Shown here in pieces: positions 1 through 40,099 of a stretch of 40,099 nucleotides of DNA. The DNA is from Candidatus Aenigmatarchaeota archaeon. GTDB taxonomy: Archaea; Aenigmatarchaeota; Aenigmatarchaeia; CG10238-14; SpSt-28. Both the position numbers and the translations under genes were made by a program. The notes beneath the pieces are model-generated. The model did not search any database. It saw only the letters and a list, made by a program, of their open reading frames with translations, and had not been told where the DNA came from. Location: NCBI GenBank assembly GCA_044343155.1, contig JAVZSS010000002.1, positions 1 to 40,099 of the forward strand, in the 5' to 3' direction. The first letter of the stretch is position 1, and the number at the start of each line of letters is the position of its first letter.

Positions 1-268
1 CTTTATATTCTTGAACAAATCCAGCTATAACTGAAATAAATATTACAATAATAATTAGAATTGAATCCAAAAATTCCTCCCCTTTTAAATAGTTTAAAGA
101 AAAAGAAAAAATCGAAGCAAAAAACATTAATAAAATGAGTGGCGATTTGAATTGATTTAACAAAATTTCGAAAAAATTGATTTTCTTTTTTTCCTTAATT
201 TCGTTTTTTCCATAAACTTCTAATCTTTTTTTAGCTTCTTCAAAACTCAATCCAAAATATTTCTCCAT
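1..268 (-). CDS. P-type cation-transporting ATPase, N-terminal fragment (gene runs off the window start)
   Basis: Not in the ORF track because it is truncated. Minus-strand ATG at 266-268. My translation is MEKYFGLSFEEAKKRLEVYGKNEIKEKKKINFFEILLNQFKSPLILLMFFASIFSF... This fits the Cation_ATPase_N pattern (GLS..EA..RL..YG.N, then QF.SPL entering TM1) of type II P-type ATPases. Confidence 0.6.
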   Translation of the reverse strand, partial: MEKYFGLSFEEAKKRLEVYGKNEIKEKKKINFFEILLNQFKSPLILLMFFASIFSFSLNYLKGEEFLDSILIIIVIFISVIAGFVQEYK

Positions 269-299
269 TTTTCTTCTATAAATTCAAACATTATAAAAA

Positions 300-875
300 C
301 TACTTTAATAAAATTTTATCTATAAAATCATCAACTTTTTTCTTTAAATCGTCAAGAGTAGAATTATTTTCTATAAAAAAATTTGCCATATCCTTAATTT
401 TATCTAAGCCTAATCTCTTACTATCATTTTCATCCCTTTCTAAAAATTCTTCAAAACTTAAATTAAAATTGGGATCTTGCAATTTTCTTCTTTCGTATCT
501 TAATCTAACATCTGTTTCAACCCAAACCAAGTAAAAATTTTCTTTAAACGCATCTTTAAAAACTTCTACCTCATATCTACTTCTAAATCCAGTAACAACA
601 ACCCTTTCTGTATTTTCTTCCATAATTTTTTTAACTAAAAATCTTGCAAATATAGCTTCGTCATTATATTTCTTTCTTATAATAGCACCAACTTCACTTA
701 AAACTCTCTTTTTTTCCTCCAAACTCAAATTATTTTTCATCAAACCCATTCTTTTGGCCTCTTCTTCAATAACTTGGGAAAATTCTAAAATCGTAAAAGA
801 ATATTTTTCTTTCAAGTAATTTGCAATTTCTGTCTTTCCAGAAGCTGCAAAACCACTTAAACCTAGTATTAACAT
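300..875 (-). CDS. P-loop nucleotide/nucleoside kinase (CoaE / dNMP-kinase-like)
   Basis: N-terminal Walker A GLSGFAASGKT resembles the dephospho-CoA kinase GLTGGIGSGKS. It is a 191-aa single-domain protein. Substrate cannot be assigned from sequence. Confidence 0.5.
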   Translation of the reverse strand: MLILGLSGFAASGKTEIANYLKEKYSFTILEFSQVIEEEAKRMGLMKNNLSLEEKKRVLSEVGAIIRKKYNDEAIFARFLVKKIMEENTERVVVTGFRSRYEVEVFKDAFKENFYLVWVETDVRLRYERRKLQDPNFNLSFEEFLERDENDSKRLGLDKIKDMANFFIENNSTLDDLKKKVDDFIDKILLK

Positions 876-969
876 AATATCATATTAAATACTTAAATAA
901 AAATTAGATCTTATATCTTAGAGTAAAGAAAACTTTTTTAAACCATCAATCATAAATAAGAGTGGGGTC

Positions 970-2001
970 ATGTTTGAGAATAATGAAAATAGACCCTTTT
1001 CTATAAATGTATTAGCGACATATAATAACAGAGAAAACATATTTAAAACAGAAGAACTTCAAGCAATAGCAAAAATAGAATCAAGTGCAATGAAAGGAGC
1101 AAGAAAATATTGTGAAGAAAACGATTTCATTGAAATAATGGTTCCACATATAACTAAAGCAACAGGCTCTTGTGAAAATTTCCTAACAGTTTTTGAAGTA
1201 GATTATTTTGGAAAGAAAATGTATTTAACACAAACAGGTCAGTTATATTTAGAAGTTTTAACACCATTTTTAAAGAAAGTTTGGTGTGTAATTCATAGTT
1301 TTAGAGCAGAACAAGAAGTAGACAATAGGCATTTAACAGAATTTCCATTAATAGAATTGGAACTAGAAGGAAACTTTGAAGATCTGATAAAACATATAGA
1401 GGGGATAATATATTCTATGGTTTCAAAAGTAAAAGAGGAAAGAGAAAAAGAATTAAAAAAATTTGGAATAGATGAAGAATATCTTTCTATTTTCAAACCA
1501 CCATATAAAAGAATAACATATACAAATGCAATAGAGATTTTAAGAGAAGAAGGAATAGAAATAAGTTGGGGCGATGATATAAAAAGTAAACACGAAAAAA
1601 TTTTATTAGAGTATTTAGGAATGAAACCATTCTTTTTAACCCATTGGCCTGTACACTTAAAATTTTTTGATATGAAAGTTAATGAAGAAGATCCAAGAAT
1701 TGTTAATAGTTGTGACTTAATTCTACCATTTAGTGGAGAAGCTGTAGGTGGCTCAGAAAGAGAATATACATATGAAAGATTGAGAAAAAAGTTGGAAGAG
1801 TCACAAATGCTTAAATTAATTAAAGAAAGAGGAGGAAGAATAGAAGATTTTGACTGGTTTCTAAACTTTTACAAGTATAACAAAGCAAATCTTCATTGTG
1901 GATTTGGAGTAGGATTTAATAGAGTAATTCAATCAATATTAAAGCTACCAGACATAAGAATGTCTACAGTATTTCCATTAAATAAAGAAATGATTTATTA
2001 A
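970..2001 (+). CDS. Class IIb aminoacyl-tRNA-synthetase-like catalytic core without anticodon-binding domain (archaeal AsnA-type asparagine synthetase / AsnRS paralogue)
   Basis: Motif 2 FRAEQEVDNRHLTEFPLIELE, the GGSEREYTYE loop and motif 3 GFGVGFNRVIQ are present. At 343 aa the catalytic core starts near residue 30, so there is no N-terminal OB fold. Confidence 0.7.
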   Translation: MFENNENRPFSINVLATYNNRENIFKTEELQAIAKIESSAMKGARKYCEENDFIEIMVPHITKATGSCENFLTVFEVDYFGKKMYLTQTGQLYLEVLTPFLKKVWCVIHSFRAEQEVDNRHLTEFPLIELELEGNFEDLIKHIEGIIYSMVSKVKEEREKELKKFGIDEEYLSIFKPPYKRITYTNAIEILREEGIEISWGDDIKSKHEKILLEYLGMKPFFLTHWPVHLKFFDMKVNEEDPRIVNSCDLILPFSGEAVGGSEREYTYERLRKKLEESQMLKLIKERGGRIEDFDWFLNFYKYNKANLHCGFGVGFNRVIQSILKLPDIRMSTVFPLNKEMIY

Positions 2002-2061
2002 ATACAAAAATTTAAAAACTTAAGAGTTTTTGTTAGTTAAGAGTAGCTCAAAAATTTTCAA

Positions 2062-2466
2062 TTACACTCTCCTTCCTCTTCTTCCTCCTTTTCTTCTCAT
2101 AAATCCATGTATTATTGGAGTTACGTCTTCTATTAAACCTATTTTTAATCCAGCCTTAGCTAAAGCCCTAATTGCTGCTTGTGCTCCTGGACCAGGTATT
2201 TTGGTTTTAATCCCACCCGGAGCTCTAACTCTAATATGAACTCCAGTAATTCCTTTTTTCAGAGCCTCTTCTGCAGCTTTTTTAGCTGCTAGCATTGCGG
2301 GATAAGGCATTCCACCTTCTCTATCTTTATCTGTCATCATTCCACTAGAATATCTAGCTATAGTTTCTGCCCCACTTAAATCTGTAATATGAACTATAGT
2401 AGAATTTGGACTAGAAAAGATGTGAGCAACTCCCCATTTTTCTTTTTTTTCACTCATTTTTTTCAA
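2062..2466 (-). CDS. rps11: 30S ribosomal protein S11 (uS11)
   Basis: [27 protein letters not shown]... with a basic C-terminus GGRRGRRV. Last gene of the conserved S13-S4-S11 order. Confidence 0.95.
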
Positions 2467-2920
2467 CCTTTATATTACATTCAATTTTATCTTCTTCATT
2501 TCTAGGAACTAAATAACTTGGATAGACAACCTTTCTCCCATTTACACTTACATGCCCATGAACTATAAATTGTCTAGCTTGCTTTATAGTATTTGCTAAA
2601 CCTTTTTTATAAACTATAGTTTGTAGTCTTCTATTTAATATATCCCTAACTGTTAAGCTTAAAACTGTATCCAGATTTGAATTCTCATCAATCAATCCCA
2701 ATCTATATAATTTATCTAACAGTATTTTTTCTTGCTCCTTATCTTTTATTGCATTTAATTTTCTAGCTAATCTTCTATATTTTCTAAGTATCTCCCTTGC
2801 TCTCCACAACTCTTTTTTTCTTCTTAATCCATATTCTATCATTAAATTCCTTTCTTCTTCTAATAAAGATTTATCCCAAACTCTTCTTGGTTTTTTATAT
2901 TTTTTTCTAAATCTTTTCAT
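2450..2920 (-). CDS. rps4: 30S ribosomal protein S4 (uS4)
   Basis: [13 protein letters not shown]-terminus and S4 RNA-binding domain [34 protein letters not shown]. Overlaps the S11 start by 17 nt. Confidence 0.95.
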
Positions 2921-2925
2921 CTAGA

Positions 2926-3513
2926 TCACTTTTTCCCTTCTTTTTGTTGAGCGGCCAATTGTTTCATTTTCCCTCTTAAAACTCCAACTGTCCTACCTTT
3001 TCTAAAATGACTTCTTGTTTTTTGTCCTCTAACGGGCAAACCATACATATGTCTAAATCCTTTATAAGTTTTCAATTCAATTTCCCTTTTAATATCAAAA
3101 TTTTCGGCTATTTTTACATCAGGTCCAACTAAATGTCTATCTATTCCTAATTCTGGATCTCTTTTTCTATTATAAAGAAAAGATGGTATACCATACTTTT
3201 CCGGATTTTTCAAACAGTCCTCAATCTTTTCTATTTCTTCTTGAGTTAAGCTCCCCATTTTTCTTTTTGCATCTAAGCCAAGAACAGTTAAAACGGCTTT
3301 CGAAAAAGTATAACTAACACCCTTAATTCCAGTTAAACCATAAAGTAAATTTTTGTTAGCAATTAAATCTGTATTAAGAATTCTAACTATTCCTTCTATT
3401 TTTTTAGCTTTTTCTTCTTTTGGCTTTTTAACTTCCTTTTTTTCCTTAGCTTTTTCTTCTTTTTCCTTCAATTTTGCTTCATCCTTAGGTTTTGAAATTC
3501 CCATATTTATCAA
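2926..3513 (-). CDS. rps13: 30S ribosomal protein S13 (uS13) with a Lys/Glu-rich N-terminal extension
   Basis: The core IVRILNTDL...GIKGVS...FRHMYGLPVRGQKTRSHFRKGRTVGV is preceded by about 40 aa, KPKDEAKLKEKEEKAKEKKEVKKPKEEKAKK. Confidence 0.93.
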   Translation of the reverse strand: MINMGISKPKDEAKLKEKEEKAKEKKEVKKPKEEKAKKIEGIVRILNTDLIANKNLLYGLTGIKGVSYTFSKAVLTVLGLDAKRKMGSLTQEEIEKIEDCLKNPEKYGIPSFLYNRKRDPELGIDRHLVGPDVKIAENFDIKREIELKTYKGFRHMYGLPVRGQKTRSHFRKGRTVGVLRGKMKQLAAQQKEGKK

Positions 3514-3543
3514 ATTTTAATCTATTTTTTAAGTTTTTAACTT

Positions 3544-4146
3544 TTATAGTATTCTTTTTGCTAAGTATTTAGAAAGCTTATCTGCAATTACCATTCCCCT
3601 TGGATAAGAAAAATTTATACTTTTTAAAAATTCAACTAGACTTTCAAAATCTATGTTAGAACCTATACTAAAGTAATATTTTCCAACTTTTATCCCAACC
3701 TTCATATTATCAACATAAATAATATTATCAACTATATCTCCAAACAAATACTTTTTTGCTATTCCAATAGTTGGTTTTTTACTCATAACACCAACATAAG
3801 TTGCTAATCCGGCTTTTCTAGGATGAGATAAGCCGTGACCATCAACAATAATCAAATCATAATTTTCTTTTATATCTTTCAAAACTCTCAAAATAATTTT
3901 ACCCTCTCTTAAAAAAAGCAATCCAGGAATATAGGGAAATTTTACTCTTTCTTTTCTAAAATATACATTCAAAACCTCATCATTCTTTATATCAAACAAT
4001 ACACCAACACATATAGCATAATCTTTTTTATATGCGCTATCTACACATAAAACTTTTTCAATATTTTTAATTCCTTTAAACCTAACCCTTCTATATATTT
4101 TTTCTTGTATTTCAAAAAACTTTGATTTTTTTATATTTTCTTCCAT
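3544..4146 (-). CDS. nfi: Endonuclease V
   Basis: All signature blocks are present: CVDSAY, PYIPGLLFLREG, VDGHGLSHPRKAGLATYVGV, IGIAKKYL. Confidence 0.85.
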   Translation of the reverse strand: MEENIKKSKFFEIQEKIYRRVRFKGIKNIEKVLCVDSAYKKDYAICVGVLFDIKNDEVLNVYFRKERVKFPYIPGLLFLREGKIILRVLKDIKENYDLIIVDGHGLSHPRKAGLATYVGVMSKKPTIGIAKKYLFGDIVDNIIYVDNMKVGIKVGKYYFSIGSNIDFESLVEFLKSINFSYPRGMVIADKLSKYLAKRIL

Positions 4147-4314
4147 TTACTTACCATCACTTTCTAAAACCCATTTCAAAACCTTTATAGCCATATTAAA
4201 CTCATCTATATTTCTAATTCCAAATTCATTATACAACTCTATTTCAGTTTTAGCATTTAACAACTCCTTAAGTTTTTTCTCTATTTCTTCACTACTTCTC
4301 ACTTCAATTTTCAC
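4147..4314 (-). CDS. Possible small hypothetical protein (about 55 aa) abutting the nfi start
   Basis: The tRNA-free part of track ORF 4147..4389. An in-frame GTG at 4312-4314 gives VKIEVRSSEEIEKKLKELLNAKTEIELYNEFGIRNIDEFNMAIKVLKWVLESDGK. Its TAA (4147-4149) directly abuts the nfi ATG (4144-4146). No homology recognised and the start is uncertain. Confidence 0.25.
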   Translation of the reverse strand: MKIEVRSSEEIEKKLKELLNAKTEIELYNEFGIRNIDEFNMAIKVLKWVLESDGK

Positions 4315-4331
4315 CTCACTAAAACAAATCT

Positions 4332-4403
4332 TGGACCGGCCGGGATTTGAACCCGGAGCCTCCGCTTTGCAAGAGCGGCGATCTACCATTGATCTACCGG
4401 CCC
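4332..4403 (-). tRNA. tRNA-Ala (anticodon UGC)
   Basis: Reverse complement folds as a cloverleaf: GGGCCGG-TA-GATC-AATGGTA-GATC-G-CCGCT-CTTGCAA-AGCGG-AGGCT-CCGGG-TTCAAAT-CCCGG-CCGGTCC-A. The 7-bp acceptor stem carries G3:U70, the alanine identity pair. Anticodon loop is CU-UGC-AA. CCA is not encoded. Confidence 0.95.
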
Positions 4404-4431
4404 CTATATGAATATAAAGAAATGAGAAAAA

Positions 4432-5445
4432 TTAAATTTTTCTTCTACTAATCCTTTCTATATTTTCACAAGCTTGCCTAACATGGCAACCTTTGCATAC
4501 TCTTTCTTTATAATTAGGTAGTTTTGATTTAGGAGGAATTTTCTTAGAAGAATAGATTTTGAATATTTTAGAAACAAGTCTCATAAAATTTTCAACATCC
4601 TTCTTACTAATTTCTATTTTAACTAGGTTGTTTGTTTGAGAATAAAAAATATATGATTGTTTTATGTTTGTTCTAAAATAGCTACCCAACAATAAAGCTT
4701 CACCAATACTTTGAATTAAATGCTCCTTTTTTATTCTTCCCCTATATGAAGCATGTTTTATTTCAATTGGATAAACTTCATTTTCTTTAAAACCTATCAA
4801 ATCTATAGATCCGATCATTCCCAATTTAATACTTATTATTGTTCTTTCTGGAACAATAAAATCAAAATTTTCTTTTTTTATTTCTTCCCAAAACCTTTTG
4901 AGCATACTTTCCATTTCTTCCTCCTTAATCTGAATTAATCCTTCAAATCTTTTTAAACCATACTCTACACTTTCTCTAACCAAAATATTTTCTTCTTTTT
5001 TACCAAAATTTTCAACAAAATTTTTAATAGATAAATGCAAAGCTTCACCATCCCAAACTTTACCTATTTTTTCTTTTTCTTGCTTTGCCAAAACTATTTT
5101 TTCTAACCAAAGTCTTCTAGGACATTGAAAAAATTTTGCAATTTCCAATGGAGTAAGAAACGATTTAGAATTGTATGAGAATTTTCTTTTTACTAAAATT
5201 TTTGCCTCCTCTATAATTTCATCTTTAATCTCTTCTTTTATTTTAATTATTCCTCTATTTGCTTCTACTATTCCTTTAATATTTAAATGCTGTAGTATTA
5301 TGAAAAGATAATCCGTAGAAATTACATTTTCTTTTATAAATTCTTTTTCAATTTCAAATAGTTTTACTTCTTTTCCAATAAACTTCTTTAAAATTTCAAC
5401 TGTCTTTTTAAAACTTTCTTCATCAAATTCTACACTAAACCTCAT
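4432..5445 (-). CDS. Cas4-family (DUF83) PD-(D/E)xK nuclease with 4-Cys cluster and an N-terminal winged-helix-like extension
   Basis: N-terminal Cys motif FQCPRRLWLEK, GEALH, nuclease core GSIDLIGF...VYPIEIKHASY (D...ExK), Q-helix EHLIQSIGEALLLGSYF, and C-terminal CKGCHVRQAC (CxxCx5C). The first roughly 95 aa (..YLFIILQHLNIKGIVEANRGII..) look wHTH-like. Confidence 0.75.
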   Translation of the reverse strand: MRFSVEFDEESFKKTVEILKKFIGKEVKLFEIEKEFIKENVISTDYLFIILQHLNIKGIVEANRGIIKIKEEIKDEIIEEAKILVKRKFSYNSKSFLTPLEIAKFFQCPRRLWLEKIVLAKQEKEKIGKVWDGEALHLSIKNFVENFGKKEENILVRESVEYGLKRFEGLIQIKEEEMESMLKRFWEEIKKENFDFIVPERTIISIKLGMIGSIDLIGFKENEVYPIEIKHASYRGRIKKEHLIQSIGEALLLGSYFRTNIKQSYIFYSQTNNLVKIEISKKDVENFMRLVSKIFKIYSSKKIPPKSKLPNYKERVCKGCHVRQACENIERISRRKI

Positions 5446-5480
5446 TAAAATTCACCTATAAAAATTAAAATTTAACTTAT

Positions 5481-5642
5481 TTACTGATTCTTTTTAACCC
5501 ATTTTAATTTTTCTTTCTTTCTACCCATTAAATAGTACTTTTCACATTTTCTAGAGCAAAAATATAGTATTTCTCCGCTATTTTTTACAAAAATCTTACC
5601 AGTACCCTCTTTTATATTAGAATTACAAAAACTACATTTCAT
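5481..5642 (-). CDS. rpl24e: 50S ribosomal protein L24e (eL24)
   Basis: Below the ORF-track size cutoff. My translation is [53 protein letters not shown], with a C-x2-C...C-x3-C zinc ribbon. It follows S28e by 4 nt, completing the canonical L7Ae-S28e-L24e operon. Confidence 0.9.
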
Positions 5643-5646
5643 ATTC

Positions 5647-5856
5647 TCACTTCTGTTCTAATTTCATTGCAGTTTCCATTTCTATTTCTCTAAGCATCAA
5701 TATATCTCCAACCCTAACAGGCCCAACAACATTTCTTATTAAAATTTTTCCTTTTTCAGCTCCCTCTATTAATCTACATCTTACTTGTCTTACCCCTTTT
5801 ACTCCAGAAGTACCTAATATTTCTATAACTTCTGCTGGATATGCATCTTTAGCCAT
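5647..5856 (-). CDS. rps28e: 30S ribosomal protein S28e (eS28)
   Basis: [51 protein letters not shown]. Directly abuts L7Ae. Confidence 0.93.
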
Positions 5857-6231
5857 CTATCTCACACTTTTAATTTTCTTTAATTCAGAAATTATTTCTT
5901 CCATCAATTTTGAACCTTCTCCAGGATTTATTATAGCAACTGAAGCGGCAGCTACATCTATACCTGCTGCTTTTCCTAAATCTTGCTTAGAATTAACATA
6001 AGCATATGGAACTCCCTTTTCTTCACATAAAGGAGGTAGGTGCATAACAATTTCTTCTGGCTCTACATCCATAGCAATTATAGCTAATTTAGCTTCTCCT
6101 CTATCTATAGCTTTTGTAGTTTCATTGGTCCCTTTTTTAATCTTACCAGTAGTTCTGGCTATTTCAACTAGCTGAAATACTTTTTTCATAAGTTCTTCAG
6201 GCATATTAAATTTTACATATGCTTTAGCCAT
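5857..6231 (-). CDS. rpl7ae: 50S ribosomal protein L7Ae (K-turn binding)
   Basis: [59 protein letters not shown] strong SD lies upstream. Confidence 0.95.
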
Positions 6232-6234
6232 CTT

Positions 6235-6246
6235 ATCACCCCTCCT
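6235..6246 (-). promoter_or_regulatory. Shine-Dalgarno site of rpl7ae (AGGAGGGGTGAT)
   Basis: The reverse complement of 6235-6246 is AGGAGGGGTGAT, 3 nt upstream of the ATG at 6229-6231. It is complementary to the archaeal 16S 3' end consensus (..GAUCACCUCCU). Confidence 0.6.
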
Positions 6247-6286
6247 CTAAATTATTTTAATTGAATTTAAGTTTTTAAAAATTCTT

Positions 6287-7963
6287 CTATTTATGAGCAA
6301 AGTAAAAAAGCATTTCTTCTTTATTATCCAACCTACAAAAACCAATCCTATAAAACTGAACTATATCTCCCTCTCTAAGCTCTTTCAAAGAAGTTTCACC
6401 TAAACCTTCGATTTCTTTTCCATTTGGCATTAGAATTTTTATCTTAATATTTGGTTTAGAAATCCAATGCAATTTTGGAATATCATAAGGAACTTCTTCT
6501 TTAACAAATTTTGAATTTTCTTCTAATAAAATTGTAAACATTCCTATTAAAGCTACCTCCTTTCCCCTATATTTTTCAAAATCTTCTTTTTCAATATAGA
6601 TTTCATTTTCATCAATAAGTATTTCTCTTTCCCCCCTTTCTGGAAAATCAGGATGATACTTTATTTTTATTTTTTTAACGCTTTTATCTAAACTTATTCT
6701 TACTGGATTTAAAACACAAAAATATCTATTTGCGATTCTATCAATTATCTTTCTATTTTCAGCGTATAAAATTTCGATTGGCATTGTAATATCGGCTTCG
6801 CTTAAACCCAAATTTAATATAAAATTTCTTATAGCTTCTGGTTGGAATCCTCTTTTTCTTAAAGATTGTAAGCTCCAAGTTCTTGGATCGTCCCAACCTC
6901 TTAACTCTCCTGTTTGAATAAGCTTTCTACTTTTTGATTTGCTAAGCTTAGCTCCCTCTTCTTGCAACCTCAGCAAACCATAATGAACAAAATATGGTTT
7001 TCTCCATCCAAATATATCCCAAATAAAATCTTCCATCATATCTTCTATCACCAACTCTTTTCCTCTTAAAATATGTGTGACTCCAATTAGGTAATCATCG
7101 ATAGCCCAAGAAAATTCTAACATAGGCCAAACCTTATATTTTTTCCCAACTCGAGGATGTTCTCTTTCACAAATTCTAAGCAAAACTCTATCCCTAAAAG
7201 CTGGATTCGGATGCTTCATATCAGTTTTTAATCTAACTACTGCCTCTCCTTCTCTAAATTCTCCTTTAAGCATTTTTTCAAAAAGTACTAAATTTTCTTC
7301 TATTTTTCTACTTCTACAAGAACATTCAATTCCCAATCTTCTATTTTTTCTTATTTCTTCTTTATTACAAGTACAAACATATGCCTTTCCCATTTCTATT
7401 AGCTTTCTTCCGTATTCATAATAAATCTCCAACCTATCAGATTTATAATAAATTTCAGAATATTTTATACCAAGCCAGTCCAAACCTTCTTTAATCAATG
7501 AATAAGCATCTGGATCTATTGGTTTTTCTTCACTTCCTATTGTATCATCATAAAATAAAATAAGTTTACCGTTATATCTTTTAACATAATACTCGTTTAA
7601 AATAACCATCCTTGCATTACCAATATGTAATGGACCAGAAGGAAAAGGAGCTAGTCTCATAACCACTTTTCCTTCTTCAGCATTTGGCAATGGTGGCAAA
7701 ATTTCTTTTCTTTCTTCCTTTTTTATTTCTTCTATCCCAAGCTCTTTTATTTTCTTCTCAATTTCATCTAGACTAAAAGAATTAACCTCAAAAACAATTT
7801 TTTTTACAATTTCCATCAAATTTTTAACATCTTTTTTCAATTCTGGATATTCTAAAAAAACTTTCTTTATAACCGCATCCTCACTGGCTTTTCCAAATTT
7901 TTTTGCATTCAATAAAGCATATTTCTCTATTGTTTTTTCAATTTCCTCTTTACTAACATTCAT
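6287..7963 (-). CDS. gltX: Glutamyl-tRNA synthetase (archaeal/eukaryal-type class I)
   Basis: HIGH motif PSGPLHIGNARMV, KMSKS-type motif LSKSKS, and the WDDPR block (RGWDDPRTWSL). The 558-aa length is typical of archaeal GluRS. Confidence 0.9.
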   Translation of the reverse strand: MNVSKEEIEKTIEKYALLNAKKFGKASEDAVIKKVFLEYPELKKDVKNLMEIVKKIVFEVNSFSLDEIEKKIKELGIEEIKKEERKEILPPLPNAEEGKVVMRLAPFPSGPLHIGNARMVILNEYYVKRYNGKLILFYDDTIGSEEKPIDPDAYSLIKEGLDWLGIKYSEIYYKSDRLEIYYEYGRKLIEMGKAYVCTCNKEEIRKNRRLGIECSCRSRKIEENLVLFEKMLKGEFREGEAVVRLKTDMKHPNPAFRDRVLLRICEREHPRVGKKYKVWPMLEFSWAIDDYLIGVTHILRGKELVIEDMMEDFIWDIFGWRKPYFVHYGLLRLQEEGAKLSKSKSRKLIQTGELRGWDDPRTWSLQSLRKRGFQPEAIRNFILNLGLSEADITMPIEILYAENRKIIDRIANRYFCVLNPVRISLDKSVKKIKIKYHPDFPERGEREILIDENEIYIEKEDFEKYRGKEVALIGMFTILLEENSKFVKEEVPYDIPKLHWISKPNIKIKILMPNGKEIEGLGETSLKELREGDIVQFYRIGFCRLDNKEEMLFYFAHK

Positions 7964-8010
7964 AAGAATTATAAAAAGATTATATTTAAATAGCCCAATA
8001 AAATTTTCTT

Positions 8011-8295
8011 ATGAAAGAATATTTTCCACACGAAATATTTTTGAGATATAAACCTGCGAAACTACTTGTAACCTTGAGAGAAGGACCAAAAAATATAACA
8101 ATGGTCTCAAAAGCGGTTGATCTTACATATTCTCATACAATTAAAATTTTAGATTTACTTAATGAGTTAGGTATAGTTGAATTTGAAGAAAAGGGAAGAG
8201 TAAAAATAGTTAAATTAACAGACATAGGAGAAGATATAGCTAGAACTTTAGATTCTTTAATGAGTAAATTAAACAGGTTAAAGAAAAAACCTTAA
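8011..8295 (+). CDS. Small winged helix-turn-helix DNA-binding protein
   Basis: 94 aa. NITMVSKAVDLTYSHTIKILDLLNELGIVEFEEKGRVKIVKLTDIG shows an HTH plus beta-wing pattern (ArsR/TrmB/MarR-like). Subfamily not assignable. Confidence 0.55.
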   Translation: MKEYFPHEIFLRYKPAKLLVTLREGPKNITMVSKAVDLTYSHTIKILDLLNELGIVEFEEKGRVKIVKLTDIGEDIARTLDSLMSKLNRLKKKP

Positions 8296-8296
8296 A

Positions 8297-9223
8297 TTAC
8301 TCTTCTAAAATATACAAAGCTTTCATTCCCTTTTGATACCATTCCTTCAGTTGATTTTCCGTATATAATTCATATTCTTGTGCCAAATATCTTTGATGCC
8401 CCATCAATCTATCAACAATGGGTGCAGGAACTCCAGAAGAGATTAACTGTGTTTTAAACCATTTCCTTAAACAATGCGCATGTAAATTATATCTTTTACC
8501 AACTTTTTTTGCATATTTTTTAAAAGCTTTCTCTAGTAAATATTGTAAATTTTGGTAACTCATTTCTCTTCCATCTTCACTCGAAATTACTGGAGAGTTT
8601 TCGTTTATTTCTTCTCCAGCCATTTTTCTCTTTTCTAAATATTCTATTAGAAACCTTTTTGCTTCTGGCGTAATAAATGTTATTCTTGATTTTCTTTCTT
8701 TAGCTCCAATTCCTTTAATTCTTATAGTAGGAATTTCTTGATTTATATCAATATCTGAAATTTTTAGATTATGTAGTTCGCCAACTCTCATTCCACTAGA
8801 AGCCAAAAGTAATATAATAGTTTTTATTCTCAAATCGCTTTCTTCAACAATCCTTTTTAATTCTTCTTTGCTTGGTAAAACATCTTCATGAACATTAAAA
8901 ATTTTTAAAGGAATATCAATATCAACTTTTAAAGAATTGGCCTCAAAAAATTTCTTTAAGGCGGATATCCAGGCTGCAACTGATTTTGGAGCTAAATTCA
9001 TTCCAGCCAAATAAAGTGCATATTCTTTATAAATTTCATTTTGGTTTTGCTTTTGTTTAACTTCTTCTATAAACTCATCCAAATTTTGAATATTTTTATA
9101 TTCAACAAACTTTTTCAAACCCTTTAAATAAGTTAGCTTAGTATTGTTACTTCTAGTTAACAAATTCAACTCTCCAATCATTCTTTTTACGCTTTCAAAA
9201 TTTTCCAAATCTTTAGCTTTCAT
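8297..9223 (-). CDS. Tyrosine recombinase / integrase (XerA-like)
   Basis: Candidate catalytic residues are SSGMRVGEL (Arg I), HAHCLRKWF (His/Arg II), LMGHQ and a downstream Tyr (EYELY). The N-terminus has a SAM-like core-binding region (LTYLKGLKKFVEY). Confidence 0.75.
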   Translation of the reverse strand: MKAKDLENFESVKRMIGELNLLTRSNNTKLTYLKGLKKFVEYKNIQNLDEFIEEVKQKQNQNEIYKEYALYLAGMNLAPKSVAAWISALKKFFEANSLKVDIDIPLKIFNVHEDVLPSKEELKRIVEESDLRIKTIILLLASSGMRVGELHNLKISDIDINQEIPTIRIKGIGAKERKSRITFITPEAKRFLIEYLEKRKMAGEEINENSPVISSEDGREMSYQNLQYLLEKAFKKYAKKVGKRYNLHAHCLRKWFKTQLISSGVPAPIVDRLMGHQRYLAQEYELYTENQLKEWYQKGMKALYILEE

Positions 9224-9249
9224 TAAATTCTATATAGTTTTACGTTTTT

Positions 9250-9435
9250 TTAATCTTTTACTATTATAGCTTTAACTGGACACATTCCTGCAACTTCTCT
9301 AATCTTTTCTAAAGGAGCACCACTTGGATTCTTTACTGAAGATTTTCCATCATCATCAAACTCAAAAACTTCTGGTAACATTGAAACACAAAGACCACAA
9401 CCAATGCATCTTTTCTTATCAACTTCAACTTTCAT
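9250..9435 (-). CDS. Single-cluster 4Fe-4S (or 3Fe-4S) ferredoxin
   Basis: 61 aa. CIGCGLC ... CP arrangement, as in small Thermococcales/Thermotoga-type ferredoxins. Confidence 0.85.
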   Translation of the reverse strand: MKVEVDKKRCIGCGLCVSMLPEVFEFDDDGKSSVKNPSGAPLEKIREVAGMCPVKAIIVKD

Positions 9436-9449
9436 ATTTAATCAATTGA

Positions 9450-10310
9450 TTAGTACTTTATAACTTTTTTTATAACATTAGGAATTTCTTCAATTATATC
9501 ACTCGCCATAATTCCTTCACTATATTTTTTTGCGGCAAGTTCTCCCGCTTTTCCATTTATATATGCGGCAGCGCAAGCGGCAGTAAAACAATCAACTTTT
9601 CTAGCTAAAATAGCTCCCAATATTCCAGCAAGAGTATCACCCATTCCTCCTTTTGTCATAACTTTACAACCTGTTTTATTCAAAGCTATTTTTTGTCCAT
9701 CAGAAATTACATCTATTTGCCCTTTTAAAATAACTGTCAACTTATAATTTTTACAAAACTCTTTAACAAAGTTAATTCTCTCTTCTAAGTTTTCTCCAAC
9801 TCTTTTACCACTTAATACAAAAAATTCATAAGAATGTGGAGTTAAAACAAAATTTTTTCCACTAATAATTTCTAGATTTTTTGAAACAGCATGAATTGCA
9901 TCAGCATCTATTACACAAGGTATATTAACATTTTTTAAATATTCTAAAACAAATTCAAAAACTTCTTTTCTTCTTGTCATTCCACCACCAATAACAGTAG
10001 CTGTTTTATTTTTTGTTAATTCGAGGACTTCATCTAAATTTTTAATTGAAAAATAGTCACAATCTAAAGGATAAGTTATTAAGTCCGGCTTAAAACTAGC
10101 AATTATATCTGCTGCCCTTTTTGGAGCAACTATTGTAACTAAATCTACTCCACTTCTATAAGCCGCTAAAGCATTAAAAGTTGGTGAGCCAGAGTATATT
10201 TTACTTCCTCCTATTACTAAAAGATTGCCAAAATCGTATTTCCTACACCAATCCCTTCTCTCCCTATAAATATTTTTTAAAATCTTTTCACTAACAAATC
10301 TATAGCTCAT
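9450..10310 (-). CDS. nnrD: ADP-dependent NAD(P)H-hydrate dehydratase (YjeF C-terminal / carbohydrate kinase family)
   Basis: GNLLVIGGSKIYSGSPTFNALAAYRSGVDLVTI and the C-terminal GGMGDTLAGILG motif. Confidence 0.8.
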   Translation of the reverse strand: MSYRFVSEKILKNIYRERRDWCRKYDFGNLLVIGGSKIYSGSPTFNALAAYRSGVDLVTIVAPKRAADIIASFKPDLITYPLDCDYFSIKNLDEVLELTKNKTATVIGGGMTRRKEVFEFVLEYLKNVNIPCVIDADAIHAVSKNLEIISGKNFVLTPHSYEFFVLSGKRVGENLEERINFVKEFCKNYKLTVILKGQIDVISDGQKIALNKTGCKVMTKGGMGDTLAGILGAILARKVDCFTAACAAAYINGKAGELAAKKYSEGIMASDIIEEIPNVIKKVIKY

Positions 10311-10338
10311 ATATTATTAATTCTCCAATTATTTTATA

Positions 10339-11025
10339 ATGAAAACAGAAAATGTAATCGAACTAAAAAATGTATCTAAAATTTATAAAATGGATAACAA
10401 TGAAGTAGTCGCACTAAACAATGTAAATCTAAAATTTAGAAAAAGCGAGTTAGTAGCTATAGTTGGTCCTTCTGGATCTGGTAAATCTACTTTATTACAT
10501 ATTATTGGCCTTTTAGACAAACCAACAAAAGGAGAAGTTTTTATAGAAGGGAAAAGGACTTCTACGTTAAATGAAAAAGAAATATCAGAGCTAAGAAATA
10601 AAAAAATAGGCTTTGTTTTCCAATTTTTTAACTTATATCCTACTTTAACAGCTTTGGAAAATGTAGAATTACCTATGATGATTGCTGGTATAGATGAAAA
10701 AGAAAGAAAAGAAAGAGCTAAAAAACTATTAGAAGAGGTTGGACTAATTAAATTTAAAGATCATTTACCATCCCAACTTTCTGGAGGACAAAGACAAAGA
10801 GTTGCTATAGCTAGAGCTATGGCAAATGATCCATCTTATATTTTGGCTGATGAACCTACTGGCAATTTAGATTCAAAAAGCGGTGAAGAAATAATAAGAA
10901 TATTTAGAAATTTGAATGAAAAATATGGAAAAACTATAATTGTTGTAACTCATAATTTGGAAATTATTAAATATTTTAAAAGAATAATAAAAATAAAAGA
11001 TGGAAGAATTGTGGAGGATGAGTAG
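10339..11025 (+). CDS. ABC transporter ATP-binding protein (MacB/LolD-like)
   Basis: Walker A GPSGSGKST, Q-loop, signature LSGGQRQRVAIARA, Walker B ILADEPTGNLD and H-loop VTHN. Confidence 0.92.
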   Translation: MKTENVIELKNVSKIYKMDNNEVVALNNVNLKFRKSELVAIVGPSGSGKSTLLHIIGLLDKPTKGEVFIEGKRTSTLNEKEISELRNKKIGFVFQFFNLYPTLTALENVELPMMIAGIDEKERKERAKKLLEEVGLIKFKDHLPSQLSGGQRQRVAIARAMANDPSYILADEPTGNLDSKSGEEIIRIFRNLNEKYGKTIIVVTHNLEIIKYFKRIIKIKDGRIVEDE

Positions 11026-11026
11026 A

Positions 11027-12244
11027 ATGATTGAAATAAAGAAAATTTTATTGATTGTTATTCTTCTCTTTATTTTTACCCCATCTCTATCCGCTTTGCT
11101 AACACCAGCTTTAACATTTAATATATCTCCAAATCCAATTGTTTCCTTTCCAGGAACTGATGGCTATATTTACATTAATTTAAAAAATGTTGGTAATGAT
11201 TATGCTCAAGATATTAAAGTTGTTGCAATTAATATCGACCCTGGAATTGTATTGCCTTATGATAATGAAATTAAAATAGGTAATTTAGCACCAGGAGATT
11301 CAACTATTGTATTATTAAAATATTCTGTTCCAAATTCTATAGAAAGCGGATTATATAGAGTTAAAATAAAGATTGAGTATTGCCAAGAATCTAGTTGTAA
11401 AGATATTTATCAGTACGCTTTGATAAACGTACAAAGTCCATCAGCATTAAGAGTTAAATCTATATCACCAACAGAAATTAAAGTAGGTAATAGTGAAACT
11501 TTATACTTAACTATATCAAATGAAGGAAATTCTGAAGCAAAAAATATATTTATAACAATTAGAGATTTTAGTGGAAATCTTTTGACATTTGGCTCAGATA
11601 ACAAATACTATATTGAAAAACTTTCTCCAAAAGAAGAAAAAATTATAACATTTAATGTTTCTGTTTCTTCTTTAGCTAACCCAGGACTATATCCAGTTTA
11701 CATTTATGTAGAATATACAGATAAATCGAACTCAAGAATATTTATAAATTCTTCTTTTGGATTGAGAATTCGCGAAGATATTGATTTCTTTGTTGGTACT
11801 CAAGAAGTAAGTGGAAATTTAGTTACTATTTCCATAGGAAATATTGGATTATCAACAGCATATAGCGTAGTATTAGAAATTCCTTCACAGCCAAACTTTT
11901 ATTCTTCTGAGCCTTTAGTGTTTATAGGCAACATAAATCCCGGAGATTACACTTCTGTTTCTTTAAATATTTATCCCGCAAGAACAAATGAAAGCGAAAG
12001 AAAATATAACAATAGTTTAAAAATTTACCTTTACTATACTAATGAAAAAGGAGAAAGAGAAAAAGTGGAAAAAATTATAAAAATTAATCTTGAAAGAAAT
12101 ATAACCTCAACCTATTTTACTCCTAGATTTCAGCAAAAATCTCAAACCGAACCTTTTTATTATTTGAAATATATTATCGCAATTTCGATTATAATTTCTC
12201 TAATTTTACTTCTTTACAAACTTAAAAAAGGAAAGAAAAAATGA
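11027..12244 (+). CDS. Secreted, C-terminally membrane-anchored protein with three CARDB/S-layer-like beta-sandwich repeats
   Basis: N-terminal signal-like helix ILLIVILLFIFTPSLSA. Three related roughly 100-aa modules each end in ..GLY.V.I.IEY / ..GLYPVYIYVEY. C-terminal TM YIIAISIIISLILLLY plus KKGKKK, with many N-x-S/T sequons. The start is set at ATG 11027, 9 nt after GGAGG at 11013-11017. The track start at 11000 or ATG 11018 is also possible. Confidence 0.65.
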   Translation: MIEIKKILLIVILLFIFTPSLSALLTPALTFNISPNPIVSFPGTDGYIYINLKNVGNDYAQDIKVVAINIDPGIVLPYDNEIKIGNLAPGDSTIVLLKYSVPNSIESGLYRVKIKIEYCQESSCKDIYQYALINVQSPSALRVKSISPTEIKVGNSETLYLTISNEGNSEAKNIFITIRDFSGNLLTFGSDNKYYIEKLSPKEEKIITFNVSVSSLANPGLYPVYIYVEYTDKSNSRIFINSSFGLRIREDIDFFVGTQEVSGNLVTISIGNIGLSTAYSVVLEIPSQPNFYSSEPLVFIGNINPGDYTSVSLNIYPARTNESERKYNNSLKIYLYYTNEKGEREKVEKIIKINLERNITSTYFTPRFQQKSQTEPFYYLKYIIAISIIISLILLLYKLKKGKKK

Positions 12245-13503
12245 AGCTGCTAGATTTATTTAAATTATCATTAAACAACATCTTGCACAGAAAGTTAAGA
12301 AGTTGGCTAACAATTTTAGGAATTATTATAGGTATTGCCACAATAGTTTCTTTAAATGCTATAGGAGAAGGAATGAGAGAAAGAATAAATCAACAATTAG
12401 CTGGTTTGGGTCCAGATATAATTACTATTACTCCTGGTTATATTAGAGCGTCTCCATATCAGTTTGAAAGATACATGCAAATAATTAGAGGATTAAGAGG
12501 TGAAGAAAAAACCCTAACAGAAAATGATGCAAAAATAATTCAAAATATTCCTGGTGTGTCTTATGTTAATACAATAGTTTCTGGTAGAGGTAATGTATCT
12601 TTCAAGGGTCAATCTATTTCATTAACTATTCAAGGAGTAGATGCTTCGGTTTGGAAATACATAGAAATAACTCAAATAGAAAAAGGAAGATATCTTTTAT
12701 CAAATGATAAAAATGTTGCAGTTTTGGGGAATAGAGTTGCCTATTCTATTTTCAAAAACGAAATTAGGGTTGGCGATATAATAAATATAAATGGTGAATC
12801 CTTTAAAGTTGTCGGTATATTGCAGCCAGCAGGAGCATTAAGCGTTTTAACAGATTCTGCTATTTTTATTCCAAAAGAAGATGCGAGAAGAATTTTAAAA
12901 TTAAACAATAAAGATGTTTCTTCTATAGTTGTCAAAGTAAATGATGTATCTCAAGTAGATGATATTGCAAAAGAAATTGAAAGAAGGCTTAGAATTTTCA
13001 GAAAAGTTAATGAAAACAATCAAGATTTTACTGTAACCACAACACAACTAATTAAGCAACAAGTTATGAGTATTGCAGAAACGACAACACTTTTTTTAAC
13101 ACTAATTGCTGCTATTTCTCTTTTGGTTGGTGGGATAGGAATTGCTAATACTATGTTTACTTCTGTAATGGAAAGAACAAGATTAATAGGAACATTAAAA
13201 GCTCTTGGAATGACTAATAAAGATGTTATGGTTTTATTTATTTTAGAATCGATAATACTTAGCTTAATTGGAGGAATATTAGGAATTTCGGTTGGTATTA
13301 TTGTTTCAGATTTAATAGGTAGAATAACTATTTTTGGAATTGGAATGACAAGCAGAACAAGTCAAGGAATTCAACTAGTAGTAACGCCCCAAATTGTTTT
13401 TCTTTCTCTTATTTTTTCTATATCTATAGGTGTTTTGGCTGGTCTAATACCTGCAAGAAGAGCCGCAAAACTTCAGCCTGTTGAGGCATTGAGATATGAA
13501 TAA
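12241..13503 (+). CDS. ABC transporter permease, FtsX/MacB family
   Basis: TM1, then a large extracytoplasmic domain, then three C-terminal TMs containing the FtsX-type block GIANTMFTSVMERTRLIGTLKALGM. ATGA overlap with the upstream gene. Confidence 0.88.
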   Translation: MKLLDLFKLSLNNILHRKLRSWLTILGIIIGIATIVSLNAIGEGMRERINQQLAGLGPDIITITPGYIRASPYQFERYMQIIRGLRGEEKTLTENDAKIIQNIPGVSYVNTIVSGRGNVSFKGQSISLTIQGVDASVWKYIEITQIEKGRYLLSNDKNVAVLGNRVAYSIFKNEIRVGDIININGESFKVVGILQPAGALSVLTDSAIFIPKEDARRILKLNNKDVSSIVVKVNDVSQVDDIAKEIERRLRIFRKVNENNQDFTVTTTQLIKQQVMSIAETTTLFLTLIAAISLLVGGIGIANTMFTSVMERTRLIGTLKALGMTNKDVMVLFILESIILSLIGGILGISVGIIVSDLIGRITIFGIGMTSRTSQGIQLVVTPQIVFLSLIFSISIGVLAGLIPARRAAKLQPVEALRYE

Positions 13504-13557
13504 AAACTTTATCAGAAAAATTTAAAAACATTTATTTATATTTTACAATTCTTCTTT

Positions 13558-14589
13558 ATGATAAACGTAGCTGTAAATGGCATTGGAACTATAGGAAAAA
13601 GAGTAGCTCACGCAATAAAATTACAAAAAGATATGAAACTAAAGGCAATAATTGGACATCAACCAAATCCAATACTTAAAACTGTATTGGAACCAAATGG
13701 GTTCTTGTACGGTACAGATCTTTGGGCAGTTAATGAAGAATCTCTAAAAAAATTCAAAGAAGCAGGAATGATAGTGAATGGTACTTTAGAAGAACTTTTA
13801 AAAAAAGGAGAAATTGATGTAATTGTAGATTGTACACCAGAAGGAGTTGGAAAAGAAAATAAAGAAAAAATATATTCAAAGTATAATGTAAAAGTTATAT
13901 TTCAAGGTGGAGAAGAAGCAGATGTCGCTGAAATTACATTCAATGCCTTAGTTAATTATGAAGAGGCACTAGGAAAAAGATTTGTTAGAGTTCCAAGTTG
14001 TAATACAACTGGCCTAATTAGAACTTTACATGCAATAGATTCTAAAATAGGAATTGAAAAAGCTTCTGTCTTTATAGCAAGAAGAGCTGCCGATCCTTGG
14101 GAATATAAAAAGGGACCTATTGATGCTATAGAATTTGAAGAAGTACCTTCTCATCATGCTGAAGATGTAAAAACAGTTTTGAAGAATTTGAATATATTTT
14201 CTATGGCTATTAAAGTTCCTACTACTTTAGCACATACTCATATGGTTGAAGTTGTTTTAAAAAGAAGTGCAAAAAAAGAAGAAATAATAGAGGCTTTTGA
14301 AAAACAAACTAGAGTTGTTTTATTAGATAGAAAAGAATATCCATCAACATCTATGATAAGAGAAAAATTTAGAGATTATATAAGACCTAGAGGAGATATG
14401 TACGAAATAGTTGTTCTTAGAGACACTATTCACATAGAAAATAATATATGCAGGTGGATACATGTAGTTCATCAAGAAGCTGATGTCGTACCAGAAAACA
14501 TAGATGCAATAAGAGCTATGACAGAAATAGAAAAAGATAAATGGAAAAGTATAGAAAAGACTAACAAATCTCTAGGTATTGTTAAGTAA
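13558..14589 (+). CDS. gap: Glyceraldehyde-3-phosphate dehydrogenase, archaeal type II
   Basis: N-terminal Rossmann motif VAVNGIGTIGKRV and active-site VPSCNTTGL, characteristic of archaeal phosphorylating GAPDH. Confidence 0.9.
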   Translation: MINVAVNGIGTIGKRVAHAIKLQKDMKLKAIIGHQPNPILKTVLEPNGFLYGTDLWAVNEESLKKFKEAGMIVNGTLEELLKKGEIDVIVDCTPEGVGKENKEKIYSKYNVKVIFQGGEEADVAEITFNALVNYEEALGKRFVRVPSCNTTGLIRTLHAIDSKIGIEKASVFIARRAADPWEYKKGPIDAIEFEEVPSHHAEDVKTVLKNLNIFSMAIKVPTTLAHTHMVEVVLKRSAKKEEIIEAFEKQTRVVLLDRKEYPSTSMIREKFRDYIRPRGDMYEIVVLRDTIHIENNICRWIHVVHQEADVVPENIDAIRAMTEIEKDKWKSIEKTNKSLGIVK

Positions 14590-14850
14590 AGTAAAGGTAA
14601 CTAATGTACTATTCTCTTTTTCTTCTATTTTTTCTATTTTGGCTTTCAATCCCATTTCTTTTAAGAAGTATATTAAATCTTCAAAGTAGTCGTAGTAGCC
14701 ACATGTTAAACAAAAGTAACCACTAAACTCTACTAAAAATTTATCTTTTTGATAGTATACTAGTCTAGCTTTTGCTTCTGGGCTTCTATATTTGTTATAT
14801 TCTTCAATTGCTTTATCAATCAATTCTTTGTTCATTTTTCCAAAGTCCAT
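14572..14850 (-). CDS. Small hypothetical protein with a single CxxC motif, immediately downstream of superoxide reductase
   Basis: 92 aa, or 87 aa from the second Met at 14835. Motif YFCLTCGYYDYF. Overlaps the SOR stop and the converging gap stop. No family recognised. Confidence 0.5.
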   Translation of the reverse strand: MDFGKMNKELIDKAIEEYNKYRSPEAKARLVYYQKDKFLVEFSGYFCLTCGYYDYFEDLIYFLKEMGLKAKIEKIEEKENSTLVTFTLLNNT

Positions 14851-15187
14851 GAATGTTACAATAAGCTATTGCAATCAATGTTCCTTTTTTATTTAATTTT
14901 ACTTTAAACAATGCTGTTGGTTCAACATATATTTCACTAGTGTTTGGTCCTTTTGTTGATTCCCCATGCGCATTAAATTCTGCCCTACCTAAGTTATATA
15001 CAAAAGCTTCATTATCTGGTAAAAATAATAGTTCTATATACTTAATGTGGTGTTCTGTTGTATTAGGATGTGGAATTTCTTTACCTACAGTTACTCTAAT
15101 TAAAGCAAGGTTTTCTTCTTTTTCAATTTCAATTACTGGTACATGCTTTTCTTTTTTCCAATCTTCAGTTTTAAAAATTTCTACCAT
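14816..15187 (-). CDS. sor: Superoxide reductase (neelaredoxin-type, 1Fe-SOR)
   Basis: Near-collinear with the Pyrococcus SOR pattern: DWKKEKHVPVIE, GKEIPHPNTTEHHIKYIEL, AHGES, CNIHGLW (His4-Cys iron ligands). The start is set at ATG 15185-15187. The track start at 15196 is a GTG. Confidence 0.92.
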   Translation of the reverse strand: MVEIFKTEDWKKEKHVPVIEIEKEENLALIRVTVGKEIPHPNTTEHHIKYIELLFLPDNEAFVYNLGRAEFNAHGESTKGPNTSEIYVEPTALFKVKLNKKGTLIAIAYCNIHGLWKNEQRID

Positions 15188-15215
15188 CTTTATCACTCTA
15201 AAAAATAAAAAAGTG

Positions 15216-15863
15216 TTATTCTAGGCTTTTATAGCAGAACCACCAATCATAACACTCTATTTCTTTTTTAGCTGCCTTTTCTAATCTTTCTTTAGCGACT
15301 TTTTCTGATTTAGCTGGAGGTATTATAACTTTATTTCCTATAAGTTCGTTGTTCGGCCAATTTGCAGGTAATGCCACTTGATTTCTATCTGAAGTTTGGA
15401 GTGCTCTAACCATTCTTAAAATTTCATCTATGTTTCTTCCAACTTCTTGTGGATAATATAGTATCGCCCTTATTGTTCCTTTTGGATCGATTACAAAAAC
15501 TGCCCTAACTGTATTTGTTCCTTTAGCTTCATGAATCATGCCAAACATTGATGATATTTTTCCTAAATCATCTGCAATTATCGGAAATTCTATCTCTATT
15601 CCTAACTTCTCTTTAATCCATTCTACCCATTTTATATGAGAAAAGACTTGATCTATACTTAAGCCTATCAACTCTGTATTTAATTTTTTAAATTCTTCGT
15701 ATCTCTTTTGAAATGCAACAAACTCTGTTGTACATACTGGTGTGAAATCTGCTGGATGACTAAAAAGTACTACCCATTTTCCTTTATAGTCGTTTGGAAA
15801 CTCTATTTCTCCCTTTGTAGTTATTGCCTTGAATTGTGGTGCAGGATCCCCTATCTTTAACAT
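15216..15863 (-). CDS. Peroxiredoxin (Prx6/archaeal Prx-type thiol peroxidase)
   Basis: Peroxidatic Cys block [13 protein letters not shown]. The start is set at ATG 15861-15863 ([11 protein letters not shown]), 4 nt after a GGTGAT SD. The track start at 15875 is a TTG. Confidence 0.92.
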
Positions 15864-15881
15864 ACACATCACCAAAAAATA

Positions 15882-15919
15882 TTTATGGTACGAAAATATA
15901 TACTTTATGGTACGAAAAT
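15882..15919. promoter_or_regulatory. Two perfect 16-bp direct repeats (TTTATGGTACGAAAAT), a putative operator in the divergent prx/lrp control region
   Basis: Copies at 15882-15897 and 15904-15919, with a 22-bp period. They lie between the prx ATG (15863) and the lrp ATG (15907). The second copy contains the lrp start codon. Confidence 0.55.
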
Positions 15920-16335
15920 CGGAAATAAATAAAATTGAAAAAATTTTGAATATTTTGATGGAAAATTCAAGAATAAAATTTACACATTTAGCTAAACAGC
16001 TAGGAGTAACTGAAGGTGCAATAAGAAAGAATATAGCAAACCTGATAAGAAAAGGAATAATTAGAAAATTTACAGTAGATATAGACTGGAAAAAGGTTGG
16101 TCTAAAAACCGCATTTATAGGATTTGATTGTGAACCAGAATACTTTGATAGAATTATTGAAAATATAAAGAAGATTAAAGAAGTAAAAAGAATATATATT
16201 AGTAGTGGTGATCATCAATTTATTGTTTTTACCATATATAAAACCGGAAAAGAAATTAAAGACGTTATTAAAAAAATTAAAGAAATAAAAGGAGTAAAAA
16301 AAGTTTGTCCATCTATAATTGTTGAAGAGATTTAA
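15907..16335 (+). CDS. Lrp/AsnC-family transcriptional regulator
   Basis: [36 protein letters not shown] followed by a RAM/ACT-like C-terminal domain (AFIGFDCEP...VKKVCPSI). The start is set at the first ATG (15907). The upstream part of the track ORF overlaps prx. Confidence 0.85.
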
Positions 16336-16598
16336 ATTTCGTTAACTTCTTTCCTTCCTTCTTCTAATTCTTTTTCTTGCTCCTTATCCATTTCTAACAA
16401 CAATGTTAAAAATTCCCCTATATGTGTTTTTTCCTCTTTCGCTATATCTAGCAAAACTTTTTTAAGTTTTTTGTTATTCGTATTTGCTGCTAATTGCTCA
16501 TATAAACTAACTGCATCTAACTCTGCTATTAACCCTAATCTAGCAATTTGTTTATCTTTATCTTTTTCATCAATTTTAGTTGGCTTTTCTGCTAACAT
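16332..16598 (-). CDS. EncFtn-like (encapsulated-ferritin family) mini-ferritin / rubrerythrin-like half-ferritin
   Basis: 88 aa. ELDAVSLYEQ ... IAKEEKTHIGEFLTLLLEMD parallels the EncFtn di-iron pattern E-L-E-A-V-x-x-Y-D-Q ... EEKEH ... L..L...D. Its stop shares a TTAA with the lrp stop. Confidence 0.65.
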   Translation of the reverse strand: MLAEKPTKIDEKDKDKQIARLGLIAELDAVSLYEQLAANTNNKKLKKVLLDIAKEEKTHIGEFLTLLLEMDKEQEKELEEGRKEVNEI

Positions 16599-16634
16599 AC
16601 AATCTATAGATTTTCAAAATTAAATAAAATACAT

Positions 16635-16709
16635 GGGCCCGTAGCGTAGCTTGGATAACGCGCCTGGCTTCGGACCAGGAGATCGTGGGTTCAAATCCCA
16701 CCGGGCCCA
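16635..16709 (+). tRNA. tRNA-Arg (anticodon UCG)
   Basis: Cloverleaf GGGCCCG-TA-GCGT-AGCTTGGATA-ACGC-G-CCTGG-CTTCGGA-CCAGG-AGATC-GTGGG-TTCAAAT-CCCAC-CGGGCCC-A. Anticodon loop is CU-UCG-GA. CCA is not encoded. Confidence 0.95.
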
Positions 16710-16902
16710 TTAAAATTTGTGGAAAAATAATATCTTCTACAAATTTAAAAATCACTCAAAATAATGATATTATAAGCTATTTTGGAGTGAGATTACGGAA
16801 TCAAAAATAAATTTCTTATTTTTGAGTTTATCACGAATAAAAAAACTAAACCAAAATACATTCAAGATTTTAAAACACGAATTTAGATTTTGGAATTACA
16901 AA

Positions 16903-16921
16903 AGTATTACTTCGTAATACT
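16903..16921. promoter_or_regulatory. Perfect 8-bp inverted repeat AGTATTAC-ttc-GTAATACT next to a TATA-like box, a putative operator
   Basis: Arms at 16903-16910 and 16914-16921 are exact reverse complements. A TATA-like TTATATAC at 16921-16928 lies about 21-28 nt upstream of the ATG at 16949. Confidence 0.4.
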
Positions 16922-16948
16922 TATATACTTTTCTGTACAAATATAATA

Positions 16949-18103
16949 ATGCCGTTGGTTTGGGCGTCCGAAATATATGTAGAAAAAGAAGACAAAACAG
17001 TTAGGATATTACCTATAGATATAATAGAAAGAAAAGAAATAAACCGAATAGCTCAAAGTTCTAAAAAAGAAGAATGGGAGAGATTTAGTTTTCAATTAGA
17101 AAATGATGAAACCAAAACGATTAAAACTCCTTACCCAGCTAGAATAGGTGGCGGTGTTCTGGCTGTAGTAAGTCTTCCAGAGGGTACGTATTATGCACTA
17201 GTCATGAGGGATGAAAAAGCTCCCTCTTATAAGTTATCCTATGATATATTTGCCGGAATTCCGGATACTACAAATTTAGAAAAAACTATGCATGAGTCTG
17301 GGAACAAGAGACTAGTTATGCCGCAAACGTATCGTTTAATATATGAACAAAATGAGCTTGGGTTTATAGTTAGGTATAAAGATTCTATTGCATTTTATAT
17401 ACCAGTTCTAAGAAATGTTTCAGAAGAAGTGAAACGCCATTTAGTTAGTAGTGCGCTTAGCGGTTATCTTTTACTATCACGAGAAATAAAAATACCAAAA
17501 ATAATAATAGAAGAAAGTGGAGAAATAGGAAGTTTTTCGGAAAGCTATAAAATTCGTGAATACGACATTGAAGGAAAAAATGTAATATCTGAGCTTGGAG
17601 GAGCAACAATAACAGTAGAAAAGGAAAGTGGCAGCGTTGAGGTTATTTGGCCTATTAAAATAACTCCCACTATCGAAGGTGAAATTAGACCCATCGACGC
17701 TCAGCTTGATAGAGTCAAGCCTTTTGGCTATGAAATTATTTTCTATGACATGGAAGCTATTGGAAACTTTGACAATCATGGGGGAACACTAATAATCAAT
17801 GATGTAAATCTGCTTAATAGAAATATAGTTTTACTCTCAACAACCAATCCAAACTCATCATATGGTACTATCGTATATAAAGGTGGTAGAACTATATATA
17901 GAGGGAAGTTAAACGAATGGATTGAAGTTAGTGGCTTGAGAGATGCCATAAGAAGGGGGGAGACAACCGGTCTAACCCCAAAAGTAAAACATTTATATAA
18001 ACTCGGAGAAAAAGATGTGGGCATAACCTTTAGTGGTCGTGAACTTAAATTAGATTCGTTTAGAGAATTAGGCAGAATGTTGTATGAGATAAAAAATATT
18101 TAA
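16949..18103 (+). CDS. Hypothetical protein, 384 aa, no recognisable domain (ORFan in the tRNA-Arg-adjacent island)
   Basis: Long uninterrupted ORF with non-repetitive, globular-looking sequence. GC and use of CCG/GCG/CGT codons are visibly higher than in neighbouring genes. No TM segment or signal peptide. Confidence 0.7.
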   Translation: MPLVWASEIYVEKEDKTVRILPIDIIERKEINRIAQSSKKEEWERFSFQLENDETKTIKTPYPARIGGGVLAVVSLPEGTYYALVMRDEKAPSYKLSYDIFAGIPDTTNLEKTMHESGNKRLVMPQTYRLIYEQNELGFIVRYKDSIAFYIPVLRNVSEEVKRHLVSSALSGYLLLSREIKIPKIIIEESGEIGSFSESYKIREYDIEGKNVISELGGATITVEKESGSVEVIWPIKITPTIEGEIRPIDAQLDRVKPFGYEIIFYDMEAIGNFDNHGGTLIINDVNLLNRNIVLLSTTNPNSSYGTIVYKGGRTIYRGKLNEWIEVSGLRDAIRRGETTGLTPKVKHLYKLGEKDVGITFSGRELKLDSFRELGRMLYEIKNI

Positions 18104-18125
18104 CTTATGTCCTAGCTTATAATTT

Positions 18126-18863
18126 ATGGTAAAAAGAAGGATCTCTCTAACTATCGAGAAAGATTTGGTGAAAAAAGTTGATTATTTAATTGATAAATCA
18201 CTAATAAAAAATCGGTCCCAAGCCTTTGAATTTTTAATAAAAGAATACTTTAGAAGAAAAGAAGTAAAAAAATGCTTCATACTCGTTTCCGATTGGAGAA
18301 ACCAATTTAGAAAAATAAACGACTATCTATTAATATCCCACAACATAAAAAAAATTAAGGAAGCCGGAATAGAGAACATTTTTGTAGTTACCCCTCACGA
18401 AGAGAAATTTCTAAAGATTCCGGAAATAAAAATAATAAAGGAAAGAGAACGATTAGGAAATATAGGAGCTTTATGGTTATGTAAGAACGAGCTAGAAAAT
18501 AACGAAAATTTTCTCACCATTTACGAAAATGTTCTAATAGAATTTGACTTAAGAGAATTATTCAACTTTCATATTTCTAAAAACTCTATAGCCACTTTTG
18601 TTGTTTGTGAATATGAAAGTGAAAAAAGTAGAGATTTAATAAAGATTAGAGGTGATAGAATAGTGGAGTACAAGTGGATTAAAAATGGAATCAAAACAAA
18701 CATATCTGGTTGTGGGGTATTTGTATTCAATGAAAAAATATACAATTTAATTCCAGAAAGAAAAGGTATGTTGGAAGAACTCCTTTTCCCCCTTTTAGCT
18801 AAGAGCGACAATTTCTTCGCTTTCTTCATCCCAAAAGAAGAATGGAGAGAATTTGAAGAATAG
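18126..18863 (+). CDS. Ribbon-helix-helix (NikR/CopG-like) domain fused to a sugar-nucleotidyltransferase-like fold lacking the canonical G-x-G-T-R loop
   Basis: N-terminal RHH RISLTIEKDLVKKVDYLIDKSLIKNRSQAFEFLIKEY. The rest is collinear with NTP_transferase proteins (..IKKIKEAGIENIFVV.., ERERLGNIGALWL vs EEPLGTAGAL, DLRELFNFHISKNSIATF, GCGVFVFNEKIYNLI). The expected LAGGxGTRL site reads LVSDWRNQF. Confidence 0.65.
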   Translation: MVKRRISLTIEKDLVKKVDYLIDKSLIKNRSQAFEFLIKEYFRRKEVKKCFILVSDWRNQFRKINDYLLISHNIKKIKEAGIENIFVVTPHEEKFLKIPEIKIIKERERLGNIGALWLCKNELENNENFLTIYENVLIEFDLRELFNFHISKNSIATFVVCEYESEKSRDLIKIRGDRIVEYKWIKNGIKTNISGCGVFVFNEKIYNLIPERKGMLEELLFPLLAKSDNFFAFFIPKEEWREFEE

Positions 18864-19266
18864 CATCTTAAGTTATTCTGAACTAATCTAAACTTTTGTT
18901 TCTATCTTCAGTTGCAAATTGAACAAAAACTTCACTGAAGCAAAACAATAATTGAGATGAAAGAAAATTAGATTCAAAGACATAAAGAAAGAATTTCATA
19001 ATTACTGGTAACAAAAAATATGAAAGTCGTATCATAAACTAAACTCTTTATAAGAAAAGGTTTTAGCTAGATTTTAATAAATTCATTTCAATTAACTTAA
19101 AACTCTAAAAAACGTAAAGTGAGAAAACAAATCACTCAAATCATTTAAAATTGCTATTATCTACTATTTATGACGCAAAAAACGCCAAGTTTATAGTCTA
19201 TAATATTCAACTGGAGGTTTTTTTATGAAAATCAGAATTTTTTAAGAATAAATCATAGCAAATATT

Positions 19267-20415
19267 ATGATAAATAACTCCATAATCATAAGATATAGTG
19301 AAATTTTCATTAAATCTGAAAATGTTTTTAGAATTTATGAAAGAAAGCTATTGGGAAATATAGCTAAACATTTAAATAAAAGTAAAATTGAAGCTAAAAT
19401 TAAAACCGAAAGAGGAAGGATTTTTTTATTTACAGAAAAAATTGAAGAATGTTTGAAAATATTAAATAACATTTTTGGAATACAATCTTTTTCTCCAGCT
19501 ATCTACTTATCAACAACTAATAAAGAAGATTTGGCAAAATTCATTTCAAAATATTATGAAACTCTAATTCCTGAAGGAAAAACTTTTGCAATTAGAGTTA
19601 ACAAAGGTATTGATGCTGATTATAAGAGTAAAGAATTAGAAGCTTATTTAGGTAGTTTTGTTAAAAGAAAAGTAAATTTAGAAAATCCGGACATAGAAAT
19701 AAATTTTGATATTAGAAAGATCGGCACTTTTGTCTATACTACTAATATTAAAGGTTTAGGAGGATTACCAATATCAGCCTCTGGTAAAGTTATATCACTA
19801 ATTTCTGGCGGCATAGATTCTGCAGTTTCAAGCTATTTTGCAATGAAGAGAGGATGTGAAGTTGTATATCTTCATTTTAGTAGCTTTCCTATAGCCTCAA
19901 AAAAGAGTATAGAAAAAGTAGAAAAGTTAATTGAAGTTTTGAACAAATTCCAAGTTAAAAGTAAGCTATATATAGCAAACATTGGAGAATACCAATTAAA
20001 AATGAAAAGTGTTGCTAATCCGAAATACTTAGTTGTTTTATACAGAAGATTAATGTTTAGAGTCGCAGAAAAAATTGCTGAAATGGAAAATGCAAAAGCA
20101 CTAGTTACTGGAGAAAGTGTAGGACAAGTTTCTTCTCAAACTCTACATAATTTAAAACTAATAGAGGAAGTTGTTAAAATTCCTATACTTAGACCATTAA
20201 TAGGATTTAACAAGGATGAAATTATAGAAATTGCAAAAAAAATAGGAACCTATAAAATTTCTATAATTCCGTGTGAAGACACTTGCAGTATGTTTGTTGG
20301 CAGACATTCTTCAGCAGCCGCAAATGAAAATAAAGTAAAAGAATATGAGAAGACTTTAGGAATAAACAAAATGGTAAAAAAAATATTAAAAGAGATTGAA
20401 ACTAGGGAAATTTAA
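19267..20415 (+). CDS. thiI: tRNA 4-thiouridine synthase / sulfurtransferase ThiI (THUMP + PP-loop)
   Basis: N-terminal THUMP-like region (IIIRYSEIFIKSENV...) and PP-loop SLISGGIDSAVSSY. No rhodanese domain. Confidence 0.88.
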   Translation: MINNSIIIRYSEIFIKSENVFRIYERKLLGNIAKHLNKSKIEAKIKTERGRIFLFTEKIEECLKILNNIFGIQSFSPAIYLSTTNKEDLAKFISKYYETLIPEGKTFAIRVNKGIDADYKSKELEAYLGSFVKRKVNLENPDIEINFDIRKIGTFVYTTNIKGLGGLPISASGKVISLISGGIDSAVSSYFAMKRGCEVVYLHFSSFPIASKKSIEKVEKLIEVLNKFQVKSKLYIANIGEYQLKMKSVANPKYLVVLYRRLMFRVAEKIAEMENAKALVTGESVGQVSSQTLHNLKLIEEVVKIPILRPLIGFNKDEIIEIAKKIGTYKISIIPCEDTCSMFVGRHSSAAANENKVKEYEKTLGINKMVKKILKEIETREI

Positions 20416-20768
20416 GATTTCTCTTTTTTCTTTTTAGTTTTCTTTTCTTCAACTTTCTTTTCTTCTTTTTTGTTATCTGAAATTTCCTTTAATTCTGCTT
20501 CTGATGGTAGTTTCAAGCCTAACTTTTCATATAGCTTAGATTTCTTCCAAGCCTCTAAAACCTCTTTATCGTCAGCTTCTTCTTTTATTTCTAGTTTATA
20601 GCTAGTTGGTTGGAGATGTATTACATTTGCTCTTCTTCTTTTTACTCCAGTTAATTTTTTCGGACCTGTTACTAAAACAAAGTTTTTATCAATTTTCTTA
20701 ACTACCACGCAGTATTTTCCTTTTTCCCTACCTACTAGCTTAACACATATGCTACCTACTTCTAACAT
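20412..20768 (-). CDS. rpl14e: 50S ribosomal protein L14e (eL14) with a Lys-rich C-terminal tail
   Basis: KOW-like core LEVGSICVKLVGREKGKYCVVVKKIDKNFVLVTGPKKLTGVKRRRANVIHLQPT. Tail is SDNKKEEKKVEEKKTKKKKEKS. Confidence 0.85.
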   Translation of the reverse strand: MLEVGSICVKLVGREKGKYCVVVKKIDKNFVLVTGPKKLTGVKRRRANVIHLQPTSYKLEIKEEADDKEVLEAWKKSKLYEKLGLKLPSEAELKEISDNKKEEKKVEEKKTKKKKEKS

Positions 20769-21226
20769 TAGCTCACCTCTAGCAATTTAGTTAATACTGT
20801 ACTAATTATAAATGTTAAGATTATATAGAAATAAATTATTTGAATATTTTGAAATGGAAAACTTATGGGAAGTTTGACATAGTTTCCAGAGTAGTTATAC
20901 TGTATCCAAGACAAACAGAATATACCAATTACTAAAGAAACCGCTAAAATTTTAAAAGTTTGCTTGAAAATAGTAGCATTTAACTTAATCAATCTATTAA
21001 ACAACTCTTCTTCTTTTTCTTTGTTTTTTAAAATTCTCTCTCTAATTTCATCCATTTCTTTTCTCAATTTCTTAATTTCTTCGTTACCTAGAAATTTTTT
21101 TCTAAAAAACAGAGTTATTAAAGTAAAAATTAAAGTTAATATCAATATGCTTATAATTGGGTTTAAACTATTTAGAGGAAAAAACAAAACATCTACAAAT
21201 TTTCCTATGTAAGATAGATTATTCAT
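20768..21226 (-). CDS. DUF106/EMC3-TMCO1-like membrane protein (archaeal YidC/Oxa1-like insertase candidate)
   Basis: TM, then a basic coiled-coil (KKLRKEMDEIRERILKNKEKEEELFNRLIKLN), then TM-TM topology. It occupies the position after secY where DUF106 genes sit in archaeal spc operons. ATGA overlap with secY and TAATG overlap with rpl14e. Confidence 0.55.
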   Translation of the reverse strand: MNNLSYIGKFVDVLFFPLNSLNPIISILILTLIFTLITLFFRKKFLGNEEIKKLRKEMDEIRERILKNKEKEEELFNRLIKLNATIFKQTFKILAVSLVIGIFCLSWIQYNYSGNYVKLPISFPFQNIQIIYFYIILTFIISTVLTKLLEVS

Positions 21227-22665
21227 TTACCCTCACCTAAAATATTTAATAATATCTTAGGTGCTCCTTCCAAATCCTCATTCTTTATAATTTCATATGT
21301 GTTATAAGCTATGGTAACTGCTAAAAGTAAACCAGTTCCTGAACCTATTGCCCCCAACCAATCAGCTATTATTGTCAAAACCCCAATAAAAAACCCACTT
21401 AATACTGAAAGTGGAGAAATATACTTGTTTAATACAGATTCTATTACTCTGGGGTCTCTTCTATACCCAGGAACTTGCATTCCTATTATATATAGTTGCT
21501 CAGCTATGGACTTTGCATCCATACCACTGGTATTTACCCAAATAACGGAAAATAAAATACAACCAACTATCATAATCAAAGAATAAACAAAAAAGTGTAA
21601 TATTAGAGTTTTAAAATTAGTACCATACAAAATTTCATTAACAATCCCTCTAGGTGCAGAAATATAGTAAACTATTCCACTTATTGGGTTTCCATTAGAA
21701 TCATAACACCCAAAAAAATTGCAATATTTCCCTGGAGAAACTTCCTGTAACCCAATTCTTCCCATCATTTGAATGTTCATCAATAAAGCCCACATAAATA
21801 TTACAGGAATATTACTAGTATAGAGAAGCTTTAAACTCCATGCCCTTCCAAATCCCTTGAACATTGAAAATGCGAGCGGTATCTCAATATTTATTGCTTG
21901 GATATAAACAACTAAAAGAAATACTATAGCAGTAGATAAAATTGGGAAAAAGGCAAGTAAAGCGTTTGTAGGATTATTATTATAAAAATTTATTAAAAAT
22001 TGCCAAAAAAGGCCAACTGGTGGATTGTTTAAGGAAGGTATACATGCAGATAATGTATTTATAGAACAACCAGAAGGAAATGGAGAAAAAATTCTAATAA
22101 AGATTTGGGACGCTATTCCGGCCATTATAAACAAACTAACTCCAGAACCTATTCCCCACTTATTTATAGCCTCATCAAACAATATTACTAAAATTCCTCC
22201 CAAAGCTATTTGGAATATAACTAAAGGTAAAAAAATTGTGATTGTATGTAGTGGTCCTAAAAAAACATATGCAGCAGCTTCAACAAAAGCTAAAACAAAG
22301 GCAAGAGTTTTGTTCCACATCTCAAATTTTTTTCTACCCTCTTTTGTTGTTGTATCTAAATTTATTATTTTTGACCCTACTAAAAGTTGTAATATTATTC
22401 CTGCAGTAACTATTGGACCTATCCCTAATGTTAATAAACTGCCGAATCGTGCACCTAACAAATGCTGCAAAGTTATGAAATATTGGGCTTGGGGGGAAAG
22501 ACTTAGGCCAACAATTGGAACATAAGAAAGAAAGAAATAAGCAAATAAAATCAAAATTGTCCACTTCAGTTTTTCCCTTATACTTATTTTGTATAGAGGA
22601 TCAACTACCGTAGGTAAATAAATGTAAATTCTTTCTGCTATTTCACCCAGCTTCATTATTATCAA
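21223..22665 (-). CDS. secY: Preprotein translocase subunit SecY
   Basis: 480 aa, 10-TM pattern, with conserved blocks GIGPIVTAGIILQLL and SNIPVIF. Follows L15 as in all archaea. Confidence 0.95.
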   Translation of the reverse strand: MIIMKLGEIAERIYIYLPTVVDPLYKISIREKLKWTILILFAYFFLSYVPIVGLSLSPQAQYFITLQHLLGARFGSLLTLGIGPIVTAGIILQLLVGSKIINLDTTTKEGRKKFEMWNKTLAFVLAFVEAAAYVFLGPLHTITIFLPLVIFQIALGGILVILFDEAINKWGIGSGVSLFIMAGIASQIFIRIFSPFPSGCSINTLSACIPSLNNPPVGLFWQFLINFYNNNPTNALLAFFPILSTAIVFLLVVYIQAINIEIPLAFSMFKGFGRAWSLKLLYTSNIPVIFMWALLMNIQMMGRIGLQEVSPGKYCNFFGCYDSNGNPISGIVYYISAPRGIVNEILYGTNFKTLILHFFVYSLIMIVGCILFSVIWVNTSGMDAKSIAEQLYIIGMQVPGYRRDPRVIESVLNKYISPLSVLSGFFIGVLTIIADWLGAIGSGTGLLLAVTIAYNTYEIIKNEDLEGAPKILLNILGEGK

Positions 22666-22681
22666 TTATAGATACTGAAAT

Positions 22682-23089
22682 TTAACTCTTTAGAATTATC
22701 TCTCCACCAACATTTTTTACTTTTTCAATAGCTTTTTTGGAAGCTTTAAGAGCTTCTATTGTGGCTCTAAACTTTAAATTTCCTTTTCCCAAGATTTTCT
22801 CATAACCATAATCCAAAATATTTATTCTTATATTGTTTTTATCTATTTTTCCTTCTTCGATTAATTTTTCTATCAAATAGTTCAAATCCTCTAAGTTTAT
22901 AACTTTATATTCCTTTCTTAATGGATACCTAAATCCTCTTTTATCTTCTCTTTCCAAAAATTTAAAAATATGTTTGTGTTTGCTGACATTACCCCTTCCC
23001 CCTTTATGTCCTCCCCCTTTTCTATTTTTATGATGCCCATGATAAGTTCTCTCTCCTCTTCTTCTTTTCTTTTCTCTTCTCACTACCAT
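22682..23089 (-). CDS. rpl15: 50S ribosomal protein L15 (uL15)
   Basis: Gly/Lys-rich N-terminus KKRRRGERTYHGHHKNRKGGGHKGGRGN, at the operon position after L30. Confidence 0.93.
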   Translation of the reverse strand: MVVRREKKRRRGERTYHGHHKNRKGGGHKGGRGNVSKHKHIFKFLEREDKRGFRYPLRKEYKVINLEDLNYLIEKLIEEGKIDKNNIRINILDYGYEKILGKGNLKFRATIEALKASKKAIEKVKNVGGEIILKS

Positions 23090-23554
23090 CTAAATCATCC
23101 TTTTAATTAGTTCATTTATTTCTTTTCCTCTATATCCCAAATCTCCTTTGGGCCAATGCTCCTTTATACTTTTTAATCCTTTAGAAGGAGGCCTAAGTCT
23201 AAAGTATGGTTGTAAAACTTCAAAATCTTTTAATTTAACTTTTCCAGAAATTAAGGCATCTGCAAAATCTTCAAATGTTGAAAACCCAGTAACTTTTTTC
23301 AGATCTTCTTCACTAACTTTTTTATTCCCTTTTCCTTTCATTCTTAATCTTTTTTTAAGAAGCATAACTAACGTTTCTTTTTCTATTTCGCCATATGTTA
23401 TAAAATCTTTGACTTTTTCTAACATACCCTTTATACTCTCATTTTCAGGAAACAAATTACAATTAAACTTATACTTTAATCTTAGTAATTTTAACGTATC
23501 TTCAATTCTTTTAGGCACTCCAACACAGCCTCTTAATCTAATAGCTACAAACAT
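23090..23554 (-). CDS. rpl30: 50S ribosomal protein L30 (uL30)
   Basis: MFVAIRLRGCVGVPKRIEDTLKLLRL start and archaeal long-form length (154 aa). Abuts L15. Confidence 0.92.
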   Translation of the reverse strand: MFVAIRLRGCVGVPKRIEDTLKLLRLKYKFNCNLFPENESIKGMLEKVKDFITYGEIEKETLVMLLKKRLRMKGKGNKKVSEEDLKKVTGFSTFEDFADALISGKVKLKDFEVLQPYFRLRPPSKGLKSIKEHWPKGDLGYRGKEINELIKRMI

Positions 23555-23556
23555 TT

Positions 23557-24252
23557 TTATTCCCTCTCATAAATGTATAGTTTCTTAAGAGCATCATATA
23601 TTGCCCCAATTAAATTTATGTGCATACTAGTATTTCCAAAAGTCTTTACCCAAACATCTTTTATACCAACTAATCTTAAAATTTTTTTGCTTTCATCATC
23701 CGCAACCAAACCAACACCCTTTGGAGCAGGATATAAAATAACCTTAACACTACCACACTTTCCCTCAACCTTATAGGGAATTGAATGCTCAGTGCCACAA
23801 CCACATTCCCAACTGCCACACCCCCTTTTAACTTTTATAATATTTAATTTAGCTCTCCTTCTTGCTTTTTCTATTGCTCTCTTTGCATCAACAGAAACCC
23901 CCTTACCTATACCAACATAACCATTTTCATTACCAATTACAATAAAAGCCGACATTCTAAATCTTCTTCCCGATTTTTTCATTCTAGCGGTAACTCTAAT
24001 AGGAATTCTTTGAGCGCCTCCACCCTTTCCAGTCCTTTTTCCTATTAAAATCAATTCCTCTTTTAAACCTGGAAGTAAATAATCTACAATTTCTTCCTCT
24101 AAAATCCTTTTTCCACTTTCTAAAATTTCATCTATACTCTTAATTTTTCCTTCTAGAACAGCTCTACCTAAAGATGTTTTTGGTACCCATATCTTTTCTT
24201 TTTCTGGAGCTTTAAGCTCCCCTTCAACTTCCTCTCCTTTTTCCTCAACCAT
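23557..24252 (-). CDS. rps5: 30S ribosomal protein S5 (uS5)
   Basis: dsRBD-like plus S5 C-terminal domain: RFRMSAFIVIGNENGYVGIGKGVSVDAKRAIEKA ... GSVKVILYPAPKGVGLVA. Confidence 0.95.
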   Translation of the reverse strand: MVEEKGEEVEGELKAPEKEKIWVPKTSLGRAVLEGKIKSIDEILESGKRILEEEIVDYLLPGLKEELILIGKRTGKGGGAQRIPIRVTARMKKSGRRFRMSAFIVIGNENGYVGIGKGVSVDAKRAIEKARRRAKLNIIKVKRGCGSWECGCGTEHSIPYKVEGKCGSVKVILYPAPKGVGLVADDESKKILRLVGIKDVWVKTFGNTSMHINLIGAIYDALKKLYIYERE

Positions 24253-24254
24253 TA

Positions 24255-24770
24255 TTATCCCTCTTTATCAATAGCATTCTTTACTTCTTCAAAATTATTT
24301 ACAACATTTTCATTAATATGCATTCCTTTTATTCTATTTTCATCTGGAAAAATAGAAGGATCATGAGGAACTATCAAACCAGCATCTATAGCTCCTTTTA
24401 AAAATGCGTATGCCCTATTTCCTTTTGTTGACGAATACAAACCTAAATCGAAAACTGCCTCATTTATACCATTTTTAATTGCTTTTTTTGCAAGAAGATA
24501 ACCAGTTAAGTATGCTGCTGGCGTATTATCACAAGCATACTTCCATCCAAATTTTTTAAGAACCTTAGATGTTAAACCAACTAAAGTTCTATCTCCTTTT
24601 TTATCGAAAGAAATAATTTGCCCTATTATATATTTTAAGGTTCTCCTAAAAACTAATCTTGGTTTCTTAGAAAGCAGTAATTTTAACCTCTTTCTGTAAT
24701 TAGTTTTTCCTTCTCTCCTTCTTCTAAAATGAATTCTATATGTTGGAGAAATCTTTGGCATTTTATTCAC
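24255..24770 (-). CDS. rpl18: 50S ribosomal protein L18 (uL18)
   Basis: YRIHFRRRREGKTNYRKRLKLL N-terminus and NRAYAFLKGAIDAGL. Confidence 0.95.
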   Translation of the reverse strand: MNKMPKISPTYRIHFRRRREGKTNYRKRLKLLLSKKPRLVFRRTLKYIIGQIISFDKKGDRTLVGLTSKVLKKFGWKYACDNTPAAYLTGYLLAKKAIKNGINEAVFDLGLYSSTKGNRAYAFLKGAIDAGLIVPHDPSIFPDENRIKGMHINENVVNNFEEVKNAIDKEG

Positions 24771-25197
24771 CCTTCAAAAGATTGTGTTGTTTAAGATATA
24801 GCTCTAAGTGTGCTCTACTCTTAAACATTCCACCTTTTATTAAAGCTCTTATTTTTCTATAAGTTCTATTATCTATCTTACCTTCTTCTTTTAGTTCTTT
24901 AGCATATCTTCTTAAAACTCTAACCAGTCTTATCCATCTTTCCTTTCTAGAAACAATCGAATATTTTTTACCTTTTCTACTACCATGATACCTTCTTCTT
25001 TTTTCTTTTTCCTTAGGTCTTGGTAGCTTTTCTTTTTTCTTTTTTATGTAACCTTTTTTAATAAGCCTCCTTATATCGGCTGCAGAAACCGCCTTCTCAA
25101 TTTCTGAAATCTTAGTCGGATCTAACCATATCTTACTTTCTCCAACACCAAATATTCTTGCTGCCAATCTCTTTTGTAGCTTCATAATATCACTCAT
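24763..25197 (-). CDS. rpl19e: 50S ribosomal protein L19e (eL19)
   Basis: LQKRLAARIFGVGESKIWLDP and a basic middle region RRYHGSRKGKK. Confidence 0.95.
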   Translation of the reverse strand: MSDIMKLQKRLAARIFGVGESKIWLDPTKISEIEKAVSAADIRRLIKKGYIKKKKEKLPRPKEKEKRRRYHGSRKGKKYSIVSRKERWIRLVRVLRRYAKELKEEGKIDNRTYRKIRALIKGGMFKSRAHLELYLKQHNLLKGE

Positions 25198-25519
25198 TCA
25201 AGATTTTAATGTTTAACTCTTTAGCTTTTTTAATTATTTCTTCCCTCTTCTTTTTTCCTACAGTTGAAGCTATTCTTATAACATTTTTATTTACATCAAC
25301 CTTTTCCAAATCCTTCAGATTTCTTACTAAAACTTCTTTAAAGCCTGAAGGATGTAGTCCTCTTCTTTCCTCGGGTTTTTTATAACCTATATCAGGCATT
25401 TTCAATTTTCCTTTCATTTTTTGTCTAACTTTGCTATGCAATCCTCTAGGTCTTCTCCAACTTTCCTTCAACCTTTTTATACTTTCACTTAAAGGTCTCC
25501 TAAATCTTTTTCTAGCCAT
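25190..25519 (-). CDS. rpl32e: 50S ribosomal protein L32e (eL32)
   Basis: WRRPRGLHSKVRQKMKG...GYKKPEERRGLHPSGF. The start is set at ATG 25517-25519. The track start at 25528 is a GTG. Overlaps the Nudix stop by 8 nt. Confidence 0.93.
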   Translation of the reverse strand: MARKRFRRPLSESIKRLKESWRRPRGLHSKVRQKMKGKLKMPDIGYKKPEERRGLHPSGFKEVLVRNLKDLEKVDVNKNVIRIASTVGKKKREEIIKKAKELNIKILNE

Positions 25520-25946
25520 TTTTATCACTCCAAAAAGTTTGTTTTTTCTTTTTCCAATTAATATAATCTTTTAATATCTTTTTATGGTCAAACCCCATTT
25601 CTTCTTTTCTTAATTTTTTTAAGTCCAACCAATAAGCTATTCCTTCGAAAGAATTTTTAGTCTTAAAATTTACAGGTTTACAAACGAAAACTATAGAAAC
25701 TACATGCCCTCTAGGATCTCTGCCTTTTTTTGAATAGACACCCAATATTTCTTTTGGTATAACTTTTATTCCAGTCTCTTCATATGTTTCTCTAACAACA
25801 CACTCTTCCACACTCTCTCCATATTTTAAATGTCCTCCCGGAAAACAATATTTTCCAAAAAATGGCGGTATAGTTCTTTTAACAACCAATATTTTTCCAT
25901 TTTTTTCCGCTATGCAATCAGTAGCAACCCTTGTTCCAAATATCAT
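25512..25946 (-). CDS. Nudix hydrolase inserted between rpl6 and rpl32e
   Basis: Complete Nudix box GHLKYGESVEECVVRETYEETGI (G-x5-E-x7-R-E-x2-E-E-x-G-I). ATGA overlap with the rpl6 stop. Confidence 0.88.
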   Translation of the reverse strand: MIFGTRVATDCIAEKNGKILVVKRTIPPFFGKYCFPGGHLKYGESVEECVVRETYEETGIKVIPKEILGVYSKKGRDPRGHVVSIVFVCKPVNFKTKNSFEGIAYWLDLKKLRKEEMGFDHKKILKDYINWKKKKQTFWSDKNG

Positions 25947-26485
25947 TGCTCTTCACCTTTACTAACTATAAATATTCCATCTTGGAAAACTCTTCTATCC
26001 TTTCCAGTTATTCTAGTTGCTTGCTCTATATTTCCTGCTGTTTGACCAACAGCATCTATATCAATTCCAGAGACTATAATATCTTGACCCTTAACCTCCA
26101 CTTTAGTATTTCCAACTATCTTAGCAATTCTGGGTGTTCTCTCTCCCAAAAAGTTTTGTATTATCACTTTATCCCCTTCAACCTTTACTGTAACAGGAAA
26201 ATGAGAATATATTATTTTTAGTTTATACACGTAACCATTTGTTACTCCCTCTATCATATTTCTTATATGTGCCGCTATAGTTCCAGTAATAGCTTTTATT
26301 TTTCTTCTTTCATTTTCTGTAAAAACTTTAACTTCATTTTTTTCAATCAAAACTTTGATATCTGAAGGTATTTTAAACTCTTTGATTAATTCACCCTTTG
26401 GTCCGCTAACTTTAACCTTATTTCCAATCATTTCAACTTTAACATTTTCTGGAATAGCAACCTTTTTAACAAAAATATAAATCAC
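25943..26485 (-). CDS. rpl6: 50S ribosomal protein L6 (uL6)
   Basis: VAIPENVKVEMIGNKVKVSGPKGEL ... two L6 repeats. The start is set at the in-frame GTG 26483-26485, one nt after the S8 TAG, giving 180 aa. The track start at 26548 would overlap S8 by 62 nt. Confidence 0.9.
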   Translation of the reverse strand: MIYIFVKKVAIPENVKVEMIGNKVKVSGPKGELIKEFKIPSDIKVLIEKNEVKVFTENERRKIKAITGTIAAHIRNMIEGVTNGYVYKLKIIYSHFPVTVKVEGDKVIIQNFLGERTPRIAKIVGNTKVEVKGQDIIVSGIDIDAVGQTAGNIEQATRITGKDRRVFQDGIFIVSKGEEQ

Positions 26486-26486
26486 C

Positions 26487-26873
26487 CTAATAACAATATG
26501 CAAGAAGTTTTCCTCCAACTCTAAGTTTTTTGGCAGTTTTATGGTCAATTATCCCTTTATTTGTAGTAAGTATTAAAATACCTACATTTCTAGCTGGCAA
26601 GTATCTTTTTTCCCATTTTTCAAATTCATCAATTCTAACAGAAAATCTAGGTTTTATTGCATTACAATTTATAATCTTCCCTTTAAGCTCTACTTTTATT
26701 ATTCCAGACTTTCCATCATTTATAATCTCATAAGCCCCTATATAATTGTTATCTTGCATGACCTTTAGAACCTTCTCTACCAATTTACTGGCTTTTACAT
26801 AGCATTCTTTCTTACCTACTCTTTCAGCATTCTTAATTGCACTCAAAGCATCTGCCAACAAGTCGTGCCTCAT
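26487..26873 (-). CDS. rps8: 30S ribosomal protein S8 (uS8)
   Basis: [23 protein letters not shown] ... [31 protein letters not shown]. Confidence 0.95.
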
Positions 26874-26925
26874 ACTTTAACCTTTTGTTTTGAAGATTTA
26901 AAAAAGTTAAATTCAATTAATAAAG

Positions 26926-27591
26926 ATGCAAAAAGGAGATTTTGTATACATAAAATATATTGGTAAAATAAAAGAAAGTGGGGAAATTTTTGATTTAACT
27001 GATGAAGAAATAGCAAAAAAAGAAGGTATATATAATCCAGAATTTAAGTATGGGGAAATTCCTATAATAGTTGGAGCTGGCTTCGTAATTAAAGGTTTAG
27101 ATGAAGAATTGGAAAAAATGAATGTTGGAGAAAAGAAAATTGTTGAAATTTTACCTGAGAAGGCTTTTGGTGAAAGAAGGGAAGATTTAATAAAGCTAAT
27201 CCCTGAATCAGAATTTAAAAAACAGAATATTGAACCTAAAGTTGGTGAATTTATTAATATAAATGGAATTTCCGGAAGAATAGTTAGCATTAGTGGTGGA
27301 AGAGTAAAAGTTGATTTTAACCATCCATTGGCTGGTAAAACTTTAGTTTATGAAATAGAAATAACAAAACAAGTTACAGATTTAAAAGAAAAAATCTACT
27401 GTATTTTAAAATATTTTTCAAACTTAGATGAAGCTACAGCAAAAGTTAATATTGAAAATGAAAACGTTGAAATAGAAATTAAGGATATAAAAATTGCTTC
27501 TAGACTTAAAGAAGAAATAGTTAAAAATATATTTACTTGGATTAAAGAAATAAAGAAAGTTAAATTTTCTGAGGTTTTTGAAAAGAAATAA
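26926..27591 (+). CDS. FKBP-type peptidyl-prolyl cis-trans isomerase (archaeal long type with IF insert)
   Basis: GDFVYIKYIGKIKESGEIFD..., VGAGFVIKGLDEELEKMNVGEKK, VDFNHPLAGKTLVYEIEI. Confidence 0.88.
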   Translation: MQKGDFVYIKYIGKIKESGEIFDLTDEEIAKKEGIYNPEFKYGEIPIIVGAGFVIKGLDEELEKMNVGEKKIVEILPEKAFGERREDLIKLIPESEFKKQNIEPKVGEFININGISGRIVSISGGRVKVDFNHPLAGKTLVYEIEITKQVTDLKEKIYCILKYFSNLDEATAKVNIENENVEIEIKDIKIASRLKEEIVKNIFTWIKEIKKVKFSEVFEKK

Positions 27592-27612
27592 TGCTTTAAT
27601 TCTAAATAATTT

Positions 27613-28677
27613 ATGGTTAAATCTACTCCAATAGTTAAAAATCCTGAAGATGAAGAAATAAAAAGATATGCAGAAAGAGCTAAAATAAAGATTAAAGTTG
27701 TGGGTTGTGGTGGTGCTGGTTCTAATGCTGTTAGTAGAATAACTGAAATGAATTTGGAAAATGTCCAAACTATTGCTATAAATACTGATGCTTTAGATTT
27801 ACTTTATACTAATGCTAATAAAAAAATTCTTATTGGTAAGGAACTTACAAAAGGATTTGGTGCTGGAGCTGATATAAATATTGGAAGAAAAGCAGCTGAA
27901 GAGCAAAGAGAAGAAATTAGAAACTCTATTAAAGGTGCAGATCTTCTATTTCTAACTGCAGGTTTAGGTGGAGGCACTGGCTCTGGCTGTATTCCTTATG
28001 TTGCTAGTTTAGCTAAGGAAATGGGAATACTAAATATTGCTATAGTTACTTTACCATTTTTTATGGAAGGTAAACATAGAGCAGAAAATGCTAGAAATTC
28101 TTTAGAAGAGCTTGAAAAATATGTTGATACATTAATTGTTATTCAAAATGAAAGATTGTTGGAAATAGTTCCAAACTTATCTCTAGCAGAAGCTTTTAAA
28201 TTTGCTGACGAAATACTTTCTAACTCTGTTAAAGGAATTATAGATGTTGTTAGTAGGCCTGGATTAATTAATGTTGATTTTGCAGACTTAAAAACGATAA
28301 TTAAAGAAGGCAAGTTTGGAGTTATTGGCCTAGGTGAAAGCGATACAGAAAAAAGAGCAATAGAAGCAGCTAATAATGCCATTTCTCATCCACTATTAAA
28401 AATTGATATAAAAAATGGTAAAGGTGCGTTAATCGATATAATCTGTGATGAATCTTTGACAGTAAAAGAAAGCCAAAAAGTTATAGAAACTATTTCTTCT
28501 CATTTATCGGAAGATGCAAAAATTATATGGGGTGTTCAAATAAATAAAAACTTGAATGGAAAATTAAAAGTTCTAACGGTAATTACGGGCATAGAAAAAC
28601 CGGAATATTTTAAAATTAAAAGTTTAAAGAAAAAAAAGGAAATAGAAGAATATTTGGGTGTTGAAAGTGTTGAATAA
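27613..28677 (+). CDS. ftsZ: Cell division GTPase FtsZ
   Basis: GCGGAGSNAV, tubulin signature GLGGGTGSG and T7 loop NVDFADLK. Conserved ftsZ-secE-spt5 linkage. Confidence 0.95.
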   Translation: MVKSTPIVKNPEDEEIKRYAERAKIKIKVVGCGGAGSNAVSRITEMNLENVQTIAINTDALDLLYTNANKKILIGKELTKGFGAGADINIGRKAAEEQREEIRNSIKGADLLFLTAGLGGGTGSGCIPYVASLAKEMGILNIAIVTLPFFMEGKHRAENARNSLEELEKYVDTLIVIQNERLLEIVPNLSLAEAFKFADEILSNSVKGIIDVVSRPGLINVDFADLKTIIKEGKFGVIGLGESDTEKRAIEAANNAISHPLLKIDIKNGKGALIDIICDESLTVKESQKVIETISSHLSEDAKIIWGVQINKNLNGKLKVLTVITGIEKPEYFKIKSLKKKKEIEEYLGVESVE

Positions 28678-28852
28678 AATATTAATTAAAATTAAGAACT
28701 CGTTAGAAAATTACAAGAGAGTATTGATAGTTGCAAAAAAACCTTCAAAAGAAGATTTAAAAGAAATTATAAAAATTTCTTTAACGATACTAGGTATTGT
28801 TGGACTATTAGGTTTTATATTTTATACTATATCCATACTCTTTATAGTATAA
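28658..28852 (+). CDS. secE: Protein translocase subunit SecE / Sec61-gamma
   Basis: 64 aa. YKRVLIVAKKPSKEDLKEI followed by a single TM, LTILGIVGLLGFIFYTISILF, at the position upstream of spt5. No ATG in frame, so a GTG/TTG start between 28658 and 28670 must be used. Confidence 0.8.
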   Translation: MLKVLNKILIKIKNSLENYKRVLIVAKKPSKEDLKEIIKISLTILGIVGLLGFIFYTISILFIV

Positions 28853-28885
28853 TAGTTTTTAAGCTTACATACAATATCAATTTTA

Positions 28886-29380
28886 ATGGATAGCGAGGAA
28901 AATTTTGAAAGCAATGTTCAAGTAGAAGAAAAAAAAGATATAAAAATTTATAGTGTTAGAACTATAGTTGGAAGAGAAAACGTTGTTGTTGATAGCATAC
29001 TTGCTAGAGCTAAAAAAAATAACATACCTATAAAATCTATAATGAAAGTTGAAGAAATAAAAGGTTATGTTTTTATTGAAGGAGATTTGAAAGATGTTAA
29101 AGAGGCTATTAAAAATGTAGTTAATGTTAGGGGTTTAATAACAACCCCAATAAAAATTGAAGAAATAGAAAAATTTTTAAAGCCGAAAGAAACAAAAATT
29201 GAAGTTAACTTAGGAGATATAGTTGAAATTATAAGTGGCCCGTTTAAAGATACAAGAGGTAAAGTTACTAGAATTGATAGTATTAAAAGAGAAATAACAA
29301 TTGAGCCTTTGGAAGTCCCCATACCTATACCAATAACAATTTCAATAGAATTTATTAAAGTTATAGAAAGAAAAAAGTGA
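28886..29380 (+). CDS. spt5: Transcription elongation factor Spt5 (NusG)
   Basis: NGN domain (IYSVRTIVGRENVV...GYVFIEG) plus KOW (GDIVEIISGPFKDTRGKVTRID). Upstream of L11. Confidence 0.9.
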   Translation: MDSEENFESNVQVEEKKDIKIYSVRTIVGRENVVVDSILARAKKNNIPIKSIMKVEEIKGYVFIEGDLKDVKEAIKNVVNVRGLITTPIKIEEIEKFLKPKETKIEVNLGDIVEIISGPFKDTRGKVTRIDSIKREITIEPLEVPIPIPITISIEFIKVIERKK

Positions 29381-29385
29381 TATAT

Positions 29386-29868
29386 ATGGAAAAAATAAAC
29401 ATAGTTGTTGAGGGTGGAAAAGCAAATCTTGGGCAATTTTCAAATAGAATAAATTCTCTTGGTTTTAATTCCAAAGAGATAGAAAAAGAAATAAATGAAA
29501 AAACTAAAGAATTTTCAAACACAAAAGTTACTGTGACTATAGTCTTAGATTCAAATAATAAAAAATACGAAGTCAAAATTAAACCACCAAGTATTTCAGA
29601 TTTAGTAAAAAAAGAATTGAAAGTTGAATTATTAAAAATTTCTGAAGAGGACAGAGCTAAGGGAAAAACTTCTATTGGAAATTTAAGTATTGAACAAGTT
29701 AAAAAGATTGCAAAAATAAAGGCTGAACAAATTGGTGAAAAAGACCTAAAAAAAGTACTTAAAATGGTTATAAGCTCTATTGACACATTCCAAGGAGTAT
29801 TAATTGAGGGTAAAAGACCTAAGGAAATTTTAAGAGAAATAGATAAAATTTCTTTAAATAATAGTTAG
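29386..29868 (+). CDS. rpl11: 50S ribosomal protein L11 (uL11), divergent N-terminal domain
   Basis: VVEGGKA...KEINEKTKEF..KVTVTIVLD...KYEVKIKPPSISDLVKKEL is collinear with archaeal L11. The start is set at ATG 29386. The track start at 29377 is a GTG overlapping the spt5 stop. Confidence 0.88.
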   Translation: MEKINIVVEGGKANLGQFSNRINSLGFNSKEIEKEINEKTKEFSNTKVTVTIVLDSNNKKYEVKIKPPSISDLVKKELKVELLKISEEDRAKGKTSIGNLSIEQVKKIAKIKAEQIGEKDLKKVLKMVISSIDTFQGVLIEGKRPKEILREIDKISLNNS

Positions 29869-29878
29869 CTAATAGGTA

Positions 29879-29883
29879 GGAGG
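29879..29883 (+). promoter_or_regulatory. Shine-Dalgarno site of rpl1 (GGAGG)
   Basis: GGAGG lies 5 nt upstream of the ATG at 29889. Confidence 0.55.
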
Positions 29884-29888
29884 TTTAT

Positions 29889-30512
29889 ATGAGTGAAATA
29901 ACAAAAGCTTTAGAAGAATTGAGAAAAATATCGAAAAAAAGAAATTTTATTCAAAGAGTCGACTTAATAGTTAATTTGAAAGGAATAGACACAAAAAAAC
30001 CGGAAAATAGAATAAATGAAATATTAGAGTTACCATATGGTTCTGGTAAAGAATCTAAAGTTTTAGTTTTTAGTGATGAAATAAAAGAAGATATAGGATG
30101 CGAAATATTGAGTTCTAAAGAAATAGAGGAAATAAGCAAAAACAAAAGAAAAGCTAAAAAATTAGCTAAAAATTATGATTTCTTTTTATCCGATCCAAAA
30201 ATTTTACCATTAGTTACTAAAAACCTTGGTAAATTTTTAGCCCCACGAGGTAAGATCCCTAAACCTATTACAGGAGATGTTAAAAAAGTTGTCCAATCAT
30301 TGAAAAAAAGCGTAAGAATTAGAATAAAAGACAGTCCTGTAATTCAGGTTCCTGTTGGAAATGAGAACATGAAAAATGAAGAAATAGAAAAAAATATTAA
30401 AGAGGTTTTAAGATTTCTTGTTGAAAAACTTCCTAAGAAGAAAAACAATATCGATGAAATATTAGTTAAATTTACTATGAGTAAACCGATAAAAATTGAG
30501 GTGAAATTATGA
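29889..30512 (+). CDS. rpl1: 50S ribosomal protein L1 (uL1)
   Basis: ..RNFIQRVDLIVNLKGID...FFLSDPKILPLVTKNLGKFLAPRGK.P.P. In the L11-L1-P0-P1 order. Confidence 0.93.
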   Translation: MSEITKALEELRKISKKRNFIQRVDLIVNLKGIDTKKPENRINEILELPYGSGKESKVLVFSDEIKEDIGCEILSSKEIEEISKNKRKAKKLAKNYDFFLSDPKILPLVTKNLGKFLAPRGKIPKPITGDVKKVVQSLKKSVRIRIKDSPVIQVPVGNENMKNEEIEKNIKEVLRFLVEKLPKKKNNIDEILVKFTMSKPIKIEVKL

Positions 30513-31267
30513 AAAAAGAAGAAAAAATTAGATTAGCTCAAGAAATTGGAGAAGAAATAAAAAATCACAAAACCTTAGTTATATTTGATTTGTTTAAAAT
30601 ACCAACTAAAGAGCTTAAAGAAATAAGAAAATCCTTAGAAAGTTTTGGAAAAATTATTATTTTGAAGAAAAGCACATTCTATTATTCTTTAAAAAACATT
30701 GGTATAGATACTACACAATTCGAAAATCTTGGTTTAAAACAAATTGGTATATTTCTAACAAATGAAGAACCATTTTCTATTTATAAAAAAATTTGTGAAA
30801 CGAAAACAGAAAGATTTGCTAAAGAAGGTGATGTGGCCGAAACTGATATATGGATTTATTCGGGACCGACACAAATAAAAGCTGGACCTTCTATAAGTGA
30901 GTTTGCTAGATTAAAAATACCTGCTGGGGTTGAAGGTGGATTTATAGCAGTAAAAAAAGATACACAAGTCGCAAAAAAAGGAGATAAAATCAGTAAAGAG
31001 TTGGCAAGCTTATTAAGAAAACTCAAAATAAAACCTATTTCAGTTGTGTTGAATGTAATTGGAATATATTATAACAATAAAATTTATGATAAAAATACTT
31101 TAGATTTAGTATTTGAGTATCCAAAACTTATAATTAGCGCATATCAAAATGCTTTAAACTTAACAATAAATATTTGTTATCCAACGAAAGAAAATATAAA
31201 TATGTTAATTTCAAATGCATATTTGAAAGCAAAGGCTTTGGAAAATTTGGTGATAAAAAATGAATGA
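30509..31267 (+). CDS. rpl10: 50S ribosomal stalk protein P0 (uL10), short form lacking an acidic C-terminal tail
   Basis: An L10 N-terminal domain plus archaeal domain II (..[23 protein letters not shown]..), at the operon position between L1 and P1. ATGA overlap with rpl1. Confidence 0.85.
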
Positions 31268-31550
31268 GGTTTATGCTGCATTGCTGCTACATGAAGCAAA
31301 AAAAGAAATAAATGAAGAAAATATAAAAAGGGTATTAGAAGCTGCAGGAGCCTCAATTGATGAAAACAAAATAAAAGCGTTAATAGCTGCATTGCAAGGA
31401 GTAAATATTGAAGAAGCAATAAAGCAAGCTGCTTTTGTTCAACCTCAATTTAGTTCAAGCAAGGAAGAAAAAGAAGAGAAAAAAGAGGAAGAGGAAGGGA
31501 AGAAAAAAGAGGAAGAAGCAATAGCTGGTTTAGCAAGCTTATTTGGATAA
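31260..31550 (+). CDS. rpl12: 50S ribosomal stalk protein P1 (archaeal L12)
   Basis: [27 protein letters not shown], then an acidic linker, then the C-terminal GLASLFG. Confidence 0.93.
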
Positions 31551-31557
31551 GTTAATT

Positions 31558-32103
31558 ATGAGTATAGAAAAACTAGTAAAACTGGCGGAAAACATAAAGG
31601 ATGAAAAGCTTAGAGAAAAGACTATTGAAATTTTGAAAGATATAAAATTAACACATTCTAGCTTATCAAAAAAAGAAAAGGAAGATCCAGAAAAGCTTTT
31701 GACACCTTTTGGAATAAATGGAAAGTATGTATTTAGAGATTTAATAACTCACACCGAAGCTGTTGTAAAAAGTTGTATAGCATTAGCTAAGGAGATTGAA
31801 AGTTCTTTTGGAATAAACATTAAAAAAGATTTTCTAATTGCCGGAGCATTATTGCATGATATAATGAAAGTTTATGAATATAAAGATGCTAAGCCTACTG
31901 ATATTTTATTAGATCATTCTTCTTTAATATTAGCAGAACTCTATAAAAGAGATTTTCCTGAAGAAGTTCTACATATAGTAGCTTCTCATACTGGAGCCTC
32001 AACAACTCCACCAAAAACTATAGAAGCATTAATTCTTCATTACGTTGACTCATTATTAGCTTTAATTGAATTGGGAATACAACAAAGTTATTTGGAGGAT
32101 TAA
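31558..32103 (+). CDS. HD-domain metal-dependent phosphohydrolase
   Basis: H...HD pattern (THTEAV ... GALLHDIMK) and downstream His/Asp (ASHTG, HYVDS). The start is set at ATG 31558. The track start at 31543 is a TTG overlapping the P1 stop. Confidence 0.75.
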   Translation: MSIEKLVKLAENIKDEKLREKTIEILKDIKLTHSSLSKKEKEDPEKLLTPFGINGKYVFRDLITHTEAVVKSCIALAKEIESSFGINIKKDFLIAGALLHDIMKVYEYKDAKPTDILLDHSSLILAELYKRDFPEEVLHIVASHTGASTTPPKTIEALILHYVDSLLALIELGIQQSYLED

Positions 32104-33186
32104 ATGAACTGGAAAGAAAAAATAATATTAAATGCTATAGATTTTTTTAAAAAAATAAATGGAGATGTTGCAATCATATATGGACATGATTGCGACAGTA
32201 TTGCTTCTGCTTGTATAATTTTCAAACTAGCCCAAAAGATGTCTTTAAAACCAAAACTTTTTGTATCTAAATATAATTTTGAGGTTGACTTTTCTATACT
32301 TAAAAGGGTAGAAAAATATAAAAATATAATTATTGTAGATATTGGGGATACTCCAGAAGATATCTTAAACAACTTTTCTATTGGAAGAAATGTTTTAGTT
32401 ATAGATCATCACATTCCAAAAAATTATAAACTTTTTTATGTTAATCCTAGATTGATAAAGAAAAATGTTTATATGCCAGCAAGTTATGTTTGTTGGTTAA
32501 TATTTAAAAAATTTTTTGATGACAAAGAAATACTTTGGATTGCTGGTTTTGGCACCCTTGGTGATTTTGGGGCGAAAGAAAACAAAGATCTGTTTTTAAA
32601 AATAAAAAAATATGATAAGAAGTTAATAAATAACTTAAAAATTGAAGATAGAACTTTAATAGAAAAAAGCTTATTAGGGAAAATTGTAAAAATGGTTGAT
32701 AGTTGTAGAATTTTTGGTGGTTTAGATGGAATTAAATACGTTACAAAGCTAATTTGTGTATCTAAAAATTATGAAAAAATTTTAAAAGATAGAAAAATAA
32801 AAAATTTTTTCAACAAGTTAAAGAAAGAGATGAAAAAAGAAATTGAAAATGTTCATAAAAACGCTATAATTGTTGGTAATTATTTAATTTATGAATTAAA
32901 AAGTAAATACAATCTAAAATCTTCTTTAGCTAGCTTTTTGCCAAAACTCTATAAAGATAAAATAATTTTTATAGCACAAAAAAACAAGGAGGGATTTTAT
33001 GAAGTTAGTGTTAGGAGAGGTTTAAAATTAAAAACAAACCTCTCTCTTTTAGTTAAAAAAATATGTGAAAATATTTCTGCCAAAGGTGGAGGACATCCAA
33101 CTGCAGCTGGTATGAGAATAGATAAAATTGAAGAATTAATTAAATGGTTAAAAAAACGAAAAAAGAAAGAAAGCTTATCTAGTTAA
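32104..33186 (+). CDS. DHH/DHHA1-family phosphoesterase (NrnA/RecJ-like)
   Basis: Motifs HDCDSIASA (DxD), VLVIDHHIP (DHH) and GGGHPTAAG (DHHA1). The ATG directly abuts the HD gene stop. Confidence 0.82.
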
Positions 33187-33462
33187 AACTATGTCAATTG
33201 TTGAAATATTTACTTTTCCCTTTCCTTCTACTTCTCTCTCTTCAGTTCCTAGATCTATTTTTTTGATTTTTACATCTGGCATGAACCTTCTTTGTATTAT
33301 TTGAGCGACATCTACGGCCCTAGAAATACTTCTACCCCTAGCTTTTATATGGACTTCTTTTTGTCCATTTGTGAACTGAGTTATTACTGCCAATACATAG
33401 CTCATTGTTGGTTTTTTACCTATGAATACAACATTTTCTTGTTGAGTTGTTTCTTCAGCCAT
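33175..33462 (-). CDS. albA: Chromatin / RNA-binding protein Alba
   Basis: [58 protein letters not shown] upstream. Confidence 0.92.
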
Positions 33463-33525
33463 TTTTACACCCCCTACTAAACTATTGAAGCTATAATTAA
33501 AATTTAAAAATTATAAATTAAAACT

Positions 33526-34407
33526 TTATAGATAGCTTAAAGCCTTTTTTACAGCATTTATTGCTTCTTCCCAATTTGGTGGACTTTGAGTTAAGTTATT
33601 AATAGCCGTATCAATCTGACTATAATAATCATTATGAAAACCAGCGAAGCTCTTCGCTACATTTAACTCATTTACTGCGCCCTGAGCCTGACGATTTCTT
33701 ATCTCAGATAGTGCATTTTCTAAACGCCTTCTAGCTTCTGCTCTCCATCTTCTACCCATAGCTTCATATTTTTCTTTTTCTACAAATCCATATCCTCTAA
33801 AGAAAACAGACAAAATAAACGTTGCTGCAAAAACAACTACACTCCAAATGCCACTAAAAGAAAAAACAACCCAAACAATCTTTACAAACCAACCAACTGG
33901 AATAGTTAGAAATGTAATTATAAATGCTAATATCCTGTTTACTCCACTAGGAACCCCCTCAAATATTTTTATCGTTGTTAAAAAAGCCCAAACGATTGTG
34001 TATATTCCAGCAAATGGTAAAATAAATAAATAAATTATTGCTGGTAAGTACATCCATTCAGGAGGTAACCCAATCATTGTTAAAACTTGAACAACATAAG
34101 AAGGAAGTGGATGCAATTTCAAACTTTCAGGAACTTCTAAGTAAGAAGGATAAGGTACAAATTGAGGAATTACAAATAAAACAAGTAAAATAATTATAAA
34201 TAAAACCAAAAACCAAGGAACTTTTCCCCCACCTGGTTTAATAACACCACCAATCCAAAGTAGTATTAAGACAAAAGCCAAAATAAGTCCAAATACAAAT
34301 ATTGCTCCTAATATATCATTTGTATCTGTAACCCCTTGAGAAAAAACTGGATTAAATAAAATTAATAAAAGAAACGCCAAATAAATAAAAATTTCTTTTA
34401 GCTTCAT
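33526..34407 (-). CDS. Polytopic membrane protein (signal/TM1 plus about 6 TMs) with a helical cytoplasmic C-terminal domain; unknown family
   Basis: Hydrophobicity pattern read from the translation. The C-terminal roughly 75 aa are soluble and Arg-rich (GRRWRAEARRRLENALSEIRNRQAQG...). No motif recognised. Confidence 0.6.
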   Translation of the reverse strand: MKLKEIFIYLAFLLLILFNPVFSQGVTDTNDILGAIFVFGLILAFVLILLWIGGVIKPGGGKVPWFLVLFIIILLVLFVIPQFVPYPSYLEVPESLKLHPLPSYVVQVLTMIGLPPEWMYLPAIIYLFILPFAGIYTIVWAFLTTIKIFEGVPSGVNRILAFIITFLTIPVGWFVKIVWVVFSFSGIWSVVVFAATFILSVFFRGYGFVEKEKYEAMGRRWRAEARRRLENALSEIRNRQAQGAVNELNVAKSFAGFHNDYYSQIDTAINNLTQSPPNWEEAINAVKKALSYL

Positions 34408-34421
34408 TAAGTTTTTTACTT

Positions 34422-34676
34422 TTAATATTTAAATTTTTTCCAATAACCGAGAAAACTAGCAACTATAAAAATTAATAAGAAAATAATTGCAAACAAAGAA
34501 AAAAATACTTTAATTGTATCACTATAGAGATATAAAATTAGCAAAATTGTCAAACAACTAACTATACTTATTACTAAGTTTATATTCTTTGTAAAAAATC
34601 TAATTCTTTCCAAAATACCAAAAATAATTAGAAATGACAAAAAAGAAAACAAAATCAAAAATATATCTTCAATCAT
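34422..34676 (-). CDS. Small 3-TM membrane protein, unknown
   Basis: 84 aa, almost entirely hydrophobic. Packed 2 nt after the upstream ORF stop and 14 nt before the next start. Confidence 0.45.
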   Translation of the reverse strand: MIEDIFLILFSFLSFLIIFGILERIRFFTKNINLVISIVSCLTILLILYLYSDTIKVFFSLFAIIFLLIFIVASFLGYWKKFKY

Positions 34677-34678
34677 AG

Positions 34679-35179
34679 CTAACCAACTATCTCTTTAGCT
34701 TTTTTATACCATTCTTCCTTTTCTATATCTTTTCCTATTTTTTTACTTAATATTTCTAATTTTTCTAGTAAATCTTTTATAGCCCTCCTTTTTTCTTCAC
34801 TTTTTTCTTTTTCATATTCAGAAATAAGTTGCTTGATTTTTGCCACTAAAACATCATAATTTTCTCCTATTATTTCTAATTTTGACATAGAATGCTTAAA
34901 AATTCCATAAAAATATGTAAAAAAGAATATTAGAATAGCAAAAATTCCTGAAAAAATGGGAAAAAATTCTATTATTCCTAAAGAGTATAAAGAGTAAATG
35001 GATAAAGCAGAAATGGATAAAGAAGCTAATGAATAATAAAGAGAATTTGCTTTTTTTTCCCTACTATCAAAAATTCTTGATTTCTTTAGAAAAATAAAAA
35101 TAATCAAATAAAATAGAAGAAAGGAAAAAAGAAGAGTTATTAAAGAAGAAAAATTTCCAAAAAGTAGTTCTTCATCCAT
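34679..35179 (-). CDS. 3-TM membrane protein with a C-terminal coiled-coil domain, unknown
   Basis: 166 aa. TM segments are followed by KIKQLISEYEKEKSEEKRRAIKDLLEKLEILSKKIGKDIEKEEW. Confidence 0.5.
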   Translation of the reverse strand: MDEELLFGNFSSLITLLFSFLLFYLIIFIFLKKSRIFDSREKKANSLYYSLASLSISALSIYSLYSLGIIEFFPIFSGIFAILIFFFTYFYGIFKHSMSKLEIIGENYDVLVAKIKQLISEYEKEKSEEKRRAIKDLLEKLEILSKKIGKDIEKEEWYKKAKEIVG

Positions 35180-35227
35180 AGAAATTTTTACGTTTTAAGT
35201 TTTAAATGAGTTTTCTTAATTTTTCTT

Positions 35228-36565
35228 ATGCTACCCGAAGAAATAAGAAAAGATATTATTCTAAGGAAAAGTGAAACTAATAAAATATTAGTTTATATAG
35301 TAGTTTTCTTTTTATTAATCATAATTGTTTCAATAGTATCACTTTTTATTATATATCCAAGTTTATGGTATAGAACATGTAAAAATATTCCTTTACTTTC
35401 TTCACCTTTTATATGTAATCCTATAGAAGTAAAAATTATCACAGAAAAATCTCCACCAATACCAAAGAGTAGTGGTGTGTCCCCTTACTTATATGCACCA
35501 AAAAATATATATTGTGGTAAAAATTATAAATTTGGCTTTTCTTTCCTAAATAATTATGAAGAAGATATTTCTGTAACCTTTGTGCCGGTTATTTTAAGCA
35601 GTAAAGGCAACCTAGCATTATATACAGAAGAAATAAGCGGAATTTTATTGAAACCTAAAAAATCTTTCCAATCATCATTTTCTTTCGAAATAGACGAACT
35701 AAAAGAGTGGAAAGAATCTTGTGAATGGACTTCAGAGGAAATAGCAGAAGTAAAGAAATTTTATACTATTGAGGAAAATGGAGAAAAAATATATCAGTTT
35801 GATAAAATAGAGTGCTCAAAAGATAAAAAATGTCAAGAAGGATATTTTTGTGGAAAGGAAGAAAAGTATAGATGTATTTGTCTTAATTGGGAAAATATTA
35901 CATGTAATCCAAATAAGTTAACTTTAAGTTTGTTTTATACTCATTCTGGAGTTTTTCGTGCAATAGTACCTCTCTATTATACTTCTTCTGAAAGAGTTAC
36001 ACCACAAACAATAACACAAGAACCTATTAGCGTTCAAATAAAGTTAATTCCTAACCCATATGATCCACAAAGCTCTGTTCAAAAAATTGAGGTTTATCTA
36101 AAAATAAAGAGTTTAAGCGGTAATATAGAAATTAATGAAATTAAAGTAAGTCCCCTTCTAACAAAGGTAATAACAAAAAACAAAGAAAGTGGAATTGTAG
36201 TTGAAGAAACAATAGGATCTACTCTATTAGAATGTAAAAGTATAAAAGAAGCATTCGAAACGAATAAAATAGAGGGCGGAAAAGAAATTGGAGGAACTAT
36301 CTGCTATCTTTCTCCTCCTACAATACAAACAATAGTAAAAGAAGAAGAAAGAGAAGAAAAACTTAATATATCCTTTAATGAAATTTCTTCTTTTTGTAGC
36401 AGATATAAAATCGGAGCTATTTGTAACAAAGAAATGGTAAGTAAGGGAGATTTGAATAAAATAGAAGGGGCCATGAGAGTTATGAATGTTGTTGTTGAAA
36501 TTAAATATACGAGAGAATATTCGGCTTCTCAACCATTAACAATAGCTAAAAATGAAAAAGAGTGA
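35228..36565 (+). CDS. N-terminally membrane-anchored, cysteine-rich extracellular protein, unknown family
   Basis: 445 aa. A roughly 20-aa cytoplasmic N-terminus, then TM ILVYIVVFFLLIIIVSIVSLFIIY, then an ectodomain with about 16 Cys. It includes the dense block ECSKDKKCQEGYFCGKEEKYRCICLNWENITCNPNK. Confidence 0.65.
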   Translation: MLPEEIRKDIILRKSETNKILVYIVVFFLLIIIVSIVSLFIIYPSLWYRTCKNIPLLSSPFICNPIEVKIITEKSPPIPKSSGVSPYLYAPKNIYCGKNYKFGFSFLNNYEEDISVTFVPVILSSKGNLALYTEEISGILLKPKKSFQSSFSFEIDELKEWKESCEWTSEEIAEVKKFYTIEENGEKIYQFDKIECSKDKKCQEGYFCGKEEKYRCICLNWENITCNPNKLTLSLFYTHSGVFRAIVPLYYTSSERVTPQTITQEPISVQIKLIPNPYDPQSSVQKIEVYLKIKSLSGNIEINEIKVSPLLTKVITKNKESGIVVEETIGSTLLECKSIKEAFETNKIEGGKEIGGTICYLSPPTIQTIVKEEEREEKLNISFNEISSFCSRYKIGAICNKEMVSKGDLNKIEGAMRVMNVVVEIKYTREYSASQPLTIAKNEKE

Positions 36566-36568
36566 AGA

Positions 36569-36892
36569 TCATCCTTGTCCTAGTAAATAGATAGTCACAA
36601 ACCAGTCACAAAAATCTCTACATTGAGTACTTTCCCTATCTCCCGAATCTATACAAGCTAAAACATCACTATCTTTACCATATTCTTTAAAGTAGGGTGC
36701 ACAAGTTCTTGGAATACTTGATGGATCGTAACCTGGAGTATTACACATATTTCTTATTTTTGCTTCACAATTTGACTTAGTAGACATTAACTCGAGAGGA
36801 TTAACACCTCTAGTTAAAAAAATAACAAGCAAAATTGCGATAACTATAACAGCAAACACTAAAACCATTGTAAAGGAAACGTCTCCTTTCAT
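36569..36892 (-). CDS. Small Cys-rich type IV pilin-like protein (class III signal MKG|DVS)
   Basis: MKGDVSFTMVLVFAVIVIAILLVIFL followed by a 7-Cys domain containing C-x7-C (CEAKIRNMC) and CRDFC. Confidence 0.6.
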   Translation of the reverse strand: MKGDVSFTMVLVFAVIVIAILLVIFLTRGVNPLELMSTKSNCEAKIRNMCNTPGYDPSSIPRTCAPYFKEYGKDSDVLACIDSGDRESTQCRDFCDWFVTIYLLGQG

Positions 36893-36923
36893 TAGATTAT
36901 ATTTGTTTTTTTATTTATAAGTT

Positions 36924-37478
36924 TTATGAAACTAACTTTGTTAATACTTTGTTAATCTCTTCCACAACACTTTTTAGCTGAGTGTAATTTCCATTTTCTT
37001 CAATAAAAGAAATAGAAGTATTGGGATTTCCAAAAATTGTAAACGAATATGTAGAACCCTTATAAGAATAAGTTATTAATTGGGGGGAAGTAAAAGTTAT
37101 CTCAATAGTTATATTATCTTGAGAAGATATTTTTATATCTCCATTCGGAACCTTTATCCCGCTAACTTCTTCTAGCTTTTTTCTATATTCACTAAAAATT
37201 CGGGAAACATTTGAAGTAAAGCTTTGAAGATCCTGTATTTGTGAAAAATTTTTATAACCTAATTCTTTCATAGCTTGTCTATAAGAAAAGAATAAAGCGT
37301 AGCCTAAAGACCTTTCTACCACGTTTATTATATTTGAGATGGAATAAATTTCACCTTCCCTTGCAAGCTCTTGAAAAGTTAGATACTTATGGAATACAAT
37401 ATTTAACAAATATCCCATAAATAAAAGACCGCAAAAGATTATAACAACAAAAACTAAAATACCGCCGTATAATCTCAT
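36924..37478 (-). CDS. Pilin-like protein with an N-terminal hydrophobic helix, unknown
   Basis: MRLYGGILVFVVIIFCGLLFMGYLL. Five N-x-S/T sequons in the mature part. ATGA overlap with the upstream gene. Confidence 0.55.
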   Translation of the reverse strand: MRLYGGILVFVVIIFCGLLFMGYLLNIVFHKYLTFQELAREGEIYSISNIINVVERSLGYALFFSYRQAMKELGYKNFSQIQDLQSFTSNVSRIFSEYRKKLEEVSGIKVPNGDIKISSQDNITIEITFTSPQLITYSYKGSTYSFTIFGNPNTSISFIEENGNYTQLKSVVEEINKVLTKLVS

Positions 37479-37888
37479 GAAGTCACCAAAACAATTTTTT
37501 CTACCATTCCATATTCATATGGTCTAAAAATATATACATAACCCTCTCTTCCTTTAACGCTTTCATTACCAACTAAAGTAGTTGTTTCATTAGTTATTTT
37601 AAACTCTTTATCTCCCAAAAAGATTTTAGTTTTCTCTTCTATGAAAGTTTTAAATTTATCAAAATCTATACTTTCTCTTTCGCTTAGAATCATATATATG
37701 TTTTTGTAAAGATCATAATTATAAAACAATAACTCAGATAAAAGAAGTTGATTATTGTTGTATTTATACTCTGAAATTACAGTTATTGCTAAATGATATT
37801 TGAAAGAAAGAAGCGCTATCACAATTGCAGCTATTATAACTATATTTACTATAAGACCTATTATTAATATATCAATAATAAAACTCAT
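37475..37888 (-). CDS. Pilin-like / N-terminally anchored small protein, unknown
   Basis: MSFIIDILIIGLIVNIVIIAAIVIALLSF. ATGA overlaps on both sides. Confidence 0.5.
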   Translation of the reverse strand: MSFIIDILIIGLIVNIVIIAAIVIALLSFKYHLAITVISEYKYNNNQLLLSELLFYNYDLYKNIYMILSERESIDFDKFKTFIEEKTKIFLGDKEFKITNETTTLVGNESVKGREGYVYIFRPYEYGMVEKIVLVTS

Positions 37889-38601
37889 ATGACTTCACCT
37901 ATTAAAACAGACAACCTACCAACATGGGTTGTCCCGTTATTATAGTAAATAAGCACTGGAAATCCTTCTGAAGATATAAAAGATTTGGAAAACAAAAGCT
38001 GAGAATTTGATGGCATCGTATTCTCTATACACTTTTCCCAATCATATGGTTGGACTAAATTAAATACTGCAGATACAGGATTTCCTATATTCGTTATAAC
38101 TCTTATTACTGTTCCGAAATCTAATTTAATATTTTCTACTATGCATTCTATAAACTTAGAAAAAAATAGCCCATCAATGGAAATGGGAGAATAAATCCTA
38201 CCTAACCAACCGAAACATTTATTATCTTCACAAGTCTCTAGATCGATTATTCTTATTATTATAAGAGAGTTTGGATAGGTTACTCCAATATCTATTGGTG
38301 TAATTAGTATTTTGACTAGCCTATCTATATGAGTTATTTCCGTCGTATTTAGAAAAATTTTATCTAACTTCTCCGCATCTAATATTCCTCTCCAAATCAC
38401 ATTTCCTTTACCTAATACTATGTTTTCGTTAGAAATTAAATTGAGAGCATAATTTATTGTTTTTCTTTCAAGTGAAAACTCCTTAATAGTTACATGCATT
38501 TCTAAATAGCGTGACATAAAAAAATAATAAACAAAAACGATAATAACAATAATAAATATGGCAATAAACACATTTTGAGTAGTTAAGACAACCCCTTTCA
38601 C
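37885..38601 (-). CDS. Pilin-like protein (GTG start, leader (M)KG|VVL), unknown
   Basis: GTG at 38599-38601, one nt after the upstream TAG. KGVVLTTQNVFIAIFIIVIIVFVYYF helix and a 4-Cys mature domain. Confidence 0.55.
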   Translation of the reverse strand: MKGVVLTTQNVFIAIFIIVIIVFVYYFFMSRYLEMHVTIKEFSLERKTINYALNLISNENIVLGKGNVIWRGILDAEKLDKIFLNTTEITHIDRLVKILITPIDIGVTYPNSLIIIRIIDLETCEDNKCFGWLGRIYSPISIDGLFFSKFIECIVENIKLDFGTVIRVITNIGNPVSAVFNLVQPYDWEKCIENTMPSNSQLLFSKSFISSEGFPVLIYYNNGTTHVGRLSVLIGEVI

Positions 38602-38602
38602 A

Positions 38603-39010
38603 CTATTCGCCTTCTATTTCATAAACAATATTTCCGTCTATAATTTTTTTCCTAAAAATAAATTTCTTAACATTGTCTTTCTGATAATTAAGGTCTATGA
38701 TGATGGGCTGTTTTGAAGAAGTTTTTTCTGCATAGCTTGGCGCCGATTTAAGATCAATCTTAACTAAATAATTACGAACATCAATTGAATATAATAAATC
38801 CTTAGAGGGAACATAAACTACTTCACCACTATATGTAGAAGCTATTGCCGCAATAAAACCAGCAAATTGTCTTGCCACATTTTCAGGAGATGAAAGAGCA
38901 AGCAACTCAATTATAGAAGAAATTATAGGAATTAATGCAACAATTACAATTATAAATGTAATCAAAAAAACTCCAATAATACCAACAAACTCTGAAACAT
39001 CACCCTTCAT
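38603..39010 (-). CDS. Pilin-like protein (class III signal MKG|DVSEF), unknown
   Basis: ATG 39008-39010 gives MKGDVSEFVGIIGVFLITFIIVIVALIPI, with a leader identical to the 36892 gene. The track start at 39019 is a GTG three codons upstream. Confidence 0.6.
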   Translation of the reverse strand: MKGDVSEFVGIIGVFLITFIIVIVALIPIISSIIELLALSSPENVARQFAGFIAAIASTYSGEVVYVPSKDLLYSIDVRNYLVKIDLKSAPSYAEKTSSKQPIIIDLNYQKDNVKKFIFRKKIIDGNIVYEIEGE

Positions 39011-39015
39011 TTTTT

Positions 39016-39282
39016 TCACTTAAACAATTTTTCGCATTCCTCTTTAGTTGGTTCCACTATATTATAATTTTCACATCCTTTTTTAGGATTTATATCTTCC
39101 CATTTCACTTTTTCCCCACCAATGATAGAAAGACAATAACTAATTAGTTTATTTCTACACGCGGTTTCACTTACACTTTCTGAAAAACCTGAAAACCATT
39201 TCCAAAAAACTATTATACCCATAATAGTAAAAAACCCTATCAAAATGGTTACAAAAATTGCGTGTTGAGTAATACATCTCAT
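39016..39282 (-). CDS. Small Cys-rich N-terminally anchored protein, probable paralogue of the 36569..36892 product
   Basis: MRCITQHAIFVTILIGFFTIMGIIVFW, then C-x7-C (CRNKLISYC) and two further Cys. Abuts the upstream gene stop. Confidence 0.55.
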   Translation of the reverse strand: MRCITQHAIFVTILIGFFTIMGIIVFWKWFSGFSESVSETACRNKLISYCLSIIGGEKVKWEDINPKKGCENYNIVEPTKEECEKLFK

Positions 39283-39981
39283 TTAAGCACCTACCAGCTT
39301 TATCAAAAAGTATTGTGTGCTACCAATAACTTTGCGTAGTGTAATTATAGATCTTTGTCCATTAGAAACTTCTATAAAGGAATGCGATTGACCTAATGGA
39401 ATAGAAACAATAGGAGAGATGTAAAGCGTGCAATCTCCTTCAGGAAATTTAGCAGATACAACACTATCTTGCGCATTTAGAATTATTTTTGTTGAAAGTA
39501 TTAAAAGGGGGGCTGAGCCAGTTGCACTAACAAGGGCCTTTTCAAATAGTTCAGAATTAACTAACAAACAATCTAAGCCCCTTTTATTTCCAACGCTTAT
39601 TAATTTTGATAAAGTTTCACCCAATCTTTCATTTTTTTTAAGATTTATAGATACTGGAAAATTAGGACTACATACAGTTTTCATGTTCTTATCTTCATAA
39701 GTATCTTCAGGTATATTATTACAAAAATCTTTACATTTAACCAATTTTCCATCTTCTCTCCAAGAAATTTTCTCAACTTCTGCACTCATGCATCCATATG
39801 TGCATCTATAAAGAGAGCATAACACTGCAGATTCTATACTAGTTGGTTTTTTTTCAAACCCTAAAAAAGAAAATATTTCAGAAAGCAAATGTCTTGATGA
39901 AGTAAAGATAATATATAGAGCTATACCAACTATAATTACTCCAGCAATTAAAAAAACAGGAACTGTTGAAACTCCTCCCAT
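39283..39981 (-). CDS. Cys-rich pilin-like protein (leader MGG|VST), unknown
   Basis: MGGVSTVPVFLIAGVIIVGIALYIIF. The mature domain has 8 Cys, including CSLYRCTYGC and CKDFC. Confidence 0.6.
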   Translation of the reverse strand: MGGVSTVPVFLIAGVIIVGIALYIIFTSSRHLLSEIFSFLGFEKKPTSIESAVLCSLYRCTYGCMSAEVEKISWREDGKLVKCKDFCNNIPEDTYEDKNMKTVCSPNFPVSINLKKNERLGETLSKLISVGNKRGLDCLLVNSELFEKALVSATGSAPLLILSTKIILNAQDSVVSAKFPEGDCTLYISPIVSIPLGQSHSFIEVSNGQRSIITLRKVIGSTQYFLIKLVGA

Positions 39982-40099
39982 TTAATCTAATATTTTTCCG
40001 AATTTAAATAAAATCTAACAACCAAAAATAAATCCAACCCAACCCAATTTTTCACACATGCTTCTTTTCAAATTTTCAAGAGAGAGAACAAAAAACTGA

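What the first reader, a model, noticed from the sequence alone, without database searches (positions are those of the whole stretch)
18126..18863. RHH DNA-binding domain fused to a nucleotidyltransferase fold that appears to have lost its catalytic loop
Residues 1-45 read as a NikR/CopG ribbon-helix-helix (RISLTIEKDL...NRSQAFEFLIKEY). The remaining roughly 200 aa align by eye along the whole length of sugar-1-phosphate nucleotidyltransferases (ERERLGNIGALWL vs EEPLGTAGAL; GCGVFVFNEKIY vs NAGIYVF). The nucleotide-binding signature LAGGxGTRL is replaced by LVSDWRNQF, and the NGD-type block by YEN.

This suggests an enzyme fold repurposed as a ligand sensor that controls transcription, probably sensing a sugar-nucleotide or NTP. 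I do not know this architecture as characterised.
Basis: partly seen in the sequence, partly recalled or inferred. Interest (0 to 1): 0.6.

Follow-up and report, generated by a model that had tools for sequence, protein, structure and literature searches.

The report
DNA-binding regulator with dead sugar-enzyme body
This gene of a tiny hot-spring archaeon joins a NikR-type DNA-binding head to a sugar-activating enzyme fold that has lost its catalytic residues. It most likely represses its own two-gene cassette, which some strains of the same population carry and others lack.

Summary
ORF 18126-18863 encodes a NikR-type ribbon-helix-helix (RHH) domain (residues 1-45). It is fused to a confidently folded sugar-1-phosphate nucleotidyltransferase (NTase) domain (pLDDT 95). 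That domain has lost the pyrophosphate loop and three of four catalytic residues: D to N135, K to E218, D to E242.

It is not an orphan architecture. More than 140 cluster representatives share it, along with 440 species genomes of CPR bacteria and DPANN archaea and 151 of 370 genomes of its own phylum. Most have a degenerate loop. I found no paper describing the family. The scan has noted the same family in at least 84 other genomes.

An unbiased 6-mer test on relatives' promoters gave GTATGA, the NikR half-site, as the top enriched word, usually in pairs 10-11 bp apart. The only GTATKA-N5-TMATAC site in this 609-kb genome lies at 16904-16920, in the promoter of the operon holding this gene.

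The gene, an upstream 384-aa ORFan and 403 bp of non-coding DNA form a 2.55-kb segment just 3' of tRNA-Arg. The segment is absent from all eight same-genus genomes. Hot-spring metagenomes contain both the filled and the empty site.

Best reading: an autoregulating repressor with an enzyme-derived, catalytically dead sensor or scaffold domain. The ligand and the ORFan's role are unknown.

The parts
16634..16710 (+). tRNA-Arg (TCG). Its 3' end is the left boundary of the variable segment.
   Evidence: ARAGORN; Rfam tRNA 71 bits; homology with G092 and G090 ends at 16712-16720.
16711..19264 (.). 2.55-kb strain-variable segment: ORFan-384, the RHH-NTase gene and a 403-bp non-coding tail. Single copy, with no integrase and no flanking repeat of the tRNA.
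   Evidence: Absent from same-genus genomes G092 (flanks 98.9% and 91.8% identical) and G090. Metagenome contigs join 16709 to 19264 in three runs, while other contigs of the same runs carry the segment. No second copy and no att-like repeat.
16904..16920 (.). Candidate operator GTATTA-N5-TAATAC, the core of the perfect 9-bp inverted repeat AAGTATTAC-TTC-GTAATACTT at 16902-16922.
   Evidence: It is the only GTATKA-N5-TMATAC site in the 608,795-bp genome; 0.15 are expected. The same box type and spacing occur upstream of relatives' fusion genes. Relatives with the same R-S-T reading residues use GTATTA boxes.
16921..16928 (+). TATA-like box TTATATAC, 21-28 nt before the ATG of ORFan-384. It abuts the right operator arm. 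This is inference, since no transcript data exist.
   Evidence: Read from the sequence. The spacing fits a leaderless archaeal promoter (general knowledge).
16949..18103 (+). ORFan-384, the first gene of the presumed operon. Function unknown.
   Evidence: No Pfam, PHROG, PADLOC or PDB match. One homologue cluster only, 95% identical, on the matching island contig. AlphaFold2 failed, pLDDT 31. GC is 34.7% against 28.1% for the genome.
18126..18260 (+). NikR-type ribbon-helix-helix DNA-binding domain (residues 1-45). Beta-strand reading residues are R5, S7 and T9; helix-2 cap is N29-R30-S31.
   Evidence: S31 is invariant and R30 nearly so in the family.
18285..18323 (+). Remnant of the pyrophosphate-binding loop (residues 54-66, VSDWRNQFRKIND). 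It replaces GGxGTRLxPLT..PKP and is 13 residues shorter.
   Evidence: Alignments. Pfam profile positions 1-22 are unmatched.
18267..18863 (+). Sugar-1-phosphate nucleotidyltransferase-like domain (residues 48-245), catalytically degenerate. N135 is at 18528-18530, E218 at 18777-18779 and E242 at 18849-18851.
   Evidence: Residue roles come from PMC9168903.
18864..19266 (.). 403-bp non-coding tail of the segment. No ORF, no Rfam match and no similarity elsewhere in the genome.

Best explanation
The gene encodes a one-component transcription repressor built like NikR. An N-terminal NikR-type RHH domain reads DNA through R5, S7 and T9. It is joined to a C-terminal domain that was once a sugar-1-phosphate nucleotidyltransferase and can no longer catalyse.

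RHH dimers bind the paired boxes GTATTA-N5-TAATAC at 16904-16920. These abut the TATA-like box of the ORFan-384 / RHH-NTase operon, so binding would block TBP/TFB and shut off the cassette (autoregulation). The dead enzyme domain supplies oligomerisation. Probably it also binds a nucleotide-type ligand, such as an NDP-sugar or nucleotide, that tunes DNA binding.

Shown here: the two domains, the loss of catalytic residues, family membership, enrichment of the box in relatives' promoters, the uniqueness of the site in this genome, and the variable-island context.

Inferred: DNA binding itself, repression rather than activation, co-transcription of the two genes, and any ligand.
For: - Domains and fold.
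- Dead active site: no GGxGxRL..PK loop; D to N135, K to E218, D to E242, N to G195. The two plain NTases of the same genome keep all of these (residue roles from PMC9168903).
- Selection: the degenerate state is kept in a 65%-identical homologue. Population SNPs in the gene are 4 synonymous to 1 non-synonymous.
- Family context: in 40 DPANN loci the fusion lies beside epimerase/dehydratase (15), UDP-sugar dehydrogenase (10), GT2 (9), flippase (7), GT4 (7) and sugar kinases. Plain NTases lie within 8 kb in 13 of the 34 loci where the fusion ORF was recovered.
- Operator, family level: GTATGA is the most enriched of all 6-mers upstream of fusion genes (18/35 vs 52/568, p 1.7e-9). Paired boxes occur in 14/35 vs 13/568 DPANN regions and 13/75 vs 15/968 CPR regions.
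- Reading residues: all 16 proteins with Arg at strand position 5 have boxes, against 2 of 12 K-S-T proteins.
- Operator, this genome: exactly one GTATKA-N5-TMATAC site, in this operon's promoter, against 0.15 expected.
- Precedent: the NikR operator is GTATGA-N16-TCATAC, and NikR is an RHH plus a ligand-binding tetramerisation domain (PMC7055735).
Against: - No experiment and no RNA data support any step.
- Taken alone, a 9-bp perfect inverted repeat in this AT-rich spacer is not rare (P about 0.1). The argument rests on the family-derived pattern.
- I saw the palindrome before defining that pattern.
- The relatives sampled are kin, so the p-values overstate.
- This gene has no sugar genes beside it, so the family's usual targets are missing.
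- Its sugar-contact residues are changed, so it may bind nothing.
- The closest subfamily by overall similarity (K-S-T readers) does not use these boxes.
- The gene might have its own promoter: a TATA-like run at 18090-18100 preceded by a single GTATGA at 18082.
Confidence: 0.6

Rival explanations
1. Ligand-independent repressor or decaying relic. The RHH head still binds the operator, but the NTase-like body is only a dimerisation or tetramerisation scaffold, or is eroding after the gene moved away from sugar operons. On this reading nothing is sensed.
For: This copy is more eroded than the family norm. It has N135 where 121 of 137 members have D, GCG for NAG, R169/D170 for Y/G, and E218 for K. 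No sugar genes are nearby. It sits on an accessory segment.
Against: The domain folds with pLDDT 95. The base-contact residues E106 and G111 and the catalytic-site E217 are retained. The same degenerate pattern persists at 65% identity. SNPs are mostly synonymous.
Confidence: 0.2
2. Bifunctional enzyme-repressor, in the manner of PutA, BirA or NadR. The protein would still make an NDP-sugar and also bind DNA.
For: About 8% of family representatives (11 of 144) keep a full GGxGx[RK]L..PK loop and could be of this kind.
Against: In this protein the pyrophosphate loop and lysine are deleted, and D111, K196 and D219 equivalents are N, E and E (PMC9168903). It lies in a well-supported 65-member clade with no intact-loop member. 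The genome has two intact NTases elsewhere.
Confidence: 0.04
3. Addiction or toxin-antitoxin-like cassette. ORFan-384 would be a toxin or selfish cargo, and the RHH protein its antitoxin-like autorepressor. This would explain a two-gene, strain-variable module.
For: The segment is a two-gene accessory unit with an autoregulatory-looking operator. RHH domains are common antitoxins; the profile weakly hits antitoxin Rv0298 at E 6e-4.
Against: There is no PADLOC, PHROG or Pfam hit for either partner as toxin or antitoxin. The RHH is NikR-type and belongs to a family tied to sugar operons. The gene order (regulator second) and the 200-aa enzyme-like body are atypical. ORFan-384 shows many non-synonymous variants.
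Confidence: 0.07
4. Not a DNA-binding protein. The N-terminal 45 residues would be a structural extension of a divergent enzyme-like protein, and the palindrome a coincidence.
For: RHH_1 is just under the Pfam cut-off for this sequence alone. The palindrome alone has P about 0.1.
Against: The family profile hits NikR at E 2.1e-8 across the whole domain. 69 of 137 members pass RHH_1 at E <= 0.01. Box enrichment and its link to the Arg reader residue point the same way. The site is unique in the genome.
Confidence: 0.04

Closest known systems
NikR (nickel-responsive repressor; E. coli 1q5v/2hzv, Pyrococcus horikoshii 2bj1)
   Same: Same N-terminal RHH type: profile E 2.1e-8 over positions 4-44. 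Same R-x-T/S-x-T beta-strand pattern and N-R-S helix cap. Same box word GTATGA in the family's promoters (NikR operator from PMC7055735). Same logic of an RHH head plus a C-terminal effector/oligomerisation domain.
   Different: The C-terminal domain is an NTase (GT-A-like) fold, not the ACT-like nickel-binding domain. Boxes are 10-11 bp apart, direct or inverted, rather than N16. This copy reads GTATTA. No metal site is evident.
Sugar-1-phosphate nucleotidyltransferases (GDP-mannose pyrophosphorylase VTC1/GMPPB, RmlA, archaeal GlmU-type)
   Same: Same fold along residues 48-245: Foldseek E to 3e-17, TM about 0.7. The base-binding motif E..LG..GA and the catalytic-site Glu are retained.
   Different: No pyrophosphate loop or lysine; catalytic Asp, Lys and Asp are replaced; no C-terminal beta-helix domain; an added RHH head.
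GMPPA, the non-catalytic paralogue of GMPPB
   Same: It is a precedent for this fold surviving as a non-catalytic NDP-sugar-binding regulator (PMC11228364 abstract; 7d72 chain B is among the fold hits).
   Different: GMPPA regulates an enzyme by protein-protein contact. It has no DNA-binding domain and is eukaryotic.
Enzyme-fused regulators PutA (RHH plus proline dehydrogenase), BirA and NadR
   Same: A DNA-binding head fused to an enzyme body, with the metabolite state coupled to repression (general knowledge).
   Different: Those enzymes are active, and their enzyme folds are unrelated to this one.

Membership tests
Sugar-1-phosphate nucleotidyltransferase enzymes (Pfam PF00483 as an enzyme family) | Rossmann-like GT-A fold with profile similarity | tested here: met
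   PF00483 E 1.7e-9, above the cut-off. AlphaFold2 pLDDT 95 and Foldseek E 3e-17 to GDP-mannose pyrophosphorylase.
Sugar-1-phosphate nucleotidyltransferase enzymes (Pfam PF00483 as an enzyme family) | N-terminal G-G-x-G-T-R-L..P-K pyrophosphate/NTP-binding loop | tested here: not met
   Replaced by VSDWRNQF with a 13-residue deletion. Profile positions 1-22 are unmatched.
Sugar-1-phosphate nucleotidyltransferase enzymes (Pfam PF00483 as an enzyme family) | Catalytic Asp (GD), Glu-Lys pair and C-terminal W-x-D Asp (VTC1 D111, E195-K196, D219) | tested here: not met
   The equivalents are N135, E217-E218 and E242, so only the Glu is kept (roles from PMC9168903).
Ribbon-helix-helix (CopG/Arc/MetJ/NikR) DNA-binding domains | Profile match over strand-helix-helix | tested here: met
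   RHH_1 E 0.0019 for this sequence alone, just below the cut-off. 69 of 137 aligned homologues pass at E <= 0.01, best 2.6e-9. The domain profile hits NikR at 2.1e-8 and CopG at 3e-3. Model helices are at residues 12-19 and 30-43.
Ribbon-helix-helix (CopG/Arc/MetJ/NikR) DNA-binding domains | Dimerisation by paired beta-strands and sequence-specific DNA binding | not testable with these tools
   Only indirect support is available: box enrichment and a unique site.
NikR family | C-terminal ACT-like nickel-binding tetramerisation domain | tested here: not met
   NikR models match residues 4-48 only. The C-terminal 200 residues are an NTase fold.
RHH-NTase fusion family of CPR bacteria and DPANN archaea (undescribed in the literature searched) | Full-length homology: RHH plus an NTase-like domain in one chain of about 240-290 aa | tested here: met
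   More than 140 representatives align end to end. The query lies in a 65-member clade with 96% support.
RHH-NTase fusion family of CPR bacteria and DPANN archaea (undescribed in the literature searched) | Paired GTATKA boxes, 10-11 bp apart, in its own or an adjacent promoter | tested here: met
   GTATTA-N5-TAATAC at 16904-16920, unique in the genome. Same arrangement in L144, L159 and L160.
RHH-NTase fusion family of CPR bacteria and DPANN archaea (undescribed in the literature searched) | Neighbourhood of nucleotide-sugar or glycan genes | tested here: not met
   The neighbours here are an ORFan, tRNA-Arg and ThiI. Relatives have epimerases, dehydrogenases, glycosyltransferases and kinases.
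Type II toxin-antitoxin antitoxins with an RHH domain | Small RHH protein paired with a recognisable toxin | tested here: not met
   No toxin or defence family matches for either gene. The regulator is 245 aa with an enzyme-like body.

The most novel reading that the evidence does not exclude
The 2.55-kb segment is a self-contained, self-regulated cassette that moves between strains of a hot-spring nanoarchaeon. A dead-enzyme sensor would read a nucleotide or NDP-sugar that this reduced symbiont may draw from its host. It would switch on ORFan-384, a protein of a new fold that varies between strains and acts at the cell surface or host interface.
Probability: 0.1. Interest if true: 0.75.

Novelty: new variant of a known kind. 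Interest (0 to 1): 0.55.

Why it matters
Regulation in DPANN archaea and CPR bacteria is almost unstudied. This family is one of their commonest recognisable one-component regulators, present in 151 of 370 genomes of this phylum. Databases label it as an enzyme or as hypothetical.

It shows an enzyme fold turned into the effector domain of a NikR-type repressor. The DNA word (GTATGA/GTATTA) and the reading residues make predictions that a gel shift can test directly.

This copy adds two points. Such a regulator can travel with its operator on a small strain-variable segment. And it can govern a gene of unknown function rather than sugar genes.

Practically, annotations such as 'mannose-1-phosphate guanylyltransferase' for these proteins are wrong for loop-less members. 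They inflate the apparent sugar-activation capacity of reduced genomes.

Tried and rejected
The contig of the 65% homologue P0002 could not be read, so operator conservation there is untested.
- The search for related loci with the 137-row alignment had no conserved stretch. It was repeated with a 27-row alignment.
- AlphaFold2 on ORFan-384 without an alignment failed, pLDDT 31. Pfam, PHROGs, PADLOC and PDB searches were empty. The ESM Atlas gave only low-feature leads.
- No RNA holder is listed among the sequencing runs, so expression is unknown.
- Rfam found nothing in the segment except the tRNA.
- There is no att-like repeat of the tRNA, no integrase and no second copy of the segment. The mechanism of gain or loss is therefore unknown.
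- The palindrome tested alone against shuffles is not significant (P about 0.1). A longer 10-bp inverted repeat lies at 16801-16825.
- A search for further copies of the operator in the genome found none within 2 mismatches, so no wider regulon can be proposed.
- The G-versus-T choice at box position 5 tracks T7 versus S7 only weakly (RTT 16:5, RST 4:8 in DPANN; not seen in CPR).
- Literature searches for the fusion returned nothing relevant.

Full report
**The object**

ORF 18126-18863 (+) encodes 245 aa. The genome holding the window is 608,795 bp in 34 contigs, 86% complete and 28% GC. Runs holding this DNA are hot-spring metagenomes. All sampled genomes of its phylum are 0.4-1.9 Mb. Related records are named Nanoarchaeota, Woesearchaeota or Parvarchaeota. 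It is therefore a DPANN-type archaeon.

**Observation check**

- Pfam NTP_transferase matches residues 59-240 at E 1.7e-9. Only profile positions 23-226 are covered, so the part of the profile that holds the G-loop has no counterpart.
- The best solved relatives are GDP-mannose pyrophosphorylases.
- An AlphaFold2 model built on 137 homologues has pLDDT 95 and pTM 0.89. Foldseek returns the same enzymes at E 1e-15 to 3e-17, TM about 0.7.
- RHH_1 is just under the cut-off for this sequence alone (E 0.0019). NCBIfam NikR models match residues 4-48 at E 3e-4.
- The homologous N-terminus passes RHH_1 in 69 of 137 relatives, best 2.6e-9.
- A profile of the 45-residue domain finds E. coli NikR at E 2.1e-8 over its whole RHH, P. 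horikoshii NikR at 8e-5 and CopG at 3e-3.

**Is it still an enzyme?**

I used the roles given for Arabidopsis VTC1 (PMC9168903) and the HMMER alignment.

| VTC1 residue(s) | Role | Here |
|---|---|---|
| G9, T12, R13, K23 | pyrophosphate site | no counterpart; loop replaced by VSDWRNQFRKIND, 13 residues shorter |
| D111 | catalytic Asp | N135 |
| E195-K196 | catalytic pair | E217-E218 |
| D219 | catalytic Asp | E242 |
| N173, Y145, G146 | mannose contacts | G195, R169, D170 |
| position 80, G85 | guanine contacts | E106, G111 (kept) |
| W217 | active site | W240 (kept) |

The two other PF00483 genes of the same genome (contigs C1 and C14) have the full loop, the Asp and the W-x-D-I-G motif. 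Catalysis is therefore very unlikely. The triphosphate site in particular is gone.

The degenerate state is stable. A 65%-identical homologue shares it. Population variants in the gene are 4 synonymous to 1 non-synonymous, with no indels.

**The family**

- A full scan of 1.84 billion representatives gave 685 hits. More than 140 of the best 150 align from residue 1-3 to the C-terminus and carry the RHH.
- Among 144 RHH-bearing representatives, 11 keep GGxGx[RK]L, 60 keep only xGG and 73 have lost it, often with a 9-16-residue deletion.
- The LGTAG, GD, EKP and NAG motifs are better kept.
- On a FastTree tree, loop loss needs at least 10 changes. The query plus P0002 lie inside a 65-member clade (96% support) with no intact member.
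- The exact peptide I[RK]NRSHAIE alone marks 440 species genomes. Most are Patescibacteria/CPR (Roizman-, Gottesman-, Woese-, Parcu- and Saccharibacteria), plus DPANN archaea.
- In the query's phylum, 151 of 370 genomes have a match at E <= 1e-40, nearly all of them full-length.
- Source names are 'hypothetical protein' or 'mannose-1-phosphate guanyltransferase'.
- I found no paper on the fusion.
- Earlier notes of this scan report the same family in at least 84 genomes.

**Family context**

I examined 40 DPANN loci with up to 8 kb on each side; the fusion ORF was recovered in 34 of them. The genes that recur beside it are:

- NAD-dependent epimerase/dehydratase: 15 loci
- UDP-glucose/GDP-mannose dehydrogenase: 10
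- GT2 glycosyltransferase: 9
- Wzx-type flippase: 7
- GT4 glycosyltransferase: 7
- PfkB, ROK and GHMP sugar kinases
- plain NTases in 13 of the 34 loci

In CPR loci the neighbours include undecaprenyl-diphosphate synthase, mevalonate-pathway enzymes and phosphomannomutase.

**Operator**

An earlier scan note mentioned GTATGA boxes. I tested this without presupposing the word, by ranking all 6-mers in the 150 bp upstream of 35 DPANN fusion genes against 568 other genes of the same loci.

- The top word is GTATGA/TCATAC (18/35 vs 52/568, p 1.7e-9). It is followed by AGTATG, TAGTAT, AAGTAT and GTATTA.
- Two boxes within 25 bp occur in 14/35 vs 13/568 regions (p 4e-12). In CPR loci the figures are 13/75 vs 15/968.
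- Boxes come as direct repeats with a 10-bp period, or as inverted GTATKA-N5-TMATAC. They often lie between a TATA-like run and the start codon, or in the divergent spacer to a sugar operon.
- All 16 proteins with Arg at strand position 5 (R-T-T or R-S-T) have boxes. Only 2 of 12 K-S-T proteins do.
- E. coli NikR binds GTATGA-N16-TCATAC (PMC7055735). The profile aligns the family's R-x-T-x-T with NikR's strand.

In the window, the perfect repeat AAGTATTAC-TTC-GTAATACTT (16902-22) contains GTATTA-N5-TAATAC. It abuts TTATATAC, 21-28 nt before the ATG of ORFan-384. This is the only such site in the whole genome, against 0.15 expected. The query's reading residues are R5, S7 and T9. The R-S-T relatives L144, L159 and L126 also use GTATTA boxes.

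Caveats:
- The relatives are not independent.
- I had seen the palindrome before fixing the pattern.
- The palindrome alone is not significant (P about 0.1).

**The island**

- Against the same-genus genome G092, window 10001-16720 is 98.9% identical and 19237-26000 is 91.8% identical. In G092, and in the more distant G090, tRNA-Arg is followed within 30-50 bp by ThiI.
- None of eight same-genus genomes has the gene. Only 1 of the 17 other genomes of the same family has a match.
- In hot-spring runs X1, X2 and X5, contigs join 16709 to 19264 (word depths 106, 19.6, 12.9). Other contigs carry the segment (depths 26, 12.2, about 6.5). Both alleles therefore coexist.
- Parsimony favours gain in this lineage.
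- There is no integrase, no att repeat and no second copy.
- ORFan-384 has a single homologue cluster at 95% identity and GC of 34.7%. Among listed variants it has 8 non-synonymous to 5 synonymous changes, plus a 12-nt in-frame insertion variant. Nothing indicates its function.

**Verdict**

This is a NikR-type RHH regulator whose effector domain is a dead sugar-nucleotidyltransferase. It is a member of a very large, apparently undescribed family. Most likely it autoregulates a two-gene cassette through a GTATTA-N5-TAATAC operator.

Three things are not established: the ligand (an NTP is unlikely), the sign of regulation, and the cargo gene's role. What is unusual about this copy is its extreme erosion, its lack of sugar-gene neighbours and its place on a strain-variable segment next to a tRNA.

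Noticed in passing
window 16711-19264: A 2.55-kb segment directly 3' of tRNA-Arg is missing from same-genus genomes. Three hot-spring metagenomes contain both the filled and the empty site. Identity to G092 drops from 98.9% left of it to 91.8% right of it, which suggests a recombination boundary.
   Followed up: yes
window 16949-18103: ORFan-384 has no detectable relatives beyond a 95% variant and higher GC (34.7%) than the genome. Among listed population variants, non-synonymous changes outnumber synonymous ones (8 to 5). Some samples carry a 12-nt in-frame insertion at 17374.
   Followed up: partly
window 16801-16825: A perfect 10-bp inverted repeat, TCAAAAATAA-ATTTC-TTATTTTTGA, lies inside the segment about 90 bp after tRNA-Arg. 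Its role is unknown; it could be a terminator-like hairpin or chance in AT-rich DNA.
   Followed up: no
window 18082-18087 and 18277-18282: Two single GTATGA boxes in inverted orientation flank the start of the RHH-NTase gene. The first sits just before a TATA-like run at 18090-18100. Single boxes occur at chance frequency in the window (46 vs 44 expected), so this may mean nothing. It could also mark an internal promoter.
   Followed up: partly
G000 contigs C1:8799-9506 and C14:5017-5685 (L001, L002): The genome keeps two ordinary sugar-1-phosphate nucleotidyltransferases with intact catalytic loops. Neither has a paired GTATKA site.
   Followed up: partly
loci L122, L124, L125, L127-L129, L137, L139, L150, L152, L153: Family members with K-S-T reading residues, the subfamily closest to the query overall, lack GTATKA boxes upstream. 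They often sit beside PfkB or ROK sugar kinases and presumably read a different, unidentified operator.
   Followed up: no
loci L042-L121: Many records carrying the fusion are titled 'uncultured Gammaproteobacteria'. Their gene order matches the records named Roizmanbacteria or Microgenomates, so these titles look like mislabels of CPR bacteria. In these loci the fusion lies beside undecaprenyl-diphosphate synthase, mevalonate-pathway genes and phosphomannomutase.
   Followed up: partly
L133 (G037:C25:115517-117155): Two RHH-NTase fusion genes sit in tandem, one R-S-T and one R-T-T reader. Each has its own array of boxes, next to a 494-aa bifunctional-type NTase.
   Followed up: no

Follow-up and report, generated by a model that had tools for sequence, protein, structure and literature searches.

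The block of membrane and surface protein genes that closes the window (the whole stretch of DNA analysed here, a complete contig of 40,099 nucleotides) very probably combines two units: structural genes from the distal end of an archaeal type IV pilus operon (unit 1, positions 35228-40099) and a trio of membrane-protein genes beside alba (unit 2, 33526-35179). Seven genes of unit 1, all encoding N-terminally anchored proteins, are complete, an eighth is represented by its 3' end, and a further gene, convergent with them, encodes a Cys-rich ectoprotein, E445; at least eight of these genes are prepilin-like (p60, which is partial, p232, p88, p138, p238, p137, p184, and p107). We assign unit 1 to the pilin/adhesin part of a type IV pilus cluster because of its synteny with T2SSE/T2SSF genes in related genomes, the class III leaders of its products, and the predicted structure of p238. 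The system is a known kind of cell-surface filament, since pilus islands of the DPANN dark matter have already been described (PMC6393860).

Origin of the window and gene content of the block

Judging from protein similarity, the window derives from a Candidatus Aenigmatarchaeota (DPANN) genome: its Alba and DHH proteins are 95% and 75% identical, respectively, to counterparts in the MAG JAWBNO01, and the best seven Alba matches all carry Aenigmatarchaeota names. All 11 ORFs listed in the initial annotation were recovered at their coordinates (ten complete on the minus strand and one, 35228-36565, on the plus strand), together with a frame open at the contig edge and ending in a TAG at 40015-40017. 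A hydropathy scan detected transmembrane (TM) segments in every one of the 11 products, in agreement with their description as membrane or surface proteins: six, three, and two in M293, M84, and M166, respectively, a single N-proximal segment in E445, and one at residues ~7-30 in all seven pilin-like proteins. Adjacent genes from p184 to p232 are spaced by -4 to +1 nt, a packing typical of an operon. The ORFs are genuine genes: dN/dS values range from 0.00 to 0.33 in all eight ORFs that overlap the strain contig L002, and orthologues from one or more other lineages exist for all 11. Strain-level allelic variation was found in four genes of the block.

No block protein had a significant family match in Pfam, NCBIfam, or PHROG, so the families are indeed unnameable, as had been proposed, and the claimed contrast with the rest of the window stands as well, ten other genes scanned there being mostly assignable to families. 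Elsewhere in the window, a tyrosine recombinase gene is located at 8297-9223. The term ORFans, in contrast, does not suit most of these genes, as the M293 family alone comprises at least 221 representative clusters and the other ten proteins have orthologues in other lineages. A compositional check for horizontal transfer, suggested in the initial annotation, gave a GC content of 0.285 for the block compared with 0.288 for the remainder of the window, and therefore no compositional anomaly is present.

Synteny with type IV pilus motor genes in related genomes

Positional orthologues of unit 1 lie directly downstream of genes encoding a T2SSE ATPase and a T2SSF platform protein in four loci of relatives (L084, L085, L087, and L099). 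The L084 locus (GCA_039000725.1) starts with the T2SSE (721 aa) and T2SSF (631 aa) genes, followed by genes for proteins of 41, 64, 382, 88, 172, 273, 136, and 397 aa, then by those for 102- and 665-aa proteins on the opposite strand, and finally by genes for 156-, 87-, and 291-aa proteins and Alba; the same core gene order is found in L085 and L087. The closest layout is that of L099, the products of which (42, 51, 222, 94, 139, 219, 140, 164, 108, and 607 aa) nearly equal those of the window in size, and BLASTP of the window proteins against this locus identified a significant orthologue for every pilin-like gene except p107 (E 0.01).

The ATPases of the relatives (721-747 aa) match PF00437 at 55 and 48 bits (cut-off 24.9). 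In NCBIfam they score best against FlaI and TadA, and their alignment with the FlaI model starts only at about residue 214-260. The platform protein P0003 (631 aa), named T2SS F family protein by NCBI, matches PF00482 at 43 bits (cut-off 25.2). In all four loci, a platform homologue separates the ATPase gene from the first small pilin gene, the L099 copy, which has no Pfam match, being recognized by position and length alone. In the lineage of the window itself, the contig ends at 40099 before the motor genes, so that the ATPase and platform are those of the relatives' loci.

The claim that the locus continues upstream is borne out by L002, a strain contig 94% identical to the window, on which p60 is complete (60 aa, MKG...) and is preceded upstream by a gene for a 38-aa MKG... 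protein (p38) and then by a gene for a Cys-rich protein of >720 aa. The latter gene, inside which contig L002 ends, does not encode T2SSF, and its product had no match in the genome and metagenome collections searched.

The pilin-like genes and E445

The 3' end of p60 (27 codons of a gene for a prepilin-like protein of ~60 aa) occupies 40018-40099 of the minus strand and is cut by the contig end. The edge frame reads ...LENLKRSMCEKLGWVGFIFGC up to the stop codon at 40015-40017, and this translation matches the C-terminal end of the L002 protein of 60 aa (MKGLEMEIVKFIILVV...CEKIGWAGFIFGC); the L099 orthologue of p60 shows 43% identity. The next gene, p232 (39283-39981, minus strand), encodes a large, variable, N-terminally anchored pilin-like protein (232 aa, 8 Cys, TM 7-25), which is a candidate minor pilin or adhesin. 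Only one close homologue of p232 (86%) was found among 5.8e9 proteins; its N-terminus resembles those of positional equivalents in L087 (530 aa), L013, and L099 (31%, E 8e-18), and the orthologues start with MRKG/VTG in L099 and MKG/LTV in L013 (here and below, a slash follows the leader).

Two small Cys-rich proteins, p88 (39016-39282, minus strand; 88 aa, TM 8-26, 5 Cys) and p107 (36569-36892, minus strand; 107 aa, 6 Cys), are paralogues and candidate major subunits, with four invariant cysteines in their joint alignment (A7). The orthologues of p88 in L099 (41%), L085, L087, L084, and L013 begin with MKA/IAW or MKA/IAV. The prepilin-like p107 carries a canonical [KR]G and TM segment (MKG/DVSFTMVLVF...), and its homologues (98-108 aa, 6 Cys) adjoin the E445 homologue in L084, L085, L009 (two copies), L006 (two copies), and L099.

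A canonical leader (MKKMKG/DVSEF..., that is, [KR]G followed by a hydrophobic stretch) is also present in the prepilin-like p138 (38603-39019, minus strand; 138 aa), the orthologues of which are found in L009, L085, L084, and L099. The best-conserved pilin-like protein is p238 (37885-38601, minus strand; 238 aa, 4 conserved Cys), which begins with MKG/VVLTTQ... and has orthologues in the same operon position in L084, L085, L087, L009, L006, and L099 (25-41% identity, E 1e-17 to 8e-56); in the alignment of 18 sequences of this family, KG is invariant in nearly all leaders. The pilin-like p137 (37475-37888, minus strand; 137 aa, TM 7-25) starts with MSFIIDIL... and, by comparison with its relatives, has lost the charged leader in the window strain: the L099 orthologue (38% identical, E 1.5e-25) starts with MKG/QAE, and the positional equivalents (136-153 aa) in L084, L085, L087, L009, and L006 start with MKA/, MRA/, MKG/, MRG/, and MKG/, respectively. 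Similarly, p184 (36924-37478, minus strand; 184 aa, TM 7-25) has a degenerate leader (MRLYG/GILVF), its L099 orthologue (32% identical, E 1e-30) starts with MKG/QVE, and larger positional equivalents (338-400 aa) with ..KG/ starts are encoded in L084, L085, L009, L006, and L013.

The only plus-strand gene of the block (35228-36565) is convergent with the pilin operon and encodes E445, a membrane-anchored Cys-rich ectoprotein (445 aa, 14 Cys, TM 24-42), which is probably an adhesin or anchor. Its homologues (525-728 aa) occupy the same convergent site ending the pilin operon in L084, L085, L009, L006, and L099, the last being 29% identical (E 5e-56), and neither E445 nor its orthologues match any Pfam family.

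Prepilin leaders, predicted fold, and proposed processing

A strict [KR]G followed by a hydrophobic helix was found in three of the seven pilin-like genes of the window, compared with none of the 57 other window genes; the remaining four are degenerate copies in which the canonical [KR]G leader is missing. Canonical leaders are nevertheless present among the orthologues of all nine pilin-like families, and both p38 and p60 of L002 begin with MKG. We interpret the M-[KR]-G leader and hydrophobic helix of these families as the class III (prepilin) signal. The proposal of seven pilin-like proteins is upheld by these leaders in the orthologues and by the TM segment at ~7-30 in each.

Fold prediction covered one of the seven proteins, p238. 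Its AF2 model (18-sequence alignment, mean pLDDT 73, pTM 0.61, residues 159-183 at low confidence) predicts a helix spanning residues 2-56 (55 residues) and strands at 62-75, 112-136, and 208-236, and the model conforms to the type IV pilin layout of a long N-terminal helix and a beta-sheet. A Foldseek search of the model against the PDB returned no solved pilin (best E 0.43), PDB profile searches with the p238 (A4) and p107/p88 (A7) families gave no match, and no pilin or archaellin family was found among the block proteins in Pfam/NCBIfam at E<=1. The archaeal prepilin peptidase gene is often unlinked to pilus genes; no peptidase of family A24 (PibD/FlaK/EppA) is encoded in the window or within ~10 kb of the L084 and L099 loci.

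Gene content, the ATPase/platform synteny of relatives, the conserved leaders, and the helix-plus-sheet model are what the analysis shows, and from established archaeal type IV pili, whose steps are carried over here, we infer leader cleavage, assembly, subunit roles, and host attachment. Prepilins would enter the membrane via the N-terminal hydrophobic helix and lose their short M..[KR]G leader to a PibD/FlaK-type prepilin peptidase encoded elsewhere. Subunit extraction and filament polymerization would then be driven by a FlaI/TadA-family T2SSE ATPase acting on a TadC/FlaJ-like T2SSF platform; the genes of both are expected past the contig end, as they lie just upstream in relatives. The small disulfide-rich p107 and p88 would be the likeliest bulk subunits, while p232, p238, p184, and the >720-aa Cys-rich L002 protein probably act as minor pilins, tip pilins, or adhesins. 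Such a filament would likely serve to attach this ultrasmall and probably host-dependent archaeon to a host cell or surface.

Comparison with known systems

The characterized archaeal adhesive pili (Sulfolobus Aap/Ups, Methanococcus Epd, and Haloferax PilA1-6 with PilB/PilC) employ a FlaI-like ATPase and a TadC/FlaJ-like platform, and their prepilins carry class III signal peptides cleaved by PibD/EppA. The locus described here differs from them in having many more pilin-like genes per operon (nine), in lacking any Pfam pilin or archaellin match, and in the ATPase of its relatives, which is 721-747 aa long and matches FlaI only from about residue 214-260.

The DPANN dark-matter islands consist of a secretion ATPase and TadC followed by signal-peptide proteins without detectable similarity to known pilins, which were read as fast-evolving pilins (Makarova, Wolf & Koonin 2019, PMC6393860, Fig. 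2A). The arrangement found here is the same, with the ATPase and TadC genes of the window lying off the contig. FlaI/FlaJ homologues and type IV pili have also been reported in thermal Aenigmarchaeota MAGs (PMC8407114). The clade-4 type IV pili of Crenarchaeota/Thermoproteales have Cys-rich components, with disulfides presumed from conserved cysteines (Makarova, Koonin & Albers 2016, PMC4858521). Our locus resembles them in its multiple small and diverse minor-pilin genes accompanied by a large signal-peptide protein (adhesin or minor pilin) and in its large membrane-anchored Cys-rich protein; in contrast, it belongs to another phylum, shows no detectable sequence similarity to those arCOGs, and anchors its large ectoprotein at the N-terminus rather than the C-terminus. 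Episymbiotic Saccharibacteria, which are likewise ultrasmall and host-dependent, use type IV pili to find and hold the host (PMC9894109, PMC11623550). Their pili are bacterial type IVa and non-homologous at the pilin level, so the analogy is functional, and host attachment here remains inferred.

Alternative interpretations of unit 1

It is possible, although unlikely, that the locus encodes a type IV filament machine other than an adhesive pilus, namely a short pseudopilus that would secrete proteins, take up DNA, or display surface proteins (as in T2SS, Com, or the Sulfolobus bindosome). At the sequence level such a machine would look like an adhesive pilus. It would use the same ATPase, platform, and prepilin components, the pilin-like genes are unusually numerous (nine) and have large Cys-rich partners, and the relatives' ATPase also scores against the ComGA and BasE models. 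Those scores, however, are far too low (44 vs. a cut-off of 300 bits for ComGA and 55.7 vs. 1000 bits for BasE), and the L084 and L099 loci contain neither solute-binding proteins with class III signals nor ComEC-like DNA-uptake genes. The bindosome assembly system (Bas) as such was rejected as a candidate on the same BasE score and on the absence of solute-binding domains from all locus proteins.

The initial annotation had favored an undescribed cell-surface or host-interaction system, and one unrelated to known machineries would be consistent with the lack of any curated family for the block proteins and of sequence and fold matches in the PDB. We consider this highly unlikely, as in four lineages the positional orthologues of these genes directly adjoin T2SSE and T2SSF genes and share their orientation, the class III-type leaders have been retained, and the p238 model predicts the helix-plus-sheet layout of pilins. 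The pilin-like genes and E445 instead correspond to a distal type IV pilus cluster, with T2SSE/T2SSF upstream in relatives, and the undescribed-system interpretation is largely refuted for unit 1 by synteny, surviving only for the M166-M84-M293 trio.

An archaellum (motility) locus is scarcely credible: FlaI is the best NCBIfam match of the relatives' ATPase and FlaG/FlaI/FlaJ homologues have been mentioned for Aenigmarchaeota MAGs (PMC8407114), but the FlaI scores are 135 and 124 bits vs. a cut-off of 550, and no archaellin, ArlH, ArlF/G, or ArlC/D/E match was found in the window proteins or the relatives' loci. That the block was acquired horizontally as an island, or is what remains of an integrated virus or plasmid, has an equally negligible probability: the proteins without database families, the four genes differing between strains, and the tyrosine recombinase gene at 8297-9223 are set against a GC content of 0.285 in the block vs. 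0.288 in the rest of the window, a synteny beside alba and the DHH gene kept across several lineages, PHROG matches that are not meaningful, and the absence of tRNA and integrase genes flanking the block.

The membrane-protein trio beside alba

Unit 2 consists of three minus-strand genes upstream of alba. The first encodes M166 (34679-35179; 166 aa), a membrane protein with a C-terminal coiled coil, orthologues of which were found in L004, L009, L006, and L084 (37-40% identity), as well as in L100. The second, M84 (34422-34676; 84 aa), is a 3-TM protein with orthologues in L009, L004, L006, and L084. The third, M293 (33526-34407; 293 aa), has a signal peptide, ~5 TM segments, and a C-terminal helical bundle; its gene precedes alba on the same strand at a distance of 63 nt, and orthologues 65-68% identical adjoin alba in L084 and L004. 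An exhaustive search at E<=1e-3 retrieved at least 221 representative clusters of the M293 family. No Pfam family or PDB sequence matched M293, and its predicted all-helical AF2 model (pLDDT 86.8) gave no match in Foldseek. Profile-profile comparison relates M166 to the M293 family (probability 97.6%, E 4e-12), and the M84 equivalent in L100 (87 aa) is matched by the M293-family profile (E 1.8e-7); the three are thus paralogous membrane proteins of a widespread unannotated family.

In L100, genes for proteins of 169, 87, and 302 aa are followed by Alba and pilin genes are absent, and in L103 a tandem array of M293-family genes lies between SMC/ScpA and GatDE, whereas L099 has the pilus operon and lacks the trio. 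The block, initially considered a single one, therefore consists of two separate units: the expected co-inheritance of its genes is seen in other Aenigmatarchaeota, but the trio and the pilus genes also occur apart. The trio travels with alba and probably does not belong to the core of the pilus; we would guess that it forms a scaffold in the membrane, with a coiled-coil tail that extends into the cytoplasm. A 40-column motif is, however, common to the M293 family and two 5-TM proteins of relatives, whose genes adjoin the pilus ATPase gene and are transcribed divergently from it, so the separation of the trio from the pilus may be incomplete. It is a doubtful but conceivable extension that the M166-M84-M293 family is an unrecognized membrane component of DPANN type IV filament machines and the nine-pilin filament a host-capture organelle. 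If this were true, the trio family would serve as an anchor, stator, or scaffold, its cytoplasmic coiled coils contacting the unusually long ATPase, and the nine-pilin filament with its giant Cys-rich partners would be a dedicated host-capture organelle of Aenigmatarchaeota.

Implications

To our knowledge, every cultivated DPANN archaeon has to be in physical contact with a host, through surface structures about which little is known. Assignment of unit 1 to a type IV pilus introduces no new principle; its value lies in improved annotation and in targets for cryo-EM and proteomics. It sets a widespread, unannotated membrane-protein family linked to alba apart from the pilus genes, and it provides a parts list for an Aenigmatarchaeota pilus now recorded as hypothetical in databases, comprising nine prepilin families, two disulfide-rich candidate major subunits, and large, variable, Cys-rich candidate adhesins.

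Gene content, lineage, and extent of the block

The block at 33526-40099 is a composite of a pilus unit (35228-40099) and a membrane-protein trio (33526-35179), which behave differently. Its ORF map was confirmed in both coordinates and gene set: the minus strand encodes polytopic or bitopic membrane proteins of 293, 84, and 166 amino acids (M293, M84, and M166) and ORFs of 107, 184, 137, 238, 138, 88, and 232 aa (p107, p184, and so on), each with a hydrophobic helix at residues ~7-30, and the plus strand encodes a 445-aa protein (E445) with one N-proximal transmembrane (TM) segment and 14 cysteines. Intergenic spacing from p184 to p232 is operon-like (-4 to +1 nt), and a frame open at the window edge terminates with ...CEKLGWVGFIFGC and a stop codon. 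Pfam, NCBIfam, and PHROGs returned sub-threshold noise alone for every block protein. Genes elsewhere in the window are for the most part readily assigned (among them ribosomal proteins, SecY, FtsZ, ThiI, MacB/FtsX, DHH, and Alba); at 4432-5445, 8297-9223, 11000-12244, and 16949-18103 the window carries a Cas4-like PD-(D/E)XK nuclease, a tyrosine recombinase (Phage_integrase), a CARDB-domain protein, which sits within the MacB/FtsX ABC transporter operon, and a 384-aa ORF without a Pfam match. The GC content of the block (0.285 vs 0.288 in the remainder of the window) gives no compositional sign of transfer into it, and horizontal transfer is rejected in view of composition together with synteny.

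The window covers its contig completely; the longest contig given for its self-hit in the protein database measures 40,099 bp. An Alba-anchored scan placed the window in Candidatus Aenigmatarchaeota (DPANN), the best seven matches all being named Aenigmatarchaeota; in comparison with MAG JAWBNO01, Alba is 95% and the DHH protein 75% identical. Among 5.8 billion proteins, p232 has a single homologue (86% identical), carried by L002, a 7.5-kb Logan contig that is a strain variant (94% nucleotide identity over 35035-40099) and reaches 2.5 kb further upstream than the window. L002 shows that the edge ORF belongs, as its 3' end, to the gene of a 60-aa protein (p60, MKGLEMEIVKF...), upstream of which lie a 38-aa protein (p38, MKGISEGVYKIV...) and, directly upstream of p38 (L002 3-2165), a Cys-rich protein of >720 aa, truncated by the contig end, with 21 cysteines and a poly-Gly linker. 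This gene order shows that the locus does extend upstream of the window, as the open frame had led the initial annotation to expect. The >720-aa protein occupies the position held in relatives by T2SSF, a TadC/FlaJ-like platform protein, and no homologue of it was found in scans of genome or metagenome contigs. A scan of metagenomes based on a T2SSF alignment recovered 11 loci, all of them outside the window lineage. In the search for sequence beyond the window, exact-protein matches were absent for p232, p88, and p238 and limited to a 4.8-kb sub-contig for p184; P0204 (87% identical) lies on a 13.5-kb NCBI contig.

Synteny with pilus assembly genes

Relatives preserve the block at its place upstream of alba, which bears out the proposed co-inheritance of its genes. 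In L084 (GCA_039000725.1), the order is a FlaI/TadA-type assembly ATPase (T2SSE, 721 aa), T2SSF (631 aa), proteins of 41, 64, 382, 88, 172, 273, 136, and 397 aa, two of 102 and 665 aa on the opposite strand, three of 156, 87, and 291 aa, and then Alba; the core of this order is also found in L085 (JGI metagenome) and L087 (GCA_038996605.1). Nearest to the window in layout is L099 (JGI 3300035688), in which T2SSE (747 aa) and a 643-aa polytopic protein are followed by proteins of 42, 51, 222, 94, 139, 219, 140, 164, and 108 aa and by one of 607 aa on the opposite strand. BLASTP comparison with L099 matched p38 of L002 (39% identity, E 1.6e-5), p60 (43%, E 5.4e-11), p232 (31%, E 8e-18), p88 (41%, E 1.2e-24), p138 (34%, E 2e-17), p238 (40%, E 8e-56), p137 (38%, E 1.5e-25), p184 (32%, E 1e-30), and E445 (29%, E 5e-56); the BLASTP match of p107 to its counterpart is weak (E 0.01), and the family tie is given by position, length, and cysteine pattern.

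The ATPase of the relatives clears the PF00437 threshold, and its top NCBIfam similarities are FlaI and TadA; the FlaI score of 135 bits falls far short of the equivalog cut-off of 550. The platform protein clears PF00482 and carries the NCBI name T2SS F family protein. The ATPase of this clade (L084 7839-10004; L099 3946-6189) is unusually long, with 721-747 aa, and its match to the FlaI model starts at about residue 214-260, preceded by an uncharacterised N-terminal region. Proteins of the E445 type (445-728 aa) close the pilin operon in every case, L099 included, in convergent orientation, and we count E445 with the pilus unit. The p107 gene, whose small product has 6 Cys, shares the strand of the pilin operon in the window (36569-36892), L002, and L099; its homologue is inverted and co-oriented with that of E445 in L084 (16575-16883), L085 (8716-9012), L009 (5341-6011), and L006 (3382-4032), the last two relatives' loci having two copies.

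Prepilin features

A strict test for a class III (prepilin) leader, requiring [KR]-G among residues 1-16 and, after it, a strongly hydrophobic 17-mer, was passed by 3 of the 7 pilin-like candidates vs 0 of 57 other window ORFs, namely p107 (MKG/DVS..., the slash marking the putative cleavage site), p138 (MKKMKG/DVS...), and p238 (MKG/VVL...). The remaining four window copies are degenerate (MRLYG/G, MRC/I, MGG/V, and MSF...), and their orthologues have canonical leaders (MKG/QAE, MKG/QVE, MRKG/VTG, MKA/IAW, MKG/LIG, MRG/QIA, and others). Across nearly all of the 18 members of the p238 family, KG is kept behind leaders of 2-10 residues. The p107 and p88 proteins form one superfamily (88-130 aa) with four invariant cysteines; because they are the smallest and have a compact disulfide-rich head, we infer that they are candidate bulk subunits.

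An AlphaFold2 model of p238 built from 18 sequences (mean pLDDT 73, pTM 0.61) predicts the classic arrangement of a pilin, with a helix at residues 2-56 and then a beta-sheet. A Foldseek search with this model found no resembling solved pilin (best E 0.43), and PDB profile searches with the p238 and p107/p88 families gave no match. The basis of the pilin assignment is the leader, the topology, the architecture of the model, and the gene context, and not detectable homology to known pilins. Neither the window nor the ~10 kb around the relatives' loci contains a gene for an A24 peptidase. The p238 orthologues of the L084, L085, L009, and L006 lineages contain a Gly-zipper-like hydrophobic insertion of ~30 residues with a weak PF13441 match (L084 14139-14960; L085 6385-7212), absent from p238 of the window, L002, and L099-type proteins.

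Strain variation in the pilin-like genes

Compared in 200-nt windows, the two co-occurring strains (the window and L002) share 98-99% nucleotide identity in most of 35035-37834, with dips to 93.5-96.5% in three windows, and 98% in 39835-40034, vs identity down to 80-95% in 37835-39834, which covers p238, p138, p88, and p232. Positive selection was considered as the cause of this variable segment and rejected, since dN/dS in these four genes is 0.14-0.33 (0.00-0.33 throughout) and the difference lies in dS (0.23-0.41 vs 0.015-0.14 in flanking genes). The data are consistent with purifying selection on an allele block that is either recombined or older. Both assemblies end near this segment, and the allele block may explain the breaks.

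The membrane-protein trio

The initial annotation treated the region as a single block of ORFans, which does not hold in either respect. The trio is separable: the pilin operon of L099 has no trio downstream, and in L100 (2010-3730) genes of 169, 87, and 302 aa precede Alba, and the region upstream has a TrmB gene but lacks pilins. An exhaustive HMMER search with M293 recovered 221 representative clusters at E<=1e-3, a number that falls to 99 at E<=1e-10. M166 is a paralogue of M293 by hhalign (probability 97.6%, E 4e-12), and the M293-family profile also matches the M84 equivalents. A distant member in L103 (7237-9958) is one of four paralogues that stand in tandem between SMC/ScpA and GatDE. 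This widespread, unannotated family is thus found as tandem arrays among housekeeping genes; in Aenigmatarchaeota, its members directly precede alba and share its strand.

Pfam scans of 74 M293-family members revealed no shared family, and a PDB profile search gave coiled-coil noise and no sequence relative. The M293 model is all-helical (pLDDT 86.8), and its best Foldseek hits (E 0.22, GPCR/BRIL-type helices) are not meaningful. Divergent from the pilus ATPase gene lie four conserved genes (L084 5694-7808; L087 43-1610; L099 1656-3908) that obtained no family assignment, encoding two 5-TM proteins (176-187 aa) and two soluble coiled-coil proteins (126-131 and 198-218 aa). A 40-column TM motif (F-LPF..Y..L+KS+IFG..N) is common to the M293 family and the two 5-TM proteins of L084, L087, and L099, which could mean that membrane accessory proteins share a common origin, or could be a generic helix motif. 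The M293 family is the sole part of the block to which the term undescribed still applies.

Relation to known systems and proposed function

DPANN islands in which an ATPase and TadC are accompanied by signal-peptide proteins of no recognisable family have been read as carrying fast-evolving pilins (Makarova et al., 2019, PMC6393860), and a 2016 survey by the same group (PMC4858521) reported archaeal type IV pilus loci in which numerous small minor pilins occur together with large adhesin-like proteins and membrane proteins rich in Cys. FlaI/FlaJ homologues and type IV pili have also been noted in MAGs of thermal Aenigmarchaeota (Li et al., 2021, PMC8407114). Membership tests placed the locus with neither archaella nor bindosomes, which, together with its fit to the described DPANN islands, makes it a known kind of system. 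From the initial interpretation, a surface system with pilin-like genes, upstream extension, and co-inheritance is retained, and its undescribed status is withdrawn in view of the synteny with T2SSE and T2SSF and the published islands. The locus has highly divergent pilin families that lack annotation, but as a system it represents no new principle.

We infer each step of the mechanism from context, on the model of those archaeal type IV pili that have been characterised. Prepilins would insert into the membrane and be trimmed by an A24 peptidase after [KR]G, and the FlaI/TadA-like ATPase on its TadC/FlaJ-like platform would polymerise the subunits. The shaft would consist of p107/p88, with p232, p238, p184, and the giant protein encoded further upstream (>720 aa) as putative minor or tip subunits and adhesins, and E445 may serve as an adhesin or anchor. 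In a DPANN archaeon, the expected use of such a pilus would be attachment to a host cell or surface.

Follow-up and report, generated by a model that had tools for sequence, protein, structure and literature searches.

We propose, with a probability of about 0.8, that seven small genes on the minus strand of the window, a complete contig of 40,099 bp, belong to a TFF (type IV pilus-like) system characteristic of Aenigmatarchaeota (DPANN), in which they make up most of a module of nine pilin genes. This reading rests on the position of these genes after a T2SSE-type ATPase and a platform gene in related loci, on a [K/R]-[G/A] motif conserved throughout the families, and on the predicted pilin-like 'lollipop' architecture of one subunit, P4. 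Together, synteny, motif conservation and the P4 model support the first-pass annotation where it recognised type IV pilin-like subunits of a filament machine, carrying a class III signal.

The seven co-directional open reading frames (36569-39981) abut or overlap, with junctions from P7 to P1 of 0, 5, 1, -4, -4 and 31 nt, and each encodes a short polar leader followed by one strong N-terminal hydrophobic segment (Kyte-Doolittle 19-residue mean 2.7-3.4); coordinates, strand, junctions and leader-helix layout are all as first annotated. An N-terminal hydrophobic helix is present in 13 of the 61 non-overlapping ORFs counted in the window, and 11 of these 13 form a contiguous block (33526-39981). 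Three of the seven genes and none of the 54 remaining window ORFs start with M-K-G; the pattern as a whole exceeds chance. All seven frames are intact, without indels, in the related strain L002, with amino-acid identities of 86% (P7) to 100% (P1). Synonymous and non-synonymous codon differences between the two are about equal in number (for instance 28:33 and 40:31), which, as a rough reading and not a formal dN/dS, suggests moderate purifying selection. The window derives from an archaeon, and P4 is 87% identical to a protein from a MAG labelled Ca. Aenigmatarchaeota.

The upstream-most of the seven, P7 (39283-39981; 232 aa; MGG/VSTVPVFLIAG..., with the slash marking the end of the leader), is a Cys-rich pilin-like protein from a family whose C-terminal part varies greatly in size (232-784 aa). 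P6 (39016-39282; 88 aa; MRC/ITQHAIFV...) is a small four-cysteine pilin-like protein with a degenerate motif (Cys at -1); residues C42, K45, C50, C70 and C83 are invariant in its alignment (A5), and other loci carry one to three tandem copies. P5 (38603-39010; 135 aa; MKG/DVSEFVGIIGV...) has a canonical class III-like motif and an alternative GTG start at 39019, which would give MKKMKG/; its single-sequence AF2 model is confident for the N-terminal helix and of low confidence elsewhere. The best-supported pilin-like subunit is P4 (37885-38601; 238 aa; MKG/VVLTTQNVFIAIF..., GTG start), with 90 representative clusters of homologues at E <= 1e-3, 47 of them at E <= 1e-10, and an alignment (A1) showing a near-invariant K2 and conserved YPNS, DLE, W132, C153, C191 and GFPVxIRY..H.GR. 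It is followed by P3 (37475-37888; 137 aa; MS/FIIDILIIG...), a pilin-like protein whose K-G motif has been lost in this lineage, by P2 (36924-37478; 184 aa; MRLYG/GILVF...), a pilin-like member of a family of variable size (163-468 aa), and by P1 (36569-36892; 107 aa; MKG/DVSFTMVLVF...), small, pilin-like and Cys-rich, with invariant C42, C50, C64 and C80 (alignment A6). At the profile level P1 and the P6 family are paralogous (profile-profile probability 97.4%, E 1.2e-11), and the seven subunits, taken at first to be distinct, thus include two that are not unrelated.

The operon also extends beyond the seven genes of the first description, to two further upstream pilin-like genes, mini1 and mini2, which encode 38 and 60 aa (about 40 and 60 aa across loci). 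The contig ends inside mini2, of which the last 27 codons and the stop remain on the minus strand (40015-40098, within the cut end 40015-40099). The translation of this frame, QFFVLSLENLKRSMCEKLGWVGFIFGC followed by the stop, matches the C-terminus of gene 2300-2482 of L002, where mini2 is complete (60 aa, MKG/LEMEIVKFIIL...GC), and in L003, L005, L006, L008 and L010 the family is kept in its place behind the platform. In related loci the order is fixed: ATPase (PF00437, T2SSE), platform, mini1, mini2, P7, P6, P5, P4, P3, P2, P1 and a convergent gene, W445 (L003, L005, L006, L010, L011 and the GTDB loci L012-L017, L020 and L023). At least 15 genome loci of Aenigmatarchaeota carry all seven families in this order, directly after ATPase, platform and mini-pilins. 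BLASTP against the ORFs of related loci returned collinear orthologues of every window pilin-like protein, with the best E-value given first: P7 (3e-18 in L005, 5e-18 in L010, 2e-16 in L006), P6 (8e-24 to 5e-12), P5 (9e-26 in L005, 1e-19 in L006; alignment A3), P4 (3e-65), P3 (5e-21 in L010, 3e-11 in L004), P2 (8e-30 in L010, 3e-20 in L006) and P1 (1e-7 in L004, 3e-6 in L011). With syntenic orthologues for all seven, and 90 clusters for P4 alone, these genes are not the ORFans they had been called; by their sequences they belong to uncharacterised families conserved in Aenigmatarchaeota. Nor is the system novel, as the platform family occurs in Aenigmatarchaeota, Woesearchaeota and Nanoarchaeota, in 208 GTDB species genomes altogether.

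The ATPase of the related loci is closest to A. fulgidus GspE (2oap, 1e-28), CpaF (5e-19) and FlaI (2e-16), which assigns it by similarity to the FlaI/TadA-type secretion ATPases of the archaeal GspE2/FlaI/TadA branch. The platform-like protein (about 645 aa, seven predicted TM segments) resembles T2SSF weakly, below threshold, and has no match among PDB sequences. The 40,099 bp of the window contain no ATPase, platform or A24 peptidase, as previously stated; the contig stops within the operon, which would account for the missing ATPase and platform, and that pilins are seen here with no machine is for the most part a product of the assembly. A prepilin peptidase was found neither in the window nor within 10 kb of the related loci, where none of 37 polytopic neighbours matches Peptidase_A24. 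In L002, the nearest relative, the module is preceded by a protein of more than 720 aa that is not the platform and has no homologue in any related locus. The linkage of module and motor, indicated elsewhere by synteny, is thus presumptive in this very genome; the motor genes may lie further upstream or at another locus.

ATPase, platform and then small pilin genes is also the layout of the bacterial comGA-GG and gsp pseudopilin operons, and as in the Com pilus and the T2SS (GspG-K), several low-abundance pilins may prime assembly; one family member is auto-named 'pseudopilin PulG' in IMG, a name that also counts towards the main reading. This layout speaks for an alternative that we consider improbable but the most serious of those weighed, namely that the nine pilin-like proteins form a short pseudopilus, acting as a piston for protein secretion or for DNA/nucleotide uptake, and not a long adhesive filament. 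The lack of a single obvious major pilin among single-copy subunits of fixed order fits it as well, as does the dependence of DPANN archaea on imported building blocks (PMC8407114). However, the related loci contain no DNA-binding, nuclease or channel (ComEC-like) gene, and the size-variable, Cys-rich P7 and P2, together with the large convergent surface protein, look adhesin-like. The module further differs from Com/T2SS in its archaeal-type [K/R]-[G/A] leader with no +5 Glu rule, in the archaeal branch of its ATPase, and in its head domains, which have neither sequence nor structural similarity to theirs.

The FlaFind-type pattern [KRDE][GA][ALIFQMVED][ILMVTAS] is matched by three of the seven window proteins, P1 and P5 (both as KGDV) and P4, so predicted class III sites do exist in the window; P7 (MGG/V) and P2 (MRLYG/G) are near misses, and P3 (MS/F) and P6 (MRC/I) lack the motif. 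The earlier claim is therefore only partly right for this genome. Across the families the motif is conserved: [K/R]-[G/A] precedes the helix in most orthologues of all nine, and [KR][GA] lies directly before it in 81 of 84 full-length P4-family representatives, many with KGQ. Orthologues of P7 begin with MKKG/, MRKG/, MGKG/ or MKG/, those of P3 with MKA/, MGLKG/, MVLGKG/, MKGQ, MKKG/ or MSKG/, and those of P2 with MKG/ or MKS/. The AF2 model of P4 (pLDDT 91.3, pTM 0.81) comprises an N-terminal helix of 55 residues (2-56) and an alpha/beta globular head, a predicted pilin 'lollipop'. The expected helix-plus-head arrangement is thus seen in P4, but not a known pilin head, as no structural neighbour of the head was found in the PDB, and no match to solved pilins was found in sequence or structure.

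The four window proteins without a canonical cleavage motif, the absence of matches from module proteins to pilin or class III models in Pfam and NCBIfam, the lack of a nearby peptidase and the richness of the entire block 33526-39981 in membrane proteins would also suit ordinary, unprocessed single-pass (signal-anchor) membrane or surface proteins of a membrane complex, with K-G motif and ATPase neighbour as incidental features. We regard this as very unlikely, because the motif sits at the exact helix boundary family-wide, in proteins that are only about 25% identical, because the genes stand in strict operonic linkage with the T2SSE ATPase and platform across at least 15 loci, and because the continuous helix modelled for P4 far exceeds what a membrane anchor needs. 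A degenerate archaellum (motility) operon is hardly credible, even though the ATPase scores on the NCBIfam FlaI model (E 9e-35) and on FlaI structures, and FlaG, FlaI and FlaJ are annotated in Aenigmarchaeota MAGs (PMC8407114): the ATPase reaches 120 bits on the FlaI model, whose cut-off is 550, and carries about 290 additional aa at its N-terminus, Pfam finds no archaellin domain in the window module proteins, 42 P4-family members or the L003 module proteins, and among the Pfam marks precomputed for L003, L006, L010 and L011 genes there is no archaellin, FlaF/FlaG or FlaH/KaiC-like domain.

Archaeal T4P loci often encode at least five minor pilins and large adhesins (PMC4858521). Among archaeal TFF with multiple minor pilins we compared the module with the Epd pilus of Methanococcus maripaludis ('clade/system 1', Makarova et al. 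2016, PMC4858521; preprint 10.64898/2026.04.22.720090), a system also reported from some DPANN archaea. Both have one operon with a secretion ATPase, a platform, at least five class III-signal proteins and large surface proteins, and short leaders ending in K-G, with Gln at +1 ('KGQ') common in the P4, P3 and P2 families. Unlike system 1, the loci described here have one platform gene (about 645 aa) instead of two, followed by two ultra-short (38-65 aa) pilin-like genes, and contain no EppA-type peptidase or FleN/MinD ATPase; no protein matches DUF361/Class_IIIsignal or any pilin model, and position +1 in this genome is D or V, not Q. DPANN 'dark-matter' islands beside FlaI and TadC, in Fig. 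2A of Makarova, Wolf & Koonin 2019 (PMC6393860), are predicted there to encode diverse, fast-evolving pilins, and have in common with our loci small unannotated signal-peptide proteins that adjoin a FlaI-like ATPase and TadC. For our loci, the present analysis sets out explicitly which families there are and in what fixed order they occur, gives statistics on the motif and adds a confident structure model of one protein.

Two TATA-like boxes are seen in the module, in a genome with a GC content of 28%, at which AT-rich boxes are common. One, TTTTATTTAAAT, lies about 25-30 nt upstream of the P7 ATG in a 33-nt minus-strand gap (39982-40014); equivalent gaps of 28-47 nt with TTTAAAT/TTTATTT-type boxes precede P7 in L002, L006, L008, L010 and L003, pointing to a putative internal promoter for a leaderless or short-leader mRNA. 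The other, CTTATAAATAAAAA, lies about 25 nt upstream of the P1 ATG in a 31-nt minus-strand gap (36893-36923), which may hold a separate P1 promoter; L002, L004, L006, L008 and L010 have gaps of 29-49 nt with TATA-like boxes at this place, and no other gap is conserved in the module's distal half.

Downstream, W445 (35228-36565, plus strand; 445 aa) encodes a membrane-anchored, Cys-rich protein, by its sequence a surface protein and an associated component of the module. Its orthologues are convergent right after P1 in L006 (4e-53), L010 (2e-52), L004 (3e-31), L008 (5e-26) and L011 (3e-14), and every full locus of the module contains it; Pfam and NCBIfam assign it to no family. Three minus-strand genes follow (33526-35179), at 34679-35179 (166 aa), 34422-34676 (84 aa) and 33526-34407 (293 aa), members of a multi-copy family of membrane proteins with about five TM segments and no Pfam family found. 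A jackhmmer search with a Woesearchaeota seed recovered 125 ORFs in 41 loci, including the three window genes (9e-10, 2e-4 and 2e-15); the family co-localises with ATPase and platform in DPANN loci, and in L006 and L010 orthologues of the three follow downstream in unchanged order, ahead of Alba.

In the type IV pilus-like system that we propose, the N-terminal helix would insert each pilin-like protein into the membrane, and a class III (prepilin) signal peptidase, whose gene would lie elsewhere, would cut the very short leader after [K/R]-[G/A], with MKG/ as the predicted site in P1, P4, P5 and both mini-pilins. The FlaI/TadA-type hexameric ATPase and the FlaJ/TadC-like platform would then pull the helices from the membrane and stack them into a helical fibre. 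That nine different subunits are encoded in a fixed order suggests that 'minor' pilins form a priming or tip complex; P7 and P2, whose C-terminal domains vary in size, probably provide adhesive modules. The shaft would consist of one or two small subunits, either of the four-cysteine P6/P1 type, a candidate in view of the promoter-like gap that precedes P1, or the mini-pilins, and P1 may be the major subunit. Aenigmatarchaeota are tiny archaea that probably depend on a host, for which such a filament may serve adhesion or host contact, as opposed to DNA uptake or secretion, and would thus attach the cell to surfaces or to its host.

The seven minus-strand ORFs of the pilin-like module, from P1 (36569-36892) at its distal end to P7 (39283-39981), lie exactly where the first-pass annotation placed them, with the junctions described there (0, 5, 1, -4, -4 and 31 nt in P7-to-P1 order). 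In each protein, one strong hydrophobic segment is seen at the N-terminus. Such a helix is found in 13 of the 61 non-overlapping ORFs of the window, and 11 of these 13 form one contiguous block (33526-39981); the start M-K-G occurs in three of the seven module proteins vs none of the 54 other ORFs. All seven genes are also present in the closest related locus (L002, from Logan SRR21619495), with zero indels and 86-100% amino-acid identity to the window. These intact, indel-free copies, together with the clustering of hydrophobic N-termini, indicate that P1-P7 are real genes and that the pattern is not due to chance. The base composition of the module is the same as that of the remainder of the contig, which is archaeal, with 28% GC and genes for Spt5-NGN, L10P with the archaeal insertion domain, archaeal-type GAPDH, FtsZ, SecY and Alba.

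The window is the entire contig, as the database copy of P7 sits on a contig of 40,099 bp, and its final 84 bases hold the C-terminal codons of a gene whose full-length product in L002 has 60 aa (MKG/LEMEIV...GC, the slash marking the start of the hydrophobic helix). Upstream of this gene, L002 encodes a 38-aa protein (MKG/ISEGVYKIV...) and, before that, a Cys-rich protein longer than 720 aa. The unit described as a seven-gene operon has thus to be extended to at least nine pilin-like genes, the contig end falling inside another of its genes. As already noted from the sequence, no ATPase, platform or A24 peptidase occurs anywhere in the 40-kb window; the first two are probably absent because the contig ends inside the operon.

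Two features of this lineage deserve a comment. The divergence between the window and L002 (2516-5927) is stepwise, P7, P6, P5 and P4 being 86-89% identical and P3, P2, P1 and the convergent 445-aa gene 97-100% identical, which suggests either a recombination breakpoint near the P4/P3 junction or a faster evolution of the proximal pilins. The Cys-rich protein of L002 (3-2165, plus strand), directly upstream of the two mini-pilin genes, includes a GGGGGG linker and has no Pfam match and no homologue in any of some 90 related loci; possibly it is an adhesin specific to this lineage, inserted between motor and pilin genes. Exact-protein matches of the window lineage were found in short Logan contigs only, a genome-contig scan with P7 gave no match, and neither P7 nor the >720-aa protein gave a match in metagenome-contig scans. 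The motor of this lineage may lie further upstream or at another locus; in other archaea, pilin loci and ATPase/TadC loci can be separate (PMC4858521).

Word-index homology searches with P7 and P2 recovered same-species clusters only, a result which, taken alone, would suggest ORFans, as the first-pass annotation proposed. This was overturned by a full HMMER search with P4 (238 aa) against 1.84 billion representatives, which yielded 90 clusters at E <= 1e-3 (47 at E <= 1e-10), mostly full-length proteins of 210-300 aa, and collinear orthologues of every module protein of the window are found in the related loci. A P4 of 87% identity originates from a 13.5-kb contig of an NCBI MAG labelled Candidatus Aenigmatarchaeota; further members of the family come from Ca. 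Aenigmarchaeota archaeon ex4484_224, and one member is annotated as 'pseudopilin PulG' in IMG. The family alignment shows a near-invariant Lys followed by Gly immediately before the hydrophobic helix, and a conserved head comprising ER(H)xINLANVL, RGVxDxxKLD, YPNS, DLE, W132, C153, C191 and GFPVxIRY..G..H.GR. Within the module, P6 is a paralogue of P1 (hhalign probability 97.4%, E 1.2e-11), and the two have a C-x7-C motif in common.

None of P1-P7 matched a pilin or class III model in Pfam (E <= 1) or NCBIfam (E <= 10), and the same was true of 42 members of the P4 family. The models considered were Class_IIIsignal/DUF361 and the archaeal Pilin_N of Pfam, and the archaeal flagellin N-terminal-like domain of NCBIfam. 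Since these models are short and the HMMER filters strict, the missing matches lower the case for membership in these families and not that for the mechanistic reading.

The class III motif proposed for all seven proteins holds in part. Among P1-P7, a FlaFind-type regular expression is matched by P1, P4 and P5 only; P7 (MGG/V) and P2 (MRLYG/G) are near misses, and P3 (MS/F) and P6 (MRC/I) fail. In the P4 family, [KR][GA] is present at the helix boundary in 81 of 84 full-length representatives, behind leaders of 2 to about 25 residues, with MKG commonly the whole leader and KGQ frequent; Gln at +1 is found in many family members and is absent from P1-P7. In all nine families, most orthologues begin with [K/R]-[G/A/S] at this boundary, e.g., MKKG/, MRKG/ and MKG/ for P7, MRG/, MKA/ and MSKG/ for P6, MKA/, MSKG/ and MKGQ for P3, and MKG/ for P2. 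As the orthologues carry the motif, the degenerate N-termini of P3, P6, P7 and P2 in the window have departed, in this lineage, from an ancestral class III-type motif.

The contigs encoding P4 homologues show a single conserved architecture. An ATPase of 738-748 aa with a Pfam T2SSE domain comes first, followed by a membrane protein of 642-653 aa, two very small pilin-like genes (mini1, about 42 aa, and mini2, 51-65 aa), and then P7-like, P6-like (1-3 copies), P5-like, P4, P3-like, P2-like and P1-like genes, with one or two genes for large proteins in the opposite orientation at the end of the module. BLASTP of the window proteins against all ORFs of the related loci gave significant and strictly collinear best matches (P2 8e-30, P3 5e-21, P4 3e-65, P5 9e-26, P6 8e-24, P7 3e-18, P1 1e-7, mini2 2e-15), which extend to the neighbouring genes (4e-53 for the convergent 445-aa protein beyond P1, and 6e-61 for the downstream 293-aa membrane protein). 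The 445-aa protein matched no relevant family in Pfam or NCBIfam. Two families are highly variable in size, P7 (232-784 aa) and P2 (163-468 aa). In other genomes the module keeps its synteny with chromosomal genes, Alba among them; Alba follows the locus in L006 and L011, as it does in the window. Given this synteny and the base composition, a mobile element or provirus is an unlikely reading of the locus.

The T2SSE ATPase and the membrane protein are strictly linked to the modules (L003, L005, L006, L010, L011, L012-L017, L020 and L023). The ATPase passes the Pfam T2SSE cut-off and is nearest to A. fulgidus GspE (2oap, 1e-28), then to CpaF and FlaI. The membrane protein has seven predicted TM segments and a sub-threshold match to Pfam T2SSF (E 0.015); on its position, size and topology it is a putative FlaJ/TadC-type platform. 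No A24 peptidase was detected among the 37 polytopic proteins encoded up to 10 kb from the related loci; the only matches among these neighbours were to M50, SPP, EamA, Zip and exosortase-type proteins. We also observe a 5-TM membrane family of about 185-200 aa, absent from Pfam, with the motif G(F/L)xD(V/F)(V/L)LPFLL.F..VFA.L(E/Q)KT.I(F/L)G; 41 DPANN loci (L006, L010, L024 and L035, among others) each have 2-5 copies of it next to the ATPase. Jackhmmer with this family also recovers the 293-, 166- and 84-aa membrane proteins of the window (33526-35179, minus strand). The family may be an unrecognised accessory component of the pilus system.

The AlphaFold2 model of P4, obtained from a 42-sequence alignment (pLDDT 91.3, pTM 0.81), shows an unbroken helix from residue 2 to residue 56, then an alpha/beta head, a predicted architecture that is the 'lollipop' of pilins. 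The helix-plus-head organization expected from the first-pass annotation is thus present in P4, but its alpha/beta head has no solved pilin or archaellin neighbour: Foldseek against the PDB returned no significant match (best E 0.41) and no pilin among the matches, meaning that the P4 head is not a recognisable known pilin domain. Sequence searches of the PDB with P4, P5, the P4 and P5 family profiles and the platform profile retrieved nothing relevant and no pilin. For P5, modelled from a single sequence (pLDDT 51), confidence is confined to the helix.

These genes are best explained as encoding subunits of a type IV filament, the pilin-like reading being supported by the motif, the synteny with ATPase and platform, and the P4 model. 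The N-terminal helix would insert each protein into the membrane, a class III signal peptidase would presumably remove the leader, and the ATPase and platform would build a fibre from the subunits. With nine subunits in a fixed set and with P7 and P2 varying in size, the module recalls tip or priming complexes of minor pilins as well as modular adhesive pilins. Both P7 and P1 are preceded by a conserved gap of about 30 nt with a TATA-like box, which suggests three transcription units and possibly a stronger expression of P1, a small four-cysteine protein; at 28% GC, AT-rich boxes are frequent in this genome. For a DPANN archaeon, adhesion or host contact is a plausible candidate role of such a filament. 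That the genes form instead a short pseudopilus for DNA uptake or secretion seems unlikely. An archaellum is ruled out, as archaellins, FlaF/FlaG and FlaH are missing: no archaellin or FlaH/KaiC-like match was obtained among the proteins scanned with Pfam or among the precomputed Pfam marks on the genes of the related loci, and the ATPase scores 120 bits against the FlaI equivalog, whose cut-off is 550.

Among known pili, the Epd-type (system 1) of methanogens has the EppA peptidase in its locus, two platform genes and substrates with Gln at +1, whereas the related loci have one platform gene (about 645 aa), no in-locus peptidase and two mini-pilins, and the module matches neither DUF361 nor other pilin models. 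Archaeal type IV pilus loci that combine at least five minor pilins with large adhesins and Cys-rich components are well documented (PMC4858521), and DPANN 'dark-matter' islands beside FlaI and TadC were predicted to encode divergent pilins (PMC6393860). A 2026 census lists systems 1 and 4A of the type IV filament superfamily in DPANN (10.64898/2026.04.22.720090), and type IV pilus genes were noted in thermal Aenigmarchaeota MAGs (PMC8407114). The proposal of a novel filament is not supported; the locus fits known archaeal multi-pilin loci and DPANN pilin islands, and it is an extension of the known superfamily and not a new kind of machine.

We tentatively consider, as a possibility we hold to be doubtful, that the locus represents a DPANN-specific subtype of the superfamily, not captured by arCOG or by the MacSyFinder systems 1, 2 and 4A-I. 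Its distinctive features could be a platform too divergent for Pfam T2SSF, heads with no solved structural relative, nine pilin-like subunits in fixed order including two ultra-short ones (35-60 aa), a dedicated multi-copy 5-TM accessory family and a conserved convergent surface protein.

When the platform alignment was scanned against GTDB, with one genome per species, relatives were identified in 208 genomes. The best 80 of these, including the two complete chromosomes CP066684.1 and CP070662.1, belong to Aenigmatarchaeota (33-100% identity), then to Woesearchaeota and Nanoarchaeota (27-31%). Twelve family HMMs searched against six-frame ORFs of the platform loci recovered the full gene order in many Aenigmatarchaeota species. 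At least four class III-like ORFs lie downstream of the platform in 23 of the 45 loci with at least 6 kb of sequence on that side, an arrangement that most Woesearchaeota loci lack. Two MAGs, JAWBPV... (L014/L015) and JAWBTN... (L016/L017), each hold two complete ATPase-platform-pilin loci on different scaffolds. Some taxon labels are in conflict: contig JAVZGQ010000002.1 (L006/L012) is given as 'Ca. Methanomethylicia archaeon' in the protein record but has the genome title 'Ca. Aenigmatarchaeota archaeon', a further member of the family (L008/L009) is labelled Heimdallarchaeaceae, and many platform-bearing TPA MAGs carry the label 'uncultured Methanosarcinales'. Wrongly labelled DPANN bins are the likely cause.

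Elsewhere in the window, a surface-related operon (10339-13503, plus strand) encodes an ABC ATPase, a MacB/FtsX-type permease and, between them in the list of products, a CARDB-domain surface protein anchored at its N-terminus. A tyrosine recombinase of 308 aa (Phage_integrase and archaeal integrase domain) adjoins a small winged-helix protein (8011-9223) and may represent XerA or mark the border of an integrated element. On the minus strand (4147-4403), an 80-aa ORF (4147-4389) that overlaps tRNA-Ala (4332-4403) is probably spurious; a Cas4/PD-(D/E)XK nuclease-like gene (4432-5445) adjoins this region.

To our knowledge, the attachment of DPANN archaea to their hosts is largely unexplained, and their surface proteins mostly carry the annotation 'hypothetical'. 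With our analysis, an 11-gene 'dark' block becomes a defined and widely conserved pilus-type locus, in which nine pilin-like families are now named, with their order, cleavage-type motif and partners. If the DPANN subtype is real, it may be an organelle of Aenigmatarchaeota for host attachment or exchange of material, and Woesearchaeota and Nanoarchaeota may use the same machine with other pilins. The nine families are targets for metaproteomics, cryo-ET and heterologous assembly in Aenigmatarchaeota, and the same genes can be annotated in hundreds of MAGs, providing an entry point into DPANN surface biology.
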